The notes under the pieces: generated by a model
Databases searched by the model: none
Told to the model about the DNA's origin: nothing
The model's input: the letters and a program-made list of their open reading frames with translations, nothing else
Made by a program: the position numbers and the translations under genes
Shown: piece by piece, positions 1 through 64,000 of the stretch
How positions within the stretch are numbered: position 1 is the stretch's first letter
Layout: the number at the start of each line of letters is the position of its first letter
Origin: an uncultured Verrucomicrobiota bacterium
GTDB taxonomy: Bacteria; Verrucomicrobiota; Kiritimatiellia; JAAZAB01
DNA length: 64,000 bases
Direction: 5' to 3'
Assembly: GCA_964617825.1 (NCBI GenBank)
Contig: CAZTWL010000006.1
Coordinates: 23,315-87,314 of the forward strand

Positions 1-249
1 CCGCCGGCGTTCGCGCGCTTTTTTGGCGGAATAAGTCAATTCATTGTTCGCTCGCCCTGATCCCATGGTTCGCTTCCTTTCAATCCAAACGTTAGGTCCC
101 CGCTCTGCATCGGGGCATTCAACGGAAATGACGCCGCGCATACTATGCGATCGCGAGCGGGAAAGCAACACCGCACTGCGCCCAATCAACGCCTGCTGTC
201 CATGCCGATTGCGCAGCCCGGGGGAAGCCTGCGAACATCGACGCTTGCC

Positions 250-1395
250 TTACTTGGGCTGGGCCGGCGTCAAAAAATGCTGCTCAAAAGGCGCCCACAC
301 GATTTTCCTCTGCCACGTTCGAATCTGGGTGGCAACGTCCGGCGGCATGGGCTGGTCCGAATGCCGGGCTGCCCATTGCAGGACGTCGTTGGAAAGCATC
401 AGATAAGGTTCCAAACCGTAAGGCGCGGCGATGAGCGCGCGCCAGGCCTGCATGGCTTTCAAGCGCTGTTCATAGCCGGGTTTTGACCGGGGTCGTTTAA
501 TGAGGCGCGGGTGCAGTTCTTCCGGCGCCGTTTGACCCTGCCGGATCGCTTCCAGTAAACGCTGGGCGTTATGATCCCGGTACATGGCCGGATGCAGGCC
601 TTTGATCTGCCGGAATTCCTGGATGGTTTTGGGAGGCTGGTCGGCCATCCGCAGCAACAGGTCGTTACGCACAATAAAATGCACCGGCCGGTTGACGGAA
701 CGGGCCACTTCGTCGCGGAATCGGAAGAGCGTTCCCAGGATTGCCAGCTGACGCGGCGACAGCATGGAACTCTGCTTGATACGATGATGGGCCGGCGTAA
801 GATCGGGGACCGGTTCAAGCAGCTCCGCATAGCGGAACTCTTCCCGCGCCCAGTCCAGCCGGCCGAGCTTCACCAGCTTGGCGGTTAAAATCTCCTTAAG
901 TGCATGCAAGGAAGCCGTATCGCGCGCGGCGTAATCCAGCGCTTCCTTGGGGAGCGGACGCTTGAGCCAGTCGATTTTCTGGAATTTTTTGTCGGTCTGG
1001 ACGTTCAACAAATCCTGCAGGAGACTGGCCAGGCCGAATTTGCGAAACCCGCACAATTGGGCGGCGATTTTCGTGTCGAAAACATGACGCAGGTTCAAGC
1101 CATACACCTGGCGGCACGTGCGCCGGTCGAAATCGGCATCGTGCACGATCAATTCGACCTGACTGTCGCTGAAAATGGCGTTGAGCGGCGACAGGTCGAG
1201 GCCGGCCAGCGGATCGAAGATGAAATTGCGGTGTTCCGCCGTGGATATCTGGATCAGGGCGACATGCAGGCCGTAGTGGTGGCGCTGGTTTTCCATTTCC
1301 AAGTCCAACGCCAGGCAACGCTTCCCTTTCAAACAGGCCAGCGCATCCTGCAGGGTATTGGCGCGATCAATATATTCATAACTGAGTGCTTCCAT
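250..1395 (-). CDS. rnd: ribonuclease D (DEDD 3'-5' exonuclease + HRDC domain)
   Basis: 381-aa ORF. The N-terminal 3'-5' exonuclease motifs (LALDLE..., HDADFDRR) and the overall length with a C-terminal HRDC-like region are typical of RNase D. Confidence 0.75.
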   Translation of the reverse strand: MEALSYEYIDRANTLQDALACLKGKRCLALDLEMENQRHHYGLHVALIQISTAEHRNFIFDPLAGLDLSPLNAIFSDSQVELIVHDADFDRRTCRQVYGLNLRHVFDTKIAAQLCGFRKFGLASLLQDLLNVQTDKKFQKIDWLKRPLPKEALDYAARDTASLHALKEILTAKLVKLGRLDWAREEFRYAELLEPVPDLTPAHHRIKQSSMLSPRQLAILGTLFRFRDEVARSVNRPVHFIVRNDLLLRMADQPPKTIQEFRQIKGLHPAMYRDHNAQRLLEAIRQGQTAPEELHPRLIKRPRSKPGYEQRLKAMQAWRALIAAPYGLEPYLMLSNDVLQWAARHSDQPMPPDVATQIRTWQRKIVWAPFEQHFLTPAQPK

Positions 1396-1511
1396 TAGGT
1401 TTGAGCATACGCTCCCATGCGGCTTAATTCAATCCGATTTCTACGAAAGTGATTGCATGCCCGGCCCATGTTCGATAGGTTGATGCCAACCCATTAAGAG
1501 AAAGAGCCGCC

Positions 1512-2354
1512 ATGATTGACCTGCACACGCATTCGACATTTTCCGACGGCAGTCTGACGCCCGAACAGCTCGTGCGCGAAGCGGAGCGCGCCCAACTGGC
1601 CGCCCTGGCGCTCACGGACCATGACAGCATCGGCGGCCTGGAACGCTTTATGGCGGCCTGCTCCAAAAGCATCGTGCGTGGCGTGCCCGGCGTGGAAATC
1701 AGCGTCGATTGCAGTCCCAGCGACGCGACCATGCATATCCTGGGCTATTTCGTCGACACATCCAATGCGGAACTGATTGAACATGTCAACCGGCTTCGCG
1801 ACGGCCGCCAGCATCGCAACGAGGAAATTCTTAAGCGGCTGAATGCGATGGGCCTGGTCGTCAACATGCAGGAAATCGCCGCATATGCCGGCGAAAACAA
1901 CGTCGGGCGCTTGCACTTTGCCCTGGCTCTCGTGGCGCGCGGCTACGTCCGCACCACCCAGGAGGCCTTCGATAAATACCTGGCCAAGGGCAAGGCCGGT
2001 TATGCCAACCGGGTGCGTTTTACGCCCCTCGGAGGCGTGGAAATGATTCGCAAGGCCGGCGGCATCGCCGTGTTGGCCCATCCCTTCACCCTGAAACTTG
2101 GCAAACAGGCGCTGACCGATTGCGTGCGCGAGCTGGTGCAGGGCGGGCTGCAGGGCATCGAAATCTATTATCCCCAGCATGCGCCCAAACTGGTCCGGCA
2201 ATATCTCGATCTGGCCGAACAATTTCACCTGGTTGCCACGGGCGGCTCCGATTTCCACGGAACGTCCATGCCGGATGTCAAGCTCGGGCGCGGATTCGGC
2301 GTGCTCAACGTGCCCAATACGGTGCTGGAGCAATTGGATGCGCTCCGCGCGTAA
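1512..2354 (+). CDS. PHP-domain phosphoesterase (TrpH/YciV-like 3',5'-nucleoside bisphosphate phosphatase)
   Basis: The N-terminus MIDLHTHSTFSDGS plus an LTDHD motif are PHP metal-binding histidine motifs. The 280-aa length matches TrpH/YciV. Confidence 0.7.
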   Translation: MIDLHTHSTFSDGSLTPEQLVREAERAQLAALALTDHDSIGGLERFMAACSKSIVRGVPGVEISVDCSPSDATMHILGYFVDTSNAELIEHVNRLRDGRQHRNEEILKRLNAMGLVVNMQEIAAYAGENNVGRLHFALALVARGYVRTTQEAFDKYLAKGKAGYANRVRFTPLGGVEMIRKAGGIAVLAHPFTLKLGKQALTDCVRELVQGGLQGIEIYYPQHAPKLVRQYLDLAEQFHLVATGGSDFHGTSMPDVKLGRGFGVLNVPNTVLEQLDALRA

Positions 2355-3453
2355 CATCACCGGCCTTTACGTGCATGTCCCTTTCTGCGACGGCAAATGC
2401 GCCTACTGCGCGTTTTATTCCGTGCGCTTTCAGCCGGAGCTTGCCGACCGCTACCTGGATTGCCTGGAACGCGAGTTCGCGGCCGCATTGCCCCTGGCGC
2501 CGGAAACGATTTATATCGGCGGCGGCACACCCTCAATCCTTGCGGTGCGCCAGCTTGAGCGCCTGTGCCGCTTGCTGGCCGGCCAGGTTGACGACCGCCG
2601 GCTGGCGGAGTGGTCGGTTGAAATCAACCCCGGTTCGCTGGATGGCGCCAAGGCCGCGGTTTTGGCGGCGGCGGGCGTGAATCGGGTCAGCCTGGGAGCG
2701 CAGTCTTTCGATGATCGCATTCTGCAAACCCTGGGTCGCCGCCATGCGGCGGCGGACACGGTCGAGGCGGTTGCCATCCTGCGCGCCGCGGGCATTACGA
2801 ACATCGGGCTGGACCTGATTGCCTGCGTGCCGGGATGCACGCGCGCCCTTTGGCGCCAAACGCTCCGGCAAGCTCTGGCGCTGGCGCCGGCGCATTTGTC
2901 CATATATGCCCTGACCAACGAGGAAGGGACTCGTCTGCACCGGGCCGTCGGGCGGGGTGAGGCCGCTTTGCTTGCGGACGAAGACCAGCTGGCCATGCTG
3001 GATTTGGCCGAATCCGAATTGGCCCAAGCCGGGTTCGGGCGCTATGAAATTTCGAATTATGCGCGCCGTGGTTTCGAATGCCGCCATAACTTGGCCTGCT
3101 GGCGGGGCGAGGAATATATCGGGCTTGGACCGGCGGCCGCCTCGCATGTCGGCCTCGAACGCTGGACCAACCGGTCCGATATCGGCGCTTACCTGGCGGC
3201 GGTCGAAGCCGGTCGCAATCCTCCATGCGCAAGGGAAACCTTGACCCCGGCGCTCAAGCGGCAGGAGCTGGTGATTTTCGGCCTGCGCATGGCCGAGGGT
3301 GTGGACGCGGCGGGTTTTACGGAATATGCGCCTGCCTTGGAGCGGCTGCGGATGGAAGGGTTGGTGGCTTTGTGCGGTGGCCGTTGGCAATTGACCGCGC
3401 GCGGCCGCAATTTGGCCGATTACGTGGCTGTGGAATTGATGGCCGGGCAATAA
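2338..3453 (+). CDS. hemW: radical SAM heme chaperone HemW (oxygen-independent coproporphyrinogen-III oxidase-like)
   Basis: Carries the CxxxCxxC radical-SAM motif (VPFCDGKCAYCAF) right after an internal ATG at 2338. The HemN-like C-terminal domain is present. The six-frame ORF extends upstream to 2179, overlapping the previous gene, and that stretch is probably not coding. Confidence 0.75.
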   Translation: MRSARNITGLYVHVPFCDGKCAYCAFYSVRFQPELADRYLDCLEREFAAALPLAPETIYIGGGTPSILAVRQLERLCRLLAGQVDDRRLAEWSVEINPGSLDGAKAAVLAAAGVNRVSLGAQSFDDRILQTLGRRHAAADTVEAVAILRAAGITNIGLDLIACVPGCTRALWRQTLRQALALAPAHLSIYALTNEEGTRLHRAVGRGEAALLADEDQLAMLDLAESELAQAGFGRYEISNYARRGFECRHNLACWRGEEYIGLGPAAASHVGLERWTNRSDIGAYLAAVEAGRNPPCARETLTPALKRQELVIFGLRMAEGVDAAGFTEYAPALERLRMEGLVALCGGRWQLTARGRNLADYVAVELMAGQ

Positions 3454-3506
3454 AAAGGGCGCCCCAATGCAATTGGGACGCCCTTTATTATAATTTGATC
3501 CGCGCT

Positions 3507-6170
3507 TTACCAGGGCGAGGTCCAGCGGTACCACCCATAGGCGGAGAGCATAATCGTCCACTTCCCGGTGACGTAATTATAGATTGCCGGATCGTCCGTG
3601 CCATCCCCGTCATAATCCGCCGGCACCGGAATGCACCGGCCGCTGCCCAGGAAAACGCCATAAGCCGCCGAGTCATATTCCCAGGAACTGTATGCAGACA
3701 GTTTGATGCGCAACCGTCCGGTGCCGGGCTCGTAGATGGCCGGATCCGCGCAGCCGTCGCCATCGTAATCCGCCACGGCGGGAACATAAGCCTGGCCGCC
3801 AAAGGATACGAGCGTGACAACCGAGGCTCCGAACATGACTTTCCAAGTTCCGGTGGAAGGTTGGTAGGTTGCCATTTCCGCCGTGCCGTCGCCGTTATAA
3901 TCGGCCGATGCCGCCATCGAGCCTTCGCCGCCCATGGTCTTCAATATCGTTGCATACGCATTCTTCGACATGCGTAACCGCCATTCCGCGGTTCCATCCT
4001 TGTAAACCGTGGGATCGGCCAAGCCGTCCCCGTCATAATCGGCTGCGGACGGCAGGCATCCGGCCACATCGATCAAACCTGAGAATGTGGCGATATCGTA
4101 GTTGTAACGCGACAACGCGATTTGCCATTGGCCTGTGCATGCCTGATATGCCGCCGGATCGGCCAAGCCGTCCCCGTCAAAATCGGCGGTCACCAGCCGG
4201 TAGCCGGGTCCGCCGATCGTGAAATTGTAGGTCAGCAGGTCATAGAGCCTGGTCGACAAACGCACCGAAAATTTGGCGCTGGCGGCATCGTAAAGGGCAA
4301 AATCGGTCTGGCCGTCTCCGTCGTAATCGGCGCCGCCCGCGTCGTTGGCCGGAATTGTTGGCGCATAGCCCCAGGTAAAGCTGGACCCGACCTGAACCGG
4401 GACTAACGAAGCGCCATTGGCATTGCCTGACTGGCCATAATTATTGGCGCCCCAGGCCCAGAGCGAGCCATCCGCCTTGAGCGCCAGGCAATGCCAGACG
4501 CCGACGGAAATCGCCACCCAGTCATTATCTGTGCCGATGCGGATGGGTACGGCTTGAACATGTGCGGTTACAGTATATAAATCAAGGTCATAGTCTAACC
4601 AGCTGTAGCCCCAGGCCCAGAGCGAGCCATCCGCCTTGAGCGCCAGGCATTGCGGATTCACATCGGTTATTTGACACATGTATGACACTTGATTCACAAT
4701 TGTCTGGTTCCGCATGGAAACGGCAATCGCGGTCCAATTACTGTCTGTCCCCACGCGGGTGGGCACATCGGTCCTCATCACGTTGGTGCCCAGCCCCAGC
4801 CGGCCATAGGCAAAGGCATAATTGTCGGTATAAGCAATATCCTTGTAAACGCTGTAAACGAGGCCGGGCCACCAAACGTACCCATTGTCGCCCCAGGCCC
4901 AGAGCGAACCATCGGTTTTGATCGCAAAGCTGCATGCCGCCCCGGCGGCAACCTTGGCCCAATCGGAGTCGGCGCCCACACGGGTAGGCGTGTTAGTCGC
5001 GAGCAGCGTCGAGGCGCCCAAGCCCAGCACGCCGTAAAAATTAGTCCAAATCAAATCGTATTCTCCGTTGGTGTCGATGGCATAAACCTCTTTGGTCCAG
5101 GCGTTCTGGCCCCAGGCCCAGAGCGAGCCGTCCGACTTGACCGCCAAACTATGGTCGCACCCGGCCGCGGCGGTCACCCAATCCGTGGCGGTCCCGATTT
5201 GTGTGGGCGCCGTCACCGGTTGGATATAATCGTTGCAGACGTATTCGCTGGTTGAGCCGATTCCATTGGTTTCCGCCCAGGTTGTCACCAGCAGATCGAG
5301 CCCCAAGCCCAGGGCGCCCTTTGCATAATTGATCGTGCGATTGGTGGCGCTATTGATCGCGATGGTGCAGGTCCCTTTGCCGTCATAGCCCCAGCTCCAC
5401 AGGGAACCGTTTTGCTTCAGCGCCAGCGTGTGCTCGCTGCCGGGAGCGACATCCAGCCAGTCGGAATCCGTTCCGATGCGCGTGGGCGTCCCGACACTGG
5501 CGGAATAAATATTGGTGACGATGTTCGTGGTAACAGTTGATGTCAAATTCTTGGCCACGGTAAGCTTATAGGTATGGTTGGTATAAATAAACGTTTCGGC
5601 CACTATCCGGTTGCCCAGGCCGAGCGCGCCCCGGCCGACATACAACGTCGCTGGCTCATTGGTCGTATACACCTCGCAAAGATCGCCGTCGTAGCCCCAG
5701 GCCCAGAGCGACCCGTCTTTCTGCAAGCCGAAGGCATGATGGGCATTCGCGGGCAGGTAGCTGGTCAGATCGTATTCGTATTCGTAGCTTATCCCGGGAG
5801 CAGCATAAATGCCTACCCAATTTGCGCCGGAGCCGACCCGCGTGGGCGTGTTGGTTGAATACCCGGTGGTAATGTAATGGCCCTTGCGCACGGTGGCGGC
5901 TGCGAACAGGGCTTTGCTCAAACAGCGCGGCAGATTCAAGCCCAATTGATTGGCTTCCTGCATCAGGGACAGGTCATCGACAGTGTAGTCCGCTACAAGG
6001 AGAGTCTGGTTGCCGTTATAGCCCCAGGCCCAGAGCGAGCCGTCGGCTTGCAAACCGAAACTGCCGTCAAAGCCGGCGGAAATGACGCCGGCCTGCGCAG
6101 GGACCGAACCGCTGGAGAGGAACCCGGCGGCGATACCGATTGCACACCAAAATTTAAGTTTCACACTCAT
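3507..6170 (-). CDS. large secreted repeat protein: RCC1-like (DGSLWAWG) beta-propeller repeats + FG-GAP/VCBS (ADYDGDG) repeats
   Basis: The six-frame ORF is 916 aa. The probable start is at 6170 (MSVKLKF...), followed by a signal peptide. It has more than 8 'DGSLW(A/S)WG(Y/D/Q)' repeats and more than 5 'DxDGDG...D' calcium-binding-like FG-GAP repeats near the C-terminus. Confidence 0.7.
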   Translation of the reverse strand: MSVKLKFWCAIGIAAGFLSSGSVPAQAGVISAGFDGSFGLQADGSLWAWGYNGNQTLLVADYTVDDLSLMQEANQLGLNLPRCLSKALFAAATVRKGHYITTGYSTNTPTRVGSGANWVGIYAAPGISYEYEYDLTSYLPANAHHAFGLQKDGSLWAWGYDGDLCEVYTTNEPATLYVGRGALGLGNRIVAETFIYTNHTYKLTVAKNLTSTVTTNIVTNIYSASVGTPTRIGTDSDWLDVAPGSEHTLALKQNGSLWSWGYDGKGTCTIAINSATNRTINYAKGALGLGLDLLVTTWAETNGIGSTSEYVCNDYIQPVTAPTQIGTATDWVTAAAGCDHSLAVKSDGSLWAWGQNAWTKEVYAIDTNGEYDLIWTNFYGVLGLGASTLLATNTPTRVGADSDWAKVAAGAACSFAIKTDGSLWAWGDNGYVWWPGLVYSVYKDIAYTDNYAFAYGRLGLGTNVMRTDVPTRVGTDSNWTAIAVSMRNQTIVNQVSYMCQITDVNPQCLALKADGSLWAWGYSWLDYDLDLYTVTAHVQAVPIRIGTDNDWVAISVGVWHCLALKADGSLWAWGANNYGQSGNANGASLVPVQVGSSFTWGYAPTIPANDAGGADYDGDGQTDFALYDAASAKFSVRLSTRLYDLLTYNFTIGGPGYRLVTADFDGDGLADPAAYQACTGQWQIALSRYNYDIATFSGLIDVAGCLPSAADYDGDGLADPTVYKDGTAEWRLRMSKNAYATILKTMGGEGSMAASADYNGDGTAEMATYQPSTGTWKVMFGASVVTLVSFGGQAYVPAVADYDGDGCADPAIYEPGTGRLRIKLSAYSSWEYDSAAYGVFLGSGRCIPVPADYDGDGTDDPAIYNYVTGKWTIMLSAYGWYRWTSPW

Positions 6171-6395
6171 TGGCTTTGCCTCCGGACTGTTGATTGCCGT
6201 CTGTTCGAAAATCGCCTTGTTACCAGCAACACCTCGCCTTCCAATCCTCCTTTCCAAAACAGTTCCACCCTTTCCCGCAGGCGAGGAAGATTTTTACGCG
6301 CAGACCCTGCGGTCTTTCAATTTAATAAGATGGATTAATATACGTGACATTCCTGCAATACAAGAAAATACTTTGTTCTTTACCGGCAATGAATT

Positions 6396-7310
6396 ATGAT
6401 GCCCGCGGATTTTATGGGAGCAAGCATGCCGTCAAACTGGACCAAAGCGCTGATGGAACTGATTCGGCGGACCTCGGCGGACCTGCCGCAGGATGTGGAA
6501 GCGGCCCTGCGCAAGGCCCGACGGCATGAAAAGCCGCAGTCTTCTGCGCGCTGGGCGCTCGATACCATCCTGGCCAATATCCGGTTGGCGCGCGAACGCC
6601 GGGCGCCGCTCTGCCAGGACACGGGCACGCTGATGTTTTACTGCACAATCCCCCTGCGTTTCGACACCCGCCGGTTGACCGCCGCCATCAATGCGGCTGT
6701 GCGCCAGGCCACGGTTCTGGGCAGCCTGCGGCCTAATGCGATCGATCCGCTCACGGGGTGTTCCTGTAGCAATAATCTCGGACCCGGCGCGCCGGTGATC
6801 CATTTTGAGTTCGCTCCGTGCCGGAACGTGGCCGTCCGGCTTGTCATGAAGGGCGGCGGCAGCGAGAACGTGAGCACCCAGTTCAGCCTGCCGGATGTGC
6901 GCCTCAAGGCCGGGCGCGATTTGGAAGGCGTGCGCCGCTGTCTGCTTGCGGCCGTGGTGCAGGCCCAGGGCAACGGGTGCGCGCCCGGCGTCCTGGGCGT
7001 TTGCATCGGCGGCGACCGTGCCACCGGCGCCGCCTGCGCCAAGCGCCAGTTCCTGCGGCCCTTAAACGACCACGCCCCGGACAAGTCGCTGGCCGCGCTG
7101 GAGCGCCAGGCGCTGGCCGACGCGCAAAAGCTGGGCATCGGGCCCATGGGCTTTGGCGGCGCCACCACGCTTTTGGGCGTCAAGATCGGTGCCCTGACCC
7201 GTTTGCCGGCCTGTTATTTTGTGAGCGTGGCTTACATGTGCTGGGCGTTTCGCCGGCGGGGCATCGTGCTGGATGCCGCCGGCCGAGTTGTGCGCTCATT
7301 GTACGATTGA
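6396..7310 (+). CDS. Fe-S hydro-lyase alpha subunit (class I fumarate hydratase / L(+)-tartrate dehydratase alpha-type)
   Basis: A CQDTG motif and Cys residues conserved in the FumA N-terminal catalytic domain are present. It is followed directly by the beta-type subunit gene. The start may be at 6426. Confidence 0.7.
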   Translation: MMPADFMGASMPSNWTKALMELIRRTSADLPQDVEAALRKARRHEKPQSSARWALDTILANIRLARERRAPLCQDTGTLMFYCTIPLRFDTRRLTAAINAAVRQATVLGSLRPNAIDPLTGCSCSNNLGPGAPVIHFEFAPCRNVAVRLVMKGGGSENVSTQFSLPDVRLKAGRDLEGVRRCLLAAVVQAQGNGCAPGVLGVCIGGDRATGAACAKRQFLRPLNDHAPDKSLAALERQALADAQKLGIGPMGFGGATTLLGVKIGALTRLPACYFVSVAYMCWAFRRRGIVLDAAGRVVRSLYD

Positions 7311-7342
7311 AAAGTGGCCGCACCTGAGGGCTGTAGGTCGAT

Positions 7343-7942
7343 ATGCAGATGAGGCGGCCGATGACGGAAAATCGAAAATCAAAAATGCCCGTAATCCTGA
7401 CATATCCATTTACCCCGGCGGCCGTGCGCCGGCTGAAAGTTGGCCAACAGGTGCTCCTTTCCGGAAGGATTTTCACCGGTCGCGACCGGCTGCATAAATT
7501 TTTGGCGGAAGGCGGGCGCGCGCCGGTCTCCTTGAAGCATGGGGCCATCTACCATTGCGGGCCGGTGGTGATCAGGGAAAAGGGCCAGTGGCGCGTGCGC
7601 GCTGCCGGGCCGACCACTTCCATCCGCGAAGAGCCCTACATGCCGGCAATCATCGGGCAGCAGGGCCTGACGGTGATTATCGGCAAAGGCGGAATGGGCG
7701 CGGGCACGCTGCAGGCTTGCCGCCGCTACGGGTGCGTTTACCTCCATGCCGTGGGCGGAGCCGCCCAGGTCCTGGCCGATGCGGTCAAAAATGTCGGCGG
7801 GGTCCATTTCCGGGAAACCTTTGGGCCGACGGAAGCTTTGTGGGAGCTGGAAGTCGTCGATTTTCCCTGCCTGGTGACAATGGATGCGCACGGTCACAGT
7901 TTACATGCTGCGATTGCCCAGCGGTCGGCAAACCGAATATAA
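7343..7942 (+). CDS. Fe-S hydro-lyase beta subunit (class I fumarate hydratase C-terminal-type)
   Basis: The GKGGMG motif and its size match FumA C-terminal / TtdB-type subunits. It is adjacent to the alpha subunit. An alternative start is at 7361. Confidence 0.7.
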   Translation: MQMRRPMTENRKSKMPVILTYPFTPAAVRRLKVGQQVLLSGRIFTGRDRLHKFLAEGGRAPVSLKHGAIYHCGPVVIREKGQWRVRAAGPTTSIREEPYMPAIIGQQGLTVIIGKGGMGAGTLQACRRYGCVYLHAVGGAAQVLADAVKNVGGVHFRETFGPTEALWELEVVDFPCLVTMDAHGHSLHAAIAQRSANRI

Positions 7943-7979
7943 AGACAAGTAATGTCCGTGAATTGAGTTAAAAAACGCC

Positions 7980-8909
7980 ATGCGCATAATTTTCATGGGT
8001 TCAGCGGAGTTGGCTTGTCCCTGCCTTGATCGCCTGCTGGCCAATCCGGCGGACCGGGTTGTCGGCGTGGTGACCCAGCCGGATCGGCCCAAGGGGCGCG
8101 CGCTCCGGATGGCGCCCTGTCCGGTGCATGCGCATGTGGCGGGGCGGGGCATTCCCGTCATGACGCCTGATAATATCAACGCACCCGAAAGCGTGGCCGC
8201 GCTGCGGGCCTTGGCGCCGGACCTGATTGTTGTGGTGGCCTACGGCCAGTTCCTGAAGGCGGAGATCCTGACGATGGCCAGGCTCGGACCGGCCATCAAT
8301 GTGCATGCCTCGCTCCTGCCGAAATACCGCGGGGCGGCGCCCATCCAATGGGCGGTGGCCAACGGCGAATCGGAAACCGGCGTCACCACGATGTTTGTCA
8401 ATGCGCGCATGGATGCCGGCGACATGATCGATCGGCTGGTGGAACCGATCCGGCCGGAGGATACGGCCGGCAGTCTGCATGATCGCCTGGCCCGCTGCGG
8501 GGCGGACCTGCTGGCGCGAACGATCGAGGCCGCGCGGCAAGGGACGATCCGCGGCCAGCCGCAGAACGAGGCGGAGGCCACTTTTGCGCCGCGCATCAAA
8601 AAAGCCGATGGACATATCGATTGGCGCCTGCCGGCCATGCAGATCCATAATCGCGTGCGGGGCTTTAATCCCTGGCCGGGCTGCTCCTGCGAACTGCCCC
8701 CGGCGGGTATTGTCCGCGTTTTGAAAACGCGGGTGGAGCCCGGACGTAATGCGGCGGCGGGCGTCATCCTGGAAGCTGCCGGCGAGGGGCCCTTGATTCA
8801 GTCCGGAAAGGATGCCCTGCGCCTTCTGGAGGTCCAGCCGGAAGGCCGCAAAGTCATGACCGGCGCCGCCTTCCTCCGCGGCCATCCGCTGGCCGCCGGC
8901 AACCTTTAA
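7980..8909 (+). CDS. fmt: methionyl-tRNA formyltransferase
   Basis: A formyl-transferase N-domain with the SLLPKYRGAAPIQWA motif and a C-terminal Fmt domain are present. The 309-aa length fits Fmt. Confidence 0.85.
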   Translation: MRIIFMGSAELACPCLDRLLANPADRVVGVVTQPDRPKGRALRMAPCPVHAHVAGRGIPVMTPDNINAPESVAALRALAPDLIVVVAYGQFLKAEILTMARLGPAINVHASLLPKYRGAAPIQWAVANGESETGVTTMFVNARMDAGDMIDRLVEPIRPEDTAGSLHDRLARCGADLLARTIEAARQGTIRGQPQNEAEATFAPRIKKADGHIDWRLPAMQIHNRVRGFNPWPGCSCELPPAGIVRVLKTRVEPGRNAAAGVILEAAGEGPLIQSGKDALRLLEVQPEGRKVMTGAAFLRGHPLAAGNL

Positions 8910-9958
8910 TTGTTGACGGCGACGCGGCGGCCGGTGCGGTGCGACTTGTAGATTGCCAGCACGATTTCCACCGTGTGCCGCGCCGAAGCGGCGGGCACGA
9001 ACGGCGGCCGGTGCGACCGAATTGCATCGACAAAATCGGCGATTTGAGCCGGATGGCCCAGGCCATAATAGTCCTTGCCGACCGCCAGGGCGGGATCCTC
9101 GTTGAGCGCCGCCATTTCAGCCTGGATGCGTTCGGCCAGCGCCTTGTCGCCAAACACAATCTTGGCCGACTTGTTATTGCGCATTTCCACCGATCCGGCC
9201 GTGCCATGAATTGACAATGTTGAATCCCAGCCGAAGTGACTCGAGCTCGTGGCCTCGATTGTTCCCAACGCGCCTGACTTGAACTGGAGTGCGGCCGTGG
9301 CCGTGTCTTCCGTCTCGATTACGCCCTGGTGCGTCAGGTTGGTGCATGTGCCGCTGACTGACGCCACGCCGCCCATGATCCAGGCCAGGGAGTCGATAAA
9401 GTGGATGGCCTGGTTGATGAGGACCGAGCCGCCCTCCATTTCCCACGTGCCGCGCCACTTGTCAGCCCGGTAATATTCGTTGGTTCGCAGACAGAACACC
9501 TGGGTGTTGGCCGTCAGGATTGTCCCGAAGGTTCCTTCGTCAACCAGCCGCTTCATATAGCGGACAACCGGTTCGAACCGATGCTGGAACACGCCCTCGA
9601 ATACCAGTTCCGGGTGTTTGGCGTGCGCCGCCAGCATGGCCTGCATCTTGGCCGATGTTGCAGACAGGGCTTTTTCGCAAAGCACATGCTTGCCGGCCTT
9701 GAGCGCCGCCACCGCAATCGGAGAGTGGGACGCATGATCGGTGCAGATCGAAATGCCGGCAACCGACTTGTCTTTTAATACCTGGCGGAAGTCCGTCGTT
9801 GTTTTGGCGATGCCATAGGTCTCGGCCGCTTTTTTGGCCTTGGCTTCCACCAGGTCGCAGGCCCAAGCCAGTTCCACGTCCGGCAGTTTGCGATAGCTTG
9901 CCAAATGACTGGGCGAGACCACGCCGCAGCCGATGATTCCAATCCTGATTTTATTCAT
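8906..9958 (-). CDS. Gfo/Idh/MocA family NAD(P)-dependent oxidoreductase
   Basis: It has an N-terminal Rossmann fold (IGIIGCG) and an EKP/EKA motif (HVLCEKALS). The 350-aa length fits the family. Confidence 0.8.
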   Translation of the reverse strand: MNKIRIGIIGCGVVSPSHLASYRKLPDVELAWACDLVEAKAKKAAETYGIAKTTTDFRQVLKDKSVAGISICTDHASHSPIAVAALKAGKHVLCEKALSATSAKMQAMLAAHAKHPELVFEGVFQHRFEPVVRYMKRLVDEGTFGTILTANTQVFCLRTNEYYRADKWRGTWEMEGGSVLINQAIHFIDSLAWIMGGVASVSGTCTNLTHQGVIETEDTATAALQFKSGALGTIEATSSSHFGWDSTLSIHGTAGSVEMRNNKSAKIVFGDKALAERIQAEMAALNEDPALAVGKDYYGLGHPAQIADFVDAIRSHRPPFVPAASARHTVEIVLAIYKSHRTGRRVAVNN

Positions 9959-10075
9959 ATTTTCATTCTTGTGGATGCCTGCAGTTATGTGCGGAATCCA
10001 AGGTTAAGCAACGCGGTTACAAATCAATGTTATGCACTTCCGCCGGCGGCGGATAAAGTCATCATCAATCAGGTC

Positions 10076-10274
10076 CACTGGCGTCCTACAGGGGGGCGCC
10101 TCGGACTGTAGACTGCAGGCCGAAGGCTGTAGGTCGGAATCGAATAAATCCAAGTTGGAAAAACTGGAACTGAGGATTTTGAAGAGCTTTTCATAATCAT
10201 CGCTTTTCTTGGTGTTTTCCTACGGTCTACGGCCCACAGCCCTCAGCCAGAGCATCCTGTGGGATGCTAATGAA
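10076..10274. repeat. MITE-like intergenic repeat, family A (about 200 bp, about 45-bp terminal inverted repeats)
   Basis: It starts with CACTGGCGTCC... and ends with ...CATCCTGTGGGATGCTAATGAA. It is nearly identical, in reverse complement, to copies at 15814-15995 and 24695-24885. Confidence 0.8.
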
Positions 10275-10317
10275 TCAGGTCATAACGTTTTTGGCGCCAA
10301 ACGTTGCCATAAGATTT

Positions 10318-11322
10318 TCAGGCAAGTGTCTTGTAAAACGCCTTCTTGTTCGCTTGGCGCTCTTTTTCCTGGGCGGCATCCAGCAGATAAAGTTGCCATT
10401 CCTCCTGGAACCGGCAGGTTTGGCCGGGGGCCAGGTCGTATACGGGGCTCGTGGGCTCCAGTTCGACCATGAGCATGTGATCTTTGAATTTCGGGTCGCT
10501 GAGCCAAACGCTGACAGGCCAGTTGGCCAGGGGATACACCCCGGGAACAATGCTGTATCGCTTCATGTAAATCAAATTATCCTGGACGTAGGCCATCCAG
10601 CCGTCCGTGCCTTTCATGATGGTTTGGCAGACGGTCCCCAGCGGTTTTACCGTCAGGATGCCATCCGCATATTGAAATTGCTCGGCCGCGGCGGCGCGGC
10701 TCGATCTCGGCGAAGTAAACAATTCGCCGTCCTTCGAGCCGATGAATGCCCAGCCTTCCGGCCATTGCGCATCGGCGGTTACCGGAATGTCCAGGTTGCA
10801 TGGTCCGACTGTCCAGGTCCGATCCCAAATGCTCACTTTGTTTCTATGTTTTGACCGGTTCTGCACGGTTTGGGCAATGACGACCTTGCCGGTAGCGGGA
10901 TCGATCTCAATATCGCGCACAATTTGGAGGCCGGTTGTGGGGCCGACGGGACTGACCGCGGTCAGGTGATTCGGCGATTTGAGCTCCACGGTATATTCGC
11001 CGATCCATAAACATGGTTCCTTGACGCTGATATTTTCGCCGCCTTTTTCGTCCAACAGGTCGAATTGGCTGCCTCCGGGCATGAAAAAGCCCTTGGCGCG
11101 CAAAGTGGCGCCCCACAAGGCCGGATCCTGCCAGAAGATATTACGCCCGATGGGACCATATTCCATGATCCGCGCGCCGACATCTGCCACGACCACGATC
11201 TGCATGGATGGCGTTTGAAAGCAATAAACGTTTGACCAGCCTTTATAATCGATGCGTGTCCAGCCGTTCTGCATGTTTTCTCCAGTGGTTATTGTGTAGT
11301 TGCTTCTGTTTAGTTGTTCCAT
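10318..11322 (-). CDS. hypothetical protein (no recognisable domain)
   Basis: The six-frame ORF is 355 aa. The most likely start is at 11322 (MEQLNRS...), exactly at the terminus of the adjacent repeat. Coding-like codon usage is the only support. Confidence 0.45.
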   Translation of the reverse strand: MEQLNRSNYTITTGENMQNGWTRIDYKGWSNVYCFQTPSMQIVVVADVGARIMEYGPIGRNIFWQDPALWGATLRAKGFFMPGGSQFDLLDEKGGENISVKEPCLWIGEYTVELKSPNHLTAVSPVGPTTGLQIVRDIEIDPATGKVVIAQTVQNRSKHRNKVSIWDRTWTVGPCNLDIPVTADAQWPEGWAFIGSKDGELFTSPRSSRAAAAEQFQYADGILTVKPLGTVCQTIMKGTDGWMAYVQDNLIYMKRYSIVPGVYPLANWPVSVWLSDPKFKDHMLMVELEPTSPVYDLAPGQTCRFQEEWQLYLLDAAQEKERQANKKAFYKTLA

Positions 11323-11503
11323 TGGCGTCCCATAGGGCCGCCGAAGGGCTGAAGACTGCAGGCTGTAGTCCGTAGGTTCGAACACGCAAAATGCAGATCC
11401 ATAAAACCGAAACTATGGTTTTTGCATCTGGCTGATGATTGCCCGTTTTCCTACAGTCCACGGTCCACAGTCTACGTTCTGAGCATCCTATGGGATGCTC
11501 ATG
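11320..11503. repeat. MITE-like intergenic repeat, family B
   Basis: CATTGGCGTCCCATAGGGCCGCC...GAGCATCCTATGGGATGCTCATG. This copy is closely related to those at 37075-37270 and 38941-39128. Its termini are shared with family A. Confidence 0.8.
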
Positions 11504-11738
11504 TTGTTGTCCCTTTAATACCTGAAAATCAGATGAGTTTGTGGATTTCAGAATTCGAAGTCAATTATTATGTGGCCTTCCCGGGATAGGCGGCGGCCTT
11601 TCGGGATGGCGGATGGAGAAACGTGAGATGACATGTTCGTGATGACGAACGTGGCGAGGTGGTTGGACATTGCCGGGGATAAACGTAATACAAAATCCGA
11701 CGCTAAACCCGAAGGAGCCTATTCTGTGTAATCGGCTT

Positions 11739-13595
11739 TCAAAGCGGGATTTTGGGAGAGAAAAATATCCGCCAGTAACGGCCGGAGCGATTCCGGTTAT
11801 ACTCGAACAGACGCCAGACGAACGAAAAGTGCCTGGCATCCGTGGCGCTTGAATACATGAACAACGGCTGGAATTCGAAGTTGGTCGCATCGCCCTGGCG
11901 CTGATACTGAACCAGCCGCCACAAGAGCCGCCAGTCGGTCCCTTGCGCATCGCATTGATTGTATAGCAGGGGAAACAGCAGCTTTTTGTCGTTCCACTGC
12001 CAATAAAGGGGAAAGACGTGAAAATAATCCTGACCCCACCATACCGGGCCGACGCCCTTATTCCCGTCGACATTCCAAGCCAGGGGCAAAATCAGATTGT
12101 TGTTGGTCTTCCAGTGCCAGTAGAGCGGAAACACGTTAAGATAATCCTGGCCCCACCAGACTGGACCAATGCCCCGGTTGCCATGCACCGTCCAGGCCAG
12201 GGGCAGGAAAATGCTATTCTGATTCCAATGCCAGTAGAGCGGGAAGACGTGGCAATAATCCTTACCCCAGCAAACAGGCAAGACCCCTTTGTTATCGTTG
12301 ATGTTCCAAGCCAGGGGGACGAGCAGGCGGTTATCGCCCCATTGCCAATAGAACGGGAAGACATCGAAATAATCGTCGCCCCACCAGACCGGGCCGACCC
12401 CTTTATGATCATTGATGTTCCAGGCCAGGGGCAATAGCAGGCGGTTATCGCCCCACTGCCAGTAGAGCGGGAAGACATCGAAATAATCATCACCCCACCA
12501 GACCGGACCAATGCCCTTGTTATTGTCGATCTTCCAGGCCAGGGGCAATATAAGATGATTGTCGTCCCAGTGCCAGTAAACCGGGAAAATGTCGAAATAA
12601 TCCCGGCCCCACCAGACCGGGCCGATGCCCCGGTTATCGCGCACAGCCCAGGCGGCCGGGAATAAAATCGTATTATTGTTCCAATGCCAATATACCGGGA
12701 ATACATGGAAGTAATTGCGTCCCCACCAAACCGGGCCAACGGCCGCATTCGCATTGACCTTCCAGCCCAAGGGCAAAAGCCACCAATTCTTTCCGTGTTG
12801 CCAGTAGAACGGTACGACATGAAAATAATCTTTTCCCCAGCAGACTGGGCCAATGCCGTAATTTCCGTTGACTGTCCAGGCCAGCGGAGCCAGGATCAGA
12901 TTATTGTCCCAGTGCCAATAAACCGGAAAGATATCGAAGTAATTATCGCCCCAGAAGATGGGGCCGGCAATATTGTTGCCGCCTTCGAGCCATACCAGGG
13001 GTACCACATAAAAGTAGTTTTGGCCCCATAAAACTGGCCCAATGCCTTTATCGCCATTGAAATCCCAGGCCAGGGGCAATAGCAGGCGATTTTGACGCCA
13101 CTGCCAATAAAGGGGAAAAACGTGGAAATAATCCTGACCCCACCATACCGGGCCGACGCCTTGATTGCCGTTAATGTTCCAGGCGGCCGGAATGACCAGC
13201 CAATTTGCATCCCAATGCCAGAATAGCGGCGGCAGGCAGGCGTAATTATTGCCCCAGAAAACCAAACCGACGCCGTACGATGTGCCCACCTTGCCGCCGA
13301 TGGGAATAATTATGTAATTCTCGTTCCAGTGCCAGTAAAGGGGTATGAAGTGGAAATAATTTGTTCCCCAGAAAACGGGAACGATGTTGCCGGAAACCGC
13401 GCCCGTGGCGGTCTTCCGGCAGGCGGCCGCGCTGAATAGTATTTCACGGTCATACGAGCCGTCGGCCTGAACGGAGGAGTAGTAAAGCGGCCAAAGGGGG
13501 ATCGTGGCGGCCTGGTTCTCTGTTGCTGCGCCGGCCATGGCCATGAGACTCAGCCAGGAGGCAACCCAAGCGCAGGCAAAGCGACGTCTTAACAT
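11739..13595 (-). CDS. secreted tryptophan-rich tandem-repeat protein (about 13 copies of a 44-aa repeat GxGPVWWGxDYFxVFPLYWxWxxNxLLLPLAWNxNxNK)
   Basis: The probable start is at 13595 (MLRRRFACAWVASWLSLMAMAGAA, a signal peptide); the ORF extends to 13631. The repeats are near-perfect, with a DNA periodicity of about 132 bp. I do not recognise the family. Confidence 0.6.
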   Translation of the reverse strand: MLRRRFACAWVASWLSLMAMAGAATENQAATIPLWPLYYSSVQADGSYDREILFSAAACRKTATGAVSGNIVPVFWGTNYFHFIPLYWHWNENYIIIPIGGKVGTSYGVGLVFWGNNYACLPPLFWHWDANWLVIPAAWNINGNQGVGPVWWGQDYFHVFPLYWQWRQNRLLLPLAWDFNGDKGIGPVLWGQNYFYVVPLVWLEGGNNIAGPIFWGDNYFDIFPVYWHWDNNLILAPLAWTVNGNYGIGPVCWGKDYFHVVPFYWQHGKNWWLLPLGWKVNANAAVGPVWWGRNYFHVFPVYWHWNNNTILFPAAWAVRDNRGIGPVWWGRDYFDIFPVYWHWDDNHLILPLAWKIDNNKGIGPVWWGDDYFDVFPLYWQWGDNRLLLPLAWNINDHKGVGPVWWGDDYFDVFPFYWQWGDNRLLVPLAWNINDNKGVLPVCWGKDYCHVFPLYWHWNQNSIFLPLAWTVHGNRGIGPVWWGQDYLNVFPLYWHWKTNNNLILPLAWNVDGNKGVGPVWWGQDYFHVFPLYWQWNDKKLLFPLLYNQCDAQGTDWRLLWRLVQYQRQGDATNFEFQPLFMYSSATDARHFSFVWRLFEYNRNRSGRYWRIFFSPKIPL

Positions 13596-13646
13596 TATCT
13601 TGTCCAGTTTGAGCGGAGAATGCGACCGCAATGTGCAATGCGGCGC

Positions 13647-15821
13647 TCAACGTTTGATTGCGGGCTTCTTGGTGACGGTTTTTTGCTGCTCGATCAGGTT
13701 CATATAGGTCCGGTAGCGCAAGACGATCTGGCGCACGTAGTTGATCGGTTCCTCGCCGCGGACGAAGCCGCATTTTGCCCGGCGGGCGTATTGCGGCTTG
13801 GAAAGCAGACGCATGGCGTCCTCCACGTTGCCGAACCAGATATTCGGGTTGCGGCCCATTTGGCGGGCCAGGATGCGCGCATCCAGCACGTGGCCGGCGC
13901 CGGCGTTGTAAGAAGCCAGCGCGAAAAATACGCGGTTGCTGGCATCCAACTCCTGCGGCACGCGGTCCTGCATGACGTTCATGTATTTTACCCCGGCATG
14001 AATGCTGGTGGGCGGGTCCTTCAAATTGCGAAAGCCCATTTCTTTTGCCGTGCTCGGCAAAACCTGCATCAGTCCGCGCGCGCCGGATGGCGAGACCACG
14101 TTCGGATCGAACCGGCTTTCCTGGAACATCTGCGCCACGATCAGGCGCCAGTCGAAATTATACATGTCCGCGAACTTGCGGACCAGCGGGTCATATGGGG
14201 AAATACTGCCATCCGGATAAAGGCGCGCCTGTTCCTGCACGGCTTTCCGGATTTTAGACGGGCTGCGGAAGTAATAGTTATAAGCGATGTTGTAAGCGGT
14301 GCCGCGGTATTCTTTTTTCCAGAAGGCATTGATGGCCTGGAGCAATTGCTTATCCTTGGCGCGGACGACCCAGCCTTCCGGCTGGGGGGTCCCAATGGTC
14401 AGAACCGCCTTAATCCCGTCGAGCCAGCCCAGTGCCAGGGCTAATACTTCGTCATCCACCACCGTCAGGTCGATGGTTCCGTCGGCCACCCATTCGAGCA
14501 TATCGTCAGGTTGGGCGCCGGCCGGCGATGCCCGGCGCTTGACCTTGATGCCCTGGCTTTGCAGGTTGCCCAGCAGGGTCCAGGGATACGAGGAACGCGC
14601 CGCCATGATTTCGCGCCCGGCCAGGTCCTGGATGGTTTTGATGCGGCGCTCGGTCGTGCGGGCGACAACCGTTTCGGCCGCATCATTATACGGCACCGAA
14701 AATTCGACGCCCTGGCTCCGGCGTTCGTCGGTAACGGTCAGGAAGGCGGCAATGAAGTCGCCGTGTCCGGCTAAAAGCATGGGGATCAAAGCATCGTAAT
14801 CGGGCGCCACAACCACTTCCAGTTGCAGGTTGTTTTGTTTGGCGAACCGGCTGGCCATTTCGTATTCGAATCCGCGAAGTTCGCCTTTCCAGAGAAAATA
14901 GGTGGCGGCCGTATTGACCGTGAGCATGCGCAGAAGCTTGCGTTTCTTGATTTGCGGCCAGTCCTCCCGGTAGGCGGCGGCCGAGCGCGCGGCTATCGGC
15001 GTTTGCTTTAGATAACTGTTGAGCGAGGCCAGCAACTGCTTATTCCCCGGGCGCGCACCCCACACCAGGTTGCGGTCAATCCCCAGATCGAGCACGCGTT
15101 TGAAGTCGGAGCGATATTGCCGCACAATGTTCAGCGTAATGCTGTCGGTCAGGACCAGATCAAGCTTGCCGGCAGCGAGCCGGTCCAGCATGGCATCGTC
15201 CGAAAGCGTTTCCGGCAGAACCTGCGTACGGATTTCCGGGTAACGTCGATGCAATGCCTGGGCGGTTTCGCATTGGGCCGTATCCTTCTGCACCGCGAGC
15301 GTATGCCCTTTTAAGTCGGCAATCTGCTTCAGCGCGGGGGAACTGAGGCGCCCGGCAATAATTTCACGATAAGAAAAAAGCGGGGCTGAAAAGGCGATCT
15401 TCTTTTTCAGGGTCTCCGTGGGGGTCATGTAGCTGGCGATCAGGTCGCCTTTGCCGGCCAGCAGGGCGGCGGTCAGGTCGGCGCGGGTTTCAACGAAGAC
15501 CGCTGCCGGGCGTACGCCGATGGCGGCGCAGAATCCGATGGCCAGGTCCACTTCCCGATTGGGCGGGTCTCCGGCGCGGGGGAGATATTGCTCCGCCTGT
15601 TGTAAAACGAGAAACCGCAGGCATCCGCGTTTCTGGATGGCGGCCAGGTCGCCGGTTTCGATGTAGTCCGTGGCCGGGGCCGCGCTCTCCTCGGCGGATG
15701 GCGTGGTTTCCGGTATCGACGCGGCCGGCTCAGGCGCCTCCGGTTGCTTGCCGCAGCCGGTTGCCAGGAGCAGGAGCGCAACACCAAGCGCGATGGTTTT
15801 GTTGATCCAGTTCATTAGCAT
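13647..15821 (-). CDS. mltF: membrane-bound lytic murein transglycosylase F-like (2x SBP_bac_3 domains + C-terminal SLT domain), lipoprotein
   Basis: Signal peptide with lipobox (LLLLATGCGK). Two periplasmic solute-binding-like domains are present. A C-terminal lytic transglycosylase motif (ESRFDPNVVSPSGARGLMQV, AYNAG) is present. The start codon lies inside a repeat terminus. Confidence 0.8.
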   Translation of the reverse strand: MLMNWINKTIALGVALLLLATGCGKQPEAPEPAASIPETTPSAEESAAPATDYIETGDLAAIQKRGCLRFLVLQQAEQYLPRAGDPPNREVDLAIGFCAAIGVRPAAVFVETRADLTAALLAGKGDLIASYMTPTETLKKKIAFSAPLFSYREIIAGRLSSPALKQIADLKGHTLAVQKDTAQCETAQALHRRYPEIRTQVLPETLSDDAMLDRLAAGKLDLVLTDSITLNIVRQYRSDFKRVLDLGIDRNLVWGARPGNKQLLASLNSYLKQTPIAARSAAAYREDWPQIKKRKLLRMLTVNTAATYFLWKGELRGFEYEMASRFAKQNNLQLEVVVAPDYDALIPMLLAGHGDFIAAFLTVTDERRSQGVEFSVPYNDAAETVVARTTERRIKTIQDLAGREIMAARSSYPWTLLGNLQSQGIKVKRRASPAGAQPDDMLEWVADGTIDLTVVDDEVLALALGWLDGIKAVLTIGTPQPEGWVVRAKDKQLLQAINAFWKKEYRGTAYNIAYNYYFRSPSKIRKAVQEQARLYPDGSISPYDPLVRKFADMYNFDWRLIVAQMFQESRFDPNVVSPSGARGLMQVLPSTAKEMGFRNLKDPPTSIHAGVKYMNVMQDRVPQELDASNRVFFALASYNAGAGHVLDARILARQMGRNPNIWFGNVEDAMRLLSKPQYARRAKCGFVRGEEPINYVRQIVLRYRTYMNLIEQQKTVTKKPAIKR

Positions 15822-15995
15822 CCCACAGGATGGTCTGGCTGAGGGCTATGGGCCGTAGGAAAATACCAAGAAAAGCGATGATTATGCAAAGCCCTTCAAA
15901 ATCCTCAGTTCCGGTTTTTCCAACTTGGATTTATTCGCTTCCGACCTACAGTCTTTGGCCTGCAGTCCGAGGCGTCCCTGTGGGACGCCAGTGGA
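15814..15995. repeat. MITE-like intergenic repeat, family A (reverse orientation)
   Basis: CATTAGCATCCCACAGGATGGTCTGGCTGAGGGCT...GGCGTCCCTGTGGGACGCCAGTGG. This is the reverse complement of the copy at 10076-10274. Confidence 0.8.
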
Positions 15996-16205
15996 TCCAG
16001 TTCATTTGTCCTGAGCACGTTGCGCGTATGCTAATCACCCGCTAATTTGTAGATAAGTTTATGGTGAATGGCAAGCACGGTTTGCAGCGCCGCATGCTAT
16101 GAGGAACACAGGAGCGGATTGGACGCCAAACCTTTGCCGCCACTGGTCAATCAGGAGACTAAGTTAACGGTATCTTTTTCTGTAATCCGCGATAACCGTA
16201 ATTCC

Positions 16206-16916
16206 TTATCGGCCTAGTCTTCCCAAAATGAAGGGGATGGCGGATTCGACCCGCAAAATCCGTGCGCCGACTCGAACCGGCCGGCAACCGGCTTCAACCA
16301 TCTTGGTCACCTCGTAATTGATAAATCCGCCCTCCGGCCCGACCACGAGCGTCAGCGGCTGCGTCACGGCCTGCGGACAATCGTTTACGGCGCCGGGATG
16401 CGCAACGAGCGCCAAGGCGCCTTGGGCAAGTGCGGGCAGTTCGTCCTCGACGAACGGCTTGAAAAGCGGGCGCAAAAACACGTCCGGCAAAATAGTGTCG
16501 CGCGCCTGTTCCAGTCCGAGAAGCAGGGCTTCGCGGATGGCGTCCGGTTGCAACAGCGGGCTTTGCCAGTAGCTTTTTTCCACCCGGAACGCGTTGATCA
16601 AATACAGGCGTTTCACGCCCAGGCTGGCGATCGAAAGCAGCACCCGCTTGATGACCTTGGGCCGCGGCAGGGCCAGGACCAGCGTGATTGCCAAAGGCGC
16701 CGGCGGCGCCTCGTTCAAGACAACATCCATTTCCACGGCCGCGGCAGTCGCGGCGGTAACCCGCCCTTTGCCGATCGCGCCGCCGAGCCGCCCCACGGTC
16801 AATTTGTCGCCGACGGCCGGCCGCTGAACCTCGCAAATATGTTTCCGCCGGCGCCCCGTCAGCCGCACGGCGTTGCTGGAAATAAAATCGCCGTCATTCA
16901 GGAGAATCAGGTTCAT
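16206..16916 (-). CDS. rsmE: 16S rRNA (uracil1498-N3)-methyltransferase RsmE
   Basis: An N-terminal PUA-like region and a SPOUT methyltransferase C-terminus (LVVGPEGGF) are present. The 236-aa length fits RsmE. Confidence 0.75.
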   Translation of the reverse strand: MNLILLNDGDFISSNAVRLTGRRRKHICEVQRPAVGDKLTVGRLGGAIGKGRVTAATAAAVEMDVVLNEAPPAPLAITLVLALPRPKVIKRVLLSIASLGVKRLYLINAFRVEKSYWQSPLLQPDAIREALLLGLEQARDTILPDVFLRPLFKPFVEDELPALAQGALALVAHPGAVNDCPQAVTQPLTLVVGPEGGFINYEVTKMVEAGCRPVRVGARILRVESAIPFILGRLGR

Positions 16917-16982
16917 CGTCTTGACTTCCTGCCTTGGCCCGGCATCATCAAAGGCCGGCTTTGTGAATTTACAACATCGTGA

Positions 16983-17744
16983 TCAGGGGGCTTGCAGTTC
17001 CATGCTTTCAAGCACGTTGAGTACCTTGATCTTCTGTTTGGGCGCGATGCTTTTCATCTCCGCGTAGAATGCGGCCATGTCGATTTTTGCCCTGGGCGCT
17101 TCGATGGGGCAATTGACATAGTCATCCCAATGGGTGGGAATCAGCACTTTCGAGTTGACGCATTTAAGCAGGCGCGGCAGGTAGTCGGGCGCGCGCCCGG
17201 CGATCCCGGCCAGCAGATAGTCGCACTGGATTCCCCGGAGCTCTTCGTCGATCAAATTGGCGCTGCCAATGTTTAAGAAAGACAAGCCATCGCATTGCAC
17301 CAGCAAGGCCCAGGTCCCGCCTTCGCGATAATCGGCGACGCTATCGATTTTTGGCGGCGGTCGGCGATAATACCCCGGATAACCCATCGGTTCTTTATGT
17401 TTCGATTTCAAAGGCGTAACGGAAAAAGGTCCGAGCGTAATGGGCCGGTGGTTTTCGAATTGGCACAGGCGTGTTTCGGGCGTCTTGAAATGGCGGCAAA
17501 TATTGAGCATGGTCTCCGACCCGCCAATCATAGCCTTGGTATACCCGACAATGGCAGCCACATCCGCGGCATGGTCAAAGTGGGAATGGCCAAGGACAAT
17601 CATATCGGCGGCTTCAATATGTTTATGCACGATCGCCGGGACGGACATTCGCACACGATCACGGCTGACGTACGGATCGATCAACAATATTTTGCCATGC
17701 GATCCGAATTCAAACCCGTTTATACCCAGGAAACGAAGATGCAT
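16983..17744 (-). CDS. MBL-fold metallo-hydrolase
   Basis: The HxHxDH motif (LGHSHFDHAAD) of the metallo-beta-lactamase superfamily is present. Confidence 0.75.
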   Translation of the reverse strand: MHLRFLGINGFEFGSHGKILLIDPYVSRDRVRMSVPAIVHKHIEAADMIVLGHSHFDHAADVAAIVGYTKAMIGGSETMLNICRHFKTPETRLCQFENHRPITLGPFSVTPLKSKHKEPMGYPGYYRRPPPKIDSVADYREGGTWALLVQCDGLSFLNIGSANLIDEELRGIQCDYLLAGIAGRAPDYLPRLLKCVNSKVLIPTHWDDYVNCPIEAPRAKIDMAAFYAEMKSIAPKQKIKVLNVLESMELQAP

Positions 17745-17825
17745 ATAAACATTTATCCTTCCGTAAATAACGTGCGCCTGTTGGCGCCAATCTGCCCGTG
17801 ACCCGCTGTGAAAATGGCGGCGCGC

Positions 17826-18638
17826 TCAAACATAAAGTTCGCGCAGCATATCGGCGGTGTCGGGGTCCAATTGATCGGCGCGGCGCACCTCGTTGAATTG
17901 CTCCAGCAAATCCTCCGCATGCAGGCGTTTTTTGGCGGCGGCATCGATATCGCGGATGATCCGGCCCTGGTGCATCATGATCAGGCGGTCGCCCAGGTTG
18001 ACCGCCTGGTGCATGGAATGGGTAACCATCAGGGTCGTCAGCTGTTCGCCGGCCACGACGCCCCGGGTCAGGCGGATGACCTGGTCGGCTGTTTTCGGGT
18101 CCAGCGCCGCGGTATGCTCGTCCAGCAAAAGGAGCTGGGGCTTGTGCCAGGTGGCCATGAGGAGCGTCAGGGCCTGGCGCTGGCCGCCGGAAAGCGTCCC
18201 GATTTCGTTATCCAGCCGGTCCTCGAGGCCCATGTCCAGGGCGGCGATCCGCTCGCGGAACGCCTGGCGCAAGCGCCGCGAAAGCGCCCAGCCCAGTCCG
18301 TGGATTTGTCCGCGCCGCGTGGCCAGCGCCAGGTTTTCGGCAATCGTCATGTGCGGGGCTGTGCCGCTGAACGGATTCTGAAACACGCGCCCGATGAGTT
18401 TGGCCCGGCGATATTCCGGCCAGCGCGTGACGTTCCGGCCGGCCAGTTCGATTTTGCCGGCATCCGGCAGGAACCCGCCGGCCACCGCGGTCAGCAGCGT
18501 GGATTTTCCCGACCCGTTGGAGCCGATCACGATGACAAAAGAGCCCGCCTTAATATGCAGGTCCACGCCCCGCAGCGCCCGGACCTCGTCGGGCGACCCG
18601 GTGTTGAACGTTTTCTGTAATCCCCGGATGTCAAGCAT
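17826..18638 (-). CDS. ABC transporter ATP-binding protein
   Basis: Walker A (GSNGSGKST), signature (LSGGQRQ) and Walker B (LLLDE) motifs are all present. Confidence 0.85.
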   Translation of the reverse strand: MLDIRGLQKTFNTGSPDEVRALRGVDLHIKAGSFVIVIGSNGSGKSTLLTAVAGGFLPDAGKIELAGRNVTRWPEYRRAKLIGRVFQNPFSGTAPHMTIAENLALATRRGQIHGLGWALSRRLRQAFRERIAALDMGLEDRLDNEIGTLSGGQRQALTLLMATWHKPQLLLLDEHTAALDPKTADQVIRLTRGVVAGEQLTTLMVTHSMHQAVNLGDRLIMMHQGRIIRDIDAAAKKRLHAEDLLEQFNEVRRADQLDPDTADMLRELYV

Positions 18639-19569
18639 GGCTCGATGCCTCCTTGCGACGCTGAATTTTGGCGGTGAGCCCGGGCAGAATCAGCGCCACG
18701 AACACGAACACGGCGGTGATCAATTTCAAGTCGTTTGGATTCAGGCCCCGGCGCAAAGCGATGGCCACCATGAGGCGGAAGAGGATCGATCCCATCACCG
18801 CCCCGACGATGGTCATGGCCAGGCCGCGCGACCGGACCAGGGCTTCCCCGATGATCACGCTGGCCAGGCCCCAGACCAGCATGCCAATCCCCATCTGCAC
18901 GTCGGCAAATCCATGGTATTGAGCCAGGAGCGCGCCGGAGAGCGCAATCAGTCCGTTGGATAGTCCCAGGCCGATGACAATCATGGTGTCCGTGTTGGTG
19001 CCCAGGGCGCGAATCATCTGCGGGTTATCGCCCGTGGCCCGCATGGCCGTGCCCAGGTTCGTGCGGAAAAAAAGGTAAAGCCCGAGGCCGACGGCAAGGA
19101 CAACCAGGCCGGCCAGCGCCAGCATGGAGATATCGCCGATCGATATTTCCCAGCCGATGCAGTCAAGGCTGGTGCGCCCGCCCAGCACCCAGAGTCCGAT
19201 CGTTTCCGCCCCTTTGGCCAGGGTGGGGGCCGCGAGCAGCGGCACGTTGCTTTTACCCATGATGTGCAGGTTGATCGAGTAGAGCGCCGTCATGACCAGG
19301 ATGCCGGCCAGCAGGCCGTTGATCCGGAAGCGCGTATGCAGTATGCCCGTGACGATGCCGGAAACGGCGCCTGCCGCCGTGCCGGCCAGCGTTGCATTGA
19401 TCGGAGCGAACCCGTGAACCACCAGGATCGCGGCAACCGCAGCGCCAAGCGTGATGGAGCCGTCGGCGGTCATATCCGGGAAGTTGAAAATCCGGAAGGA
19501 AATATAAACTCCCAGGGCCAGGAGCGACATGATCAAGCCAATGGTTAAGGAAGCAATTAAAAGATTCAT
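18631..19569 (-). CDS. ABC transporter permease (BPD_transp_2 / branched-chain amino-acid-type)
   Basis: It is a polytopic membrane protein. The ORF extends to 19623, with a likely start at 19569 (MNLLIAS). It overlaps the ATPase gene by 8 nt. Confidence 0.7.
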   Translation of the reverse strand: MNLLIASLTIGLIMSLLALGVYISFRIFNFPDMTADGSITLGAAVAAILVVHGFAPINATLAGTAAGAVSGIVTGILHTRFRINGLLAGILVMTALYSINLHIMGKSNVPLLAAPTLAKGAETIGLWVLGGRTSLDCIGWEISIGDISMLALAGLVVLAVGLGLYLFFRTNLGTAMRATGDNPQMIRALGTNTDTMIVIGLGLSNGLIALSGALLAQYHGFADVQMGIGMLVWGLASVIIGEALVRSRGLAMTIVGAVMGSILFRLMVAIALRRGLNPNDLKLITAVFVFVALILPGLTAKIQRRKEASSHA

Positions 19570-19610
19570 ATAATCATACGTCCATAACGAAACGGAAACC
19601 AAAATATTTT

Positions 19611-19730
19611 GCCCGCGAAACACGCGAAAGGAACGCGAATCTGATTAATTTGAATTAGGCGGCAGAAGAAAATAAACTTTAGCTTTTTTAATCCTTATCT
19701 TTTTAGCGTCCATTCGCGTGTTTCGCGGGC
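19611..19730. repeat. perfect 18-bp inverted repeat (GCCCGCGAAACACGCGAA / TTCGCGTGTTTCGCGGGC) flanking an 84-bp AT-rich spacer
   Basis: Seen directly in the sequence, in the intergenic space between the permease gene and the STAS gene. It could form a long hairpin. Confidence 0.5.
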
Positions 19731-19736
19731 ACACAA

Positions 19737-20990
19737 CTACTTCTCAAAACTCTTCACCGGCGCCAGCCATAATGTGCCGCGGGTGAACAGGCTTTCGCCG
19801 ACTCCGCTGATTTCGCGATGGTCGCCGATCATATGCATGAGCCCCAGCAAGCGTTCTTCCTCGAATAAGGCGCTGACGGTGCTTTCCAGCGGCAAGGGCC
19901 CTTTAGGCAGAGCCTTGATGCTGAACACCGCGGCGTGAGCGTGCGCTGCCGGGTAGGGCGTTTGCCCAATTGGCCGGACAAATGGCCGTAATGCCGAATT
20001 TTCGGCGGCGGTGGCAAAGCCGACAACCAGAACCAAGGTTCGCGCAAATTCGCGCTCAGGCGTAAAGGCCAGCCAATCGCGAATGGCCGGATAGTCGAAA
20101 AGCGAGCCCGTGCCCGCAACCGGGCTGCTGCCCGCAACCGGGCCTGTACCTGTAGCCGGGGAGTGTTTCAAGGCGGCGCCGATCAGACCCGCCGATTCCG
20201 CCAGCATGACCCAGCCGATCGCGGGCGCGCCGGCAATGGAGAGGGCCGCGGTAACGATGTGCGAGAAAGTGGTGTGATCGGCATCTGCACCGGTTTCGAA
20301 GCGAACGCATTGGGCAAAGGCGCCTTCGCCCACCAGGGCATAAAGGACCTGCAGCTCCGGCACCATGGCAGCGCGGGTAACCAGATAATCCGGCGTCTTT
20401 GCGCCATCCGAAGGCAGACAGGCGGCGGCGCCGCCCGCCGCCAGAAATTCGCCGAACCGGATACGGCATTCGCCGAAACCATTGCCAAAGGCGCCCAATC
20501 CCACGGCGAGCGTTCCGCACGGAACCTTGATCCGGCGCGATTCCGATTCCGCAAACGACAGGGAACCAAGGCGCGTTGGATTGCCCACCAGCCGGCACTT
20601 GAGCTTGGCCTCCGGCGCGAGCGGGTAAATTGTGCATTTCAGGGAGCCGAATTTTTTTTCGAAGGTTTGCGGTGGAGTTGCCGGCGCCGAGTCCGCCGGC
20701 GCAACCGGCTGGTTGCCGACCACCAGGTTGATCAACCCGCTGAGTTCCAGTACCGATTGCGCTGCCGGGGATGGCGCCAGGATGCCGAACGAGCCGTTCA
20801 GCTTCCGCAGCATCTGGTGCGATTTCAGCAGGACGCGGATGCCGGCGGAACTTAAAAAAATCACCCGGCTCAGGTTCAGGCGGATATGGTACCGGCCGCC
20901 GCGAATCGCCTCTTCCACTTCTTTTTCCACCGGCCCGGCCTGGGTGGCATCCAGTCGGCCTTCAACCTGTATTTCACAAATATCGTTCAT
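19737..20990 (-). CDS. STAS-domain (anti-sigma-factor-antagonist-like) protein with about 330-aa C-terminal domain of unknown function
   Basis: The likely start is at 20990 (MNDICEIQVEG...). The N-terminal roughly 100 aa match the SpoIIAA/STAS fold pattern (a LNLSRVIFLSSAGIRVLL... helix). The rest is unassigned. Confidence 0.55.
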   Translation of the reverse strand: MNDICEIQVEGRLDATQAGPVEKEVEEAIRGGRYHIRLNLSRVIFLSSAGIRVLLKSHQMLRKLNGSFGILAPSPAAQSVLELSGLINLVVGNQPVAPADSAPATPPQTFEKKFGSLKCTIYPLAPEAKLKCRLVGNPTRLGSLSFAESESRRIKVPCGTLAVGLGAFGNGFGECRIRFGEFLAAGGAAACLPSDGAKTPDYLVTRAAMVPELQVLYALVGEGAFAQCVRFETGADADHTTFSHIVTAALSIAGAPAIGWVMLAESAGLIGAALKHSPATGTGPVAGSSPVAGTGSLFDYPAIRDWLAFTPEREFARTLVLVVGFATAAENSALRPFVRPIGQTPYPAAHAHAAVFSIKALPKGPLPLESTVSALFEEERLLGLMHMIGDHREISGVGESLFTRGTLWLAPVKSFEK

Positions 20991-21000
20991 ATGTCTTCCG

Positions 21001-23994
21001 TTATCGGGTGCTGCCGCGTACGCGCGCCGGCGCATGGCCGATGACTTCATCCGCCCGATCCAGCAGCGCTTGCGGGATAGTCAGTCCGCAGGCGGCGGCA
21101 TTATCCAAGTTAATCACCAGCTGCGTTTTGCTGACCAGCTGAATGGGAATATGCGCCGGCGATTCGCCCTGCAGGATGCGCGCAGCGAGCCGCGCCGTAT
21201 CGCGCCCGGACTGTTCATAGTCCCGCGCGACGGCCACCACGGCGCCGCCGTTGCGGGCCTGGTTGGCGGTAAACCCGAACAGCGGCATCTTGGTTTGGCG
21301 CACGACGCGGGTGATGCCCGCAAACGAAGCGTCAATAATATTGCCGACAACCTGGCAGAACCCGTCAACATTCTGGCTGGCGAGCGTCAGGGCCGCCTCC
21401 GAAATCTCCGCACTCGTGGTCACGGGTACAGCCAGCAGGTCGATATTCACTTTCCGCAGGGCGGCGGCCATGGCGTCTTTGTTGTAAATGCAGCTGTCTT
21501 CGCCGGAGGCGAAGAGCGTACCCATGCGCCGGGCGCCCGGCAGGCATTCCCGGATGACGCCGCCCATGGTTGCATAATCGCTCATCGTGCAGATGCCGGT
21601 GATGTTGGGCGCATGTTCTTCGAACGAAGAGCCGATCCCGGCCAGCATGGGGTTGGCCACGACGGAAAAAACGATCGGGATGTTTTTTATGCGCTGGGCG
21701 GCAGCCTGCAAAGTCGGCGTGGAGGTCAGCAAGATCAAATCGGCCTTGTCGCTTCTGGCGGCCTCCACCATGGCGACAAGATTTTCCATGGCGCCCTGGG
21801 CGTTGGCGACCTTGATCTCGAAGTCGCGTCCGCGCATCAATCCCAGCTTGGGAAATTCGTCCCGCAGGCCGCGTTCGAACTCCTCGACAAGCGAGGATTC
21901 GGCGTAATGCAGAAGATGGATTTTCCATTTGCGCGCGGGTGCGGCCGCCATGACGGTCGCGGCCGCGATGGCGGCTGAGGTTGGCGCGACCACGGAAATC
22001 GGGATGCCGGCGGTCGACGCTCGATTCGCGAGCAGGCTGGCGGGGATTTCGATTCCGAGCCGGAGGGCTTCCTCCTGATTGATGACGATGGCTTGAGCCG
22101 ATACGTTGGTCATCGGAATCGCGGCCGGGCTCTCGCCGCCCAGCACGCGGGCCAGCAGCGGAGCCGCGCCGCGCCCGCTTTCATAATAGCCGACGCCGAT
22201 GCCCGCAAGGGCTTTGTCGGCCCGGAGCGGATCGTCGGGAAACAGAGGCATCCGGGCTTTGCGGCAAGCCATGACCAAGGCATCGAAGCCTTGGTAAACC
22301 GTGTTGTCGCCGGGAATATAAACGGCTTGAATCGAGCGCCCGAGGAGCGCCTGTGCGGATTGGGCGATATCCGCCGTGGTGGTCAGGGTCACTTCCTCGA
22401 GCCGTATATTCCGCTGGCGGCACAAGTCGCGCAGGACGGTAACCACTTTGACGGAATTGGCTTCGCTGCTGTTATAGATGACGCCCAGCCCGGCCATGTT
22501 GGGAATCAAACTGCGCATGCAATCGAGAGTTTCCTTGAGCGGCGGGAACGAGCCCACGCCGGTTACGTTAGGCAGATGATCGTTCCAGGATTTACCGATG
22601 CCGGCGGAGATCGGATCGGTTACATAAGTGAAGACCACGGGCTTGTGTTTGGCTATGCCGGCGGCGGCCATGAGCACCGGCGTGGTAAAGGTGACAATCA
22701 CATCCACGTCGCTGTTGTCGAGGGTTTTGATGACCGTTGGAATCGTGGCGATTTCCGCCTGTGCGCCGAGCCGGCGTATGACCAGGTTGCGGCCTTCGAC
22801 ATAACCGAATTCGCGCAAGCCCTCGATCAGGCCACGGTCGGCGGTATCGTAGCCCTGTTCCGGGGCAAAAAAGGCGATGCCGATCCGGTACGTCCGGCCG
22901 GCTTCCGGAGGCTGGCATAGCGGCGTTTTGGGCGGCAATGCATTGGTCGCATGCGCGCCCTGGGCATCGATGACGATGGAAGCGGAGCGCATTATTTCCG
23001 CCGGGATTTTCCATGCGTCGCGCAAGTTGGCCAGGGCAAGCAGATTGACCGCCAGCTTTTGGGGCACGACATTATCGATCGGCACACTGCGCGGATCGCG
23101 CCCCTTGATGATTTCCACCGCCAGGTTGCCCGTGATCTGGCCCACTTCATAATAATTGGCGCCCAGCCCCAGCAAGGCCCCTGTTTTGGCGTGATCCGGG
23201 GCGTTGGCAAAAACGGGAATGCGCGCTTCCATGGCCGGCTTGATCACGGATCCGGCCGTCAATTCGACAACATTGTCGCCTCCGATCCAGAGGGCCTGGA
23301 CATTCTTGGCCACCAGCGATTGGGCCGCTTCCATGACCTCGACCGTGCTCTGCACGGTAGCCTCCAACAGCGTGATATCCAGTTCCCTGCAGACTTCGCG
23401 GGCCAGCGCGAGACAGGCTTCCGAACACGTTTCCGAAGCGCACCAGACCACGCCGACGCGTTTGAGTTCGGGATAGCACTGTTTGGCCAGGCGGAACACT
23501 TCCTTGACCGGCTGGAAGGTGCCGATCCCGGCCAGGTGCCCCGGCCGGATATCGGGATGCTTGCGATCCAACCCTATTCCGGACAGGTACGGATCCGTGA
23601 CCGTGCCGAACACATGACGAACCTTGCCGGCCTGGTTGGCGCCGGCCATGACTTGCATGGCCGGCGTGCTGAAAGTGACAACCATGTCGAAATCGCCGCC
23701 CGCGATGGCCTTGGCAATGGTGTTGGCGGTGGGCAGGTCGGATTCGGCATTGAAACGCTGGATCATAACCGTTTTATTCGGGATCAGGTTGTGCCTGGCA
23801 AAGGCGTCCAGGCAGCCGTTGACGCTGTCGTCCAGAATTTGACGGCTGGCGATCTGGAAGATCGCCACGCGCGGGATCTTGGCCTGGACCGCGGGCGCGG
23901 ACTTGCGGTTTTGCCGGTCGGATAGCAGCAGGATCGCCGCGGCGATGCCGATGAGCACAAAGCCAAGCGCCAAGCGTTTAAGAACGTATCCCAT
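21001..23994 (-). CDS. triple tandem ABC-transporter substrate-binding domain protein (3x ABC_sub_bind/PF04392-like)
   Basis: A 997-aa protein with a signal peptide or membrane anchor. It has three about 300-aa segments, each showing the hallmark pattern of this SBP family (IG(I/V)xxFA...G(L/I)xE..., V(V/T)FTTP...). Confidence 0.65.
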   Translation of the reverse strand: MGYVLKRLALGFVLIGIAAAILLLSDRQNRKSAPAVQAKIPRVAIFQIASRQILDDSVNGCLDAFARHNLIPNKTVMIQRFNAESDLPTANTIAKAIAGGDFDMVVTFSTPAMQVMAGANQAGKVRHVFGTVTDPYLSGIGLDRKHPDIRPGHLAGIGTFQPVKEVFRLAKQCYPELKRVGVVWCASETCSEACLALAREVCRELDITLLEATVQSTVEVMEAAQSLVAKNVQALWIGGDNVVELTAGSVIKPAMEARIPVFANAPDHAKTGALLGLGANYYEVGQITGNLAVEIIKGRDPRSVPIDNVVPQKLAVNLLALANLRDAWKIPAEIMRSASIVIDAQGAHATNALPPKTPLCQPPEAGRTYRIGIAFFAPEQGYDTADRGLIEGLREFGYVEGRNLVIRRLGAQAEIATIPTVIKTLDNSDVDVIVTFTTPVLMAAAGIAKHKPVVFTYVTDPISAGIGKSWNDHLPNVTGVGSFPPLKETLDCMRSLIPNMAGLGVIYNSSEANSVKVVTVLRDLCRQRNIRLEEVTLTTTADIAQSAQALLGRSIQAVYIPGDNTVYQGFDALVMACRKARMPLFPDDPLRADKALAGIGVGYYESGRGAAPLLARVLGGESPAAIPMTNVSAQAIVINQEEALRLGIEIPASLLANRASTAGIPISVVAPTSAAIAAATVMAAAPARKWKIHLLHYAESSLVEEFERGLRDEFPKLGLMRGRDFEIKVANAQGAMENLVAMVEAARSDKADLILLTSTPTLQAAAQRIKNIPIVFSVVANPMLAGIGSSFEEHAPNITGICTMSDYATMGGVIRECLPGARRMGTLFASGEDSCIYNKDAMAAALRKVNIDLLAVPVTTSAEISEAALTLASQNVDGFCQVVGNIIDASFAGITRVVRQTKMPLFGFTANQARNGGAVVAVARDYEQSGRDTARLAARILQGESPAHIPIQLVSKTQLVINLDNAAACGLTIPQALLDRADEVIGHAPARVRGSTR

Positions 23995-24025
23995 ACTTAA
24001 TTGACGCCCCTGGTTGCCTGCATTG

Positions 24026-24649
24026 CTATATGGCGTGCGCCAGCTTGCGCAAGCCGAAGGCCAGAACGATCATGCTGATGGCCATCACAACGGCAATGAC
24101 GCCGACGACTTGCATCAACAACACGGCCGAAACGAGCGGCTCGGAAATCAGGACGGCGGCAAAGCCGAGCGCGACGATGCCTTCCACGAGCAGCAGCCAT
24201 TTGTGCGCGCCTGTTTTCCACAGGCGGATGGCCGTTGCGAGGCGCATAATGCCGGCGATCAGGACAAAGCAGGCCATCAGGTAGATTATCAAGGTTTGGG
24301 TGACGATCGCGCTCAGCAATGGACTGCTGAAAATGGCAACGCCGGCCAGAAGATAACAAATGCCGCCCAGCAGCGCCAGCCAGCGGGATCGGCCCATATG
24401 CCCCGCGATGGCGCCAACGATCAGCAGGATGCCGTCCAGTATGAAGAAAAATCCCATGACTTGGACAAGGCCGAGGATCAAGCCGGCCGGCTGGAAAAAG
24501 GCAAACAGACCGAGAATGGCGGCCAGAATGCCGCGCAAAAGCATGACCCACCAGGCGCCATGCAGAATCTCCTTCAAAACTCCGCCGCCGGTTATTTCGA
24601 TCATAATGGCTTGCCTTTCGGTATGGTTGTTTTCAGCGCCATCAGTCAT
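24026..24649 (-). CDS. HdeD-family (DUF308) acid-resistance-type membrane protein
   Basis: It has six predicted TM helices with the repeated GILLIVGAIA / GIVALGFAAVL pattern typical of HdeD. Confidence 0.65.
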   Translation of the reverse strand: MTDGAENNHTERQAIMIEITGGGVLKEILHGAWWVMLLRGILAAILGLFAFFQPAGLILGLVQVMGFFFILDGILLIVGAIAGHMGRSRWLALLGGICYLLAGVAIFSSPLLSAIVTQTLIIYLMACFVLIAGIMRLATAIRLWKTGAHKWLLLVEGIVALGFAAVLISEPLVSAVLLMQVVGVIAVVMAISMIVLAFGLRKLAHAI

Positions 24650-24694
24650 GCCGTCATCCTACCGAATCGGGCGGAAATATTCATTAAATATTTC

Positions 24695-25057
24695 CACTGG
24701 CGTCCCACAGGATGGTCTGGCTGAGGGCTGTGGGCCGTAGACCGTGGGAAAACACCAGGAAAAGCGATGATTATGAAAAGCCCTTCAAAATCCTCAGTTC
24801 CGTTTTTTCCAACTTTGATTTATTCGATGCCGACCTACAGCCTACGGCCTACAGTCTGCAGTCCGAGGCGTCCCATAGGGACGCCGAGACTGTGGGCATT
24901 TGGGCCGTAGGCTGTAGGTCGGAAATAATAATACACATTGGCAAAAAACCGGAACTCAAGTTTATGGGAACATGAGAAACGTTTTCGCTTTTTCCGCGAT
25001 TTTACCTATGGTCTACAGTCTTCAGCCTACAGCCCGAGCATCCTGTGGGACGCCAAT
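24695..25057. repeat. tandem pair of MITE-like repeats (family A copy 24695-24885 + degenerate copy 24886-25057)
   Basis: CACTGGCGTCCCACAGGATGGTCTGGCTGAGGGCTGTGGGCCGTAGACC...GGCGTCCCATAGGGACGCC is followed by a second, diverged unit ending ...GAGCATCCTGTGGGACGCCAATCAA. Confidence 0.75.
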
Positions 25058-26988
25058 CAAATATTTCCATGCATGGGAGAACGGATCGAATAAGCTTTCG
25101 GTTTGCAGAAATGGTTGGGCGGCCGCATGGAATTGATGGCCAGCCACCTTGCTTTTTCAGCGTTAACCAGGACCATCTCGCCGGAAACCAGTTTCTGGTC
25201 GACGATCTGGAATGCTTCGTTCAAAAATAAAGCCCGGACCCGCGCCTCGTTGCAGCGTAACAGGCCGACATCGAGAACCGGCGGCAGCGTCAGGCGTGTT
25301 TTGAACCGATCGAGCCGGACGCTGTCGACGAGGTAGGCGTTATTAGTAATGCCGCACAGGCCGACCTGGTTGTTTAAGACGATTTCGACGCGCATGTCCG
25401 GCTTAACAATGTCTTCCGGAATGGGTATTTCCAGCGAGTCTTCCCAATGGTTCATTCCCCGGCAAAGCAGGGAACGGCCCTGGACGAGAATTTCGATCTC
25501 GCCGTCAATGCCGTTGAACAGGAGCGCGAGCCGGCGCCCCGCAGCGCGGTTTATTTTAACCCTGGTGCGGTAATAAAAAGTTCCCTGGAAGTCCTTGGGA
25601 GCGATTTGCTGGATTTGCAGGTTGGAAGCCGGGAAAACTTTTTTGAATTTTTTGTCATTTGCCCCGCGTATTTCCCAGTCGCCTAGCTCGCGGCCGTAAA
25701 GCAAACGCAGGCCGGCCCGTCCCGGATTGCCGAACTTGAAGGTCAAATCATTAACGCCGCCCTTTTTCAGGAGCGGCAGCACGTCCATGTCCAGGCCTGA
25801 AAAAGCCGTGATATCCTTGGAGACATTGTTGATGGCCAGCATGGTCCGGAAAGAATTTCCCAGTTTGATGGCCAGGGTCCGGCCGAAGGGGCGCAGATCA
25901 TAAGCCGTTTCCCGGCAACCGCAGCGGGCAAACCGGCAAAAAACCTTGCGGTCGAGGGTATGCGGTTTCAAGGGCACCCCGCCGGCCAGGGCGCTGATTT
26001 CCAGGCCGGGGTTGCCGCTATCATCCGCCGGCGGCACGAAGATTGTGCGCGGTGCGCCGGGCGGCAGGCAATAGGCGGAAGCTGCGCGGGGTCCTAAGAT
26101 AAAAGTTCGGCCGCCCGCATCGAACGTCAGGATGGCGCGCGCAATGTTCCGGAATATCCCGCAGCGCGGTATGTTCGGAATGGCGGCATAGGCTTCGCCG
26201 TCCAGGATTATTTTGGCGCGGCCATATTTTTCAAGCAGCGTCAGGCCGTAATAAGGGATTTTACCGAGAGGCAGAAGCTTGCCATCCAGCAAATTCGAAT
26301 GGGCGTAAATATATTTCAGGGCGTCGCACAGCGGCTGGGCGCCGGTGAAATAGCCCCGCCAGAAGGCAACGGTGGCGCCTTTCTTCAAGGCGGCCAGGAG
26401 GGCCTGCTCGCTGAAGACATCCAGGGCCGCAAAAGTCCTGGCTTTGCCGATATCTTCCGTCAGGTGCGCATCCGAATTGCCCAGGGCGGCAATGGCCAAT
26501 CCTTTTTTCAGGCAGCGATTGATATAGTCGCGGCCGAGCTGCGGCGCGCTGGAAAGGAAATTGTAGGCTTCGGCGCTGACGGCGCTTGTCCCGCCGGCCT
26601 GGAAATAGGCCTGATCCGTGGCATGCGCCTGCGAAATAAAAACATCGTTCCGGCGATTCAATGCGAGGACCTGCGCGCAGTCTTTCCCTTTTAATTCGTA
26701 ATTGGCGCCGATGATCAGCACGTGATTTTTACGGGAATCGGTGAATTCCTGGCCGGTCAGGATTGGAATGGGGCTCGGGCCCGCCAGCCGCGCTTGTTCC
26801 GCTCCCTGCCGGGAGTTATGGTCGGTGACCGCGCAGGCATCCAGCCTGGCGCCGCCCAGCGCGCATAACAAGTCTTCCGGCTTGGTCAGCCCGTCGCTGA
26901 CGGTCGTATGAATATGAAAATCCGCGGCAATCAGGTGTTTGGCAAACAGCAGCGCAAATATTTTTTTCATGAACAAGACCGTATCCAT
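25057..26988 (-). CDS. secreted PHP-domain metallohydrolase (CehA/McbA-like)
   Basis: The likely start is at 26970 or 26988 (MKKIFALLFAKHLIAADFHIHTTVSDG), i.e. a signal peptide followed by the PHP HxH motif, with DHN later. The ORF extends to 27321. Confidence 0.55.
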   Translation of the reverse strand: MDTVLFMKKIFALLFAKHLIAADFHIHTTVSDGLTKPEDLLCALGGARLDACAVTDHNSRQGAEQARLAGPSPIPILTGQEFTDSRKNHVLIIGANYELKGKDCAQVLALNRRNDVFISQAHATDQAYFQAGGTSAVSAEAYNFLSSAPQLGRDYINRCLKKGLAIAALGNSDAHLTEDIGKARTFAALDVFSEQALLAALKKGATVAFWRGYFTGAQPLCDALKYIYAHSNLLDGKLLPLGKIPYYGLTLLEKYGRAKIILDGEAYAAIPNIPRCGIFRNIARAILTFDAGGRTFILGPRAASAYCLPPGAPRTIFVPPADDSGNPGLEISALAGGVPLKPHTLDRKVFCRFARCGCRETAYDLRPFGRTLAIKLGNSFRTMLAINNVSKDITAFSGLDMDVLPLLKKGGVNDLTFKFGNPGRAGLRLLYGRELGDWEIRGANDKKFKKVFPASNLQIQQIAPKDFQGTFYYRTRVKINRAAGRRLALLFNGIDGEIEILVQGRSLLCRGMNHWEDSLEIPIPEDIVKPDMRVEIVLNNQVGLCGITNNAYLVDSVRLDRFKTRLTLPPVLDVGLLRCNEARVRALFLNEAFQIVDQKLVSGEMVLVNAEKARWLAINSMRPPNHFCKPKAYSIRSPMHGNI

Positions 26989-27360
26989 CAGGCCGGATTT
27001 TCCGCAGCCGCCGATCCAGATTTGCGGCCAGCAGGTGTCCGGCAATATGGATACGAAGGAAGCGGGCCGCGCGGCCTGTAACGCTTGCGGCAGCTGTCGC
27101 CAGTCAAGGTCGGATTTGATCCGGCCGATCCGGAAGGCGGCTGCTTGGCGGTTGCCGGAATTTATTTTCACCGGCGCCTGGAAAAAGTCCGCGAGCTGGC
27201 GGGCCAGCCGGACGCAGGCGGGCGCCGCATCCTCGAGCGAGATGCAGCGGTGCTTGACCGGAAAATGCTTCAGGATGTTTTGCGAGGGTAGAAATCGGAC
27301 ATACATATATGGCTCGTCCATGCTTTCCGCTCCGGCGCGGTCCGGCTCCGCGCGCCGGCA

Positions 27361-29487
27361 TCAATCTGGTTTTCCGGCCGTTATGCAAAGCACGGCATAA
27401 CGCTTGAGCGTATGCGCCGGGATCGTGATGCGGCATCCGCCGCCGGCGCGCTTGACCTTGGCCGGTTTGCGTCCTTTCCAGTCCGGCGAAATCAGGTATG
27501 CCTGTGCGATCGAATTCAGGCGCAGGGCCAGGTCGATGTCGTCGGCTTGCGCCGGATAGGTTGGCGGGGCATCGGCGGGGATCATGCCGCCGACGGCAAC
27601 CGAATCCCCGCGGCAATTGAGCAGATGCACAACCAGGTTGTTATCCGGCCGGCGAAAGGCCTTGATCAATAGCCCGGGTGGCGCCTGCACAACGGTCAGG
27701 GGCTGACCGGCGTCTTCCATCCAGCGGACGGCATCCATCATCAGGGATAGCTGCAATTGCAGATCTGCAGCGGAAGCGGCCGGCGCGCTCGGCACATTCC
27801 GGATGCGCGGTTTTCCCAGACTGTTGAACTCGCCAAACACGATCCGGCCCGGGCGATTGGCAAAATAGGCCCATTTCCCAAGGCCATACTTGCCGAAGCG
27901 GGCAACCTGCGGCCCGGAGAAGGCAGCCGAGCCATCGGCCGCGTCGGCGTTAAATCCCAATTTGGCCAGGCGGTATTCCGGCATCGATCTTTGCGCGCCG
28001 GTTTCGTCGCAGGTCCCCGCCTTATGCGTCACAATCAGATTGCCGCCCTGGGCCACGTAATCGACAATGGCCTGGCAGGCGTCGTCACTCATGCAGCTTG
28101 TATCCGGGAGAATGACCAGGGCATATTGCCGCAAACCGGACAGGGTCAATTCCGGCTCGATGATCGTTGCATATTGCCTGTAGGCATCCGTCAGCGTTTG
28201 GCACCAGCCCGCCCATTCCCTGACATAAGGATACCAGGCTTCCCCGATGGGACCCAGATGCGCAAGCTCCATGTTCCGCGTCGCGGCGGAGGAGAGGATC
28301 CCGATAGCGGCCAGCGGCCGGATCGCGCCGGTCAATTCGGCCTTATGTTTTTCCTCCCAGCCGAATAATTCCTCGAACTGCGCCAAATCTTTGGGGGAAT
28401 TCAACAATTGATGGCGCCGGGCCAGCGCGCCGCCGCCGGAGGTGGCCCAGACCCGCACGCCATGCGCCACCCGGATGGCCCAGCTGAGAAAGCTTTCCTG
28501 GGGCGCCGCGTACATGATCGTCATCGTCGGCGTGCCGTAATAATTGCTTAGCCCGTTATACGCCATAAAGGAAGCCGATAACCTGCGCCAGCTGTATAAG
28601 ATCGAGGTTGTGCCGCCGCATAATTCGGCGAACAGCAGGTTGACCCCCCGCATTCTTTCCTCGTTGCTGTCGCCATATAATGGAACGGATGCCGGGCATT
28701 CCGCCTGGTTCTTGCAGCCTAGCAACAGCGGATGGGCCCGCGCTTTCCTGATGGCGGCCTGCAAATCCGCGTAAAAATCGCCGACCGAAGCGGCCCGGAA
28801 TCGAATCCAGGCCCTGAACGCGGGATTGTCAAAACGCCCCCAAAAATAAGCCGCCTCGCCGGAAGGGACGGTTAATCCGGTTTGGCGGAGAAATTTTGCG
28901 CGGCAATGCGGGCAAACGCAATTGTGCCAGCCGGTGCGAAAGTAAACTTCGTCCGTCATGAGGCCGTCCACCCCGGTTTCCCGGACAACCTTGGCGGCCA
29001 GTCGAAAATATTCCGCGCGAAAATCGGGATTATTGATGCACCACAAATACCAGCCATTACCCGGCCAGTCATCGGCCCATTTGACGAACGCGCAGGCGCC
29101 GGTCTGCGCATCGATATTCAACCATTCCCGGCAGGCGGCGGGAATTTCGGCCAACTCGTGGCCGACGAATGTCGCGGTTGTATGATGGATCACCCTGATT
29201 CCCGCGCGCTGGCAGGCCTGCGTTGCCCGGCGGATGGCGGCAATCACCCGGTCGGTTTTGCCTTCATGTTCAAAGCGGATCAGGCCGCGCAGGCCCTCGG
29301 TCAAAACCGTGTTGATTCCGGCCCGTTTGAGCGTTTGCACGCCCTGCGCGATTTCGTCGTTATCGAGGGCGCCCGCAAAAGTGGGCTCCATGCACGATTC
29401 TTTGGCCGTTCCTGGCGCTCCGGCCTTAAGCCACCAGTGCGTCCAGCGCGAATTCCAAACCCATTCGTTATGACCGGCAAGATTCAT
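27361..29487 (-). CDS. putative glycoside-hydrolase-like protein (GHL-type TIM barrel + beta-galactosidase-trimerisation-like C-terminal region); function uncertain
   Basis: About 710 aa from the likely start at 29487 (MNLAGHNEW...). The pattern is weakly reminiscent of GH42/GHL6 families. No signal peptide is visible. Confidence 0.4.
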   Translation of the reverse strand: MNLAGHNEWVWNSRWTHWWLKAGAPGTAKESCMEPTFAGALDNDEIAQGVQTLKRAGINTVLTEGLRGLIRFEHEGKTDRVIAAIRRATQACQRAGIRVIHHTTATFVGHELAEIPAACREWLNIDAQTGACAFVKWADDWPGNGWYLWCINNPDFRAEYFRLAAKVVRETGVDGLMTDEVYFRTGWHNCVCPHCRAKFLRQTGLTVPSGEAAYFWGRFDNPAFRAWIRFRAASVGDFYADLQAAIRKARAHPLLLGCKNQAECPASVPLYGDSNEERMRGVNLLFAELCGGTTSILYSWRRLSASFMAYNGLSNYYGTPTMTIMYAAPQESFLSWAIRVAHGVRVWATSGGGALARRHQLLNSPKDLAQFEELFGWEEKHKAELTGAIRPLAAIGILSSAATRNMELAHLGPIGEAWYPYVREWAGWCQTLTDAYRQYATIIEPELTLSGLRQYALVILPDTSCMSDDACQAIVDYVAQGGNLIVTHKAGTCDETGAQRSMPEYRLAKLGFNADAADGSAAFSGPQVARFGKYGLGKWAYFANRPGRIVFGEFNSLGKPRIRNVPSAPAASAADLQLQLSLMMDAVRWMEDAGQPLTVVQAPPGLLIKAFRRPDNNLVVHLLNCRGDSVAVGGMIPADAPPTYPAQADDIDLALRLNSIAQAYLISPDWKGRKPAKVKRAGGGCRITIPAHTLKRYAVLCITAGKPD

Positions 29488-29810
29488 TTTAATGTTCCTT
29501 GACATGCGATTCCGGGCGAGTACCTTGTTGCAAAGAATGTCGGCAATGACCGTAATGAAACAGTTTTTGCGGTGGTTGTCCAATGCTTTATGCCATCGAC
29601 AAAACAGGCCTGAAAATAGTGGCCGGGGCGGGGGCATCCCGGCTCCAAGTATAAGTCTCCCCGCCTGGGGGCCTGACTTTAGCAAACGGCATTGCCGGGT
29701 TTTCAAGACGTTCTTGCCATATTTCATTCTTCAGCCTACAGTTTCGGTGTTCTTTGGGACGTCAATTCCGTTGGCGCGGTAACGACAAAACATAGAAAGG
29801 TGTAAAGCAT

Positions 29811-30827
29811 ATGGCAAAGCCGGTAAGGATCGGAGTGATCGGTTTGGGTTGGCCCGGCAACGAGCATTTGAAAGGCTGCGCATCGATACCCAATGCGCAG
29901 GTGGTAGCGCTCTGCGATCTCAAGGCCGACCTGCTTGCCCGGAAGGCCTCCGAGTTTGGCATCAAGCGCACGTTTGCCAATTACAGGCAGATGCTCCGGC
30001 AGGCCGACATCGACGCCATCGACGTCTGTCTGCCCAACGACTTGCATGCGAGGGTAACGATCGAGGCCCTGCAGGCAGGCAAGCACGTGCTGTGCGAGAA
30101 GCCCCCGGCCCGCACTTCGCGCGAGGCCCAGAAGATGGCCGACCAGGCGAAGAAATCCGCCAAGACGCTCATGTATGCCGTGTGCCTGCGATTCTCGTCG
30201 TCGGCGCAATATGTCAAATCGCACATCGAGGCCGGTGACTTTGGCGATGTCTATTGGGGCCGGACGGTCTATCATCGCCGGCGCGGCATCCCGGCGGGCA
30301 GCGACGGGTGGTTTACCCTGAAGGCCCGCTCCGGCGGCGGCGCACTGATCGACATCGGCGTCCACGCGCTGGACTGTGCATGGTGGCTGATGGGTTGCCC
30401 TACGCCCGTTGCCGTGTCGGGCGCTGCCTACGCCAAGTTCGGCCATACCGCCCCTGCCGGCGTGAAGTGCGATGTGGAGGACTCGGCCTTCGCGATGATC
30501 AAGTTCGCCAACGGCGCGACGCTGATGCTGGAGGCAAGCTGGGCTCTGAACCAGCGCGGCGGAAGCATCCTGCAACTGGCCGGCACGAAGGGCGGCGTCG
30601 AAATGCACCCGCTGACGATCTTCACCGAGCGCAAGGGCATAATGGTCGACAGCACTCCGCAGATACCCAACAATAACATCTATGCCGACGAAATCCGGCA
30701 CTTCGTAGACTGCGTCCAGCGCCACCGCGAGCCGATTGCATCGGCCAAACAAGGTGTCTTTCTGATGAAGATGCTCGAGGCGATTTATACATCGCAAAAT
30801 TCCGGTAAGGAAGTCCGGATTAGTTAG
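29811..30827 (+). CDS. Gfo/Idh/MocA family oxidoreductase
   Basis: IGVIGLG Rossmann motif and HVLCEKP motif are present. The 338-aa length fits the family. Confidence 0.8.
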   Translation: MAKPVRIGVIGLGWPGNEHLKGCASIPNAQVVALCDLKADLLARKASEFGIKRTFANYRQMLRQADIDAIDVCLPNDLHARVTIEALQAGKHVLCEKPPARTSREAQKMADQAKKSAKTLMYAVCLRFSSSAQYVKSHIEAGDFGDVYWGRTVYHRRRGIPAGSDGWFTLKARSGGGALIDIGVHALDCAWWLMGCPTPVAVSGAAYAKFGHTAPAGVKCDVEDSAFAMIKFANGATLMLEASWALNQRGGSILQLAGTKGGVEMHPLTIFTERKGIMVDSTPQIPNNNIYADEIRHFVDCVQRHREPIASAKQGVFLMKMLEAIYTSQNSGKEVRIS

Positions 30828-31001
30828 AAATTGCGGCGCGCCGGAACCGCTCCGCAGCAATCATGCCGGCCTGAACCTCGTCGTCATCATTATGATGTCT
30901 CCAGAGCAAAGCAGACTGCGCATCAAAAGATGGCTCTGCTCTATGAAGGTAAAAGAGGATAGTGTGATATCTGGTCAAACAACAGAAAGCCAGGGGATAT
31001 C

Positions 31002-32999
31002 ATGAATGCATTTGAGCTGATCATTATCGGTGGAGTGTGTTTGGCCGTATTGTGGTTTTTAGCGCTCGGTCTGCGACTTATCGGTGACGATGAGGTCGGC
31101 ATCCTCACCAAGAAGATGTTCGGCAGGAAGATGCCGCAGGGCCAAATCGTGGCACGCAATGGCGAAATCGGTGTCCAGGCCGATATCTTGATGCCGGGCC
31201 TCTATTGGAGGATCCCGATCATCTGGAAGATCACCAAGCTGGAGGTTACTGAAATCCTGCCATCGGAGGTTGGTATTGTGGAGTCCATCGACGGTAAGTC
31301 CATTCCCCAGGGCCGGCTTCTCGGCGATGCGGTTGAGTGCAACCATTTCCAGGATGCAAAGATGTTTCTGGAAAACGGGGGACAAAAAGGGCCGCAGGTG
31401 AGCATTCTCCGGCCTGGTTTCTACCGGATCAACAAGTATGCGTTCAAAATTCTTAAAGCGCCGGTAACTGAGATCGCGGCCGAGAAGATCGGTGTCGTAA
31501 TCGCGAACGACGGGCTCCCGCTTCCATCCGGAAATATAGTGTCGCCCAGGCCGCTCGAGGTTCCGACTAAAGAGTATCCAAACGTCAAGAACAGCCAGTA
31601 TTTCCAGGATGGCCAGGCTTTCCTTAATAGTGCGGGGCACCGCGGCCCGCAGTTGGATACCTTGCAGCCTGGAAAATATTACATCAACCCGTTGCTTTTT
31701 GCGGTCGAGAAGTATGATGTCGCCGAAGTTCCGCCGGGCTATGTGGCGGTCCTGCGGTCCAATGTTGGTTTGGATCTTGAGAAAAAACAAGGTGCGCCGG
31801 GCCCGGCGGCTTCGGGCACACAGGATAAGCAGAGCCTCGAATTGGGCCAGCCGGTGCACGAAGAGGTGGAGTCGCTATTGATCCTCGATAAAAACATGCG
31901 GGGCATCTGGAAAGAGCCCATTGCACCCGGCACGTACAACCTCAACCCCCTGGCCTTCACGGCCTATCTGGTTCCCACGAGTGCGGTTACGATCGACTGG
32001 GCTTCGGGCGTCGACCAGCGGGCGCAGCACACGATTCCCAATGTCTCCAAGAAAAACGGCATCCGGACGAGCAATGAATCCTACGATGCAGTCGACAGCA
32101 ACAAGGCAACGGAGTTCTTTAAATTTTCCCAGCTGCGGGTGACATCCATGGACGGTTTTCAACTTGAGGTTGACGTGCGCATGATCATCCGCATCCGGCC
32201 GCAGAATGCGGCGTTCATCATCGCGCGTTTCGGCTCGGTCAAGAACCTTATCGAACAAATCGTGCATCCATTGATCGACTCGTCCTTCCGCAACAAGGCC
32301 GGCGAGGAGAAGGCGATCAATTTCATTATGAGCCGGACGGAGTTGCAGCGCTCGGCGCTGGAAAAGGCCCAGCAGCAATTCGAAGTTTACCACGTCGAGG
32401 CCCAGAACCTTCTGATTGCCTACATCAAAGTGGACCAGGCGCTGCTGGACACGCAGACCAAGCGGGAAATCGCCCTGCAACAGCAGGCCCAGTATCAACA
32501 GGAGGCGATGGCGCAGGAGAAGCGGATCGAGGTGCAGTCCAAGGCGGCCAATGCCGATAAGCAGCCCGAAGTTGTTGCGGCCATGCTTTCGATTCAGATC
32601 GAAGACAACAAGGCCGAAGCCAAGCGTCGGCTGGCCGGAGGCGATCGCGACTTGAATAAGATCACGGCCGACGGCGAGAAATATAAGATCCAGGCCCTGG
32701 CGGAAGCCGAGACCTACCGGCTCAAAACGGTGGCGGACGGCAAGGCCTATGATCAGCGCGAGATCGGCAAGGGCATTGCCGATGCCTACAAAGCGCAGGC
32801 CCAGGTCATCGGGCCCACCGCCACGGCCGCAATCAAGTTGATGGACGAGGTCGGGATTAACAAGGTGAAGATCACCCCCGATATTCTGATCTCCGCCGCG
32901 GGCGGCGACCAGGGCGCGTCGGCCCTGCTATCCACCTGGTTGGCTCAGACCGTAGCCAAAGGCCTTCAGAACGGCAAAAAAGGCGAACCTGCCGTATAA
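31002..32999 (+). CDS. flotillin-like SPFH/band-7 domain protein (YqiK family)
   Basis: It has an N-terminal TM helix, an SPFH domain, and a long Ala/Gln/Glu-rich coiled-coil flotillin region. Confidence 0.7.
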   Translation: MNAFELIIIGGVCLAVLWFLALGLRLIGDDEVGILTKKMFGRKMPQGQIVARNGEIGVQADILMPGLYWRIPIIWKITKLEVTEILPSEVGIVESIDGKSIPQGRLLGDAVECNHFQDAKMFLENGGQKGPQVSILRPGFYRINKYAFKILKAPVTEIAAEKIGVVIANDGLPLPSGNIVSPRPLEVPTKEYPNVKNSQYFQDGQAFLNSAGHRGPQLDTLQPGKYYINPLLFAVEKYDVAEVPPGYVAVLRSNVGLDLEKKQGAPGPAASGTQDKQSLELGQPVHEEVESLLILDKNMRGIWKEPIAPGTYNLNPLAFTAYLVPTSAVTIDWASGVDQRAQHTIPNVSKKNGIRTSNESYDAVDSNKATEFFKFSQLRVTSMDGFQLEVDVRMIIRIRPQNAAFIIARFGSVKNLIEQIVHPLIDSSFRNKAGEEKAINFIMSRTELQRSALEKAQQQFEVYHVEAQNLLIAYIKVDQALLDTQTKREIALQQQAQYQQEAMAQEKRIEVQSKAANADKQPEVVAAMLSIQIEDNKAEAKRRLAGGDRDLNKITADGEKYKIQALAEAETYRLKTVADGKAYDQREIGKGIADAYKAQAQVIGPTATAAIKLMDEVGINKVKITPDILISAAGGDQGASALLSTWLAQTVAKGLQNGKKGEPAV

Positions 33000-33015
33000 T
33001 AAAAAAGGAAGGAAA

Positions 33016-33600
33016 ATGACAAAGCGATTGGCATCTGCTGCCGTGGGGCTGGCATTTGTATCTCTCGTGTGTTCAGCATCGGCGGGCTTGGCGGCGAATT
33101 CGAAGAACGACGTCAAAAACAGCGACGCTGCGGCCGCATTCCAGCCGAAAATCATCCAAGTCAAGGACGGTGTCAAATTCTTTCAAGATGGCGATTCCAT
33201 TGCCATTAACGAAGTCAGAGCGACATCACCCGAGCCGAAAACCGGTGACAAAGTGATTGTGACGGGGAGCTATGTTCTTTCGAGCCGTCTGGAAGCAAAG
33301 CTTTCTCTTTTTGTGACCGACGCAACAGGTTCCGGCAAAAGCAATATTCTGCCCGAACAGATCTTTCGCATCTCAAAAGGGCAGGGAACTTTTGAGCTTT
33401 CCACCACGCTGGAATACGAGGGCTATCTGCACGTTACCTTCTACTCCGTTCCTGATGGAAAGCCATTTGGTGGATCGTATTTCGGCACAGCCAAACAGAT
33501 GGAAGAAATTCAGCTCTGGGACTTAAAAAGTTGGTACACAGCAAATTTGGGAACATGTGGTGCAGACCAGGAATCGAAGACTTTGGGAAAGCCGGAGTAA
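33016..33600 (+). CDS. hypothetical secreted protein
   Basis: Signal peptide (MTKRLASAAVGLAFVSLVCSASA). No recognisable domain. Confidence 0.45.
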   Translation: MTKRLASAAVGLAFVSLVCSASAGLAANSKNDVKNSDAAAAFQPKIIQVKDGVKFFQDGDSIAINEVRATSPEPKTGDKVIVTGSYVLSSRLEAKLSLFVTDATGSGKSNILPEQIFRISKGQGTFELSTTLEYEGYLHVTFYSVPDGKPFGGSYFGTAKQMEEIQLWDLKSWYTANLGTCGADQESKTLGKPE

Positions 33601-33704
33601 CTTGATCTTAAATGCATGAGAGTAAAAGAGGGAAAATGGCATCAGTTAAAACATATTCCCAATATTTTTGCGCATGGTCAGGACGTTGGTCAATAACGAG
33701 TAAT

Positions 33705-34382
33705 ATGAAAACAATCAACCTTGGATTGTGCTGCCTGTTGCTTGTCTGCGGCATGGGATGCCGGACCGCCGCGCCTATCCGCCCCGCACCCGACAAAGCC
33801 TATGCAATCCGCGCGGTTTTCATTAATGCACCGTCAACCTTGCTCGAGGAACTGGGTTTGGCATGGATGCGCGACTCCTCGAAAGCGGCCTCGACCGTAG
33901 AATACGAGGAGGCGCTTGAAAAGCTCGGCGCCTCCCGTAAAGCGCGCACCACCGAGTTCCCCGTGGTGTATATTGACCCGGGGGAACATGCCAAAATCGA
34001 TAATCAAAGCCCGGTCAAATATCCGACGGCGTATACTGTGGACGGCAAACCGGCGAATTACATGACGCGCGGAGTCGGCCGCCTGATAGAGATCGACTTG
34101 AAGACGGTGACCAACGGTATCGCCCAGCTGGCCTGTCACATAGAGGATGTTGATGAGCCGGTCTGGACCTCCTATACCTACAAAATAGGCACATCCTCGC
34201 GTAAGCTTAAGTTGCCGAGTTTCCGGGTCCGTTCCCTGACTTCCGATTTGTCCCTGCCGCTGAATGGCTGGAAGATTGTGGGCGGCATCGCGACAACCTC
34301 GAAGGATGGCGAGAAGCGCAATCTGATCACCTGCATCCAGATGCAGGCAACCGCGAAAGTCCCGCCGGCGGCGGCCCATTAG
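33705..34382 (+). CDS. hypothetical secreted/lipoprotein
   Basis: Internal start MKTINLGLCCLLLVCGMGC (signal peptide). The six-frame ORF begins at 33612. Confidence 0.4.
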   Translation: MKTINLGLCCLLLVCGMGCRTAAPIRPAPDKAYAIRAVFINAPSTLLEELGLAWMRDSSKAASTVEYEEALEKLGASRKARTTEFPVVYIDPGEHAKIDNQSPVKYPTAYTVDGKPANYMTRGVGRLIEIDLKTVTNGIAQLACHIEDVDEPVWTSYTYKIGTSSRKLKLPSFRVRSLTSDLSLPLNGWKIVGGIATTSKDGEKRNLITCIQMQATAKVPPAAAH

Positions 34383-34521
34383 CCGGCAACTTGCCAATGC
34401 GAACGGCCCTTTTCACGATGCGCCGCAAGCCGGGTTGATTGACGGATACAGGCGGCTTTGCTTGCGGAGCGCTAGCGTGGCCGTCGCTTTTTTTAACCTA
34501 TAATTAAAAGGGAACCTGCGC

Positions 34522-35721
34522 ATGAAAAGCCATCGTTTCGCAGTTCAAGCTGCCGCCCTCCTGACGGCCACCGGCGTTGCCGGGGCATCACCCAGCGATA
34601 AGGTCGTTGACTCCATGGCCCTTGCTCTCGGCGCCATGAAGGCCAACTGGCAGCCGCGGGAAGCTGCCGCCTTCTCCGCTGCCGAACGCTTCATGCGCGG
34701 CGGCACACTCTGGGTGGCGGGCTCGATCCCGCGGTTCGACGCCGAATGGAGCGGCCGCGCCGGCGGCATCATGCCGGTCTCCGCGCTGAAATCGCCAGAC
34801 AGCCTGCGCGCCGGCGATGTGCTTGTCTATGGTTGTCTGGCGAGTTCCGCCGTGCCCGACGCGGCGCTTCTGGCCAAGGCGCGCGAGCGCAAGGCCCTGG
34901 TGATTGCATTCGGATCGGCGGCGCAGGCCGCCGGGTTGTGCCCGGCGTCGGTCGACCATTTCCTGGCAGTCGATATCCCCGCCGGAACGCCGCTGGCGGA
35001 GCCGGTCGCCGCCTCGGCTTGCCTGGCGCAGCTCTGGGCCTTCTCGGCCGACCTGGTCGGAGCTTGCACGCGCGCCGGCAAGATGCCGGCCATGTGGCAG
35101 AGCGTCATGGTCCCCGGCGCTCGCGAACGCAATGCGCGTTACCGCACTTTGCGGTTCCACGAAGATTGCGCCGTACCGCCCCAGGGGCCGGGCGCGCTGG
35201 GAAACCGTTATCTTGATGCGCTGACGCAGGCCGTGGGCGAACTCCGCAAAGAGACCGGGAAACTCCAGGCCGCCGGCCAAGTCATCCGCGAAGCGACTGG
35301 CGCGGGTCGCAAGATCTTCCATGCCAATTGCGGTCATTATGAACCGGCGCGTCTGCTGTCCCCGGCGTTTCCCATACCGCTTATAGTGCTTGGGGCCAAG
35401 GCGCCCGAGGCCGAACTGCGCGAGAAGGCCGTGGCCGGCGATGCGCTCCTCTGCATCTGGTACACGGAGTTGCCCTCCGCTTTGCTCGCTACGGCTAGGG
35501 AAAAGGGCGTCGCCTCGATCTGCTGCGCGGCCGGCAATCCGCCGCAACCGCATGCCCTGCGCCTGGTCGATGTCTTTGTGGATCCGCATTGGGTCTTTGG
35601 CGATGCGGTGGTGGATCTGCCCGGCTACGATATCCGCATCCTGCCACCTTCCGGGGTGCTCAATTCTCTCATTTTTAACGCAGTGCTCGCTGAAGCTCAG
35701 GCCAAGCCGGCCGCCCCCTGA
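34522..35721 (+). CDS. hypothetical protein with N-terminal signal peptide
   Basis: 399-aa ORF, Ala-rich. No confident domain. Confidence 0.4.
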   Translation: MKSHRFAVQAAALLTATGVAGASPSDKVVDSMALALGAMKANWQPREAAAFSAAERFMRGGTLWVAGSIPRFDAEWSGRAGGIMPVSALKSPDSLRAGDVLVYGCLASSAVPDAALLAKARERKALVIAFGSAAQAAGLCPASVDHFLAVDIPAGTPLAEPVAASACLAQLWAFSADLVGACTRAGKMPAMWQSVMVPGARERNARYRTLRFHEDCAVPPQGPGALGNRYLDALTQAVGELRKETGKLQAAGQVIREATGAGRKIFHANCGHYEPARLLSPAFPIPLIVLGAKAPEAELREKAVAGDALLCIWYTELPSALLATAREKGVASICCAAGNPPQPHALRLVDVFVDPHWVFGDAVVDLPGYDIRILPPSGVLNSLIFNAVLAEAQAKPAAP

Positions 35722-35741
35722 TCGTGCCGGCGCCTGTTTGA

Positions 35742-36965
35742 CTAGGGATGCTGCGGCGCCGGGGTGCCTGTTGTCCGGGGTCGCTGGCGAACCAGGAGCA
35801 GGCCGGCCGCGGCGAGGGCGGCGAAGGCCGCGCCGACGAGGAAGGTGGCGGATGGTCCGATGACGGTCCAAAGCGCGCCGGCAATCGCGCTGGCCAGCAG
35901 GAGCGCGACCCCGCTCACCAGGTTGAATACGCCGAAGGCGGTTCCGCGCAATTCGTCCGGCGCAGCGCCCGCAACCAGCTTGGCAAGCAGCCCCTGGGTG
36001 AATGCCATGTGCAAGCCCCAGAGTCCCGCGCCGGCGAACGTCAGCAGGGGCGAGCGGGCGGCGGCCAGCAGCGCATCGGCGGCAATCAGCATCATGAGCC
36101 CCGCGACCAGCAGTGTCCGCGGCGGCAGGCGATCGGCAGCCGCGCCCGCCGGGTAGGCGCAAGCCGCATAGACCACGTTCATCACGATCATGATCAAGGG
36201 GACGAAGCCGATGGCCAGGCCGACATTTTGAGCGCGCAGGATCAGGAATGCCTCGCTGAAGCGGGCGAGGGTGAAGACCGCGCCGAGGGCCACGATAAGC
36301 CAGTAGCGGCCTGACAGGCGCCGGGCGTCGGCGAAGGCCAGGGGCTTGTGCGTCCCGGCGGATGGCGCGTCATCGGGCTCGCGCACGCCGAAGACGATCA
36401 GGGCGACACAGATGAACGCGGGTATGACCGCAATCCACAGCACCGTCCGGATATTGTTTGCCAGCAGGGCCATGAACACCACGGCGAGCAGCGGACCGGC
36501 GAATGCGCCGATCGAGTCGAGCGCCTGTCGCAGGCCATAGGCCGCGCCGCGCATTTCCGGCGGCACGATGTCGGCTACCAGCGCATCGCGCGGCGCGCCG
36601 CGGATGCCCTTGCCGATGCGATCGATGAACCGCGCGGCAAACACCCAGCCGATGGATGACGCCAGCGGAAAGACAGGCTTGGTGAGGGCGGCAAGCCCGT
36701 AGCCCAGAAGAATGAGGCCCTTGCGCTTGCGGAAAAAGTCGCTGATCGCTCCGGAAAAAGCCTTGCTGATCGCGGCGGCGGCTTCGGCAATGCCTTCGAT
36801 CAAGCCGATCGTGACCACGGATGCGCCCAGGATGCTCGCCATCATGATCGGCAGGAGACTGTGGACCAGCTCCGAGGACATGTCCATGAAAAGCGACACG
36901 AAACCAAGCGCCCAGACGCCGCCCGGCAGCGCCCTGCGGCGGATGACAGAAGGTGGTTGTTTCAT
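35742..36965 (-). CDS. MFS transporter
   Basis: Twelve TM-like hydrophobic segments. A GxxxDRxGKG-like MFS motif (FIDRIGKGIRG) is present. Confidence 0.8.
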   Translation of the reverse strand: MKQPPSVIRRRALPGGVWALGFVSLFMDMSSELVHSLLPIMMASILGASVVTIGLIEGIAEAAAAISKAFSGAISDFFRKRKGLILLGYGLAALTKPVFPLASSIGWVFAARFIDRIGKGIRGAPRDALVADIVPPEMRGAAYGLRQALDSIGAFAGPLLAVVFMALLANNIRTVLWIAVIPAFICVALIVFGVREPDDAPSAGTHKPLAFADARRLSGRYWLIVALGAVFTLARFSEAFLILRAQNVGLAIGFVPLIMIVMNVVYAACAYPAGAAADRLPPRTLLVAGLMMLIAADALLAAARSPLLTFAGAGLWGLHMAFTQGLLAKLVAGAAPDELRGTAFGVFNLVSGVALLLASAIAGALWTVIGPSATFLVGAAFAALAAAGLLLVRQRPRTTGTPAPQHP

Positions 36966-37074
36966 GGCGGTAATCTATCGGAAAGCACCGGGATCGGCAA
37001 GGCCGGACGCCATATTGAGAAACACCTGCCGGCCGAGCGATGAAGTTTCACGGTTAGCAACAACCAAGGGGAAT

Positions 37075-37270
37075 CACTGGCGTCCCATAGGGCCGCCGAG
37101 GGCTGAAGGCTGTAGGCTGTAGTTCGTAGGTTGGAACAGGCAAAATGCAGATACACAAAACCGGAACTATGGTTTTTGCATCTGGCTGATTATTGCTCGT
37201 TTTTCGCCGGTTTTCCTACAGTCCACGGTCCACAGTCTATGGTCTGAGCATCCTGCGGGATGCTAATGAA
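37075..37270. repeat. MITE-like intergenic repeat, family B
   Basis: CACTGGCGTCCCATAGGGCCGCCGAGGGCTGAAGGCTGTAGG...GAGCATCCTGCGGGATGCTAATGAA. Confidence 0.8.
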
Positions 37271-37376
37271 AGGGGATCGTTTTTAACAAGCCGATCGGGG
37301 CATTTCGGATTGGTCTTGACAAAATATGCTCTGTATATCATTATGACTACAGTTTCACAATAAGAAATCTATCCAA

Positions 37377-38174
37377 ATGATTAAAGTGCTTAAAAAGGTG
37401 GACGCCATCTTGGGGTTTGTGGCTGCCAACAAGGACAAGGCGACGCTTGTGGAGCTGAGTCGCCAGCTTAAAATCCACAAGGCGACTTTGTCGCATATCC
37501 TGCAGACCCTGAGCGCGCTTGGCTATATCGATAAGAACATTGCCAAATGCTATTCGATCGGCCCCAGGGTAGTCGATCTGGCGGAGCCTTATCGGCGGCA
37601 GACGGTCCTCCAGGAAGTTGCCGCCGAGTATGCCCGCGCTTTGGCCGGCGAGCTGCGCGAATCGATCTCGGTCAGCATCCTGCATGACGGCGTTCGCTAC
37701 CGGATTGCCCGCGCCTCCGTCAACCGGAGCATTACCGTGGAATCACCCGAGGAAGCGCGCGGCTCGCTGTACGATGCCGCCACCGGGCGCCTGTTGATGG
37801 CGTATCTGGATCGGGATGCTCTGCGCCTGGCGCTGGAAAAGAACGGGTTTCCCGGCAAGCGCTGGAACGGGATGGAGCGCAGCGAAGCGCTGAACAAACA
37901 GCTGGCCGGGATCCGCCGCCTGGGATTGGCGTTCTGGCGTGCCGACGACGGACAGGTTGAAGCGGTGGCCGCGCCGGTTTTCGGTCCGGACAAAAAAGTC
38001 TGGGCGGCGATTGGCGTGGGCGTGCCGGCTTTCCGTTTCCGCGCGGCGGAACGCCGCAGGATCATCGGCGCCTTGAAGGCTGCCTGTGAACAGATGAGCT
38101 TTAATCTGACCCTGCGTTGCAGCGCGGCCGGTGGCGGCAAACCAAACAATGGAAAGGATGATGCCGATGAGTGA
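37377..38174 (+). CDS. IclR-family transcriptional regulator
   Basis: N-terminal wHTH and C-terminal IclR effector domain pattern. The 265-aa length fits the family. Confidence 0.75.
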   Translation: MIKVLKKVDAILGFVAANKDKATLVELSRQLKIHKATLSHILQTLSALGYIDKNIAKCYSIGPRVVDLAEPYRRQTVLQEVAAEYARALAGELRESISVSILHDGVRYRIARASVNRSITVESPEEARGSLYDAATGRLLMAYLDRDALRLALEKNGFPGKRWNGMERSEALNKQLAGIRRLGLAFWRADDGQVEAVAAPVFGPDKKVWAAIGVGVPAFRFRAAERRRIIGALKAACEQMSFNLTLRCSAAGGGKPNNGKDDADE

Positions 38175-38925
38175 ACTTATCAAAGAGTACACCGCTCGAA
38201 TTAACGGTCTTATCGCAACCATCGCGGAGCAGGAAAGTCAAAACATGCTGCTGGCGGCGGAATTGTTGTCCGACAAGGTGCTCGAAGGCCGCCTGATCAA
38301 TATTTTTGGCGCCGGCGGCCATTCCGCCATTGCCGCGATGGAAATCTTCTGGCGTGCCGGCGGCCTGGCCCAGGTTAACGCCATGTTCCCGTCTGGAACC
38401 AATATCGTTTCGGCCTGTCCGACCACGGCTAAGATTACCGGGTTGGCGCCGTACATCCTTAACTTTTACGATGTGAACAAGGACGATGTGCTGATCCTGG
38501 TAAACTTTTACGGGCTGAATATTATTTCGGTTGACGTTGCCCTGGAAGCGAAAGCGCGCGGCGTCAAGCTGATCACGGTCAATGCCCACCAATTTGCCCG
38601 GCAGGTTCCGGCCGATTTCGTCTGGCGGCACCCGAGCAAGAAAAATATAAACGACTGCGCCGATATCGCCATCGACAATCATGTTCCTTATCCCGATGCG
38701 TTGCTCGAAGTCGACGGCATCGAGGAACGGATTGCGCCCTCGGCCACGACGTTGACCTGTTTTGCGCTTAACTGCGTCATGGCCGAAACCATTCGCCTGA
38801 TCAAGGAGAAAGGCGGCAAGCCGGAGATCTGGGTCAGCAACAACATTCCCGGTTGCGATGAGCACAACAAACCGATTCATGACAAATATCGCCATCGGAT
38901 CCATCACCTGTATCCGGTCTGGTAA
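38167..38925 (+). CDS. SIS (sugar isomerase)-domain protein (SIS_2/UPF0309-like)
   Basis: Likely start MSELIKEY. It is a Rossmann-like protein with a GAGGHSA motif. The ORF extends to 38131. Confidence 0.5.
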   Translation: MSELIKEYTARINGLIATIAEQESQNMLLAAELLSDKVLEGRLINIFGAGGHSAIAAMEIFWRAGGLAQVNAMFPSGTNIVSACPTTAKITGLAPYILNFYDVNKDDVLILVNFYGLNIISVDVALEAKARGVKLITVNAHQFARQVPADFVWRHPSKKNINDCADIAIDNHVPYPDALLEVDGIEERIAPSATTLTCFALNCVMAETIRLIKEKGGKPEIWVSNNIPGCDEHNKPIHDKYRHRIHHLYPVW

Positions 38926-38940
38926 GCCATTAAAAGGAAG

Positions 38941-39128
38941 CATTAGCATCCCCCAGGATGCTCAGAACGTAGGCGATGGACCGTGGACTGTAGGAAAACG
39001 GGCAAGAAACGAGCAATGATCAGCCAGATGTAAAAACCATAGTTCCGGTTTTGTGTATTTGCATTTTGCCTGTTCGAACCTACGGACGACAGTCTTCAAC
39101 CCTCGGCGGCCCTATGGGACGCCAATGA
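38941..39128. repeat. MITE-like intergenic repeat, family B (reverse orientation)
   Basis: CATTAGCATCCCCCAGGATGCTCAGAACGTAGG...GGCGGCCCTATGGGACGCCAATGAA. It is inverted relative to 37075-37270, so the two copies flank the iclR and SIS genes. Confidence 0.8.
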
Positions 39129-39141
39129 AAAGGAAGCGAAT

Positions 39142-40164
39142 ATGCAATCGAACATAATCCTGGCGGCCTTGGTGATCCTGGCGGGTGTGCCGGCCCTGCA
39201 AGCGGAAGAAACGAAACTCGTTGACGGCTGGCCGCCGGAAGTGAGAGTGGTCCGCTTTCTTTCGCCGGCCGATAATACCATGCAACCCGCTTTGTTCTAC
39301 AATCCGGCAAAACCGGAGCCGGTTCCGCTCCTTGTCGCATTGCATCCCTGGTCGGCCAACTATTTGCGGAAAGAACCGGACTATGCTGTCTGGTGCATCA
39401 AGAAAGGGTGGGCCATGATCCACCCCGATTTTCGCGGTCGGTTCAACCGGCCCGAAGCCACCGGGTCGGAATCGGTCGTGCAGGATATCCTCGCTGCGGT
39501 CGAGTATGCCCGCAAACAGGCGCAGATCGATTCAGACCGCATTTATCTTGTCGGTGTTTCGGGCGGAGGGTACATATCGCTGCTGATGGCCGGGCGCCAT
39601 CCTGAAATCTGGGCGGGCGTTTCCGCCTGGGTGCCGATTTATGACCTTAAAGACTGGCACGCGGAATGCGCCACGCGCAAAGCGCATTATGCCAGGCAGC
39701 TTGAAAAGTCCTGCGGCGGAGCGCCCGGGACAAGCGCCGAGGTGGATCGGCAATACCGGGTCCGCTCCGCCTCCACGTATTTGACAAATGCCGCCGCCAT
39801 TTCCCTTGATATCAACGCGGGCATTCGTGACGGCAGCGTGCCGGTCAGTCAGTCCCTGAAGGCCTTCAACGCCTTGGCGAAGCCGGAGGATCGCATATCG
39901 GCCGATGACATCGGATTCATTGCGGACAAGGCCGAAATCCCCGGAAAATTTCCGGCGTCTGTTCCCGACAGCCTCTACGGCCGGCGTTCCGTCCTCTTGC
40001 GCCGGATATCTAACAATGCCCGGGTAACCATTTTCAACGGCGAGCACGAGATCATACCCGCGGCCGGGCTCGCCTGGCTGGAAAAACAAAGGAAAAATTC
40101 TGCGCCCGTATGGGATGTGAATTCTTCCGCGAACCGAACAGGAACGGGCAATCCTCAAAATTAG
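39142..40164 (+). CDS. secreted alpha/beta-hydrolase (S9 peptidase / esterase-like)
   Basis: Signal peptide. A GVSGGG nucleophile elbow is present. Confidence 0.6.
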   Translation: MQSNIILAALVILAGVPALQAEETKLVDGWPPEVRVVRFLSPADNTMQPALFYNPAKPEPVPLLVALHPWSANYLRKEPDYAVWCIKKGWAMIHPDFRGRFNRPEATGSESVVQDILAAVEYARKQAQIDSDRIYLVGVSGGGYISLLMAGRHPEIWAGVSAWVPIYDLKDWHAECATRKAHYARQLEKSCGGAPGTSAEVDRQYRVRSASTYLTNAAAISLDINAGIRDGSVPVSQSLKAFNALAKPEDRISADDIGFIADKAEIPGKFPASVPDSLYGRRSVLLRRISNNARVTIFNGEHEIIPAAGLAWLEKQRKNSAPVWDVNSSANRTGTGNPQN

Positions 40165-40194
40165 CGGGCGCTGAATCGTCACAGGAGCTGTTTC

Positions 40195-42105
40195 ATGAAA
40201 AGAATGCCATTGCGTGACCGAGGGGCTATGGAATTTCGCGCTGTGCAACTGGACATTGCCAACCAGCCCGAAAACCTGGAATACATCCGGTCGTTCATCA
40301 ACTTTGCCGCCAAATGCGGCTATAATTACCTGGCCTTGCATCTCAAGGGCCGGATAAGGACCCGGTCGTTCCCCTATAAAAGCCCAAGCGAGTCCTATTC
40401 CCCGGATGACATGCGCAAAATAGTCGATTATGCCGCCAAAAAGAAAATGGCGGTCTTGCCGATCGTGGAAACCTTCGGTCACGTGGAACAGTTCCTGGAA
40501 TGCCCGGAACTCGCGCATTTGGCGGAATTGCGGGATGGCCGCGAAGGAAGGTTTGCGAAAGCCCGGATGGCGTTTTGTCCCTCCCTTGAGGGAACTCGTG
40601 AATTCCTCGAGAATTACCTGGCGGAAATTGCCGAGCTTTTTCCCTCGGAATATTTTCACGCCGGGTGCGATGAGGTCTGGGACATCGGTTATTGCGACTT
40701 GTGCCGCAAGCGACTGGAGACCGAAACCCAGGCGGATATTTTCGGGAAACATCTGAATCTTGTTCATGGCATCGTTGCGCGCAAGCTGCAGAAGCGGATG
40801 ATAATCTGGGATGACTTGTTCGATCTTTATCCCCAGGCGCTCCGCGCGCTCCCGCGAGACATCATCATGTGCGCCTGGCATTACGATAAGTTGATCGAGA
40901 AGCCGTTTGGCCACTGCGGCGGTCCGCAGACCGACAAGCTGGCTCTCTACGCCAAGCTGGGCTTCAAGTCCATTTTTGCGCCGGCGGTCTTTTCCATCAG
41001 GAATGTCGAATCCTTCAGCGCCTATGCCATGAACCGGAATATTCTGGGCGGCCTGCTTACGGTCTGGGGGATGCAAAGGCTGTTTCTTTTTTCGGACTAT
41101 CCCACGATTGCCTACGCGGGCGCTCTCTGGAGCGGGAAGGAGCGGGATTCCCGCCAAAATCTCCAGGATAAAGCGGTACGCGCGACGACCGGATGCGTGC
41201 AAAAAGAGCAAATCAGCCTGATTAAAGTGATTCTCAATTCCCGGGATATTACCCTCCCGGCCGCGCCCCAGGCTTATTTGCGGGGACCGTTCAGCGATGA
41301 GGAATATGAGCGCAAACAGGTGATCGACGCCGCGCAGGCGGCGCTGGCGTCGTGCGGCCCTGGCGCATCGGGGGCTGTCCATCAGCATGTGCTTGAAGAC
41401 CTGGCCGTATGTGTTGAGGTGGAGTCGATTTATTTCGAGTTGCGGGAACTGCTGACGGCGCTGTATGTGCCCGCAAATTCTCCGCAGCAATGGGCGGAAC
41501 TAAAGCGGTGCATCGAGCGCTGCCGCGGCAGGCTGATAGCCGTCAAGGCCAAGCGGCGCCGCCAATGGGACCGGCATCGCCGCGGGATCAGCCCCTGCAA
41601 GACCGATCCTTATTTCGATTCCTTGATCGGCATGCTTGCCCAGGCGGCGGACGAGGCGAAGAAAACGAAAGCCCTTTTAAAGGTGACGTTCCCGTTCAGC
41701 ACGTCCGGCGTCGAGTTTTTAATAAAATATCGGCATGACCCAAAATGGCGCCGGGCCGCGTCCGGTTCTTTCAATCAAGCTCCGTTTAACGGGCCGTTCC
41801 GCGGTTACTTTCCGCTTTACACGGCAGGGACGCCGGAAGCTATCCGTGTGGAGTCCTGGGGATACTGCCTGACGGGCATCACTTTTCTGGAAGTCGATAC
41901 GGGAAAGTCCCGGTATGTGCCGGCATCCATCGTCGCTCTTGAAGGCCGTGTCATCGATCCCGCGGCGTTGCTGGAGGAAGGCCGGGACTGGTGCTCGATG
42001 GGCGAAGGGGAACAAGGCGCCCGCAGAAAGTTCTGCAATCCGAGCCTGGCCAAGGCGCGCAATGCGATCGAAATTGCCCTCAAGGAAGACGAATTCCCCG
42101 GGTGA
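40195..42105 (+). CDS. glycoside hydrolase family 20-like (beta-N-acetylhexosaminidase catalytic domain)
   Basis: TIM-barrel pattern with an H-x-G-x-D-E motif (FHAGCDEVW) like the GH20 catalytic Asp-Glu pair. Confidence 0.5.
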   Translation: MKRMPLRDRGAMEFRAVQLDIANQPENLEYIRSFINFAAKCGYNYLALHLKGRIRTRSFPYKSPSESYSPDDMRKIVDYAAKKKMAVLPIVETFGHVEQFLECPELAHLAELRDGREGRFAKARMAFCPSLEGTREFLENYLAEIAELFPSEYFHAGCDEVWDIGYCDLCRKRLETETQADIFGKHLNLVHGIVARKLQKRMIIWDDLFDLYPQALRALPRDIIMCAWHYDKLIEKPFGHCGGPQTDKLALYAKLGFKSIFAPAVFSIRNVESFSAYAMNRNILGGLLTVWGMQRLFLFSDYPTIAYAGALWSGKERDSRQNLQDKAVRATTGCVQKEQISLIKVILNSRDITLPAAPQAYLRGPFSDEEYERKQVIDAAQAALASCGPGASGAVHQHVLEDLAVCVEVESIYFELRELLTALYVPANSPQQWAELKRCIERCRGRLIAVKAKRRRQWDRHRRGISPCKTDPYFDSLIGMLAQAADEAKKTKALLKVTFPFSTSGVEFLIKYRHDPKWRRAASGSFNQAPFNGPFRGYFPLYTAGTPEAIRVESWGYCLTGITFLEVDTGKSRYVPASIVALEGRVIDPAALLEEGRDWCSMGEGEQGARRKFCNPSLAKARNAIEIALKEDEFPG

Positions 42106-42217
42106 TGAACGCGGACGAAATCCTTGCCCGGTTTTTATCCGGCCTTTGGGTGGATGCCCGCCGTCGGCGAGCTCCAGGATCGGAGCGCCGGCGAGGACCT
42201 CGGCGGGAACCAACGGC

Positions 42218-43234
42218 TTACCATTTGACGATTGTGCCGCCCCAGGAATAGCCGACCCCAAACCCTACCAGGCAGACAGACATTCCCCTGACGAGCTTGC
42301 CCTCGGTGGCCGCCTGGCTCATGGCGATGGGGATGGAAGCCGAAACGGTGTTTCCGATGTTCAATAAATTCACATAATACTTGTCTTTGGGAATGTTGAT
42401 TTTCACTCTCAATTTTTCAAGCAGGTAAGCGTTAGCCTGATGAAAGATGAACAAATCGACATCGCCGAATTTAATGTTGTTCTTGATCATTACCTGGTTG
42501 ACGAGTTCGGGAACCAGCTGATCGGTAAACTTGAAGAGGGAGGGCCCGTTCATGTAAAGATTGTTCTGCGAGCGGATATTGCCGAATTTATCCTGCACTT
42601 CGAGCGCCGTTGCTTTTGTGCGGGGGATTTTCATGCCGCCCGCCGGGATGCATAATTCGTTGGCGCCGGAGCCATCCGTGCCCAGAATAAATTCGCCGAT
42701 GAAACTGTCTCCGGAGCCCCGGCAGATGAGCGAAGCCGCCGCCCCATCGCCGAAAATGGTGCGGGTCGATTTGTCCCGGGCATTGATATGTTTGGTGTAC
42801 GTATCGGCCATGATTAAGAGCGTATGGCGCGACAAGCCGCTCTGCACCAGCGATTTGGCGAGCGCCAGTCCGTAGATATAGCCGGAACAGCCCAGATTGT
42901 AATCGAAGGCCGCGCAGCTTTTCGACAAACCCAGTCTTTCGTGGACGATGCAGGAAGTGGGCGGAAGCAGGTAATCGGGGCTTTCCGTGCAAAGAATCAG
43001 AAAATCGATTTCAGCGCGGGCGGCCGGATTTTTTTCGAATAACGCATTGGCGGCATTTACCGCCAGGTCCGAAACGAATTCGCCTTCCCCGCAAACCCGC
43101 CGGTTTTGAATTCCAGTTTTCGAAAGAATTTTATTGGTGGTCCATTCGCCGTAATCGCGGATCAACTCCTGGTTGGAACATGATTTCTCTGGCAGATGAA
43201 TTTCTATGGAATGAATATGTGCTGAATTTGGCAT
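42218..43234 (-). CDS. 3-oxoacyl-ACP synthase III (FabH-like KAS III)
   Basis: Active-site Cys context (CAAFDYNLGCSGYIYGL), His/Asn (FHQAN, GNTVSASIP) and a GFGVGYSWG C-terminus. Confidence 0.8.
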   Translation of the reverse strand: MPNSAHIHSIEIHLPEKSCSNQELIRDYGEWTTNKILSKTGIQNRRVCGEGEFVSDLAVNAANALFEKNPAARAEIDFLILCTESPDYLLPPTSCIVHERLGLSKSCAAFDYNLGCSGYIYGLALAKSLVQSGLSRHTLLIMADTYTKHINARDKSTRTIFGDGAAASLICRGSGDSFIGEFILGTDGSGANELCIPAGGMKIPRTKATALEVQDKFGNIRSQNNLYMNGPSLFKFTDQLVPELVNQVMIKNNIKFGDVDLFIFHQANAYLLEKLRVKINIPKDKYYVNLLNIGNTVSASIPIAMSQAATEGKLVRGMSVCLVGFGVGYSWGGTIVKW

Positions 43235-43241
43235 GCGTCTC

Positions 43242-43844
43242 CTAAGCCATCTCCGTCTTGCCCTGACCCCGCGGATATTGAGGAAGTCGCCGCGGCATCG
43301 TCGAGTTCGCCAAATCGTCGGCGAGCCGTAGAAGCGTATTTTTTATGCGCTTGCACTGGCTTTTGCTGAAAGGCGAAAGGCCAAGCAAAGCCGACATCCA
43401 AATGCCCTCGGTGGCCAGCGAAAGGAGCATCATGTGCTCGGGATTGGGCGATGTTTTGATAATTCTGGTTAAATTCTTCAGGTTCTTCTTGCGGATGGTC
43501 TGGAGCAATTGCGGCTCGCGGGTCAAAGCCGCCAGCAAAGCCATGGCCGCGCTGCGGTAATCTTCGCCGATAGCTGACCAGGTCAGGATATAGGCCTTGA
43601 TTTCGCGGACGGGGCTTGCCGGCAGCGACGACCGGATATTATCCAGGCGCTTTTCCATGCGGTCGACAAATCTCTTCAACATTGCCCGCAGAAAATCGCG
43701 CTGGCTTGGGAAATGATACATCAGCCCGCCCTTGCTGACGCCAGCCTTGGAAGCCACGGCATCCATGGTCATATGCTTTGCGCCCTTCTTCAGCACGATC
43801 TCTTCGGCTGCATCCAGTATGCGGTCGCGTGACGACGATTTCAT
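43242..43844 (-). CDS. TetR/AcrR-family transcriptional regulator
   Basis: It has the N-terminal TetR HTH (RDRILDAAEEIVLKKGAKHMTMDAVASKAGVSKGGLMYHFPSQ). Confidence 0.8.
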   Translation of the reverse strand: MKSSSRDRILDAAEEIVLKKGAKHMTMDAVASKAGVSKGGLMYHFPSQRDFLRAMLKRFVDRMEKRLDNIRSSLPASPVREIKAYILTWSAIGEDYRSAAMALLAALTREPQLLQTIRKKNLKNLTRIIKTSPNPEHMMLLSLATEGIWMSALLGLSPFSKSQCKRIKNTLLRLADDLANSTMPRRLPQYPRGQGKTEMA

Positions 43845-43869
43845 GCTAACTCCTCCCGTGTGGTTAAGG

Positions 43870-43891
43870 CTATACCAACTGGTCGGTATAG
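43870..43891. promoter_or_regulatory. palindromic putative TetR operator (CTATACCAACTGGTCGGTATAG)
   Basis: A near-perfect 22-bp palindrome 26 bp upstream of the tetR start codon. Confidence 0.4.
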
Positions 43892-44282
43892 TATCAATAT
43901 TATATTTGTCATCCGGAGGCCAGCATTACGCCGTTCTGGGAAGAATCCCGGCGCGACCAGTTCAACCGGCTTTCCGGCCCCTGGAACTGTGAGGGCCGCC
44001 AGCCCGAACCTGCTATGGAGTCGAGCGGCAGCCGCGCCAGACGCTTGGTATGACCATGCCGCCGGGGTGATCATCGTGCGGAAAACCTGTCGCCTGCCGG
44101 TTCCAAACCGGCGGCGGATGGGCCGGACCGCCGCCGAGAACGTGCCGTCACGGCCTGCAGTAGCGGTTCCTGTTGGAATTTGTCGGGTTTGCGCTAGCAT
44201 TCATGGACGCGACTTGCTACATTGACCGCCAACGTGTCTTGAACTGGTCGGATCGGCAAAGAGTCTGCCGGATCAGGCTATC

Positions 44283-44477
44283 GTGCAAGAACAAGAACGC
44301 TGGCTCTCGGTCGAGGAGATTGCCGTCCACCTAGGCGTCAATCGGGACACGATTTACAAGTGGATTGATCGGTGTCAGATGCCCGCCCACAAGCTCGGTA
44401 AGCTTTGGAAATTCAAGGCGACCGAGGTTGACGAGTGGATTCGAGAGGGCAAAGCAGGCGAAGGGGAACGCAAGTGA
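44283..44477 (+). CDS. small excisionase/AlpA-family HTH DNA-binding protein
   Basis: 64 aa. An LSVEEIAVHLGVNRDTIYKWI helix-turn-helix is present. This is the first gene of the lower-GC island. Confidence 0.6.
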   Translation: MQEQERWLSVEEIAVHLGVNRDTIYKWIDRCQMPAHKLGKLWKFKATEVDEWIREGKAGEGERK

Positions 44478-44511
44478 ACATGACCTCGATCATGGGAATG
44501 GGACGGACGTA

Positions 44512-47500
44512 ATGCCCCAGATATTCGACAACATCGAGAAGCACCTTCTGACGGCCCTCTCCGAAGCGATGGGACTCTCGAAGAGGTCTGATTTCTGCGT
44601 CGGCTACTTCAACCTTCGCGGATGGCGGCAGATTGATTCCTTCGTCGAGAAATGGCCTGGTGGGGACGGCAACTGTTGCCGGTTAATGGTCGGCATGCAG
44701 ACCCTTCCGGCCGAGGATCTCCACGCTGCCCTCAGTCTCGCCACAACACCAGCCCGCATGGACAACGCCACGGCGCTCCGTCTGAAGAAGGCGCTGGCGG
44801 AGGAGTTCCGTAACCAGCTCTGTATCGGCGCGCCTACCGAAGATGACGAACGTGGCCTCCGCCGATTGGCCGCCCAGATCAAAGCGCAGAAGGTCGTCGT
44901 CAAACTCTTCGTCAAGCACCCGCTGCATGCCAAGCTCTACCTCCTTTTTCGCCCAGACCCGATCAACCCCATCGTCAGTTATCTCGGCAGCAGCAATCTC
45001 ACCCTGGCGGGCCTGTCCAAACAGGGCGAGTTGAACGTGGACGTGCTCGACCATGATGCCACCCAGAAACTCGCAAGGTGGTTTGAAGACCGATGGAACG
45101 ATCACTGGTGCCTCGATATCTCGAAGGAGCTGGTCGAGATCATCGAAACGAGCTGGGCGCGAGAGACGCCCATCCCGCCGTATCACATCTACCTGAAGAT
45201 CGCCTATTGCCTCTCCCAAGAGGCCCGCGCTGGCCTCACCGAGTTCCGCATCCCCAAGGAGTTCGGGAACAAGCTCTTTGATTTCCAGAAAGCTGCGGTC
45301 AAGATCGCCGCTCATCATCTGAACAAGCGTCACGGCGTTATGATCGGCGACGTGGTCGGGCTGGGCAAGACCATCATGGCAACCGCCGTGGCCCGCATCT
45401 TCGAAGATGACCACGGTCTGGAGACCCTGATCATCTGCCCGAAGAACCTCGTTCGCATGTGGGAGGACTACAAGGAGCAGTACCGGCTGCATGCCAGGGT
45501 TCTCTCCATCACCCGGGCCATTGCCGAACTGCCCGAGTGTCGCCGTTACCGTCTCGTCGTGGTGGACGAGAGTCACAACCTCCGCAACCGCGAGGGCAAG
45601 CGCTACCACGCCATCCGCGACTACATAGAGAAGAACGAAAGCCGTGTTATCCTGCTGTCGGCCACGCCTTACAACAAGAGCTACCTCGACCTGGCCAGCC
45701 AACTCCGACTCTTCGTTGCCGAAGACCGTGACCTCGGCATCCGCCCGGAGCGCTTGCTTCAGGAAGTTGGCGAGACCGAGTTCATCCGACAGCACCAGTG
45801 CGCGGTCCGTTCGCTCGCTGCTTTCGAGCACAGCGAACACCCGGACGACTGGCGTGAACTCATGCGACTCTACCTTGTCCGTCGCACGCGCAGTTTCATT
45901 CAGGACAACTATGCGCAGTATGACCCCCAGCGGAAACAGAAGTTCCTGACCTTTGAAGACGGACGCCGTTCCTATTTCCCGACGCGCGTTCCCAAGACGC
46001 TCAAGTTCCGCGTGGACGAGTGCGACAAGAACGATCAGTACGGCCGCCTCTACTGCGAGGACGTGGTCAAGATCATAAACAAACTCGATCTGCCGCGCTA
46101 TGGTCTGGGTAACTACGTCGCGCCGTCGTCGGACAAGCCCCCATCACAACCCGAGGCCAAACAGATCGAGGACCTATCCCGCGCCGGCAAACGCCTCATG
46201 GGGTTCTGTCGGACGGGCCTTTTCAAGCGTCTGGAGAGTAGCGGTGCGGTCTTCCTGCAGTCCATCGAGCGCCATATCCTACGCAACTATGTCTACATAC
46301 ATGCCATCGAGAACGGTTTTCCGGTCCCCATCGGCACGCAGGATGTGGAAATGCTCGACTCGCGCGTGTACGACGAAGATGCCGACGACGTAAACGCCCG
46401 TCTCGATATTGAGGAGGACGCGACCGAGGAAGCGGCCAACGCCTGCCAGCAACCGCTGCGCACCCCAGAGCAATTCCGTGCCAAAGCCAAAGAGGTCTAT
46501 GAGTTCTACGACAAACACGCCAAGCGCCGCTTCAAGTGGCTGCGGTCCGGCCTGTTCATCGCCGAACTGCGTGATGACCTCGAAAACGATGCCAAAAGCC
46601 TGCTGAAAATTCTGAAGAGCGCCGGGCAGTGGGAACCAGCGGCCGACACAAAACTGCAGACCCTTGCCGCCACCCTCAAGAAGACGCACCCCGGCGACAA
46701 GGTTATAATCTTTACCCAGTTCGCCGACACCGCCCGCTACCTGGAGCGCCAACTTTCTGCCATGAGCGTGGACCGTATCGCGGGTGCGACCGGCGATTCC
46801 AGCGACCCGACCCTTATCGCCTGGCGGTTCAGCCCTGTGAGCAATGGCAAGTGCGCCAGTGTCGCTCCTCTCGATGAACTTCGCGTCCTCGTTGCTACCG
46901 ATGTCCTCAGCGAAGGCCAGAACCTCCAGGATTGTCACATCGTCGTCAACTACGACCTGCCCTGGGCCATCATTCGGCTCATTCAGCGTGCGGGCCGGGT
47001 GGACCGCATCGGTCAGGAGGCGGACACCATCGTCTGTTACTCGTTCCTGCCCGCAGAGGGCGTGGAGAAGATCATCCGCCTCCGCAGTCGGGTTCGCCAG
47101 CGGCTTCAACAGAACCAAGAGGTCGTCGGGGCTGACGAACTCTTCTTCGAAGACCAGCGCGACGAAGCCAAGGCACTCAACGATCTCTACACCGAGAAGG
47201 CCGGTATCCTTGACGGCGAGGCCGACAACGAAGTGGACCTTTCGTCCTACGCTTACCAAATATGGAAGAACGCCCTTGATGCCAATCCAGAACTGGAGAA
47301 GATCGTCCCCGAACTACCGCCGGTGGTGTACAGCTCGCGACCCTGGTCCCCAACTTCCGAAAAACCCGAGGGTGTCCTGGTCTACCTCAAGACAGCTGAC
47401 GGCAACGATGCCCTGGCCTGGATGAACAAAGCTGGTGAGAGCGTCACAGAATCCCAGTACGCTATCCTGCGCGCGGCCGAGTGCAAACCGGAAACGCCGC

Positions 47501-47895
47501 ACGTGTCCCGCCATGTTAACCATCATCAACTGGTGCAGGAGGGCGTCAAACTGATCGTGAAGGAGGAGCGCGCCATCGGCGGCCAGCTCGGGCGGCCATC
47601 CGGCGCGCGCTTCCGCACCTACGAACGCCTGAAAGCCCACGCCGAGGATATTGAGGGTACGCTCTTCGAGTCGACATTGCTGCACAAGGCCATAGAACAG
47701 ATCTACCGTTACCCGCTCCGCCAAACCGCCGTTGACACACTCAACCGTCAACTTCGGTCAGGCATCACCAACCAGGCGCTCGCCGATCTCGTCATGGCCC
47801 TGTACGAAGAAGACCGGCTTTGCATCGTCCATGAGAAGGAAGAAAGCCACGAGCCCCGTATCATCTGCTCTATGGGGTTGAGGGCAGGTGAGTAG
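44512..47895 (+). CDS. PLD-like (HKD) nuclease domain fused to SNF2-family helicase (DrmC+DrmD-like)
   Basis: About 1,128 aa from the ATG at 44512. Single HKD motif (HAKLYLL...GSSNLT). SNF2 motif I (GLGKT), motif II (DESH) and helicase-C (ATDVLSEGQNLQ, QRAGRVDRIGQ) are all present. Confidence 0.8.
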   Translation: MPQIFDNIEKHLLTALSEAMGLSKRSDFCVGYFNLRGWRQIDSFVEKWPGGDGNCCRLMVGMQTLPAEDLHAALSLATTPARMDNATALRLKKALAEEFRNQLCIGAPTEDDERGLRRLAAQIKAQKVVVKLFVKHPLHAKLYLLFRPDPINPIVSYLGSSNLTLAGLSKQGELNVDVLDHDATQKLARWFEDRWNDHWCLDISKELVEIIETSWARETPIPPYHIYLKIAYCLSQEARAGLTEFRIPKEFGNKLFDFQKAAVKIAAHHLNKRHGVMIGDVVGLGKTIMATAVARIFEDDHGLETLIICPKNLVRMWEDYKEQYRLHARVLSITRAIAELPECRRYRLVVVDESHNLRNREGKRYHAIRDYIEKNESRVILLSATPYNKSYLDLASQLRLFVAEDRDLGIRPERLLQEVGETEFIRQHQCAVRSLAAFEHSEHPDDWRELMRLYLVRRTRSFIQDNYAQYDPQRKQKFLTFEDGRRSYFPTRVPKTLKFRVDECDKNDQYGRLYCEDVVKIINKLDLPRYGLGNYVAPSSDKPPSQPEAKQIEDLSRAGKRLMGFCRTGLFKRLESSGAVFLQSIERHILRNYVYIHAIENGFPVPIGTQDVEMLDSRVYDEDADDVNARLDIEEDATEEAANACQQPLRTPEQFRAKAKEVYEFYDKHAKRRFKWLRSGLFIAELRDDLENDAKSLLKILKSAGQWEPAADTKLQTLAATLKKTHPGDKVIIFTQFADTARYLERQLSAMSVDRIAGATGDSSDPTLIAWRFSPVSNGKCASVAPLDELRVLVATDVLSEGQNLQDCHIVVNYDLPWAIIRLIQRAGRVDRIGQEADTIVCYSFLPAEGVEKIIRLRSRVRQRLQQNQEVVGADELFFEDQRDEAKALNDLYTEKAGILDGEADNEVDLSSYAYQIWKNALDANPELEKIVPELPPVVYSSRPWSPTSEKPEGVLVYLKTADGNDALAWMNKAGESVTESQYAILRAAECKPETPHVSRHVNHHQLVQEGVKLIVKEERAIGGQLGRPSGARFRTYERLKAHAEDIEGTLFESTLLHKAIEQIYRYPLRQTAVDTLNRQLRSGITNQALADLVMALYEEDRLCIVHEKEESHEPRIICSMGLRAGE

Positions 47896-47931
47896 TAATT
47901 AGACAATGCAGAAACAACAAGGAGGCTTCGT

Positions 47932-48270
47932 ATGGCGGAGAAATGGACGCAGGAATTACGAAGGATTGCTTTTGCGCGTTTAGCCATGGAGTTTGGCTCG
48001 CAATATTGGGATAAAAACAAGACAGAACTATCCTTCCCAAAACTTACGACTGAGGATGAGGTGTTGGAGCAGATTGCCCGGTACCTCACATGGTTCACTG
48101 GCGAGACGTTTACGGGCAAGAACGTCAACGCACAACTCGCATGGGCAAAGACTGAGCAAAAGCAGGTCATGAAGACCCAGACCAAACAGTTCGTCCTGTG
48201 CCAGGCGGCAGCCTATGAGGTTGGTTTGATTCGCAACCAACCCGCACGTGCGACGACTATTGGTGTATGA
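47932..48270 (+). CDS. hypothetical 112-aa protein between helicase and methyltransferase genes
   Basis: The ORF has a plausible RBS and sits inside the operon. No similarity recognised. Confidence 0.4.
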   Translation: MAEKWTQELRRIAFARLAMEFGSQYWDKNKTELSFPKLTTEDEVLEQIARYLTWFTGETFTGKNVNAQLAWAKTEQKQVMKTQTKQFVLCQAAAYEVGLIRNQPARATTIGV

Positions 48271-48312
48271 TGCTTTGGCAATATAAGCTTTCAGGATTTC
48301 TTCGAAATCGGA

Positions 48313-51300
48313 GTGGATACATTCATGAACAAAGCCACCGCCCGTGAACTCCTTCGCCAGTTTGACTTCAAAGCGCTCTTCCTCAACGAACTCGGCTGGG
48401 ACGATCACGACGGCTCGCTGCCCCTCAAGGTCGGCGAGGATACTGTCACATTGACCGCGGTCGCCGAGAAGCGCGGCATGGCGGCTTACCTTTGCGTCGT
48501 GCCCGGACAGAGGCGATCCTACGACTACCAGACGCGCTGCAAGATCGAAATCCAACTCGCCAAGAGCGTCCGCGAGCATCTGGTCATTTACGCCGATCCC
48601 AACCGTCGCTTCCAGACCTGGCAGTGGGTTAAACGTGAGCCCGGCAAACCTATCGCCCGCCGCGAGCACACGCTCACCGCCAACCAATCCGGTGAGGCTC
48701 TTCTCCAGAAAATTGAAGCCCTGGAGGTCAAGATCGAGGAAGAGGATCAACTCACTCTCGTCGGCATCACCGCGCGTGCACGCCAGGCATTCGACGTGGA
48801 CCGCGTCACCAAGCGCTTCTACGACCGCTTCAAGACCGAGCACGCCGCCTTCCTCAAACAGATTGAAGGCATTGGCGACGAAGACGAGTGCGAATGGTAC
48901 GCATCGATCATGCTCAATCGTCTCAAGTTTGTGTACTTCATTCAGAAGAAGGGTTTCCTCGACCAGGACAAGGACTACCTGCGCAACCGTCTTGCCATGG
49001 TCCAGAAGACCCGACCAAAGACGAAATTCCTCACTTTCTACCGAGCTTTTCTATTGAAGCTCTTCCACGACGGCCTCGGCCGCAAGGAACGCAGTCCCGA
49101 GCTGCACAAACTTCTCGGCACTGTGCCATATCTGAATGGCGGTATCTTTGCCGTCCACCCTCTGGAGGAGAAATACACCGGGATTGATATCCCGGACAAA
49201 GCCTTCGAAAAAGTTTTTGCTTTTTTTGACCAATACCGCTGGCATTTGGACGAGCGTCCCCTCCGTGCCGACGACGAGATCAACCCCGATGTTCTCGGCT
49301 ACATCTTCGAAAAGTACATCAACCAGAAGCAGATGGGGGCCTACTACACCAAGGAAGATATTACCGAGTACATCGCCAAGAACTGCATCGTTCCCTTCAT
49401 CCTCGACCGCGTCGAAACAGACCTCAAGAAGAAACCGGACGCCTTCCGCGCCCTTTTCCAACTGTTGGCCGCCGATCCTGACCGCTACATCTACGATCCC
49501 GTTAAACACGGCGTTGTGCTACCGCTACCGCCCGAGATCGAAAAGGGTGTGGATACGAAGAAGCCGAATCTTATGGAACGCCGCGCTGCCTGGAATAAAC
49601 CCGCCTCATCCGAGTATGCCCTTCCGACCGAGATCTGGCGTGAGGTCGTCGCCCGTCGTCAGCGCTGTGCCGAGTTGCGAACTCGCCTTTCCGCCATTAT
49701 GCCCGATGCCGCCCAATCATTCACAGCAAACGAACTGATCACCCTCAATCTGAACATTCGCCAGTTTGCCCAGGACTGCATCGAGAACGCCGCCACCCCG
49801 GACGTCCTCTGGGCGTTCTGGCAGGCCATCGAACAGATCACTGTCCTCGACCCCACCTGCGGATCAGGTGCATTTCTGTTTGCGGCTGTCAACGTGCTGG
49901 AACCGCTCTACGAAGCTTGCCTGGACCGTATGAAGGCGTTTATGCTCGAATGGCGCCAATCTATCAAGGCACCGTACCCCAACTTCTACAACAAATTCGA
50001 CGCCGTCATTGCGCGCGTCGAAAAACACGCCAACGAAAAGTATTTTATCTTCAAGTCCATTATCATTCGCAATCTCTACGGCGTCGACATCATGGATGAG
50101 GCTGTCGAGATCTGCAAACTACGTCTATTTCTTAAACTTGCTGCCCAGATCGAGCCTGATTATTCTCAAGAGAATCTTGGTATAGAGCCCCTGCCGGACA
50201 TTGATTTCAATGTCCGCGCTGGCAACACGCTAGTTGGCTTTGCCACGGAGAAACAAGCCGAGGAAGTCATCCGACAGGATCTGTTGGCCTACAACACCGT
50301 TTGGCCGGAGGTTCAGCGTGATGTCAAAGAGATCGCGGAGATGTTTGCCTTGTTTCGGCAGCAACAGACAGACCTGGGTGGTGCAGTATGCTCAGAAGAT
50401 AAAGCGCGTCTTCGCAAACGTATTACGCCTCTTGAGGCGCGACTCAATCAGTATCTAGCAGATGCTTACGACATCAACACGAAGGCTGCCGTCAAGGAGT
50501 GGGTTTCAAAGCACAAACCCTTCCACTGGTTTATCGAGTTTTATGCCATTATTTCGAGTGGTGGATTCTGTGTGGTCATAGGTAACCCTCCTTATGTGGA
50601 GTGCCATAAGAACACCAAAGGGACAATTGCCCTTGTGGATGAATACAAGACGCACGATACCGCGAACCTATATCCGTTTATAGTGGAGCGTTCCACGCAT
50701 CTCGTGCGGCCCCGCGGCAGTCTCGGTGTCATTCTACCCCTCAGCGCATTCTGTACTCAGAGAATGGAACCTCTCGTTTCGCTCATCGTCGAACTTCCTG
50801 GTGACAAGTGGATCTCCCACTTCGGGTGGCGACCGGCTACACTCTTTAGTGGTGTTAACATCCCCCTGTCAATTATACTCTGCTTACCGCACTCAGGTTC
50901 ACGGCTGTATACCACGACCTTCCAAAAATGGTACCAAGAAGCCCGTGATTACTTATTTTCACTGATCCAATACGCCGACACCGAAGGATTTGTTCAGAAC
51001 AAATACGTCATCCCTAAGATCGGCAACTCTACGGAACAGTCCATTCTTCGCAAGGCCTTCTCGCAAGGTAAGACTGTTGCCGCTTACCTCGCCGGTGGGA
51101 AACAAGGCGCGACATTATACTACCGGAATACAGGTGGGCTCTATTGGCGGATCATCACCGACTTCCAACCATTGTTTGAACTAGATCACACGAGAATGGC
51201 CTCAAGCACGGAGTCAACACTCATCCTCCGCGATACCAAAGCCCTTAGTGCAATAACCGCGGTCCTTAATACCAACTTCTTCTGGCTCTACTACGTAGTC

Positions 51301-51639
51301 TATTCCTCGTTCCACCACGTAAATCCTATCGACATTCTCACCGTACCGATCGATCTTGAAAGCGTTTCGCCAGATCTGTTGAAGAAGCTCTGTGACTGTG
51401 AGCGGAGACTCATGGATGACCTTAAGGCCAAAAGTCAGATACGACTCCGCTGCCACAAGGGTGGCAACGAGAGCAGTGCCCAGACGTTCTTCCCCTCCAG
51501 ATCCAAACCACTCGTCGACGCCACGGACATCGTCGTGGCTATGCACTATGGGTTTTCCCCGCACGAACTAGACTACATTCTCAACTACGACATCAAATAC
51601 AGGACGGTAGGCACGGCCGACGAGGAGGAAGACGAATGA
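48313..51639 (+). CDS. large N6-adenine DNA methyltransferase (Eco57I/DrmMI/PglX-like, gamma-class)
   Basis: 1,108 aa. SAM motif I (VLDPTCGSGAFL) and catalytic NPPY (VIGNPPYV) are present, with long N- and C-terminal extensions. Confidence 0.8.
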   Translation: MDTFMNKATARELLRQFDFKALFLNELGWDDHDGSLPLKVGEDTVTLTAVAEKRGMAAYLCVVPGQRRSYDYQTRCKIEIQLAKSVREHLVIYADPNRRFQTWQWVKREPGKPIARREHTLTANQSGEALLQKIEALEVKIEEEDQLTLVGITARARQAFDVDRVTKRFYDRFKTEHAAFLKQIEGIGDEDECEWYASIMLNRLKFVYFIQKKGFLDQDKDYLRNRLAMVQKTRPKTKFLTFYRAFLLKLFHDGLGRKERSPELHKLLGTVPYLNGGIFAVHPLEEKYTGIDIPDKAFEKVFAFFDQYRWHLDERPLRADDEINPDVLGYIFEKYINQKQMGAYYTKEDITEYIAKNCIVPFILDRVETDLKKKPDAFRALFQLLAADPDRYIYDPVKHGVVLPLPPEIEKGVDTKKPNLMERRAAWNKPASSEYALPTEIWREVVARRQRCAELRTRLSAIMPDAAQSFTANELITLNLNIRQFAQDCIENAATPDVLWAFWQAIEQITVLDPTCGSGAFLFAAVNVLEPLYEACLDRMKAFMLEWRQSIKAPYPNFYNKFDAVIARVEKHANEKYFIFKSIIIRNLYGVDIMDEAVEICKLRLFLKLAAQIEPDYSQENLGIEPLPDIDFNVRAGNTLVGFATEKQAEEVIRQDLLAYNTVWPEVQRDVKEIAEMFALFRQQQTDLGGAVCSEDKARLRKRITPLEARLNQYLADAYDINTKAAVKEWVSKHKPFHWFIEFYAIISSGGFCVVIGNPPYVECHKNTKGTIALVDEYKTHDTANLYPFIVERSTHLVRPRGSLGVILPLSAFCTQRMEPLVSLIVELPGDKWISHFGWRPATLFSGVNIPLSIILCLPHSGSRLYTTTFQKWYQEARDYLFSLIQYADTEGFVQNKYVIPKIGNSTEQSILRKAFSQGKTVAAYLAGGKQGATLYYRNTGGLYWRIITDFQPLFELDHTRMASSTESTLILRDTKALSAITAVLNTNFFWLYYVVYSSFHHVNPIDILTVPIDLESVSPDLLKKLCDCERRLMDDLKAKSQIRLRCHKGGNESSAQTFFPSRSKPLVDATDIVVAMHYGFSPHELDYILNYDIKYRTVGTADEEEDE

Positions 51640-52412
51640 AAAAGGCACTGTGGAAAGCACTTGCAGCGGTTACTGCGAAGAAGAAGACAAACTACACCGA
51701 ATCAGAACTGATTCTCCCAGCCTTGAGGCTCTTGGCTGGTCGCACTACCCCCGTTACGACATCCGACTTGATCGCCCAACTGGAGGCCGATCTTCGTCCC
51801 AAAGGTCACGACGCAGAACTGATCCAAGGCCGCAATGACACCTACTTTAGTCAGAAGGTACGGAACCTCAAGTCACACGATTCATTGAAGCGCCTGAGAC
51901 TCGCGAAACACCATGCAGGGAAGTGGCAGATTACAGAAAGCGGTAGGGACTTCCTTGCAAACAGCACATTGCATGTTGAAAGCATGCTGAATCAAGGCTT
52001 TAGACCCCGGTGCCTGAGCAGACGTGATCAGTTTGACTACTCCAAGCTTGTCATAGAGGAGGGAGCAAGCATTCCTACTTTAGGTCAGGCACGCAAGAGA
52101 AGCGACAGATTGAAGGCTATCGCCATTTCATCTTTCAAAAGAGACAACAAAGGGCGCGTATTCTGCACCGTGTGCGACTTTGACTTCGCCCGCAAGTACG
52201 GTTCTCACGGACGAGGCTTCATCGAAGTACATCATCTGGATCCCATCTTTGAGAAAGATGTGCGGGGAGAAAAGGTTCAACTGCTAAAGGCTCTGACCAG
52301 AGTCACACTTGTCTGCTCTAATTGTCATCGTATGATTCACCGCCGCAAAGGACACATGCTTGGGATAACAGCATTGAAGAAGCTTGTCTTGGCGCATAAG
52401 TGCAAGTCGTAG
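51636..52412 (+). CDS. HNH endonuclease with N-terminal winged-helix-like domain
   Basis: The C-terminal CxxC...HH...CxxCH HNH motif (CTVCDF...EVHHLDPI...CSNCHRMIH) is present. The start codon overlaps the MTase stop (ATGA). Confidence 0.75.
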   Translation: MKKALWKALAAVTAKKKTNYTESELILPALRLLAGRTTPVTTSDLIAQLEADLRPKGHDAELIQGRNDTYFSQKVRNLKSHDSLKRLRLAKHHAGKWQITESGRDFLANSTLHVESMLNQGFRPRCLSRRDQFDYSKLVIEEGASIPTLGQARKRSDRLKAIAISSFKRDNKGRVFCTVCDFDFARKYGSHGRGFIEVHHLDPIFEKDVRGEKVQLLKALTRVTLVCSNCHRMIHRRKGHMLGITALKKLVLAHKCKS

Positions 52413-52461
52413 CCGAACGCAGGTATCCTCACTGAAAATAGGAAAGCGGACTAGCCAACGC

Positions 52462-53058
52462 ATGAAGACACTGCGCACAGCCGGGAACTATATCCTTCTC
52501 AACCGTCCCAAGATCGCCCTGTACTGTTCCGCCAAGTGCCCGGGCAAACTGATCCTGGACACTTACGACCTCGCCAAGCAGTGCCGGGAAAAGGGTGTCA
52601 CGGTCATTAGCGGCTTTCATTCCCCGATGGAGGAGGAGTGCCTCCGTATCTTGCTCCGCTCGACGCATCCGGTAATCTGGTGCCTTGCCCGCAGCATGCT
52701 TAAACGCATTCCCACAAAGCCCGTTGATTGCCGCGCCGCAGTCGCCGAAGGTCGCCTCTTGATCGTATCACCATTTAAAGATACCGTTCGCCATATCACG
52801 GCCAAAACCGCTATGGCCCGTAACCGATTCGTCGCTGAAAAGGCATCTGCTGTTGTTGTCGCCCACGCTGCCCCCGGCAGCAAGATCGAAGCCCTCAGCC
52901 TGGAACTACTTGCCGTTGGCAAGCCTCTCTACACCTTTGACCACCCCGCCAATGCAGTCCTTCTCACTCAAGGCGCAAGAGATATACGTCAACTTAACCT
53001 CGCGGAATTTGCATACATGAGAGGTAAGGTGACCTGCTCCCCAAAAACTGATCCATGA
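52462..53058 (+). CDS. DprA/Smf-like (SLOG superfamily) Rossmann-fold protein
   Basis: The ALYCSAKCPGKLILDTYDLAKQCREKGVTVISGFHSPMEEECLRILL pattern parallels the DprA Rossmann core (xxGSR...vvSGlArGiD..ah). The six-frame ORF starts at 52384. Confidence 0.45.
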   Translation: MKTLRTAGNYILLNRPKIALYCSAKCPGKLILDTYDLAKQCREKGVTVISGFHSPMEEECLRILLRSTHPVIWCLARSMLKRIPTKPVDCRAAVAEGRLLIVSPFKDTVRHITAKTAMARNRFVAEKASAVVVAHAAPGSKIEALSLELLAVGKPLYTFDHPANAVLLTQGARDIRQLNLAEFAYMRGKVTCSPKTDP

Positions 53059-53294
53059 CAGAAGAGAGTCCTCCGGTACCGCGTTGTCAAAGATCGGGAG
53101 CCGTGGTTTCAGATCATAATGAGCCAGAAGTTCGAGTTTGACGAAAAGACCGCAGCGGATCTGGCCCGTCGGGTTCCGCTACCAGAAGCCCTGGCCCGGT
53201 CGCTTGTCTTTGACCTTCGGCGATTTTGGTAGCGGTCAGGTCTTAAGCCGGGATTTCAATGGGGACACTCGGCAGGGCATAAGCCTGCCATAGC

Positions 53295-54758
53295 CTAACT
53301 ATTCAAGTCAGAGGCCGTTTTCAACCTGCGCAAAATATCAATCAATCCCCCGGTGTCCTGCCCGCAATACTTTAACAGTTGTTTCCGCACCTTCTGCCTT
53401 TCCTGTTGGGGCACGTCGCCGAACGTCACCCGCATGAATTCATCGGCGGCAACGGAACCGCCGGCAATTTCCATGTTGGCATAAGATCGGTCCGTTATGG
53501 CTGGCATTACCCGCTTTAGTGAATTGCTGCCATACTGATTAGGATGATGATAGTCCGCTTTTCTAAAGGGCGCAATCAAATCCTTAATGCGTGGCAGAGC
53601 CCGGTTGATCCACGGGCGATGTTCAGGAAACGCCTGGGCCATTTGATCCAGCATGGATTTCTCGAATGCCATATTAAACGCCAAGATGGTGGCGGAATTG
53701 CCAATATGCTGCTTCAAGTTCGACAGCAATGCCGGCCGGGGATCGTGCCTGCCTTCCGCTAGAAATTCATGATGGACCGGTTGCGCTTTAAGTCCCGATA
53801 GGATGTGCAGCGAATACTGGAAGGGGATCTGCTGAAAAGGCTTGGTGCCGTCGTAGAGGGGGATTGCCGTATTGAATGACTCAAAATCCAGAAACCGGAT
53901 CGGATATTCAAGATCAGCCAGGAACTCCCTGATTGCTTCGGGATTAATATGCGGCTTGCGGGTCTTCACGCATTTGATCTGGATGCGCTGGTAAAGGCTT
54001 AATGTTGTGTTGGCGGGAATATCCCGGATATGAAGAATGCCTTTTTCCATAAATTCAAAGGCCCTGGCGCCGATCCGGTGTAAGTCAAAAACGTTATGTT
54101 TAGGGAGAAAGGCCCAGCATTGATCCTGGAACGGGCAGGCATAAGGCGAACTACAATGCGGGCCGACACGAATGTTAGGACATTTGGTATCCAGAGCCTT
54201 GATCATGACCGCAACCGATTTGGGCACGTCGCGAATCAACTCAGATACCTCCTTGGATATCAGGTTTACGTTGAATAGTTTGCTAACCTTGATCGGTCCA
54301 TTCTTGACATAATCACTGTTTATTGTGGCAATCCGACATTGACGGACAGGCAGGCCGGATTTGTCGCAAACGTATTTCTGAAACGCAACGTCCTGATAAT
54401 AGCAGTCTTTTATTTTTGCCGATGATTTGACCTCCACTATATCCCATCCACCCCGGACTGGTGCCAGGATGTCGATCTGGGCATACAGGTTGCCCGAGCC
54501 AATCGCCGCCTCATAAATGGGCTTCCGTTGAGTTAATGCGGCCTGGGTAGCTTTGATCCGGTCCGATATGCTCGATGTCGTATCAATCGCTATGCCGTCG
54601 GGGAATAGATTGCGGGCGCATAGGCCGACTTCCTGGCCGGCCATAAGGATTTTCTGGCGGGCAGCATCATAGACTATCAGCTCGGGCCGATGGATCCGAT
54701 TCCACAGGTATTTGAGACACTGTAATCCGGCCATGTAGCTGCTTTTGGATATATGCAT
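53295..54758 (-). CDS. DUF2779-like protein with N-terminal PD-(D/E)xK (Cas4/RecB-like) nuclease motif
   Basis: The N-terminus MHISKSSYMAGLQCLKYLW, a DIVEVKSS motif and conserved Cys residues match DUF2779. Confidence 0.5.
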   Translation of the reverse strand: MHISKSSYMAGLQCLKYLWNRIHRPELIVYDAARQKILMAGQEVGLCARNLFPDGIAIDTTSSISDRIKATQAALTQRKPIYEAAIGSGNLYAQIDILAPVRGGWDIVEVKSSAKIKDCYYQDVAFQKYVCDKSGLPVRQCRIATINSDYVKNGPIKVSKLFNVNLISKEVSELIRDVPKSVAVMIKALDTKCPNIRVGPHCSSPYACPFQDQCWAFLPKHNVFDLHRIGARAFEFMEKGILHIRDIPANTTLSLYQRIQIKCVKTRKPHINPEAIREFLADLEYPIRFLDFESFNTAIPLYDGTKPFQQIPFQYSLHILSGLKAQPVHHEFLAEGRHDPRPALLSNLKQHIGNSATILAFNMAFEKSMLDQMAQAFPEHRPWINRALPRIKDLIAPFRKADYHHPNQYGSNSLKRVMPAITDRSYANMEIAGGSVAADEFMRVTFGDVPQQERQKVRKQLLKYCGQDTGGLIDILRRLKTASDLNS

Positions 54759-54891
54759 ATCAGGATTCCTTTATGCTTTTAGCATGGTGTTACCTCCGAT
54801 TCAATTACAGCTTAACGGAGTTGATCTGTCTTCTTCAGAATACGAAGATTTTATCCGGATATCCTCCTGGCCTTGATTATTATTTCTTAAA

Positions 54892-55434
54892 CTACAAGCA
54901 TCCATTTATAACCCTGAGAATAACCCATCGCTCTTGCATGTCATCCCAGTAATGCAGGCTGAAACGCAACGCCGGATATTGCTTTGAGACCTGTTGTAAC
55001 CATGGATATGGCGGACTCCACGGCGTTTTGAATTTATAAAATAACCGACGCTTGGATTCGCGAACAAGCTTGGATTCAGACGTGTCCCATTTGCAACCCC
55101 AATGCTTTATGCACCAGGGAATAATCGGATCCTCATAATCATTGTCGCCCACTTTAACGTATGGCTTTTTGGTAACCGCCAAGGGAACCGGCACCAATCG
55201 GTCAAAACTCAGGTCAACGACCACAGGCTTGGATCCCTTTCTCCCAGACTGATGATTGTCATCTCTTTCTTTTATTTGGTAAAAAGAATTGCTTGTCCAA
55301 GCCGCCTTGGTTGTTTTGAGACGATTATAATTTGTTTTTGCAGAGAAATATGAATCCCTGTTTTGGGCCCTAAACGTTGCAATATCTTGTGCAGGCCCAA
55401 CAATATATAATTTATTACGCACCCAGTTTGGCAT
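54892..55434 (-). CDS. hypothetical protein (possibly DUF1281/Api92-like)
   Basis: Likely start MPNWVRNKLYIVGP. Trp/Pro-rich. Low-GC. Confidence 0.3.
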   Translation of the reverse strand: MPNWVRNKLYIVGPAQDIATFRAQNRDSYFSAKTNYNRLKTTKAAWTSNSFYQIKERDDNHQSGRKGSKPVVVDLSFDRLVPVPLAVTKKPYVKVGDNDYEDPIIPWCIKHWGCKWDTSESKLVRESKRRLFYKFKTPWSPPYPWLQQVSKQYPALRFSLHYWDDMQERWVILRVINGCL

Positions 55435-55438
55435 GATG

Positions 55439-55801
55439 TTATTCATCCTGCTTTTCATCTTCGATCCTTGCAACAGGCACGTCGACAATCGTTATTGTGT
55501 CGGTGCCAAAAGTGGACAGAATCGGGACGAACATCGGCGCTACACGCCATTCTTCTATAACAGGGTCGGCAGCCTGGATCATTGCACGCACCTGCATGCG
55601 CTTGAGCAGCCACCTGCTATGGCACCTGGCACATTCAATCACTTTCCCGACAGCCTCCGATGCCGTATCAGCCTCCTCGCAATTAGAAACCTGGTATTCC
55701 TGATTGCTGGGGCATTGCTTGCATCCTATGGCTATGACCACGATGTTACCGCTCAGTTCTTCCTGCTCTTCCTTTGCCGGTTGCAGCCTGTTCGTTTGCA
55801 T
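55439..55801 (-). CDS. small Cys-rich (zinc-ribbon-like) hypothetical protein
   Basis: CxxC...CxxCH pattern (CKQCP, CARCHS). Likely start MQTNRLQP. Confidence 0.3.
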   Translation of the reverse strand: MQTNRLQPAKEEQEELSGNIVVIAIGCKQCPSNQEYQVSNCEEADTASEAVGKVIECARCHSRWLLKRMQVRAMIQAADPVIEEWRVAPMFVPILSTFGTDTITIVDVPVARIEDEKQDE

Positions 55802-55891
55802 AATACCTCCCCTCATTTATTGGTTTTATTTTCGGTTAATTCATGCTTACATCGCCGAATAATGAGTATTTCTTTTTTTCTGCGGCCAATG

Positions 55892-55924
55892 TAGCATGGG
55901 ACATAGGACAAACATCGTCCTAAG
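55892..55924. promoter_or_regulatory. conserved 33-bp motif TAGCATGGGACATAGGACAAACATCGTCCTAAG containing palindrome GGAC-N7-GTCC; second copy at 57774-57806
   Basis: Seen directly. Copy 1 lies in the divergent promoter of the WYL regulator gene. Copy 2 lies between the Sel1 gene and the 57891 gene. The copies are 29/33 identical. Confidence 0.5.
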
Positions 55925-55948
55925 CAAATAATAATTGGATTTATTTTT

Positions 55949-56929
55949 ATGTCGGATCCCAAGTTCAAACCCCAGTTTCGAAGACTTCAATTCATCGATG
56001 AGCAGATCCGGGCGGGTAAATACCCCAATTGCTTCCAGATGGGCAAAGAGCAGGAGGTCAGCTATAAGACCATCCAGCGGGATATTGATTACATGAAATA
56101 TGAGCTGGGGGCGCCCATTGAATACGACAAGGTCAAACGCGGCTTCCGTTACACCGATAACACCTGGTTTCTTAAATCTGTTCTACTGTCAGAAGGTGAG
56201 CTTTTTGCCATGCTGGTGGGCTCCCAGGCCATGACGATGTACCGGGGTATGCCGGTAGCCAAGGAGCTGGAGGCGATATTCGGTAAGTTGGCGGCCTGTC
56301 TGCCAGATAAATTGACCGTTTCGCCCGAGCTGATCTATTCACGGTTCACGTTCAGTGGGCCGCCGGCCAAGGTAATCCGCGAGGATGTCTGGAAAGGGGT
56401 AGTGCGGGGCTTGATGAACCAGCGCGAACTGGAAATACGCTATCAATCACTCCACGCGCAACAGCCCAAAACGCATGCAGTCCAGCCCTGCCACCTGGCC
56501 AATCTGGATGGTGAATGGTATTTGTTCGCCTATGACCCCAAGCACAAGGAAATTGTCCAGTATTCCGTCGGACGGATTGAATCGGTCACGGTGAGCGAAC
56601 GCACGTTCACGCTTCCGGCAACCGTCAACATGGGAAAGTTGCTGGCCGATCGTTTTGGCCGGTTTATACACAGCGAGAAATATAAGCCGATTGTCGTCCG
56701 GCTGCTTTTTGATGCGAAGCTGGCCGCCTATATTTCGGAAAAGACCTGGCATCCCGGGCAAACACTCAAGCCCCGGCGCGGAGGCGCGGTAGAATTATGC
56801 CTGCCGGTGCCGGCTGTCCGGGACGTGAGGCCCTGGATTATGAGTTTTGGTTCGAAGGTCAAGGTCCTGGCGCCGAAATCACTGGCCGAAGCGATCAGGC
56901 AGGAACATTATCAGGCTGCAAAGGTATAA
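55949..56929 (+). CDS. WYL-domain transcriptional regulator (BrxR/CapW-like: N-terminal wHTH + WYL + C-terminal domain)
   Basis: A literal WYL motif (DGEWYLFAYDP) is present with an N-terminal HTH. The 326-aa length is typical of BrxR-family regulators in defence islands. Confidence 0.7.
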   Translation: MSDPKFKPQFRRLQFIDEQIRAGKYPNCFQMGKEQEVSYKTIQRDIDYMKYELGAPIEYDKVKRGFRYTDNTWFLKSVLLSEGELFAMLVGSQAMTMYRGMPVAKELEAIFGKLAACLPDKLTVSPELIYSRFTFSGPPAKVIREDVWKGVVRGLMNQRELEIRYQSLHAQQPKTHAVQPCHLANLDGEWYLFAYDPKHKEIVQYSVGRIESVTVSERTFTLPATVNMGKLLADRFGRFIHSEKYKPIVVRLLFDAKLAAYISEKTWHPGQTLKPRRGGAVELCLPVPAVRDVRPWIMSFGSKVKVLAPKSLAEAIRQEHYQAAKV

Positions 56930-57017
56930 TAAATCTAGTGAGAAATAGCATTAAGAGCTTTCTGAGCCTCTGCTTCTCCCTGCTTGGCTGCCTTTTGAAA
57001 CTATTTCACGACCTTGG

Positions 57018-57659
57018 CTATATCCTGAAGTATCCCGTCGCCGTTCGCATAACATAACCCAGGATTATTTTGCACTCCTGCATCTCCCTGCTTGGCCACC
57101 ACGCTATGGCCTTGGTTAAATCCTTGGGCACACCATTGCCGTTCGCATAAGATAAACCAAGATTAATTTGAGCCTCTGCAACACCCTGCTCGGCTGCTTT
57201 CTGCCACCACTCTGTTGCCTTGGTTAAATCCTTGGGCACGCCTTCGCCATCTAAATAACATACCCCAAGATTAAATTGAGCATCTGCATCTCCCTGATCG
57301 GCGGCCTTCTGATACAATTCTACGGCCTTGGTTATATCCTTTGAAACGCTAGTACCGTTTTCATAAAAGACTCCAAGGCAACATTGAGCCGCTGCATTTC
57401 CCTGATCCGCTGCTTTCTGAAACCATTCTGCTGCCTTGGTTAAATCCTCGGGTACACCTTCGCCCTTCGCATAACATAGACCAAGATTAAATTGAGCGTC
57501 TGCATCTCCCTGACCGGCGGCCTTCTGATACAATTCTACGGCCTTGGCTATATCCTTGGAAACGCCATTGCCGTTTTCATAACATACCCCAAGATTAAAG
57601 CGGGCAGCTGCATCTCCCTGATCGGCTGATTCGGCTAATTTGTTGAGATTTTTACGCAT
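57018..57659 (-). CDS. Sel1-like repeat (TPR-like) protein
   Basis: Six repeats of A(Q/A)xNLGxCYxxGxGVxKDxxKAxEWxQKAA. Confidence 0.75.
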   Translation of the reverse strand: MRKNLNKLAESADQGDAAARFNLGVCYENGNGVSKDIAKAVELYQKAAGQGDADAQFNLGLCYAKGEGVPEDLTKAAEWFQKAADQGNAAAQCCLGVFYENGTSVSKDITKAVELYQKAADQGDADAQFNLGVCYLDGEGVPKDLTKATEWWQKAAEQGVAEAQINLGLSYANGNGVPKDLTKAIAWWPSREMQECKIILGYVMRTATGYFRI

Positions 57660-57773
57660 ATGGCGTTCTCCTATTAGAGCCCTGTAATATGGGCTGCATC
57701 TACAGTAAGTATTTTTAGCCACGACATTCCTTTATTGTGAACCTCTTTAGTTTCCTTATTTTTGCTCCCACGA

Positions 57774-57806
57774 TAGCATGGGGCATAGGACAAACAGCGT
57801 CCCAAG
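57774..57806. promoter_or_regulatory. second copy of GGAC-N7-GTCC-containing motif (TAGCATGGGGCATAGGACAAACAGCGTCCCAAG)
   Basis: See 55892-55924. Confidence 0.5.
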
Positions 57807-57890
57807 AAAAAATTATTAGGATTGTTTTATGACGGTTCGCGAGTTTAATCTGTAACAGGAGACATAAAATCACATAGAGGCCTATCATCT

Positions 57891-58457
57891 ATGATCGACA
57901 GCGAAACAGCCAAAGTTATAGCCCGACTGTTAAGCGAGAGACTGGTTCAGCTTGGCAAGGAGGGCAAACAATGGGCTCCTGATCCATTTGAACCCAAGCC
58001 AGCCGTGACGCTTCGGAAAGGGATTGATATGCTGGAGGACGCGCTGAACAATCTGATTCAGTCAACAAGCGCAATTGAAAGGGAGTGCAATAAAAGCCTG
58101 AATAATATGCCGTGTGAATCAACAGGTATGGCCGATATGTCCGCCATCGAAGAGGCCGTGGCCAGAATCTTGGCGCATGTTCGGGCCATCTATCGCGTCG
58201 AGTTTCGTCTCGCCCAGGTAACGCCGCCACGGCTTCTGGAAAACTGTTTTCGTCTATTTCAGGGGATCGGACACCGGTTCGCCGGCAAACTAAACAATGC
58301 GGCCCTTGACATTAACCAAAAAGCAGAAGGTCCTTTTAAAACCGGCGTAATCTATACAACATACACCTTAGGCTTTGAACCAAACGAGGAGCAACTCGTT
58401 GCCGAATTCAACCGCGTTAGGGATGTTATTCGGGAGGTTGGGCAGCTGAAGCGCTAG
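57891..58457 (+). CDS. hypothetical protein
   Basis: 188-aa ORF downstream of the conserved motif. No domain recognised. Confidence 0.4.
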   Translation: MIDSETAKVIARLLSERLVQLGKEGKQWAPDPFEPKPAVTLRKGIDMLEDALNNLIQSTSAIERECNKSLNNMPCESTGMADMSAIEEAVARILAHVRAIYRVEFRLAQVTPPRLLENCFRLFQGIGHRFAGKLNNAALDINQKAEGPFKTGVIYTTYTLGFEPNEEQLVAEFNRVRDVIREVGQLKR

Positions 58458-58774
58458 CGCCGGCACATAAGGGGTAAGTCCGAGATTCTTGGTATTTGAT
58501 ATAGTTTTCTTCGCAGGCGATGGAATTCGGGTCTTTGCCGCGCTCAACAAGCCCTGCTGTTTTGGACACAGAGGTCCGATGCCCCATCGCCAAGCGCCCT
58601 GCGATCCACTCCGCGCCAACACACGTTCGACGACTTAACCACCACCCCAGAATTTGTTTCCGCTTGGCCCCTTCCTTCAGCGTCGTTACCGCATGCTTTG
58701 CGCTTGTTCCGCTTTTATCCGCATTGTATCCTCGCCGTGTACCGGATGGAATTCTTCCCCTTCGAGTTGCAGAT

Positions 58775-59383
58775 ATGAAAGCAATCCTGTCCGCCGTCAT
58801 GTTATCTGCCCTTGTTTTTTTTCAAGGGTGTGGCCGGCAGCCCCGGATTGCAAAGCTGTCTGCGGCGTCGGTGGTTGTTGCTTTTGGAGATAGCCTGACT
58901 GCGGGGACGGGCGCCAGCCTTGCCGAGAGCTACCCTGCGGTTCTCGCGGAAATGCTCGGCTGCCGGGTGATCAATGCCGGGGTGCCCGGCGAAGTCAGTT
59001 CCGCAGCCCTCAAGCGGCTGCCGACCGTGTTGCAAGACCAGAAAGCCGATCTCGTCATTCTCTGTGAGGGCGGGAACGACCTGCTCGGCAAAGAGGATGA
59101 CGATGTTATCCGCAAAAATATCGATGCCATGGTCGCCGTGGCGCGCGATGCAGGCGCCAATGTTGTTTTGATCGGTGTTCCGCGCCCCGGCCTGCGCTTG
59201 AAGGTCCCTCAGTTCTACCGGCAGGTCGCCGACAAGCACGGCATCCCGTACGATTCAAAAACTATTGCGCAAATTCTGTCGTCGCGCTCTCTCAAGAGCG
59301 ATTATGTGCACCCGAATGCCGCCGGCTACCGGCGAATGGCCGAATCAATTGCAGGCCTGATCCGAGCGAGCCAGCAAGAATAG
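58775..59383 (+). CDS. SGNH/GDSL-family arylesterase-like hydrolase (TesA-like), secreted
   Basis: Signal peptide MKAILSAVMLSALVFFQGCG followed by a GDSL block (VVAFGDSLTAG) and a DxxH-like C-terminus (DYVHPNAAGY). Confidence 0.75.
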   Translation: MKAILSAVMLSALVFFQGCGRQPRIAKLSAASVVVAFGDSLTAGTGASLAESYPAVLAEMLGCRVINAGVPGEVSSAALKRLPTVLQDQKADLVILCEGGNDLLGKEDDDVIRKNIDAMVAVARDAGANVVLIGVPRPGLRLKVPQFYRQVADKHGIPYDSKTIAQILSSRSLKSDYVHPNAAGYRRMAESIAGLIRASQQE

Positions 59384-59664
59384 AACCATCGAACAAGCGC
59401 GGCCGCCGCTCGCTCATCGTGCGCTCGTTTCTCCGCGCCGCCGTATGTCTCGCGTCGCTTCCCCTCCATTTTCACCCTAACCGATTCTAAAAGTTTCTCG
59501 CGATACTCGTCTCCCCTTGGGACAGCAGCCGCCATGAGGAAGTGCAGCATAGATAGCGGCATCAAGGCCGCCACGGTCTGCGCCAGTCTGGACACCGGAG
59601 ACTATTTTGGCTATGGGCACGGGATTTCCAGACTACGGTAATTAAAAGGCGATTGGGAATAAGA

Positions 59665-60234
59665 TCATTTATACTGGTTGGCAATTTCTTTTGCTTTATT
59701 CACCATATCGTCTTTCGTAACATTTTTGGCCCTTACATAGAAAGACGACACAACCTTGCCGCCTTTTTGCGTTACCTTTTCGGTCATGGTTTTTATGGCC
59801 TTGTCGGGACTACCCCCTCCCAAGGTGACAAAAACAACAACTGACTTGCCTTTGAAGTCTACCTGTTCAATAAACGCATTGAACTCCGGCGTGGGCATGC
59901 TGAACCAGACCGGGCAACCCACAAAAATACGGTCGTAACCGGATAAATCCTTGTTGAAAGGCTTTACCGGCCAGGATTTCCCCTTTATTGATGCCTCTCT
60001 TCCGGCGCCATAGGCCATCTCTTTTGACGGCTTGGTGACATCTTCCAATTTGATTACATCGGCTTTAATCATTTCTGCCAGGGTTTTTGAGACCAGCTCT
60101 GTATTCCCGGACCAGGAATAATATACGATGAGATTTTTCATCGTTGCCTGGTTTTCTTCAGCCTTGGCAGCCATCACGGTAAATAAGCCAATCATAACTG
60201 TCAGCATGACCAATCCGATAATCAGTTTCTTCAT
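59665..60234 (-). CDS. flavodoxin-like protein with signal peptide
   Basis: Likely start MKKLIIGLVMLTVMIG. The LIVYYSWSGNTE flavodoxin phosphate-binding loop is present. GC is about 45%. Confidence 0.55.
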   Translation of the reverse strand: MKKLIIGLVMLTVMIGLFTVMAAKAEENQATMKNLIVYYSWSGNTELVSKTLAEMIKADVIKLEDVTKPSKEMAYGAGREASIKGKSWPVKPFNKDLSGYDRIFVGCPVWFSMPTPEFNAFIEQVDFKGKSVVVFVTLGGGSPDKAIKTMTEKVTQKGGKVVSSFYVRAKNVTKDDMVNKAKEIANQYK

Positions 60235-60298
60235 TTGTTGCCCTTTCATTGTATGTTTCCGAATGTCTTTCGTGTGGTTTCCGGTTGGCAGCATTATT

Positions 60299-60487
60299 TT
60301 ACAACTTTCTTTGGCCTTTAACATGAATTTTAATATTTCGTCGTTTGAATGTCGGACTGTCCAGGTTCTTGTTTTCCGCCACTGTTTCTTCCACATCCTT
60401 GACCCCGAACAATGCCTTTGTCCTGATTAAAGTCTTCAATTCTTCCATCTCACGTTCCAGCTTTGTCAGGCGTTCTTCAATCGTCAT
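60299..60487 (-). CDS. possible small coiled-coil protein
   Basis: 62-aa ORF (MTIEERLTKLEREMEELK...). The only support is the ORF itself. Confidence 0.2.
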   Translation of the reverse strand: MTIEERLTKLEREMEELKTLIRTKALFGVKDVEETVAENKNLDSPTFKRRNIKIHVKGQRKL

Positions 60488-60537
60488 GGCAGTTCCTATT
60501 GTTCCGGCAAGCGCTATCGCCTCAAATCTATTTTCAT

Positions 60538-61188
60538 CTAATCCTGCTTTCTGACAAGCCTTACGCCCATTTCATAAGCTTTTTGACAATCCTTTGGAAA
60601 TATCTCTTTCTTCCTTTTCAACTTCTCGCCAAGATTAAACCGGGACGCAACATACTTCGAATAATCATCAAACTGATAGGTGTCAAAACACAAGAGCCTT
60701 TCGCTTGGTCCAAAGATTCTTGCGAGAAAGCGTTCCGTATTTGCGAAACGCTGCTCATAACCGAATTCTTTCATCAGCCTTTCGGGAAGACCCATGGTAT
60801 AAATAAACCCGGTAGATATTTTCTTGGGAAAAAGAGTCTCGGGAGGATCAGTATATGTCAGGTATGGGAAAACTAACCGCTCGATAAATGACTGCATCTC
60901 CCCGGTAATGCTTCCTAAATATATAGGCGAGCCGAAGATAATGGCATCGGACTCCTCAACTCTCTTAAAGATGGGCTTAAGAGCGTCTTTTATTGCACAT
61001 TTGCCATAGCTCTTGCCGCCTTTTTCCTTGCAGGCAAAACAACTGATGCAGCCTTGATATTTCAAATCATATAGATGGATAAGCTCTGTTGTTGCGCCTT
61101 GCGATGATGCACCTTCGAGGGCTTTTTTAAGCAGGGTTGCCGTGTTCCATTCTTTTCTCGGACTGCCGTTAAATGCGATAATATTCAT
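60538..61188 (-). CDS. flavodoxin-family NADPH-dependent FMN reductase-like protein with CxxC pair
   Basis: The MNIIAFNGSPRKEWNT start and SPIYLGSITG match the flavodoxin-like fold (NADPH-dep FMN reductase). A CISCFAC motif is present. Confidence 0.6.
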   Translation of the reverse strand: MNIIAFNGSPRKEWNTATLLKKALEGASSQGATTELIHLYDLKYQGCISCFACKEKGGKSYGKCAIKDALKPIFKRVEESDAIIFGSPIYLGSITGEMQSFIERLVFPYLTYTDPPETLFPKKISTGFIYTMGLPERLMKEFGYEQRFANTERFLARIFGPSERLLCFDTYQFDDYSKYVASRFNLGEKLKRKKEIFPKDCQKAYEMGVRLVRKQD

Positions 61189-61387
61189 TGGGATACCTCC
61201 TTTACAAATCAGTTTAATATGAGGAACACTTCAGCATATTACATCCTGACTCACGGCCTGTCTTTAGGCCGTTTCCGAAAATCCCATGGCGGCTCCGGGT
61301 TCTTGTCTGCCCAAAGTCCCTTTTACCAGCCTTGGCTTCATCCTAGGCCTCAGCCAACCGCTTGTCATCCGAGTATTTTTTGTAGTG

Positions 61388-61576
61388 TCAGGCAAACCCG
61401 TCCTGGACCATCTCAATATTTATCCCGCGCTCGCCGAGGTAAATATCGCCCAGGATGCGGTTGTAGAGATCCCGTTTAGCCCATTTTATCTCGACCTGCT
61501 GGCCGAATAAAGCCCAAATACAAGTCGCCGTCGTGCAGGGAGAGGAGGATGTCAACACAGTATTGGAGTTTGGCAG
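61388..61576 (-). pseudogene. remnant of a thermonuclease (SNase-like) gene
   Basis: The C-terminal peptide ...KRDLYNRILGDIYLGERGINIEMVQDGFA resembles the SNase C-terminus (...YGRLLAYVY.DG...N.ELV.QGLA). It is preceded by a duplicated leader but lacks the N-terminal two-thirds. Confidence 0.3.
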
Positions 61577-61826
61577 GCACCCGCGAAGTAGAGCATAGCG
61601 CACTTCGGGGTTCAAGGCGGAATCTTTGTTTCTCTCTGAAGGGGAAGAAACATTAAGCCGTCGCCGGTGCGGACGCGGATGTGCGCGAGGGAGGAGAGCG
61701 TCTTGATCTTGGACGCGCCGTAGCCGTGCAGGGGTTTCGCCATAAGTTCCGGTCGGGAAATAAAATAAGCGGTGATATATCAGACGGGGGAAGGCATGCA
61801 AGCGGGGGATTCCCGCCAACGGCCGG

Positions 61827-63152
61827 TCAGGGCTGCCAGTATTTGACGCGGAGAGCGGGAGTGGTTCCCTGCGTTTCCTTGAGCTGGGCGACCGCGGCGG
61901 CCGCGTTGGTGCCGCCGGCGAGCGCCTGAAGCAGCAGGGCCCCTTCCTTTTTGCAGACCGCATTCTGTCGGGGGTAGAAATTCTTGAGGAGGAAGATGGC
62001 GTAGCGGGAGAACCGGAACTCGCCGATCACGTTCTGACGCCCGGAGACGGGATCCACGGCCGCGCAGTTGCGGAGCCGGATGTTTTTGGCGATCGCGGGG
62101 AAGTCCGGCGTTTCGGCGAGCACCAGCGTATAGGCGTTCGACAGCGCGGCGGATGAGTGCGCGTCGGTGTTCCCGATGCTGGCGATCTTCAGCCCCTCCG
62201 CGCGCAGTTCGTGGTACATCAGAATGCCGAGATCGCTGCTGTCGGTGTTCAGGACTTCCAGGGCATCGAATTTGCCGCTGTGGAGGATATAATCGGACTC
62301 GGCGGCCGGGATGTATTGCCGGTAATTGGGCCGCCAGTAGGGGTGGCAGAAGACGGCAAGCCCCCCGCGGGAGCGGATCCTATCCCACATCACGAACGAA
62401 GCCGCGATCGGTGTCTGGATTCTGGCGGGCAGGCTGTCCGGGAGCGCAGCTTTCGCCGCGGCGACGGCTGCTTTGTACTCGTTGGATTGGGTGTTGCACC
62501 AATCCGTCATGCTCTCGGACGCGCCGAGCGAGAGGATGTGGACGTTGTTCCCGGGGCTATGCACCTCCTCGCCGGGGAAGGTTTTCATGTCCGTGGGAAG
62601 CGCGGCGAAGGTCTCGACCGCCGCGACCGAGGCGGTGTAACAGCGGTGGTCCGTCTCGATGGCAAAGTCGAAACCGAGTGTGCGGCAGGTGGCGACCATC
62701 ATGGCCGGCGTTTCGTTCTTGCGGCCGTCCGAGAACTTGCTGTGCATGTGCAGGTTGCCGCGGTACGGCCGGAGCGCGAAATAGTCCGGCGCCAGCGAAT
62801 AGAGCCGGGCGACCCCGAGCAGTCTGGGCTTCTTTTTGGAGCCGGGGAACTTCTGGTTGACGGTCAGAGTCTGCTCGGTTTCCCCGTGGAAGAAGGGGGT
62901 CACGGTCAGGCTGTTGTCGGCGATAGTGGCGGGCACGACCACGCTGTGGGAGGGCTCGCCATCCGCGCAGGTGGAGACGACCTCGAGGACGCTGGTCGCG
63001 GCGAGCGCGGGTTCGTTGGTGAAGACCAGCGTCACGGTCGCTTCCCGATCCGCCCGGACGATCATGGGATAGTAGTCGGCGAGTTCAGCCCGGGCCGAGA
63101 GCGCGGCCAGGGCGAAGAGAACGTAGAAACAGTACTGTAGTTTAGAATGCAT
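61827..63152 (-). CDS. secreted PHP-domain metallohydrolase (CehA/McbA-like), paralogue of 25057-26988
   Basis: Likely start at 63152 (MHSKLQYCFYVLFALAALSARAE, a signal peptide); the ORF extends to 63236. A PHP HMHSKFSDG motif is present. Confidence 0.55.
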   Translation of the reverse strand: MHSKLQYCFYVLFALAALSARAELADYYPMIVRADREATVTLVFTNEPALAATSVLEVVSTCADGEPSHSVVVPATIADNSLTVTPFFHGETEQTLTVNQKFPGSKKKPRLLGVARLYSLAPDYFALRPYRGNLHMHSKFSDGRKNETPAMMVATCRTLGFDFAIETDHRCYTASVAAVETFAALPTDMKTFPGEEVHSPGNNVHILSLGASESMTDWCNTQSNEYKAAVAAAKAALPDSLPARIQTPIAASFVMWDRIRSRGGLAVFCHPYWRPNYRQYIPAAESDYILHSGKFDALEVLNTDSSDLGILMYHELRAEGLKIASIGNTDAHSSAALSNAYTLVLAETPDFPAIAKNIRLRNCAAVDPVSGRQNVIGEFRFSRYAIFLLKNFYPRQNAVCKKEGALLLQALAGGTNAAAAVAQLKETQGTTPALRVKYWQP

Positions 63153-63505
63153 CCCGCGGAGTAAAGCATAGCACACTTCGGGGTTCAAGACGGAAAATGG
63201 AACCCTTGATTCTCGCTGAAGGGGAAGAAACATCAAGGGGAATGAAGTAGAACCAAGTTCATTTCATTTTAGTATGGGCGCGTTGTAAATGGGGTGCAAG
63301 TCCCCTGTAGGAGGATCGCACGCGGGTAATTCGTGAAACACTGCTACCCGAAGCCAACGTCATAAGGATAACCGAACAACGGGAGAAAGGTTAGATGAAA
63401 CCCGCGGTCGACCTTTCGAATTGCGAACAACCATCTTTTTGTTACATTGCATCTAAAGGGTATGCACAAAGAGCAAAGAGTTGAATTATTTATATCTCCA
63501 ATCTC

Positions 63506-64000
63506 ATGTTTCACAATGCCAAAAAGGCCGCCATTTTCGCAATCCTGCTCCTGGCCCTGGCGGGAATAGTTTCGGCGCGGATGTTTGAATCGTTCGAAGT
63601 CAATGTGCCCCCGCCAGGCTGGATCAAAACCAACCTTCTGTGCGGCTCGGGCTGGTACCAGCTTCCGTCCGGGTGTATGCCGATGCCCGGCTGGGGCAAC
63701 GGCACCAGCAGCGTGCCGCCCGTGGCAGGCGCGGGGAGTCATGACGCCTACTGTTCATGGACTACCGGCGGCGGCGCCGGCGAGGGCTATCACAACGACC
63801 AGTGGCTGATTTCGCCCCGCCTTACGGGGCTGACGTCCACCTCCACGGTGAGCTACTGGACGCGGTTCATGTTCACGAACTTCCCGGATACGCTGTATGT
63901 TTGCATCTCCACCAACACCGCCAAACCCAGCGATTTCACCTTTGTAATCCAAACCAACATCTGGACTAGGGGCGGGCAAATCGGGCAATTCGGTCCCTGG
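63506..64000 (+). CDS. secreted hypothetical protein, 3'-truncated by window end
   Basis: ATG at 63506 with signal peptide MFHNAKKAAIFAILLLALAGIVSA. The frame is open through the end of the window. It is absent from the ORF track because it is incomplete. Confidence 0.4.
   Translation, partial: MFHNAKKAAIFAILLLALAGIVSARMFESFEVNVPPPGWIKTNLLCGSGWYQLPSGCMPMPGWGNGTSSVPPVAGAGSHDAYCSWTTGGGAGEGYHNDQWLISPRLTGLTSTSTVSYWTRFMFTNFPDTLYVCISTNTAKPSDFTFVIQTNIWTRGGQIGQFGPW

Follow-up and report, generated by a model that had tools for sequence, protein, structure and literature searches.

Our analyses support a small winged-helix HNH protein, encoded directly behind an Eco57I-like adenine methyltransferase in an uncultured Verrucomicrobiota bacterium, as a probable methylation-sensitive restriction nuclease (probability about 0.6) whose target would match the target-recognition domain (TRD) of the methylase that its gene overlaps. 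The protein would most likely constitute a cognate second nuclease that extends a larger helicase-nuclease defence system. The stretch of 64,000 nucleotides analysed here, hereafter the window, contains the following features of interest:

44512..47895, plus strand: PLD(HKD)-SNF2 helicase-nuclease (Pfam PLDc_2, SNF2-rel_dom and Helicase_C)
47932..48270, plus strand: orphan open reading frame (ORF) of 112 aa, from the ORF list, with its own strong SD sequence, AAGGAGG, 7 nt upstream
48325..51639, plus strand: Eco57I/MmeI-like gamma-class N6-adenine DNA methyltransferase, 1,104 aa from the ATG at 48325
50725..51474, plus strand: presumed TRD, a variable region in the C-terminal part of the methylase that follows NPPY (residues ~801-1050)
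51622..51639, plus strand: junction of the methylase and HNH genes, with the SD-like GAGGAGGA (51622-51629), a 6-nt spacer and ATGA
51636..52412, plus strand: predicted wHTH-HNH nuclease gene, ATG start, 258 aa (ORF list and homologues)
51693..51992, plus strand: N-terminal winged-helix DNA-binding domain of the HNH protein (residues ~20-119)
52146..52355, plus strand: its C-terminal nuclease domain, a zinc-ribbon HNH (beta-beta-alpha-Me) of McrA type (residues ~171-240)
52462..53058, plus strand: DprA-like/PsyrA-like (SLOG-type) gene (Pfam DNA_processg_A, 1.1e-9; PADLOC PsyrA, 1.8e-18)

The PLD nuclease that an earlier note on this DNA had placed upstream is real and is fused to an SNF2 helicase. 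Alignment with three orthologues sets its true start at M50 of the listed ORF 44365..47895 and finds its motifs (HxK..D/GSxN, GLGKT and DESH) intact, and the protein, whose gene precedes that of the methylase in almost every one of the 80 related loci, is the predicted core nuclease/translocase of the parent system. The orphan ORF occupies an insert of ~430 nt between the helicase and methylase genes, which abut in loci L001, L004 and L007; it had no Pfam or NCBIfam match and no tblastn match in 92 related loci, and is possibly a small accessory gene that is not conserved. Downstream of the methylase, the DprA-like gene was found in 49 of ~64 evaluable loci (directly adjacent in 12), and it also follows the HNH gene in L007, L004, L176 and L178. 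In the window, the HNH gene thus sits between the methylase and this usual third gene. A scan for promoters and terminators over 43800-53400 returned the same counts as shuffled sequence and was uninformative on operon structure.

The conserved core of this widespread operon consists of the PLD-SNF2 and methylase genes, commonly with the DprA-like gene. The earlier note had let its reading of a cognate nuclease depend on the HNH gene being retained in homologous operons, an expectation that largely failed: the gene occurs in one of 80 species-level loci, drawn from species-representative genomes, and is absent from the other 79. The HNH gene is therefore no core part of the operon and does not define it; it is an accessory gene bound to a single specificity module.

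The methylase, for which an alternative GTG start at 48313 is possible (1,108 aa), carries DPTCGSG as motif I and NPPY as motif IV (residue 754), and matches the Pfam families Eco57I (9.7e-22) and MmeI_Mtase (1.4e-9) as well as, over its full length, the PADLOC model REase_MTase_IIG PDLC03628 (1015 bits). The Pfam families detected at E<=0.01 were Eco57I, MmeI_Mtase, N6_Mtase and DUF7814 only, with no nuclease-domain family among them. The earlier contrast with the usual fused Type IIG arrangement, in which an N-terminal nuclease domain belongs to the same polypeptide, can thus be kept as far as Pfam families go, but the comparison holds for the family of the methylase only; the Type IIG (MmeI/Eco57I) methylase domain with NPPY belongs to the neighbouring methylase and not to the HNH protein. 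The closest solved relatives of the methylase are BREX PglX/BrxX, which match only around motif I. The nearest methylase fragment, at 86% identity, belongs to a Verrucomicrobiota MAG.

The ORF at 51636-52412 is far beyond a chance reading frame, because a database search recovered at least 1,636 homologues, mostly full length, from bacteria, DPANN archaea and one temperate phage. Its translation has the architecture of a winged helix followed by an HNH domain that had been read from the sequence at the outset. The pattern CxxC...HH...CxNCH...H is invariant in an alignment of 45 family sequences, C177, C180, C227, C230, H199, H200, N229, H231 and H235 being identical in 45 of 45, and the protein thus possesses both the catalytic histidine and the zinc Cys4 motif of the HNH/beta-beta-alpha-Me superfamily. 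With all catalytic and zinc residues kept, the domain is predicted to be active-looking. The window protein itself matches Mrr_N (PF14338, residues 24-108) at 18.8 bits, below the 29.5 cut-off, and HNH (PF01844, residues 177-237) at 15.8-18.3 bits, below the 21.4 cut-off, while many of its homologues carry precomputed PF01844. A PDB search with the single sequence returned nothing useful; the family profile matches the HNH domain of EcoKMcrA (PDB 6GHC) at E=1e-4, which makes the McrA HNH domain the only solved relative by sequence. Both the HKD/PLD motifs of the helicase and the HNH motifs are intact, which agrees with the earlier proposal that the operon would encode two distinct nucleases.

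The most conserved part of the HNH protein is the recognition-helix region, in which the motif GR.DTYFSQKVRNLKSH (residues 65-81) is invariant across the family, an invariance consistent with a single shared target. Members linked to Eco57I-like methylases differ from the others by an N-terminal extension of ~20 aa, absent from most others, and by a single discriminating position, the remainder being almost identical.

At the junction, the ATG of the HNH gene (51636-51638) shares bases with the TGA of the methylase (51637-51639), so that the overlap described before, an ATGA at 51636-51639, is confirmed, and the SD-like site GAGGAGGA sits within the codons of the acidic C-terminal tail of the methylase. 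An SD sequence combined with start/stop overlap or abutment is also present in L001, L004, L007, L174 and L175, and most related loci display some form of the arrangement (SD with ATGA, an overlap of 1-11 nt, or a gap of at most 15 nt); it was not seen in L176, L177 and L178. This layout suggests that translation of the HNH protein may be coupled to that of the methylase.

Methylase linkage extends across the HNH family. About 80% of the evaluable members adjoin or overlap an amino-methyltransferase gene, and the partners belong to at least four unrelated architectures, including Eco57I-like, D12, N6_N4, fused and small enzymes. In a metagenome sample, 23 of 32 full-length members (~28 of them evaluable) had an adjacent amino-methyltransferase gene, often at a spacing of -1 to +19 nt or in convergent overlap. 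Relatives at 43-62% identity lie directly 3' of an Eco57I-like methylase in PLD-SNF2 operons (in L174 and L178 the HNH gene follows the end of an apparently homologous methylase ORF cut by the contig edge), whereas those at 34-45% identity are convergent to, overlap or lie near a D12 or N6_N4 methylase. All 12 relatives whose context was looked up had a methylase adjacent or one gene away, counting the partial ORFs of L174 and L178, and the homologue of the temperate phage adjoins one too. Adjacency to a methyltransferase gene, expected of any Type II restriction enzyme, is therefore a property of the family, and such linkage is the hallmark of a restriction partner, as opposed to a methylation-dependent enzyme that stands alone. 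For the D12 and N6_N4 partners, matches to solved methylases are confined to the surroundings of the catalytic motifs and yielded no recognition site.

The main result concerns the TRD. All 12 HNH-linked methylases carry one TRD type, found in none of the 75 methylases without the HNH gene; a TRD-HMM scored at least 319 bits in the former and at most 204 bits in the latter, and seven held-out HNH-linked loci scored 319-476 bits. Region by region, identity over the TRD is 44-72% among HNH-linked methylases versus 21-38% to the 75 others; residues 800-1050 are 51-65% identical within the HNH-linked set and reach at most 38% with any other methylase. Among ~25-34 TRD types, those linked to the HNH gene group in a single cluster that contains no others. 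In contrast, over the N-terminal 780 residues the HNH-linked methylases share a mean of 61% identity with each other versus a mean of 59% (maximum 81%) with the 75 HNH-less enzymes, and they form no clade, for which reason a phylogenetic cause of the association was rejected. The methylases are mosaic, with different histories for backbone and TRD: the backbones of L176 and L013 share 73-81% identity with HNH-less methylases, yet both carry the HNH-type TRD, and the HNH gene and this TRD stay paired on different backbones down to an HNH identity of 43-47%. One TRD type on methylases that are no clade implies that TRD and HNH gene move together as a cassette. The exclusive co-occurrence is indirect evidence that the specificity of the HNH protein may be matched to that of its partner methylase. 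The earlier description of a cognate nuclease 'as in KpnI' thus gains comparative support in its first part, from a methylase-linked family and the TRD counts of 12/12 versus 0/75, while the relation to KpnI lacks support, the only solved relative by sequence being the HNH domain of McrA; the analogy with KpnI is functional only.

The strict pairing of TRD and HNH gene would be explained equally well by a protein-protein interface. Under this alternative, which we consider unlikely, the HNH protein would not recognise a sequence by itself but be a docked subunit of a split Type IIG-like enzyme: the methylase would bind it through its particular TRD or C-terminal part and carry it to sites that lack methylation, with the winged helix providing non-specific DNA affinity and the PLD-SNF2 translocase possibly acting jointly. 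Several observations fit: the ~20-aa extension marks the Eco57I-linked members and allowed an Eco57I-like partner to be foretold correctly for three held-out members (P0059, P0090 and P0110), a winged helix that stays invariant whatever the partner agrees with a non-specific role, and the methylase has no Pfam nuclease-domain family of its own. On the other side, no similarity to the HNH-type TRD was detectable in the D12, N6_N4, fused and small partner methylases, which counts against a shared docking domain and implies that TRD-specific docking would not be family-wide, and beyond the extension the protein hardly differs between the two groups. An elaborated version, to which we give an equally low probability, would make HNH and TRD a portable cassette for 'specificity plus cleavage' that passes from one backbone of the PLD-SNF2/methylase/DprA-like system to another, with the HNH protein docked through the clade-specific N-terminal extension and cooperating with the PLD translocase, one strand per nuclease; the result would be a split restriction machine of three proteins, Type IIG/Type ISP-like and hitherto undescribed.

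A second alternative, absent from the earlier note and disfavoured here as distinctly improbable, is a stand-alone Type IV enzyme that would act on foreign adenine methylation (e.g. G6mATC) beside a methylase with which it does not conflict. The winged-helix module is found elsewhere in fusions with domains characteristic of modification-dependent systems, GmrSD_N and AAA_5 (McrB-like); these fusions speak against a cognate restriction enzyme, as does the position of the window protein below both Pfam thresholds, and weak matches to Mrr_N (Pfam) and mREase_IV (PADLOC) point the same way. Published wH-HNH proteins of similar size, such as SruGXI and HhiV4I, are m6A-dependent and toxic only in Dam+ cells (PMC11037411), and the window protein shares their architecture and size class (a winged helix and a McrA-like HNH domain, 224-283 aa; here 258 aa). 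Furthermore, 47 co-occurrences of (PUA-)wH-HNH proteins with Eco57I-like methylases have been read as conflict-free (PMC11037411). However, 87% of the published class has no methylase within three genes to either side (PMC11037411), which leaves 13% with one, whereas the window family does not stand alone: the ~80% of evaluable members that are directly adjacent to a methylase include many beside D12, that is Dam-class, enzymes. In addition, avoidance of conflict would allow many TRD types, and the window family is locked to one. No similarity was detectable between the family's winged helix and that of DpnI type, and neither a full-length halovirus match nor HHPV4 was among the best 30 of 92 phage tblastn matches (E<=10).

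That the HNH gene is merely unrelated cargo, an independent defence or selfish gene associated with the TRD through linkage alone, appears very unlikely, even though the place it occupies is a busy one. The slot between the methylase and DprA-like genes holds 118 cargo ORFs, 63 of them singletons, with very diverse defence genes that include OLD/Gabija/AriA-like ATPases, Schlafen and PDC-S19 proteins and matches to PADLOC HEC models, and the HNH gene is missing from nearly all species-level loci. Because the 3' end of the methylase gene, directly beside the HNH gene, encodes the TRD, adjacency alone would lead one to expect some co-inheritance, and the sample comprises only 12 loci. Nevertheless, in a control of eight locus pairs with shared homologous cargo behind the methylase, the TRDs were not shared (21-41% identity); recurrent cargo of other kinds is thus not tied to TRD type, which weakens hitch-hiking as the cause. 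The persistence of the pairing over deep divergence and varied backbones, a conserved start/stop overlap with an internal SD that is atypical of random insertion, and the need of the HNH family for a methylase neighbour elsewhere too are all at odds with unrelated cargo.

The small nuclease gene vsr overlaps the methylase gene dcm in a similar start/stop arrangement. A methylase-coupled repair or nicking enzyme of that kind, or a homing-type HNH endonuclease, is nevertheless extremely improbable: this layout matches by analogy and McrA-type HNH domains often nick DNA (PMC11037411), but all partner genes are amino-methyltransferases, the gene lies in a defence operon and elsewhere in compact pairs resembling restriction-modification systems, including that of a temperate phage beside a methylase, and the surroundings gave no sign of an intein, an intron or a terminase. 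We know of no lesion-repair logic for the products of amino-methyltransferases.

Compared with known systems, a methylation-sensitive restriction nuclease would find its nearest counterparts among the Type II HNH pairs, whose families KpnI, NlaIII, SphI, HphI, MnlI, Hpy99I and PacI have been classified (PMC2441816). As in those pairs, a small HNH gene with an intact HNH/zinc motif adjoins or overlaps a methyltransferase gene; unlike them, the methylase is an Eco57I/MmeI-like protein of 1,100 aa in a helicase-nuclease operon, and the reader helix is invariant over at least four partner architectures, which is unusual for Type II enzymes and speaks against a cognate restriction enzyme. The HNH protein matched neither a PADLOC REase_II model nor any NCBIfam model, and its placement in a REBASE-named family was dropped. 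EcoKMcrA (PDB 6GHC) shares the C-terminal zinc HNH domain, but it has a different N-terminal domain and is a stand-alone 5mC-dependent enzyme.

For the combination of PLD-SNF2, Eco57I-like methylase and DprA-like protein as a whole, the literature yielded only related kinds of system (Type-2 BR, Hma, DnmA-YeeBC and PbeABCD). Type-2 BR systems, as described in the accessible part of PMC12839542, comprise a DUF499 ATPase, an HKD-Snf2 helicase, an N6-MTase and DUF3780, and wHTH-HNH and other nucleases appear there as auxiliary effectors inside BREX or BREX-related (BR) loci. The core of HKD-Snf2 helicase-nuclease and N6-adenine methylase is alike, but the usual third partner here is the DprA-like gene, and no Pfam match to DUF499 or DUF3780 and no other large ORF were found near the operon. 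A lock between TRD and nuclease is not among the statements on BR systems in that part of the source. In DnmA-YeeB-YeeC, an MmeI-homologous methylase without a nuclease motif is flanked by genes for a helicase and a small putative nuclease (PMC9973331); the logic of methylase, helicase and nuclease from separate genes is the same, whereas by description YeeC is a T5orf172 rather than an HNH protein, YeeB has no PLD domain and the gene order differs. Similarly, the Hma operon joins an Snf2-nuclease to a methylase and is an insertion hotspot for defence genes, but HmaA carries its nuclease, of the PD-(D/E)XK type, at the C terminus, and HmaC is an ATPase (PMC11232893); the window helicase matches HmaA weakly in PADLOC (4e-22). 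DISARM class 1, in which DrmA and DrmB form the core beside DrmD/DrmMI/DrmC, does not fit, as the helicase scores 153 bits against the 610-bit DrmD cut-off, and neither DrmA nor a DrmB-like (DUF1998) gene was found in the operon by ORF list, Pfam and PADLOC.

We propose that recombination may have swapped a cassette of TRD and HNH gene, representing one specificity-module lineage, onto various methylase backbones. The methylase would mark host DNA at the site read by the HNH-linked TRD, and the HNH protein, using its invariant recognition helix, would bind that site too and cut it if unmethylated. Eco57I/MmeI-type methylases often modify one strand only, which may or may not block a separate nuclease. 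The ATGA overlap and the internal ribosome-binding site would tie the output of the HNH protein to prior or simultaneous translation of the methylase. The PLD-SNF2 protein would stay the system's own ATP-driven nuclease, so that the HNH variant would possess two independent nucleases, and any cooperation between them would come on top of this arrangement.

If this interpretation is correct, not every small wH-HNH protein should be annotated as an m6A-dependent Type IV enzyme, and the family described here would be a large, uncharacterised one of at least 1,636 methylase-partnered HNH restriction nucleases, whose essentially invariant reading helix would mark them out as a possible source of a restriction specificity both new and well conserved. 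Comparing TRD type with methylase backbone would separate functionally coupled accessory genes from unrelated hotspot cargo. Finally, helicase-nuclease/methylase systems could gain a second nuclease by swapping a cassette of TRD and nuclease, which would link the switching of methylase specificity to the gain of an effector.

The HNH gene begins on an ATG that overlaps, by two bases, the TGA ending the preceding 1,104-aa ORF (...GACGAATGA...), and a Shine-Dalgarno-like GAGGAGGA is found 6 nt 5' of this start, within the codons for the acidic tail of the methylase. Both the ORF and the overlap described in the earlier note are real. The gene and its smaller neighbours in the window are as follows:

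47932-48270, plus strand: 112-aa ORF with a strong Shine-Dalgarno sequence (AAGGAGG, 7 nt 5')
51636-52412, plus strand: HNH gene, ATG start, 258 aa
52462-53058, plus strand: DprA-like/PsyrA-like gene, starting 49 nt after the HNH gene
53295-54758, minus strand: DUF2779 protein gene, 487 aa (Pfam 6.8e-39; weak NCBIfam UU173-family match)

In Pfam searches with the window protein alone all matches were sub-threshold: 18.8 bits for Mrr_N (residues 24-108) and 15.8-18.3 bits for HNH (residues 177-237). Among 45 homologues, C177/C180/C227/C230, H199-H200, N229, H231 and H235 are invariant, and a search with the family profile hits the HNH domain of EcoKMcrA (6GHC) at E=1e-4, to whose McrA type the domain encoded here belongs. 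The predicted winged helix-turn-helix (wHTH) and HNH domains hold up on this family-wide evidence. At least 1,636 homologues were found in databases, nearly all 235-275 aa long. The gene arrangement resembles that of Type II restriction-modification pairs with HNH enzymes, but PADLOC and NCBIfam models and the published classification yielded no link to KpnI, the likeness drawn earlier, or to any other named restriction enzyme family.

Upstream, the operon opens with a PLD(HKD)-SNF2 fusion gene, whose start was placed at 44512 by alignment of orthologues and whose HKD, Walker A and DESH motifs are intact in the same alignment. The next large gene codes for the methylase, an Eco57I/MmeI-like gamma-class adenine enzyme with NPPY, which matches the REBASE-derived 'Type IIG' PADLOC model across its full length; Pfam reported no nuclease-domain family in it, and its closest solved relatives are BREX PglX/BrxX, with a match limited to the surroundings of motif I. 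The 112-aa ORF, without any family match or relative among 92 related loci, occupies the gap of about 430 nt separating these two genes, which abut in loci L001, L004 and L007. Since the same place holds inserts of 1.8-2 kb in other loci (e.g. L091, L068) and HipA-like genes in L177, it appears to be a second slot of variable content. The flanking TetR, FabH-like and GH20 genes (upstream) and the DUF2779 gene (downstream, opposite strand) are unrelated to the operon. The latter is convergent, directly past the DprA-like gene, and its product had no tblastn match in the 92 related loci.

Using the methylase as query against one genome per species, we retrieved 80 loci and tabulated their genes by tblastn. 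The PLD-SNF2 and methylase pair was found in nearly all of them. Of about 64 species-level loci that could be evaluated, 49 had a DprA-like gene downstream, directly adjacent in 12 (L015-L092). The HNH gene occurred in a single locus of the 80 (L013); absence from homologous operons, which the earlier note had counted against its own reading, is therefore largely what was observed. The interval between methylase and DprA-like gene (L016-L092) is a slot for 0-10 co-directional genes, whose cargo is very diverse and shows very high turnover (118 ORFs, 63 of them singletons), including OLD/Gabija/AriA-like ABC ATPases (8), Schlafen AlbA_2 (7), DUF3644/PDC-S19 and TPR proteins. The slot is a defence-gene hotspot within a defence operon, and it follows from its diversity and the single occurrence that the HNH gene sits in a cargo slot and is not a core component. 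No description of the three-gene core was found in the literature searched. In PsyrTA and ShosTA, DprA-like proteins serve as antitoxins or regulators. L178 (5292-7518), which also bears the HNH gene, has a longer DprA-like gene (334 aa); the gene after it gave weak Pfam matches to phosphoribosyltransferase and zinc-ribbon families, and the two together resemble ShosTA.

A set of 80 methylases, 75 of them HNH-less, was aligned and compared by region. Over the N-terminal 780 residues, HNH-linked methylases were no closer to one another (mean identity 61%) than to HNH-less ones (mean 59%, maximum 81%), and in a neighbour-joining tree of this region their common ancestor covers 58 of the 80 leaves. 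Residues 800-1050 form a variable block after NPPY with conserved segments on either side, corresponding to the block in which the target-recognition domain (TRD) of MmeI-type enzymes is located. There, HNH-linked methylases share 51-65% identity and at most 38% with all others, falling into a cluster of their own, one of about 25-34 TRD types. A TRD-HMM was trained on five sequences and applied to seven HNH-linked loci kept out of the training (L093, L094, L174-L178), which scored 262-476 bits, the lowest value coming from a truncated 205-aa fragment (L094) and the other six reaching at least 319, while every HNH-less methylase scored 204 or less. In L176 and L013 this TRD type sits on backbones 73-81% identical to HNH-less methylases, and as a control, eight locus pairs sharing other homologous slot cargo differ in TRD (21-41% identity). 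Given the exclusive cluster, the non-clade backbones, the mosaics and the control, TRD and HNH gene behave as a single cassette recombined onto differing backbones. No such TRD-nuclease lock was described in the literature searched.

Restriction to one TRD type fits a nuclease that depends on a single specificity to protect it or to recruit it. The reading we favour, at a probability of roughly 60%, is that the HNH protein would cut as a restriction nuclease whose target matches the TRD and whose cutting is blocked by cognate methylation; overlap and internal Shine-Dalgarno sequence would tie its expression to that of the methylase, and it would be an additional, second nuclease in the PLD-SNF2/methylase/DprA-like system. 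That it instead binds this TRD as a docked, split Type IIG-like subunit is unlikely, if the best placed of the alternatives.

The genomic context of HNH relatives, taken from 12 look-ups, followed two patterns. Relatives at 43-62% identity in PLD-SNF2 operons (P0007, P0008, P0028, P0006, P0009, P0059, P0090, P0110) lie directly 3' of an Eco57I-like methylase or of what the contig edge leaves of an ORF apparently homologous to it; others form compact pairs resembling restriction-modification systems, convergent to a D12 (P0038) or N6_N4 methylase (P0052, P0070). Of 32 full-length members sampled from metagenomes (about 28 on contigs of judgeable length), 23 had a directly adjacent amino-methyltransferase, often at a gap of -1 to +19 nt or convergent with overlap. 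By Pfam, partners were D12, N6_N4, fused N6_N4+D12 or paired N6_N4 methylases, besides a small NPPF-motif methylase without a confident match; a C5-methylase was seen as partner in none of about 30 loci. The D12-class partners (L104:4726-5973 and similar; 380-415 aa, 50-60% mutual identity along most of the sequence) probably do not act on GATC, given an insert of about 120 aa between motif I and DPPY relative to Dam/DpnM. A full-length phage member at 35% identity (L172, Monoglobales phage CHVD 5762, PV036456.1, 3989-6525) is followed by an overlapping uncharacterised 223-aa ORF and then a convergent DNA methyltransferase, one gene away. This phage is temperate, its HNH member lying about 1.7 kb from the integrase. 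The methylase adjacency of the family is the genomic pattern that marks a restriction partner. The earlier interpretation is thus supported in part, the restriction-partner context standing but the gene being an occupant of a cargo slot.

The best-conserved stretch of the HNH protein, residues 61-82 (GR.DTYFSQKVRNLKSH), forms its recognition helix in the model. An N-terminal extension of about 20 residues marks Eco57I-linked HNH proteins and, in three look-ups set aside as a test, correctly predicted a partner of Eco57I-like type; a single position, F/Y106, distinguishes its bearers from the remaining family. Most simply, all family members would read one predicted site, modified by every partner methylase; the fused and paired methylases hint that it is asymmetric. 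The same winged-helix module, of FSQKVRNL type (42-53% identity), also occurs fused to non-HNH C-terminal domains:

L134:2226-3044, L143:803-1693, L142:316-1770, L148:1532-4153, L163:402-1271, L168:556-2007: winged-helix fusion proteins

Those of L134 and L143 carry an uncharacterised C-terminal domain of about 170 aa and are encoded convergent to a D12 methylase, and further fusion partners are AAA_5, GmrSD_N and HEPN_Apea. One fusion protein is 870 aa long and gave matches to RNAP-alpha-CTD and sigma region 4. Being joined to several C-terminal domains, the module is a defence module used repeatedly.

Some of these uses look modification-dependent, which lends some weight to an m6A-dependent Type IV enzyme beside a non-conflicting methylase. 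A mere co-resident would, however, accept many TRDs, and the adjacency of the present family to methylases is the opposite of the pattern in the published m6A-dependent wH-HNH class, 87% of which lack a nearby methylase (PMC11037411), so that we consider this explanation improbable. Unrelated cargo appears slightly less probable still, and a repair or homing role very improbable.

Earlier papers have noted wH-HNH genes co-occurring with Eco57I-like methylases (PMC11037411) and wHTH-HNH auxiliaries within BREX/BR loci. Type-2 BR systems (PMC12839542) likewise combine HKD-Snf2 with N6-MTase, but their DUF499 and DUF3780 are missing from the parent operon. The operon is also alike in logic to DnmA-YeeB-YeeC (PMC9973331) and, as a cargo hotspot, to Hma (PMC11232893). 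Although the gene class is ordinary, its cassette behaviour and its large, invariant and uncharacterised family merit experiment.

Follow-up and report, generated by a model that had tools for sequence, protein, structure and literature searches.

The window, that is, the whole stretch of 64,000 nucleotides that was analysed, contains a block of three genes next to a divergently oriented gene for a WYL-domain regulator. The features of this region and its immediate surroundings are as follows.

Ending at 53058, plus strand: operon of a PLD-SNF2 helicase, a type IIG methyltransferase, an HNH gene and a DprA-like gene, converging on the block
53295..54758, minus strand: ORF1, DUF2779 protein (Pfam PF11074), 487 amino acids, terminal gene of the putative operon
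54759..54891, minus strand: 133-nt gap between ORF2 and ORF1, with an ankyrin 3'-end scar, a conserved ribosome-binding region and an upstream ORF (uORF)
54785..54771, minus strand: uORF of 4 codons (MLKA*), at the ancestral DUF2779 start codon
54892..55434, minus strand: ORF2, YubB/Api92 (DUF1281)-like protein, 180 amino acids, with an invariant KHWGCxWD motif
55439..55801, minus strand: ORF3, zinc-ribbon protein (CxxC...CxxC), 120 amino acids, first gene of the window's putative operon
55904..55922, minus strand: putative operator 1, TAGGACG-ATGTT-TGTCCTA, an inverted repeat between the WYL gene and the operon
55949..56929, plus strand: transcription regulator with WYL and WCX domains, 326 amino acids, divergent from the putative operon
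57018..57659, minus strand: Sel1-repeat gene (Pfam Sel1, 1.3e-62; probable start, from the translation and the ribosome-binding site, ATG at 57659)
57784..57804, minus strand: putative operator 2, a second operator/promoter copy, with the exact motif at 57784-57802

The initial annotation described a convergent block of three genes at 53295-55816. The three ORFs within this span are indeed co-oriented on the minus strand, the block converges with the plus-strand operon that ends at 53058, and the domain calls hold up. In comparisons with homologues, substitutions in each of the three genes fall mainly on codon position 3, and ORF1-3 can therefore be considered real coding genes. The GC content of the block is 0.485, against the window mean of 0.570, with only 2.8% of the same-size segments showing a lower value. 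The block had also been described as the part of the window with the lowest GC, which holds for segments of the same size, where the minimum (starting at 53501) overlaps the block, but not at the 1-kb scale, where the minimum lies outside it (60001-61000; 0.427). None of the three proteins matches a PADLOC-DB 2.0 model (E<=0.01), and no functional assignment for these genes was obtained from NCBIfam, PHROGs or PADLOC.

The ORF1 protein matches Pfam DUF2779 with E=6.8e-39 and 133.4 bits (cut-off 23.3; model positions 2-126 of 126). Its predicted architecture consists of an N-terminal Cas4-like PD-(D/E)xK nuclease with four invariant cysteines and a C-terminal DEDDy 3'-5' exonuclease. Invariant in an alignment of 23 sequences are D96, E109, K111 and Q127 of the D ... 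ExK and Q-x-x-Y motifs in the nuclease half, the Fe-S signature cysteines C14, C202, C208 and C214, and D291-x-E293, E366 and Y464-x3-D468 in the DEDDy half, E366 being a glutamate where the DEDDy motifs usually have an aspartate. The residues of the DEDDy half correspond to ExoI, ExoII and ExoIII and agree with the published account. Pfam Cas_Cas4 (PF01930) matches 10 of these 23 sequences and does not match the window's own DUF2779 protein (E<=0.05). DUF2779 thus retains the complete catalytic residue sets of both a Cas4-like Fe-S nuclease and a DEDDy exonuclease, and nuclease activity is predicted for it. The initial description of DUF2779 as functionally uncharacterised requires amendment in one respect: the combination of Cas4-like and DEDD domains has already been published (PMC3985635, PMC13621843), with DUF2779/PF11074 classified as RNase H-like family F.17 (PMC3985635) and MMSYN1_0389 of JCVI-syn3.0 included in the family (PMC13621843). 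It stands with respect to phage defence, where a role of DUF2779 is plausible only.

The window protein shares the two-domain architecture of this family, aligns with the entire Pfam domain and keeps the catalytic residues. It differs from MMSYN1_0389, which has two Fe-S cysteines, in retaining all four (PMC13621843), and falls far under the cut-off for the Mollicutes UU173 subfamily (NCBIfam NF045869; 46.6 bits, cut-off 225); MMSYN1_0389 is quasi-essential, whereas the DUF2779 gene of the window is accessory and island-borne. The DUF2779 profile yielded just one marginal match among PDB sequences, to a polymerase exonuclease region. Like the solo-Cas4 and other Cas4-family accessory nucleases, e.g. 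ACE1, which accompanies long-A pAgo (PMC12094033), ORF1 encodes a Cas4-family nuclease outside CRISPR, among defence genes. As in the Cas2-DEDDh or Cas4 + DEDDh pairings of CRISPR adaptation, it would combine a 5'-3' Cas4-type with a 3'-5' DEDD-type activity, as DNA-end trimming needs. In contrast to these systems, no Argonaute, Cas1/Cas2 or CRISPR array is located nearby, and, unlike in the Cas4 + DEDDh pairings, the two nucleases of the window are fused in a single polypeptide.

ORF2 contains a C-terminal ferredoxin-like domain (PF18406, DUF1281_C), the only Pfam model that it matches (the N-terminal half is unmatched at E<=0.01), and shows fold similarity to PDB 2ijr (Api92/DUF1281/YubB). 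It is, however, much shorter than 2ijr (180 compared with 281 amino acids), and its middle third is predicted to be disordered or is unmodelled (residues 26-115). A PDB sequence search with ORF2 returned no match, tblastn found no plasmid homologue, and literature searches on YubB/Api92 gave nothing on function. The start of ORF3 is probably the ATG at 55801, and the resulting 120 amino acids are identical to the database protein P0129. Four of its five cysteines (C27xxC30 ... C57xxC60) are at least 90% conserved across the homologues and are kept in every true homologue. The family is tiny, as a search of 1.84 billion proteins yielded just 14 representatives (E<=1e-3); ORF3 has no Pfam or PADLOC match. 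The AlphaFold 2 (AF2) model of ORF3 has a mean pLDDT of 40 and was unusable for searching. The sole PDB match of ORF3, a designed Kelch protein, is a spurious repeat match, and an apparent 33-residue resemblance linking the N-termini of the Sel1 proteins to the zinc-ribbon proteins was rejected because the cysteines fail to align.

The regulator matches Pfam WYL (1.3e-14) and WCX (1e-14) as well as the PADLOC WYL profile (9.8e-29, covering residues 27-312), with no match to a helix-turn-helix (HTH) model. Its closest solved relative in a PDB sequence search is PafBC (1.1e-6); BrxR was not among the matches (E<=0.01). About 12 metagenomic loci that share the regulator and the operator were retrieved (related loci are labelled here with L-numbers), and WYL orthologues with 75-86% identity occupy the same position in L001, L005 and L006. 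The window shares a conserved divergent control region with L001, L005, L006 and L009. The putative operator is an inverted repeat with arms of ~7-8 bp and a 5-bp spacer (perfect 8-bp arms and a 5-bp spacer in L009). A conserved TGCTACATT element, similar to an extended -10, comes after operator 1.

Among the fetched loci, this motif is confined to those with a WYL gene. The 19-nt motif occurs twice in the window, against 0.01 occurrences expected, and once each in L001, L002, L005, L006, L007 and L009-L011. Overall, 8 of the 94 fetched loci contain it, all with the WYL gene, compared with none of the other 86; the more divergent L012 is the sole WYL-carrying locus of the close clade that lacks it. 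A scan of metagenome contigs with the exact pattern recovered 9 loci, in each of which a WYL orthologue is accompanied by cargo belonging to the window's gene pool. The motif offers a handle for experiments and for finding more cargo of the regulon. The second copy in the window belongs to a duplication of ~95 nt that reaches a relic of the WYL start codon, as judged by alignment of the copies with each other and with L001. The adjacent Sel1 gene, the putative target of operator 2, is 56-68% identical to the Sel1 genes within the operons of L001, L002 and L005; it is predicted to be driven by this operator and comes from the same gene pool as the operon cargo.

These features resemble, in part, the BrxR/CapW-type WYL regulators (PMC9122601), which also contain WYL and WCX domains, have PafBC and DriD as related WYL activators, and are encoded at the head of variable defence-type regions, as in the window. 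BrxR binds inverted repeats of 10-11 bp with a 5-bp spacer (PMC9122601); the spacer is matched by the window's repeat, whereas the arms are shorter (7-8 bp). The pEFER island carries two R-boxes, R-BOX1 and R-BOX2 (PMC9122601), and two operator copies are likewise present in the window. Unlike that of BrxR, the operator in the window is located between divergent genes, with the putatively controlled genes transcribed in the direction opposite to the regulator. The cargo differs from BREX, CBASS and any catalogued system, and the regulator is only weakly similar in sequence to the WYL proteins of solved structure (PafBC, 1e-6).

The initial annotation considered the block as a possible second, independent module. 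This is not compatible with the conserved divergent operator that the block shares with the WYL gene and that points to putative regulation by its product. The reading of the block as an operon stems from the 4-nt spacing between ORF3 and ORF2, the failure to find a terminator-like site in the 133-nt gap between ORF2 and ORF1, and the conserved control region. What counts against a single operon is the length of that gap, which replaces the usual ~25 nt before DUF2779; the sigma-70 promoter and terminator scans performed no better than on shuffled sequence. The gap aligns with the ankyrin-to-DUF2779 junction of L001, L005 and L006, in which an ankyrin gene (Pfam Ank_2, 3e-32) ends ~25 nt before DUF2779. 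The alignment indicates that the window has lost the ankyrin gene normally found beside DUF2779, with the scar of its 3' end remaining.

In the related loci, the genes between the regulator and DUF2779 are drawn in varying subsets from a pool that includes YubB-like, Sel1, zinc-ribbon, zinc-ribbon-TPR, trypsin-like protease, ankyrin and resolvase-like nuclease genes, and the operon usually ends with ankyrin followed by DUF2779. Examples of the cargo are given below.

L005/L103: YubB-like, Sel1, zinc ribbon, Trypsin_2, ankyrin, DUF2779
L001: cargo without the zinc ribbon and the protease; mostly small ORFs without a Pfam match
L006: zinc ribbon and zinc-ribbon-TPR protein
L013: two additional Endonuc_Holl genes
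L101: protease, ankyrin, DUF2779
L095: cargo without DUF2779
Window and L097: deletion scars

The closest named relatives come from Kiritimatiellota and Omnitrophota metagenome-assembled genomes (MAGs). Two members of the pool have partial PADLOC matches: the ankyrin protein contains repeats like those of PDC-M72A, and the trypsin-like protein resembles effector domains of LmuA and RT-protease systems. The ORF3 zinc-ribbon domain itself forms the N-terminus of TPR proteins of 407-412 amino acids in L006 and L009. Such a mosaic pool provides a compact set of candidates for as yet undescribed functions in defence or counter-defence, in lineages that have received little study.

This mosaicism bears directly on the possibility that the block is a fixed three-gene system for defence or abortive infection, with DUF2779 as the effector and two dedicated small partners. 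The co-orientation of the genes, the tight spacing of ORF3 and ORF2 and the location inside a defence island agree with such a system. The window's trio, however, was not seen in any other retrieved locus; homologues of ORF2 or ORF3 were found in none of 80 DUF2779 loci at greater distance; the genes that precede DUF2779 in the close clade can replace one another, ORF2 and ORF3 being optional; ORF3 of the relatives pairs with the protease or the TPR protein, without ORF2; and the usual neighbour of DUF2779 is the ankyrin gene that the window has lost. The fixed system is accordingly very improbable, and this reading is largely refuted by the comparative data. The proposed pairing of a nuclease with small partner proteins fails on the same counts, as does the expectation of a conserved gene neighbourhood, and the notion of a self-contained three-gene system is corrected by the comparison.

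The actual unit is larger and variable, and takes in the divergent WYL regulator and the conserved operator: beyond the stretch from WYL to DUF2779, the flanks contain no homologues common to the loci, so that this stretch moves as one. Movement among unrelated flanks is also expected of mobile-element cargo directed against host or rival defences, in which the YubB-like, ankyrin, Sel1 and TPR proteins would be protein-binding inhibitors acting together with a nuclease, under the element's own WYL switch. Members of the wider ORF2 family are typically found in phages, among them jumbo phages, and in giant viruses (33 IMG/VR loci, BFVD 'YubB' matches, PHROG 12644), which agrees no less well with a mobile-element origin of ORF2 than with a host defence factor. 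An ICE-like segment of pPATH also has a DUF1281 gene and an antirestriction gene side by side (PMC10425158), recombinase genes are adjacent in L006 and on an A. butzleri plasmid, and the small ORFs without Pfam matches that predominate in L001 are in line with such an origin. Nevertheless, the operator was not found in 2.9 million viral contigs, nor was the zinc ribbon in viral contigs; DUF2779 matched none of the 50,697 phage records searched, and IMG/VR contains it at only 8 loci. In the window, chromosomal genes flank the block and neither an integrase nor a tRNA was found there, and the library searches linked no pool member to a known anti-defence family. Anti-defence cargo thus appears an improbable explanation of the block.

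The setting is that of a defence island, as initially annotated. The window encodes a type IIG restriction-modification (R-M) enzyme (PADLOC REase_MTase_IIG, 1015 bits), an HKD+Snf2 protein, an Mrr_N-HNH protein and a PsyrA/DprA-like gene, all less than 12 kb away. Comparable neighbours are found in the related loci: an integrase and a type IIG R-M system in L009, an Ssp-like phosphorothioation set (PAPS_reduct, Aminotran_5, DUF4007) and a WYL-X-PLD-SNF2 operon in L012, SNF2/PLD, resolvase and rve integrase genes in L006. On plasmids, DUF2779 is accompanied by PDC-M27, dGTPase, type I R-M, NERD, HipA and Fic/Doc genes. Thus, in the close clade and on plasmids, DUF2779 recurs among R-M, PLD/helicase, dGTPase, toxin-antitoxin (TA) and recombinase genes. 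The suggestion of a defence module retains the support of the domains, the island and these recurrent neighbours, and is weakened by the lack of PADLOC matches and by the non-conservation of the trio; its abortive-infection component is not supported.

Of the 78 distant genomic loci, 3 have a WYL gene no more than 1.3 kb from DUF2779, and of the 16 plasmid loci, 4 have one no more than 5 kb away. A conserved partner of DUF2779 was sought and rejected, as the best neighbour family is found in at most 8 of the 78 distant genomic loci. The family is large (>3,500 matches among 8,000 candidates scored), and homologues with 40-47% identity are scattered across bacterial phyla and DPANN/Methanosarcinales archaea, a pattern that points to horizontal spread.

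A related catalogued arrangement is the PADLOC candidate system PDC-M27, which consists of A, PLD-like B and SNF2-like C components and is preceded by a WYL gene. On a Rhodoferax plasmid, DUF2779 is located directly upstream of WYL-PDC-M27A/B-helicase (605 and 805 bits), and in L012 and L006, it adjoins X-PLD-SNF2 operons of similar architecture. Orthology of the latter with the Rhodoferax PDC-M27 was rejected because no sequence similarity is detectable, the architecture alone being shared. The window island contains the HKD+Snf2 protein but no homologue of PDC-M27A or B. The DUF2779-PDC-M27 link is an association only.

The same nuclease and regulator could also serve a DNA-damage response or repair operon, in which a PafBC/DriD-type WYL protein would sense single-stranded DNA (ssDNA) and induce DUF2779 and its helpers, mending the host chromosome, possibly at breaks made by restriction, without attacking invaders. 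PafBC is the best solved relative of the regulator; an ATP-dependent DNA ligase adjoins the WYL gene in L012 and ends L001, which also carries a UDG-like gene; L013 has the two Endonuc_Holl genes; RmuC, SbcC-like and 'double-strand break repair' ATPases are encoded near plasmid copies of DUF2779; and the DEDD half of MMSYN1_0389, quasi-essential in JCVI-syn3.0, is closest to the repair nuclease MrfB (PMC13621843). Repair is harder to reconcile with the patchy, horizontally driven distribution of DUF2779, with its location inside R-M/PLD-helicase islands beside recombinases, and with its variable presence even between close relatives (L095, L097); a trypsin-like protease and ankyrin, Sel1 and TPR proteins would be unusual repair factors. 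A repair operon therefore seems unlikely, albeit to a lesser degree than anti-defence cargo.

The block is most likely a nuclease operon that can be induced and that lies within a defence island. The fuller version of this interpretation, to which we give slightly less than an even chance, is that the block represents the window's variant of a WYL-controlled mosaic operon, with an inducible dual-polarity exonuclease and interchangeable accessories that restrict invading DNA. By analogy with BrxR, CapW, PafBC and DriD, a WYL dimer would occupy the operator, and its WYL domain may bind a nucleic-acid signal (ssDNA) arising from phage infection or DNA damage, changing transcription. The operon would then supply a two-headed exonuclease, with DUF2779 resecting or degrading free-ended DNA in both polarities (5'-3' by the Cas4-like half, 3'-5' by the DEDDy half). 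The zinc-ribbon, YubB-like, Sel1, ankyrin, TPR and protease proteins could be interchangeable accessory or sensing factors, individually dispensable and non-obligate, and the most probable net role would be inducible restriction of invading DNA within the island. Several observations count against this interpretation: 75 of the 78 distant DUF2779 loci have no WYL gene, the immediate neighbours in the distant loci are a mixed set, some of them of the housekeeping type (e.g. ABC-2 transporters, HD/YfbR nucleotidases and permeases), and the quasi-essentiality of the distant Mollicutes member (PMC13621843) suggests that at least some members of the family have a housekeeping role with nucleic acids. 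Nonetheless, the conservation of DUF2779 as the end gene of a WYL-controlled operon, and its presence beside WYL, PLD-helicase and R-M genes in several phyla, lead to the testable hypothesis that DUF2779 serves defence islands as an inducible DNA exonuclease of dual polarity.

A more speculative extension, which is something of a long shot, is that WYL and DUF2779 constitute a functional pair that recurs across phyla, in which the fused exonuclease would create or clear the ssDNA sensed by the WYL protein, making the island switch inducible and self-resetting. The lineage-specific zinc ribbon, free or fused to TPR, might then couple interchangeable effectors or sensors (protease, YubB-like, Sel1, ankyrin) in an undescribed modular system. 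Between creation and clearance of the ssDNA signal, clearance would be the more attractive option.

The block at 53295-55816 appears to belong to a defence-island module under WYL control. Within the block lie three minus-strand ORFs, convergent with a four-gene plus-strand operon (44365-53058) and divergent from a regulator gene:

44365..47895, plus strand, PLD-SNF2 helicase, 1176 aa (PADLOC 'HKD+Snf2')
48313..51639, plus strand, type IIG R-M methyltransferase/endonuclease, 1108 aa (PADLOC, 1015 bits)
51636..52412, plus strand, Mrr_N-HNH protein, 258 aa, its start overlapping the stop of the preceding gene
52384..53058, plus strand, DprA/PsyrA-like protein, SLOG-type, 224 aa
53295..54758, minus strand, ORF1, 487 aa, Pfam DUF2779 (entire model covered, E=6.8e-39)
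most likely start 55434 (MPNW...), minus strand, ORF2, 180 aa, DUF1281_C above the gathering score (E=5.5e-8), PHROG 12644
most likely start 55801 (MQTNRL...), minus strand, ORF3, 120 aa, two CxxC knuckles, no family matches
55949..56929, plus strand, WYL+WCX regulator

The starts of ORF3 and ORF2, corrected from the window sequence and database proteins, would leave ORF2 beginning just 4 nt past the ORF3 stop. Differences between the three ORFs and their nearest homologues fall mainly at third codon positions, and these are therefore genuine coding genes, which bears out the initial annotation of a convergent three-gene block over this span, between the methyltransferase operon (ending at 53058) and the WYL regulator. 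Its claim that the block has the lowest GC in the window holds at the scale of the block (0.485 compared with 0.570 for the window; lower in only 2.8% of same-size windows, the lowest of which begins at 53501) but not at 1 kb, where a sharper dip, the window minimum (0.427), lies outside the block at 60001-61000. This minimum covers flavodoxin/FMN-reductase-like genes (59665..60396 and 60538..61188, both minus strand). The window contains no tRNA genes. The combination of R-M and helicase genes in the 44365-53058 operon is unusual, the gap between the DprA-like and DUF2779 genes holds a possible 36-aa ORF (MSQKFEFDEKTAADLARRVPLPEALARSLVFDLRRFW, ~53121-53231, plus strand), and a 6-bp stem-loop (GGCAGG...CCTGCC) directly follows the DUF2779 stop.

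The block had been proposed to be a second, independent module; its independence is not supported, given the divergent control region that the WYL gene and the operon have in common, which is conserved among close-clade loci. The operator is an inverted repeat, TAGGAC(G/A)-N5-TGTCCTA, followed by TGCTACATT, with perfect 8-bp arms in locus L009. Its 19-nt core, GGACNNTGTTTGTCCTATG, is found once in each WYL-carrying close-clade locus except the more divergent L012, in none of 86 other loci, and twice in the window (0.01 expected). A scan of metagenome contigs with a motif version specifying 21 bases yielded 9 loci, 7 of them new, each of which has a WYL orthologue and draws its cargo on the same gene pool; viral contigs contained no copy. 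The second copy in the window has its own surroundings:

57018..57659, minus strand, Sel1-repeat gene, preceded by operator copy 2
57784-57802 (core; element 57784-57804), minus strand, operator copy 2, within ~95 nt of duplicated control region that include a remnant of the start codon of WYL
57891-58457, plus strand, 188-aa ORF divergent from operator copy 2

Because in relatives the Sel1 gene is inside the operon, the window regulon has been rearranged and has two promoters. Searches of Pfam, PADLOC, NCBIfam and PHROGs gave no match for the 188-aa ORF, and none of the related loci has a homologue of it. In operator and setting, the regulator is like those of the BrxR type, although sequence comparison could not show its membership of the BrxR subfamily. 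BrxR itself binds inverted repeats with arms of 10-11 bp set 5 bp apart, and has two boxes in a single island (PMC9122601).

Among the contigs encoding the closest DUF2779 proteins (54-83% identity), a frame recurs in which a WYL orthologue (49-86% identical) points one way and the operon the other, the latter usually ending in a ~130-aa ankyrin-repeat protein (Pfam Ank_2, 3e-32) followed by DUF2779 about 25 nt on.

Genes following the operator in close relatives
L005, L103: YubB-like, Sel1, zinc ribbon, Trypsin_2, ankyrin, DUF2779
L001: YubB-like, Sel1, ankyrin, DUF2779
L006: zinc ribbon, zinc-ribbon-TPR, ankyrin, DUF2779
L013: Sel1, zinc ribbon, Trypsin_2, ankyrin, two Endonuc_Holl, DUF2779
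L101: Trypsin_2, ankyrin, DUF2779
L095: Trypsin_2, ankyrin, without DUF2779 (1977-3103)
L097: Sel1, then a deletion scar joining ankyrin-N to DUF2779-C (2576-2790)
L009, L096: Sel1, zinc-ribbon-TPR, 260-aa protein; DUF2779 four genes off, on the other side of WYL

L095 and L097 are natural loss variants. In the window, the 133-nt gap at 54759-54891 (minus strand) aligns to the terminal (3') part of the ankyrin gene plus the conserved junction, so the ankyrin gene has been lost; the ancestral DUF2779 start codon (54785) now meets a stop after three codons (uORF MLKA*), and DUF2779 translation must therefore begin at 54758. Given that the flanks beyond the WYL-to-DUF2779 stretch have no homologues common to different loci, this stretch is transferred as one piece, while the genes inside it are shuffled one by one. 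Such a pattern speaks for functions that share a switch but can each be dispensed with, and against an obligate complex. A fixed three-gene system, as first proposed, is contradicted by these comparative data and is highly improbable. In L012, DUF2779 is adjoined (1-7560) by Aminotran_5, PAPS_reduct, a 1127-aa protein and DUF4007, a set that resembles an Ssp/Dnd-type DNA phosphorothioation system.

Membership of the ORF1 protein in DUF2779 is firm; that in the Mollicutes UU173 subfamily fails. In an alignment of 23 DUF2779 sequences (42-75% identity), C14, D96, E109-x-K111, Q127 and C202/C208/C214 are invariant, a predicted Cas4/RecB-type PD-(D/E)xK site with a four-Cys cluster, as are D291-x-E293, E366 and Y464-x3-D468, a predicted DEDDy exonuclease site; Pfam Cas_Cas4 also matches 10 of the 23. 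The original call of a Cas4/RecB-like nuclease is upheld. The domain architecture is already known, the same fusion having been described as RNase H-like family F.17 with a DUF83 domain (PMC3985635) and in the quasi-essential MMSYN1_0389 of JCVI-syn3.0 (PMC13621843); 'uncharacterised' thus still fits this large nuclease family but not its architecture. The WYL-DUF2779 link across phyla, with the operator, offers a direct experimental route to it.

The analysis establishes how the genes are ordered, an operator that has been duplicated, a mosaic gene pool, catalytic motifs that are intact and a setting in a defence island; that the block is part of an inducible defence-island nuclease operon is our tentative reading. 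By analogy with characterised WYL regulators, a WYL dimer on the operator would respond to a nucleic-acid cue from infection or DNA damage, and the operon would then supply an exonuclease that joins a Cas4-like (5'-3') to a DEDDy (3'-5') activity and could erode DNA ends in both polarities, with the repeat and small proteins as possible interchangeable specificity, sensing or regulatory factors. PafBC and DriD are ssDNA-responsive. The similarity of the regulator to PafBC, the ligase, UDG and resolvase-like genes among the neighbours and the MrfB-like DEDD domain would also suit a DNA-damage repair regulon, which we consider rather unlikely. The block matches no catalogued defence system in PADLOC, and a literature search found no description of the cargo, operator and mosaic gene pool of the WYL module.

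The DUF1281-like assignment of ORF2 stands, as does that of ORF3 as a Cys-rich, putative zinc-ribbon protein; both of its CxxC knuckles are conserved. The YubB-like family of ORF2 has a viral distribution, which, with the mobility of the WYL-to-DUF2779 stretch, is consistent with mobile-element counter-defence cargo, an improbable alternative to the nuclease operon. The ORF3 family is tiny (14 representatives at E<=1e-3 among 1.84 billion proteins), with no homologues in viral contigs and an unusable AF2 model. TPR proteins of 407-412 aa that are encoded next to the same regulator (L006:4332-5570, L009:16969-18192, L096:71-1309) begin with this zinc-ribbon domain, which is possibly an adaptor. 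Where the zinc-ribbon gene stands free, in L005, L013 and L103, it overlaps the beginning of the trypsin-like protease gene.

Across 185,579 species genomes, the best 80 DUF2779 loci reach no more than 40-47% identity and come from Chloroflexota, Verrucomicrobiota, Omnitrophota, Actinomycetota, DPANN archaea and Methanosarcinales, a scatter typical of horizontal transfer. The trio is not kept: any one neighbour family occurs in at most 8 of 78 loci, and no ORF2 or ORF3 homologues are found, which, with the shuffling in relatives, speaks against a nuclease paired with small partners. Immediate neighbours mix housekeeping-type and defence-type genes. Three WYL genes occur in the 961 kb of flanks, each within 1.3 kb of DUF2779 (L015:8496-11458, L033:9986-13725, L038:9977-13320); L033 and L038 also carry Mrr-like nucleases and SNF2 helicases related to PDC-M27C/DrmD. 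In L015, WYL, a 151-aa gene and DUF2779 are co-directional.

None of 50,697 phage records matches DUF2779, which is present at 8 loci in IMG/VR and on 31 of 72,556 plasmids. A WYL gene lies within 5 kb in 4 of 16 plasmid neighbourhoods, directly adjacent in 3. On the Rhodoferax antarcticus plasmid NZ_CP019242 (locus L106, 3848-13491), an IetA-like ATPase, DUF2779, WYL, PDC-M27A (605 bits), PDC-M27B (805 bits) and a DEAD/DEAH helicase run in a single direction, so that here a DUF2779 gene is joined to a candidate system of PADLOC. Further plasmid neighbours include PD-(D/E)xK nucleases, PLD proteins, DEAD/SNF2 helicases, large AAA ATPases, dGTPase, type I R-M, NERD, HipA and Fic/Doc.

Follow-up and report, generated by a model that had tools for sequence, protein, structure and literature searches.

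Three described groups of WYL regulators are closest to the locus analysed here. BrxR and CapW (E. fergusonii pEFER and Acinetobacter BrxR; PMC9122601, PMC9122589) have a wHTH-WYL-WCX architecture, and the sites of BrxR are inverted-repeat dyads with a 5-bp spacer, located between promoter and gene, with a second box in the island (R-BOX1 and R-BOX2; PMC9122601). DriD of Caulobacter crescentus (PMC9186387, PMC10853764) is an ssDNA-activated WYL activator with a roughly 20-bp palindromic site, which lies just upstream of the -35 element in the promoters that it activates, and its regulon consists of DNA-damage genes (didA, recA). A DriD site also sits close to the start codon of its own gene, suggesting autoregulation (PMC9186387). 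PafBC, the HTH-WYL-WCX DNA-damage activator of Actinobacteria, works as a heterodimer or as two copies fused in one protein, acts at promoters without a -35 element and binds no simple palindrome in vitro.

The locus described here lies in a window of 64 kb (the whole stretch of DNA that was analysed, from an uncultured Verrucomicrobiota bacterium), in which a WYL regulator gene is accompanied by two copies of a 33-bp element, at site 1 and site 2 (Table 1). In the explanation that best accounts for the whole, to which we give a probability of about three in four, the 33-mer is the promoter-operator module of the WYL gene, and site 2 is a partial duplication of it that has been kept by selection and probably recruits an extra gene.

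Table 1 Features of the WYL locus, with positions in the 64-kb window
Feature	Position	Strand	Evidence or remark
DUF2779 protein, conserved last gene of divergent operon	53295..54758	-	Pfam 6.8e-39
DUF1281_C (Api92-like), second gene of divergent operon	54892..55488	-	Pfam 5.5e-8
orf125, Cys-rich small protein, first gene of divergent operon	55439..55816	-	no Pfam match
Site 1, 33-mer (TAGCATGGGACATAGGACAAACATCGTCCTAAG)	55892..55924	+	TAGCAT (-10-like), GGGACA spacer and dyad; 25 nt upstream of WYL start codon
TAGCAT, candidate -10 of rightward (WYL) promoter	55892..55897	+	followed by GGG discriminator-like run; inferred
Dyad operator 1 (predicted)	55904..55922	.	TAGGACA-AACAT-CGTCCTA, 7-bp arms, 5-bp spacer
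326-aa wHTH-WYL-WCX regulator gene	55949..56929	+	Pfam WYL and WCX; AF2; best folds DriD, PafBC
Out-of-frame Sel1 continuation (…KQGDAGVQNNPGLCYANGDGILQDIAKVVK, stop, FQKAAKQGEAEAQKALNAISH, stop)	56935..57100	-	three-frame translations
Sel1-repeat gene, 5 intact repeats, degenerate 3' end	57018..57662	-	Pfam Sel1 7e-63; divergent from site 2
Extended duplicated segment (WYL promoter, leader, first 8 codons; relic)	57751..57855	+	repeat family D3; alignments with site 1 and orthologues
Site 2, 33-mer (TAGCATGGGGCATAGGACAAACAGCGTCCCAAG)	57774..57806	+	identical to version upstream of L001 orthologue
Dyad operator 2 (predicted)	57786..57804	.	TAGGACA-AACAG-CGTCCCA
Relic 8-codon ORF, ATG ACG GTT CGC GAG TTT AAT CTG TAA (MTVREFNL, stop)	57829..57855	+	read from sequence
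188-aa gene, no assigned function	57891..58457	+	downstream of site 2, same orientation as relic promoter
Terminator-like hairpin and T-run	58480..58492	+	23 nt past 188-aa stop; consensus scan, hit number near that in shuffled sequence

The WYL regulator and its relation to described systems

The regulator carries a WYL domain (Pfam PF13280, E=1.3e-14, residues 151-215) and a C-terminal WCX domain (PF25583, E=1e-14, residues 247-320), and its AF2 model (pLDDT 77.5) comprises winged HTH, WYL and WCX domains, with the N-terminal wHTH (residues 6-68, pLDDT about 88-92) formed by three helices followed by a beta hairpin. Homologues number 526, two of which carry PF08279 HTH_11, and several are annotated at source as 'proteasome accessory factor B'. 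The genomes of this family often encode several paralogues each.

In a sequence-profile search of the PDB, PafBC ranked first (5.5e-16, across WYL plus WCX), followed by DriD (~1e-12), BrxR (1.6e-8, WYL domain only) and CapW (1e-6). The best structural match was DriD, with a Foldseek value of 4e-16 as against 2e-9 for BrxR, a TM of 0.78 for the C-terminal domain and a full-length alignment that takes in the HTH. The regulator is therefore nearer to DriD and PafBC than to BrxR and CapW, and of the earlier designation as a BrxR-like WYL regulator, the WYL identity stands, but BrxR is not the closest relative.

Several features of the locus are nonetheless shared with BrxR, including the domain architecture, an inverted repeat with a 5-bp spacer ahead of the regulator gene, by prediction downstream of its promoter, another box of related sequence, and location in a defence island, where an HKD+Snf2 helicase and a Type IIG RM enzyme (PADLOC E=0) are encoded 4-11 kb upstream. 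The suggestion in the earlier note of BrxR-style inverted repeats near the regulator's own gene is supported to this extent, the R-BOX1 and R-BOX2 layout being a precedent for two boxes (PMC9122601). The differences from BrxR, in addition to the weaker similarity in sequence and fold, are a longer protein (326 aa vs about 295), shorter arms (7 bp vs 10-11 bp) and adjacent genes (orf125, DUF1281_C, DUF2779 and Sel1) that do not form a recognised defence system; the genes beside both operators gave no PADLOC match save weak repeat hits.

The likeness to DriD extends to protein length (327 aa, compared with 326 here) and to the size of the palindromic site. In contrast, sequence identity between the two proteins is just ~18%, their operators are unrelated (ATACGTCCGTTTCTGGCGCA for DriD, TAGGACA-N5-TGTCCTA here), the DriD sites in activated promoters are upstream of -35 and serve DNA-damage genes, and the partner conserved in the present family is a Cas4-like nuclease operon along with repeat proteins, with several regulator paralogues per genome. 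PafBC differs from the regulator in its heterodimeric or fused make-up, its promoters that lack a -35 element and its failure to bind a simple palindrome in vitro, and the present locus has no proteasome or Pup context.

Two copies of a 33-bp element

The 33-mer occurs exactly twice in the window, both times on the plus strand, and not once in 100 shuffles, even with 3 mismatches permitted (chance expectation none). The copies share 30/33 bases, with mismatches at positions 10, 24 and 30; the earlier note correctly described a degenerate 33-mer in two copies but counted four variable positions, of which position 9 is G in both. AGGAC-N7-GTCC was confined to the two sites (3 strand-wise matches in the 64-kb window vs 0.28 expected), and a relaxed search of the window allowing up to 3 mismatches returned, beyond both sites, just chance-level matches (11 vs 7.3 expected).

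Both copies lie in divergent intergenic regions, as had been claimed: site 1 between the 125-aa gene (minus strand, start 55816) and the WYL gene (plus strand, 55949), and site 2 with the Sel1 gene (minus strand, start 57662) on one side and, on the other, the relic ATG at 57829 and then the 188-aa gene (plus strand, 57891). The repeat exceeds 33 bp, positions 55869-55946 and 57751-57828 being 77% identical over 78 nt (repeat family D3), and the similarity runs on past the ATG for about 8 codons. The earlier note had held that membership of a longer dispersed repeat unrelated to regulation would speak against its reading; a longer repeat is indeed present, but what it duplicates is the promoter and 5' end of the regulator gene itself, and it is no unrelated dispersed element.

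Each 33-mer begins with TAGCAT, which resembles a -10 hexamer, and a G-rich spacer separates this from a dyad of 19 bp, TAGGACA-N5-YGTCCYA. Dyad 1 lies 27-45 nt upstream of the WYL ATG, its placement relative to the promoter depending on the predicted -10 only. By that prediction it is downstream of the -10 of the rightward gene, and roughly 60 bp separate its centre from the downstream start predicted for the leftward operon. Among the aligned sites of the family, the commonest layout (15/67) has a TAnnnT hexamer whose end lies 8 nt ahead of GGACA, with a conserved A of 1.0 bit at the matching column. A generic sigma-70 scan proposes another promoter, AGGACA-16-AATAAT, which overlaps the dyad. 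A sigma-54 promoter was considered on the basis of the orthologues' TGGAGC-N5-TAGCA, which fits GG-N10-GC, and was rejected because the GG is kept at neither site in the window. On the other strand, a leftward promoter-like TTGGCY... is conserved at site 1 and in orthologues but not at site 2. What the sequences show directly is the pair of copies with their extent, the dyad kept across the family, the uneven decay about site 2 and the gene contexts; what we infer is where the promoters lie, whether regulation is positive or negative, which ligand acts and that the WYL protein is the binder.

Conservation of the dyad upstream of WYL genes

The 33-mer is kept in the orthologous loci L001, L003, L006, L007, L009 and L012, and it is found upstream of each close WYL orthologue that was identified (L001-L009), at the same distance. 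A search of 241 million metagenome records returned four exact matches, every one at that same position upstream of a WYL orthologue. More widely, 78 homologous WYL loci from the PVC phyla (Kiritimatiellae, Lentisphaerae and Verrucomicrobiota) and Desulfobulbales were scanned for GGACA-N5-TGTCC, matched at no fewer than 9 of 10 positions and at most 200 nt upstream of the WYL start. The dyad was present in 51 of these loci and absent at this threshold from the other 27, against a background of 0.014 per 200 nt. Aligned sites (n=67) carry 1.0-2.0 bits per position in the arms and ~0.1-0.4 bits in the spacer.

Given the excess of dyads upstream of WYL genes over background, the dyad is almost certainly the predicted operator of the WYL regulator family itself. 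The earlier view of the motif as a conserved cis-regulatory site tied to the regulator is supported both by the close orthologues, all of which carry it, and by the breadth of the dyad core. Extra dyads in other loci of the family precede DnaB_C, DnaA-like, FtsK+DUF2779 and Pol III alpha-finger genes, as well as ARPP-1, AAA, TPR and trypsin-like genes.

The divergent operon at site 1

The genes facing the regulator at site 1 are conserved with it. In L001, L003, L009 and L013 the divergent operon likewise contains a homologue of orf125, DUF1281_C orthologues with 65-68% identity adjoin the WYL gene in L007 and L009, and the DUF2779 gene is present in 15 related loci, with 71-75% identity in close orthologues. 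DUF2779 combines a Cas4-like PD-(D/E)xK nuclease and a predicted 3'-5' exonuclease in one protein (PMC13621843, PMC3985635). A literature search found no paper linking WYL with DUF2779 or describing this WYL clade. The orf125-DUF1281_C-DUF2779 operon is the predicted conserved target of the regulator; it was overlooked in the earlier note, whose regulon of the Sel1 and 188-aa genes was to that degree incomplete.

In the proposed mechanism, the WYL protein, whose gene begins 25 nt beyond the 33-mer, would bind the two-fold symmetric dyad of site 1 as a dimer. Since this dyad falls between the predicted -10 and the regulator's start codon, binding would most likely repress the regulator's own gene, and since it is ~60 bp upstream of the operon's predicted start, the same dyad would also govern the divergent operon. 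The signal is likely to be a nucleic-acid ligand (ssDNA) acting on the WYL domain, by analogy with DriD, PafBC and CapW.

Origin and fate of site 2

The short reading frame MTVREFNL at site 2 derives from the WYL N-terminus, as shown by alignment to WYL 5' ends (MSDPKFKP / MTAQKFKP). The 33-mer upstream of it is 100% identical to that of L001 and 91-94% identical to those of other orthologues, with zero changes against the orthologue consensus, compared with 49-69% identity in the flanks. In the comparison with L001, the core is identical at 33/33 positions and the flanks at 53/90 (Fisher p=9.6e-7). Decay of the flanks around an intact 33-mer argues for selection on site 2 and supports the earlier reading of this copy as regulatory, a signature that gene conversion from a WYL paralogue outside the 64 kb could mimic.

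The Sel1 gene is 68% identical to the Sel1 gene in the divergent operon of L007 and 56% identical to that of L009, and in other orthologous loci (L003, L006 and L013) Sel1 is directly divergent from the WYL gene. Because of these arrangements, the combination of Sel1, site 2 and relic ATG appears to reproduce an ancestral module. A 'Sel1 <- intergenic region -> WYL' unit was probably duplicated, or recombined in, beside the first, after which the second WYL gene would have been lost after codon 8 and the flanks would have decayed as selection held the 33-mer unchanged. Through site 2 the same regulator would now control, most likely, the rightward 188-aa gene and perhaps also, to the left, the damaged Sel1 gene. 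A second WYL paralogue, encoded elsewhere in the genome beyond the 64-kb window, could instead be the protein that truly binds site 2.

The two genes beside site 2 differ in how well they fit this role. The 3' end of Sel1 has a frameshift and an internal stop, and the 108-nt repeat family D2 reaches 56963. Regulation of Sel1 from site 2 is doubtful, because the leftward promoter-like element is not kept there and the 3' end of the gene is damaged. The 188-aa reading frame was considered as a possible non-gene, which was rejected on its coding score, positive in its own frame only, and on three remote full-length homologues (30-49% identity). It is thus a real gene, to judge by sequence, of a rare family: the protein had no Pfam, NCBIfam or PADLOC match, a word-indexed search with it found itself alone, and its AF2 single-sequence model is all-helical and poor (pLDDT 45). 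The three homologues occupy other contexts, and the link to the operator was seen in the window genome alone. The BrxR-type regulon over Sel1 and the 188-aa gene envisaged in the earlier note is accordingly borne out in part: Sel1 is a normal operon member in orthologues but is here displaced and broken, and the 188-aa gene is tied to the operator in this genome only.

A reading in which site 2 is nothing but the dead remnant of a partly duplicated WYL 5' end, with no regulatory role and with neither the 188-aa gene nor Sel1 under WYL control, is unlikely, although it fits several observations. The repeat continues across leader and ATG for 8 codons to a stop, the neighbouring Sel1 gene is decaying, and L090, the single 188-aa homologue context with DNA that was scanned, has no operator. 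What counts against it is the unchanged 33-mer between homologous flanks that have diverged by 31-51%: a 33-mer decaying neutrally as fast as its flanks would stay intact at 33/33 positions with a probability of ~1e-6, and recent conversion from an unseen paralogue is the sole way of reconciling the two. With selection as the better account, site 2 probably wires an extra gene into the regulator's circuit.

Other readings of the dyad

It is considerably less probable that the motif is the site of another factor, or a recombination or mobile-element site travelling with WYL cassettes. Gene order near the WYL gene is shuffled among close relatives and a serine recombinase adjoins the WYL gene in L001, both of which would suit a mobile site, as would a third copy, weak and inverted, at 58560-58592 on the edge of the island (GGAC-N6-GTCC, left part matched at 13/16). 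This third copy was rejected, being at chance level and wrongly spaced. A phage or mobile origin was likewise rejected, since neither the motif nor relatives of the WYL protein were found in viral contigs, and the motif is not dispersed, with its 2 copies in 64 kb and 4 exact matches in metagenomes. The spacing between the dyad and the WYL start codon downstream of it is instead short and constant, in different phyla and in varied neighbourhoods. It also co-varies with the start of the recognition helix (S-x-KTIQRD), where x is Y, A or T if the site reads TA-GGACA, and Q if it reads C-GGACA (mutual information 0.81, a value confounded by phylogeny), as would be expected if the WYL protein reads the dyad.

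Least probable of all is a role as RNA, in which a 5'-UTR hairpin would serve stability, attenuation or translation in place of a DNA operator: the dyad would be transcribed if TAGCAT is the -10, and the 33-mers fold at -7.1 and -8.1 kcal/mol (z-scores -2.8 and -2.1), but such a hairpin is expected of any DNA palindrome, the stem is short, the 33-mer region has no match in Rfam, the innermost positions A and C in the window are unable to pair, many sites have uncompensated changes in one arm (TGACC, GGTCA), and, from PVC bacteria to Desulfobulbales, it is the primary sequence of the GGACA/TGTCC arms that is conserved, around a variable loop.

Discussion

The overall result is a regulon prediction of an ordinary kind, and a solid one. 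It leaves the understanding of WYL regulators unchanged, as autoregulatory dyads and second boxes were already documented for BrxR and DriD. What it provides is a concrete putative operator for a large uncharacterised WYL clade from poorly studied phyla, TAGGACA-N5-TGTCCTA within this lineage and GGACA-N5-TGTCC family-wide, and a predicted link between the WYL regulators of this clade and the uncharacterised DUF2779 'solo-Cas4' nuclease. On the preferred explanation, site 2 is also a clear case of a regulon that grows when a regulator's promoter is partly duplicated, with the operator and the -10 as the sole survivors.

A wider reading can be offered tentatively, with the odds somewhat against it. 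The regulators may form an undescribed, widespread DriD-like WYL clade of PVC bacteria and Desulfobulbales that shares one operator code, GGACA-N5-TGTCC, often with several paralogues per genome. Each of these would gate a small, rapidly reshuffled cassette with DUF2779, the solo-Cas4/3'-5'-exonuclease protein, at its core, together with Sel1, TPR or ankyrin repeat proteins and small proteins rich in Cys, possibly representing a new inducible nucleic-acid-sensing defence or DNA-damage module. If this is true, duplicated operator relics such as site 2 would be the means of bringing new genes into the circuit, in this case the 188-aa orphan.

Two copies of the repeat

The 33-bp motif (33-mer) singled out in an earlier note on this sequence has exactly two copies in the 64-kb window, both on the + strand: one before the gene of a WYL regulator (site 1), the other before an ORF of 188 aa (site 2). 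Both copies are real: 100 shuffles with ≤3 mismatches allowed gave 0 matches to the 33-mer, and AGGAC-N7-GTCC occurs in the window at these sites only. They differ at three positions, where four had been counted, and the 33-bp similarity is not the full length of the repeat, since 55869-55946 and 57751-57828 are 77% identical and the alignment runs on through a common GGATT...TTTTATG plus ~8 codons. The 33-mer contains an inverted repeat (dyad), TAGGACA-N5-YGTCCYA here and GGACA-N5-TGTCC family-wide. Site 2 is followed by a relic ORF (57829-57855, ATG ACG GTT CGC GAG TTT AAT CTG TAA), whose product MTVREFNL* is clearly akin to the N-termini of the WYL proteins, MSDPKFKP in the window and MTAQKFKP in L003, an orthologous locus.

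Past the Sel1-repeat gene the order is site 2, relic ATG, 188-aa ORF and a terminator-like hairpin. Among orthologous loci, Sel1 is the first divergent gene and faces the WYL gene directly in L003, L006 and L013, while the order is WYL <-> DUF1281_C, Sel1 (68% identity to the window Sel1), ankyrin, DUF2779 in L007 and WYL <-> DUF1281_C, Sel1, orf125 ... DUF2779 in L009, orf125 being a gene for a small Cys-rich protein. These loci indicate that Sel1 is normally a divergent-operon member, from which we infer that the window's arrangement of Sel1 (-), 33-mer intergenic region and WYL start codon (+) is a duplicate of the ancestral module that lies downstream of the intact version and has apparently lost its WYL gene after codon 8. 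The window Sel1 gene is damaged: its 108-nt tandem units (56935-57662; 4-6 copies, 60-81% identical) run on out of frame to ~56935, with a stop codon inside the last one and a half repeats. This 3' damage could be true decay or a MAG assembly error.

At 58560-58592 (- strand), ~105 nt past the 188-aa gene on the flank opposite site 2 and where GC goes up again, the left part of the motif recurs as a weak third copy in inverted orientation (CGATGGGGCATCGGAC), followed by GGAC-N6-GTCC, its spacer 1 base shorter than at sites 1 and 2; such a match is no more than chance would give.

Features of the WYL region and adjoining genes (window positions)
Feature	Position	Strand	Remarks
HKD(PLD)+Snf2 helicase	44365-47895		PADLOC C3a139 5e-51
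Type IIG restriction-modification enzyme	48313-51639		PADLOC E=0
Mrr_N-like protein, 258 aa	51636-52412		
DprA/PsyrA-like protein, 224 aa	52384-53058		overlaps Mrr_N-like gene
DUF2779 protein, 487 aa	53295-54758	-	divergent operon
DUF1281_C protein	54892-55488	-	divergent operon
orf125	55439-55816	-	divergent operon, upstream of WYL gene
33-mer, site 1	55892-55924	+	TAGCATGGGACATAGGACAAACATCGTCCTAAG
WYL regulator, 326 aa	55949-56929	+	WYL 1.3e-14, WCX 1e-14
Sel1-repeat gene	57018-57662	-	downstream of and convergent with WYL gene
33-mer, site 2	57774-57806	+	TAGCATGGGGCATAGGACAAACAGCGTCCCAAG
188-aa ORF	57891-58457	+	downstream of site 2 and relic ATG

Conservation of the dyad upstream of WYL genes

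The 33-mer also precedes WYL orthologues of 73-79% identity (metagenome contigs L001-L009) at an equal distance to the ATG. An exact scan for CATAGGACAAACANNGTCCNAAG found 4 places in 241 million metagenome records, all directly upstream of a WYL orthologue, and none in species-representative genomes or viral contigs. A distant set comprised 80 loci of 33-53% identity from Kiritimatiellae, Lentisphaerae, Verrucomicrobiota, Planctomycetota and Desulfobulbales, of which 78 were scored for GGACA-N5-TGTCC at ≥9/10 positions, ≤200 nt upstream of the WYL start; 51 had the dyad, with a background of 0.014 per 200 nt elsewhere in those loci. Information content across 67 aligned dyad sites was 1.0-2.0 bits per position in the arms, against 0.1-0.4 bits in the 5-bp spacer. 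The most frequent layout has a TAnnnT-like hexamer whose end lies 8 nt ahead of GGACA, and an A is conserved at the matching column. The first six bases of the 33-mer (TAGCAT; TAACAT in some orthologues) are thus best read as a putative -10 element, which would put the start of the dyad near +1.

The dyad has two flavours, TA-GGACA...TGTCC-TA and (A)C-GGACA...TGTCC-G(T), which track residue x of S-x-KTIQRD at the start of the recognition helix (Y/A/T with the former, Q with the latter; mutual information 0.81). This correlation, which phylogeny confounds, is as would be expected if the WYL protein reads the dyad. That the dyad serves another binder, or recombination, is unlikely given its fixed position upstream of WYL genes across many different neighbourhoods. 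It is also unlikely to act as an RNA hairpin: its folding energy is just -7 to -8 kcal/mol, its arms are conserved as sequence, uncompensated one-arm changes are common and there were 0 Rfam matches.

Extra dyads in other family loci precede genes for ARPP-1 (L023), AAA ATPases, DnaB_C, a DnaA-like ATPase, FtsK+DUF2779 (L019), a Pol III alpha-finger protein (L017 6560-7897), trypsin-like proteases and TPR/Sel1 proteins, a mixture that would fit a clade serving defence as well as one serving DNA-damage responses. Many Lentisphaerae-type paralogues (L016-L041) have a pair of dyads ~44-45 nt apart before the WYL gene; relative to the ATG these lie at about -84 and -39 (e.g. L027 2189-2250). Several genomes (JBAXMA, CAITZM, CAYYAR, CAZHRU, CAIVSY, JBAZTQ) encode at least two WYL paralogues. 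In two 51%-identical relatives (L012 160-243, L013 6915-7000) a conserved ~70-nt insert, TTGTGTTGAYCC...GTCATGGAAGGGATAATAAG, lies between operator and WYL start and may be a second promoter.

The regulator and its proposed mode of action

The regulator, with 526 detectable homologues, belongs to the HTH-WYL-WCX superfamily; its AF2 model (36 homologues; pLDDT 77.5) shows a winged HTH at the N-terminus, followed by WYL and WCX domains. It is nearer DriD and PafBC than BrxR or CapW, both in a PDB profile search (PafBC 5.5e-16, DriD ~1e-12, BrxR 1.6e-8 in the WYL domain only) and in Foldseek (DriD 4e-16, PafBC 3e-13, CapW 5e-10, BrxR 2e-9). The proposed BrxR likeness thus holds for layout, namely a dyad with 5-bp spacer, a second box and an island setting, but does not extend to family membership.

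The most probable mechanism has a dimer of the WYL protein binding the dyad. At the regulator's own promoter the predicted -10 and the ATG flank the dyad, which favours negative autoregulation; this layout is reported for BrxR (PMC9122601) and, at its own gene, for DriD (PMC9186387). A generic sigma-70 scan also predicted an alternative rightward promoter, AGGACA-16-AATAAT, which overlaps the dyad. The dyad centre lies ~60 bp upstream of the predicted leftward start of the divergent operon, which would fit DriD-like activation, or repression if another, unrecognised promoter is presupposed. By analogy with DriD, PafBC and CapW, ssDNA may be the signal, with the WYL domain binding it.

The divergent operon and its setting

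The WYL module sits in a defence island, with the block at 44365-53058 just upstream and a GC dip (~50 to 58.5 kb) that takes in the WYL region. DUF2779 has been read as a fusion of a Cas4-like PD-(D/E)xK nuclease and a 3'-5' exonuclease domain, without characterised function (PMC13621843, PMC3985635). Synteny may reach past the WYL module, since a SNF2-type helicase also adjoins the DUF2779 gene in L001. Compared with window 53295-57662, the divergent operon of close relatives (L001, L003, L007, L009, L013; WYL 73-79%) keeps DUF2779 terminal, and the remaining genes (orf125, Sel1 or TPR, ankyrin, DUF1281_C, trypsin-like protease, two Endonuc_Holl genes) are reshuffled or swapped, which looks like cassette exchange; in L001 a serine recombinase lies beside the WYL gene. 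Two ORFs of flavodoxin size (59665-60396 and 60538-61188, - strand) lie in a second low-GC patch (59500-61500; 0.43-0.46).

Retention of site 2 and the 188-aa gene

Decay at site 2 has been uneven. Its 33-mer is identical to that of L001 (33/33) and 91-94% identical to those of L003, L006 and L007, whereas identity to any orthologue is 49-56% in the 45 nt upstream, 60-69% in the 27 nt to the ATG and 50-65% in the coding relic (core vs flanks, L001 as comparison: Fisher p=9.6e-7). At site 1 conservation extends to the flanks, so this contrast is absent (p=0.28). The uneven decay suggests that purifying selection acts on the site 2 33-mer, or else that an unseen paralogue recently converted it, and contradicts a dead relic. 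Retained are precisely the -10-like hexamer and the dyad, in rightward orientation; TTGGCY..., a possible leftward promoter at site 1 and in orthologues, is not conserved at site 2.

This asymmetry suggests that site 2 serves mainly the 188-aa gene; of the two genes that the earlier note placed in a probable regulon, the 188-aa gene is favoured, and regulation of Sel1 from site 2 is doubtful. The 188-aa ORF is a real gene, with a positive coding score in its own frame only, and three full-length relatives (49, 37 and 30% identity) came out of an exhaustive HMMER search. These lie after an unknown 237-aa gene, after an MmeI-like RM enzyme or beside a Fic/HTH gene pair (L094 2-3784 and L090 168-1569 are among these loci); in L094 the homologue is the second gene, behind an MmeI-like Type IIL enzyme that includes an IS200-like Y1 transposase segment. 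As the relatives occupy other contexts, and L090, the single one checked, has no dyad nearby, the link between WYL operator and 188-aa gene appears specific to this genome. The contexts hint that this orphan family is itself defence- or mobile-element-associated.

The observation behind the earlier note is therefore confirmed and its interpretation supported in part. The well-supported reading of these sequence comparisons is a WYL regulator that controls its own gene and has a second operator, a new example of a circuit of a kind already known. A literature search found no paper tying WYL regulators to DUF2779 or describing this regulator clade, and the family-wide operator and its DUF2779 link appear undescribed so far. 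Modest interest attaches both to this and to the second operator, which would be a piece of a duplicated regulator gene kept by selection.
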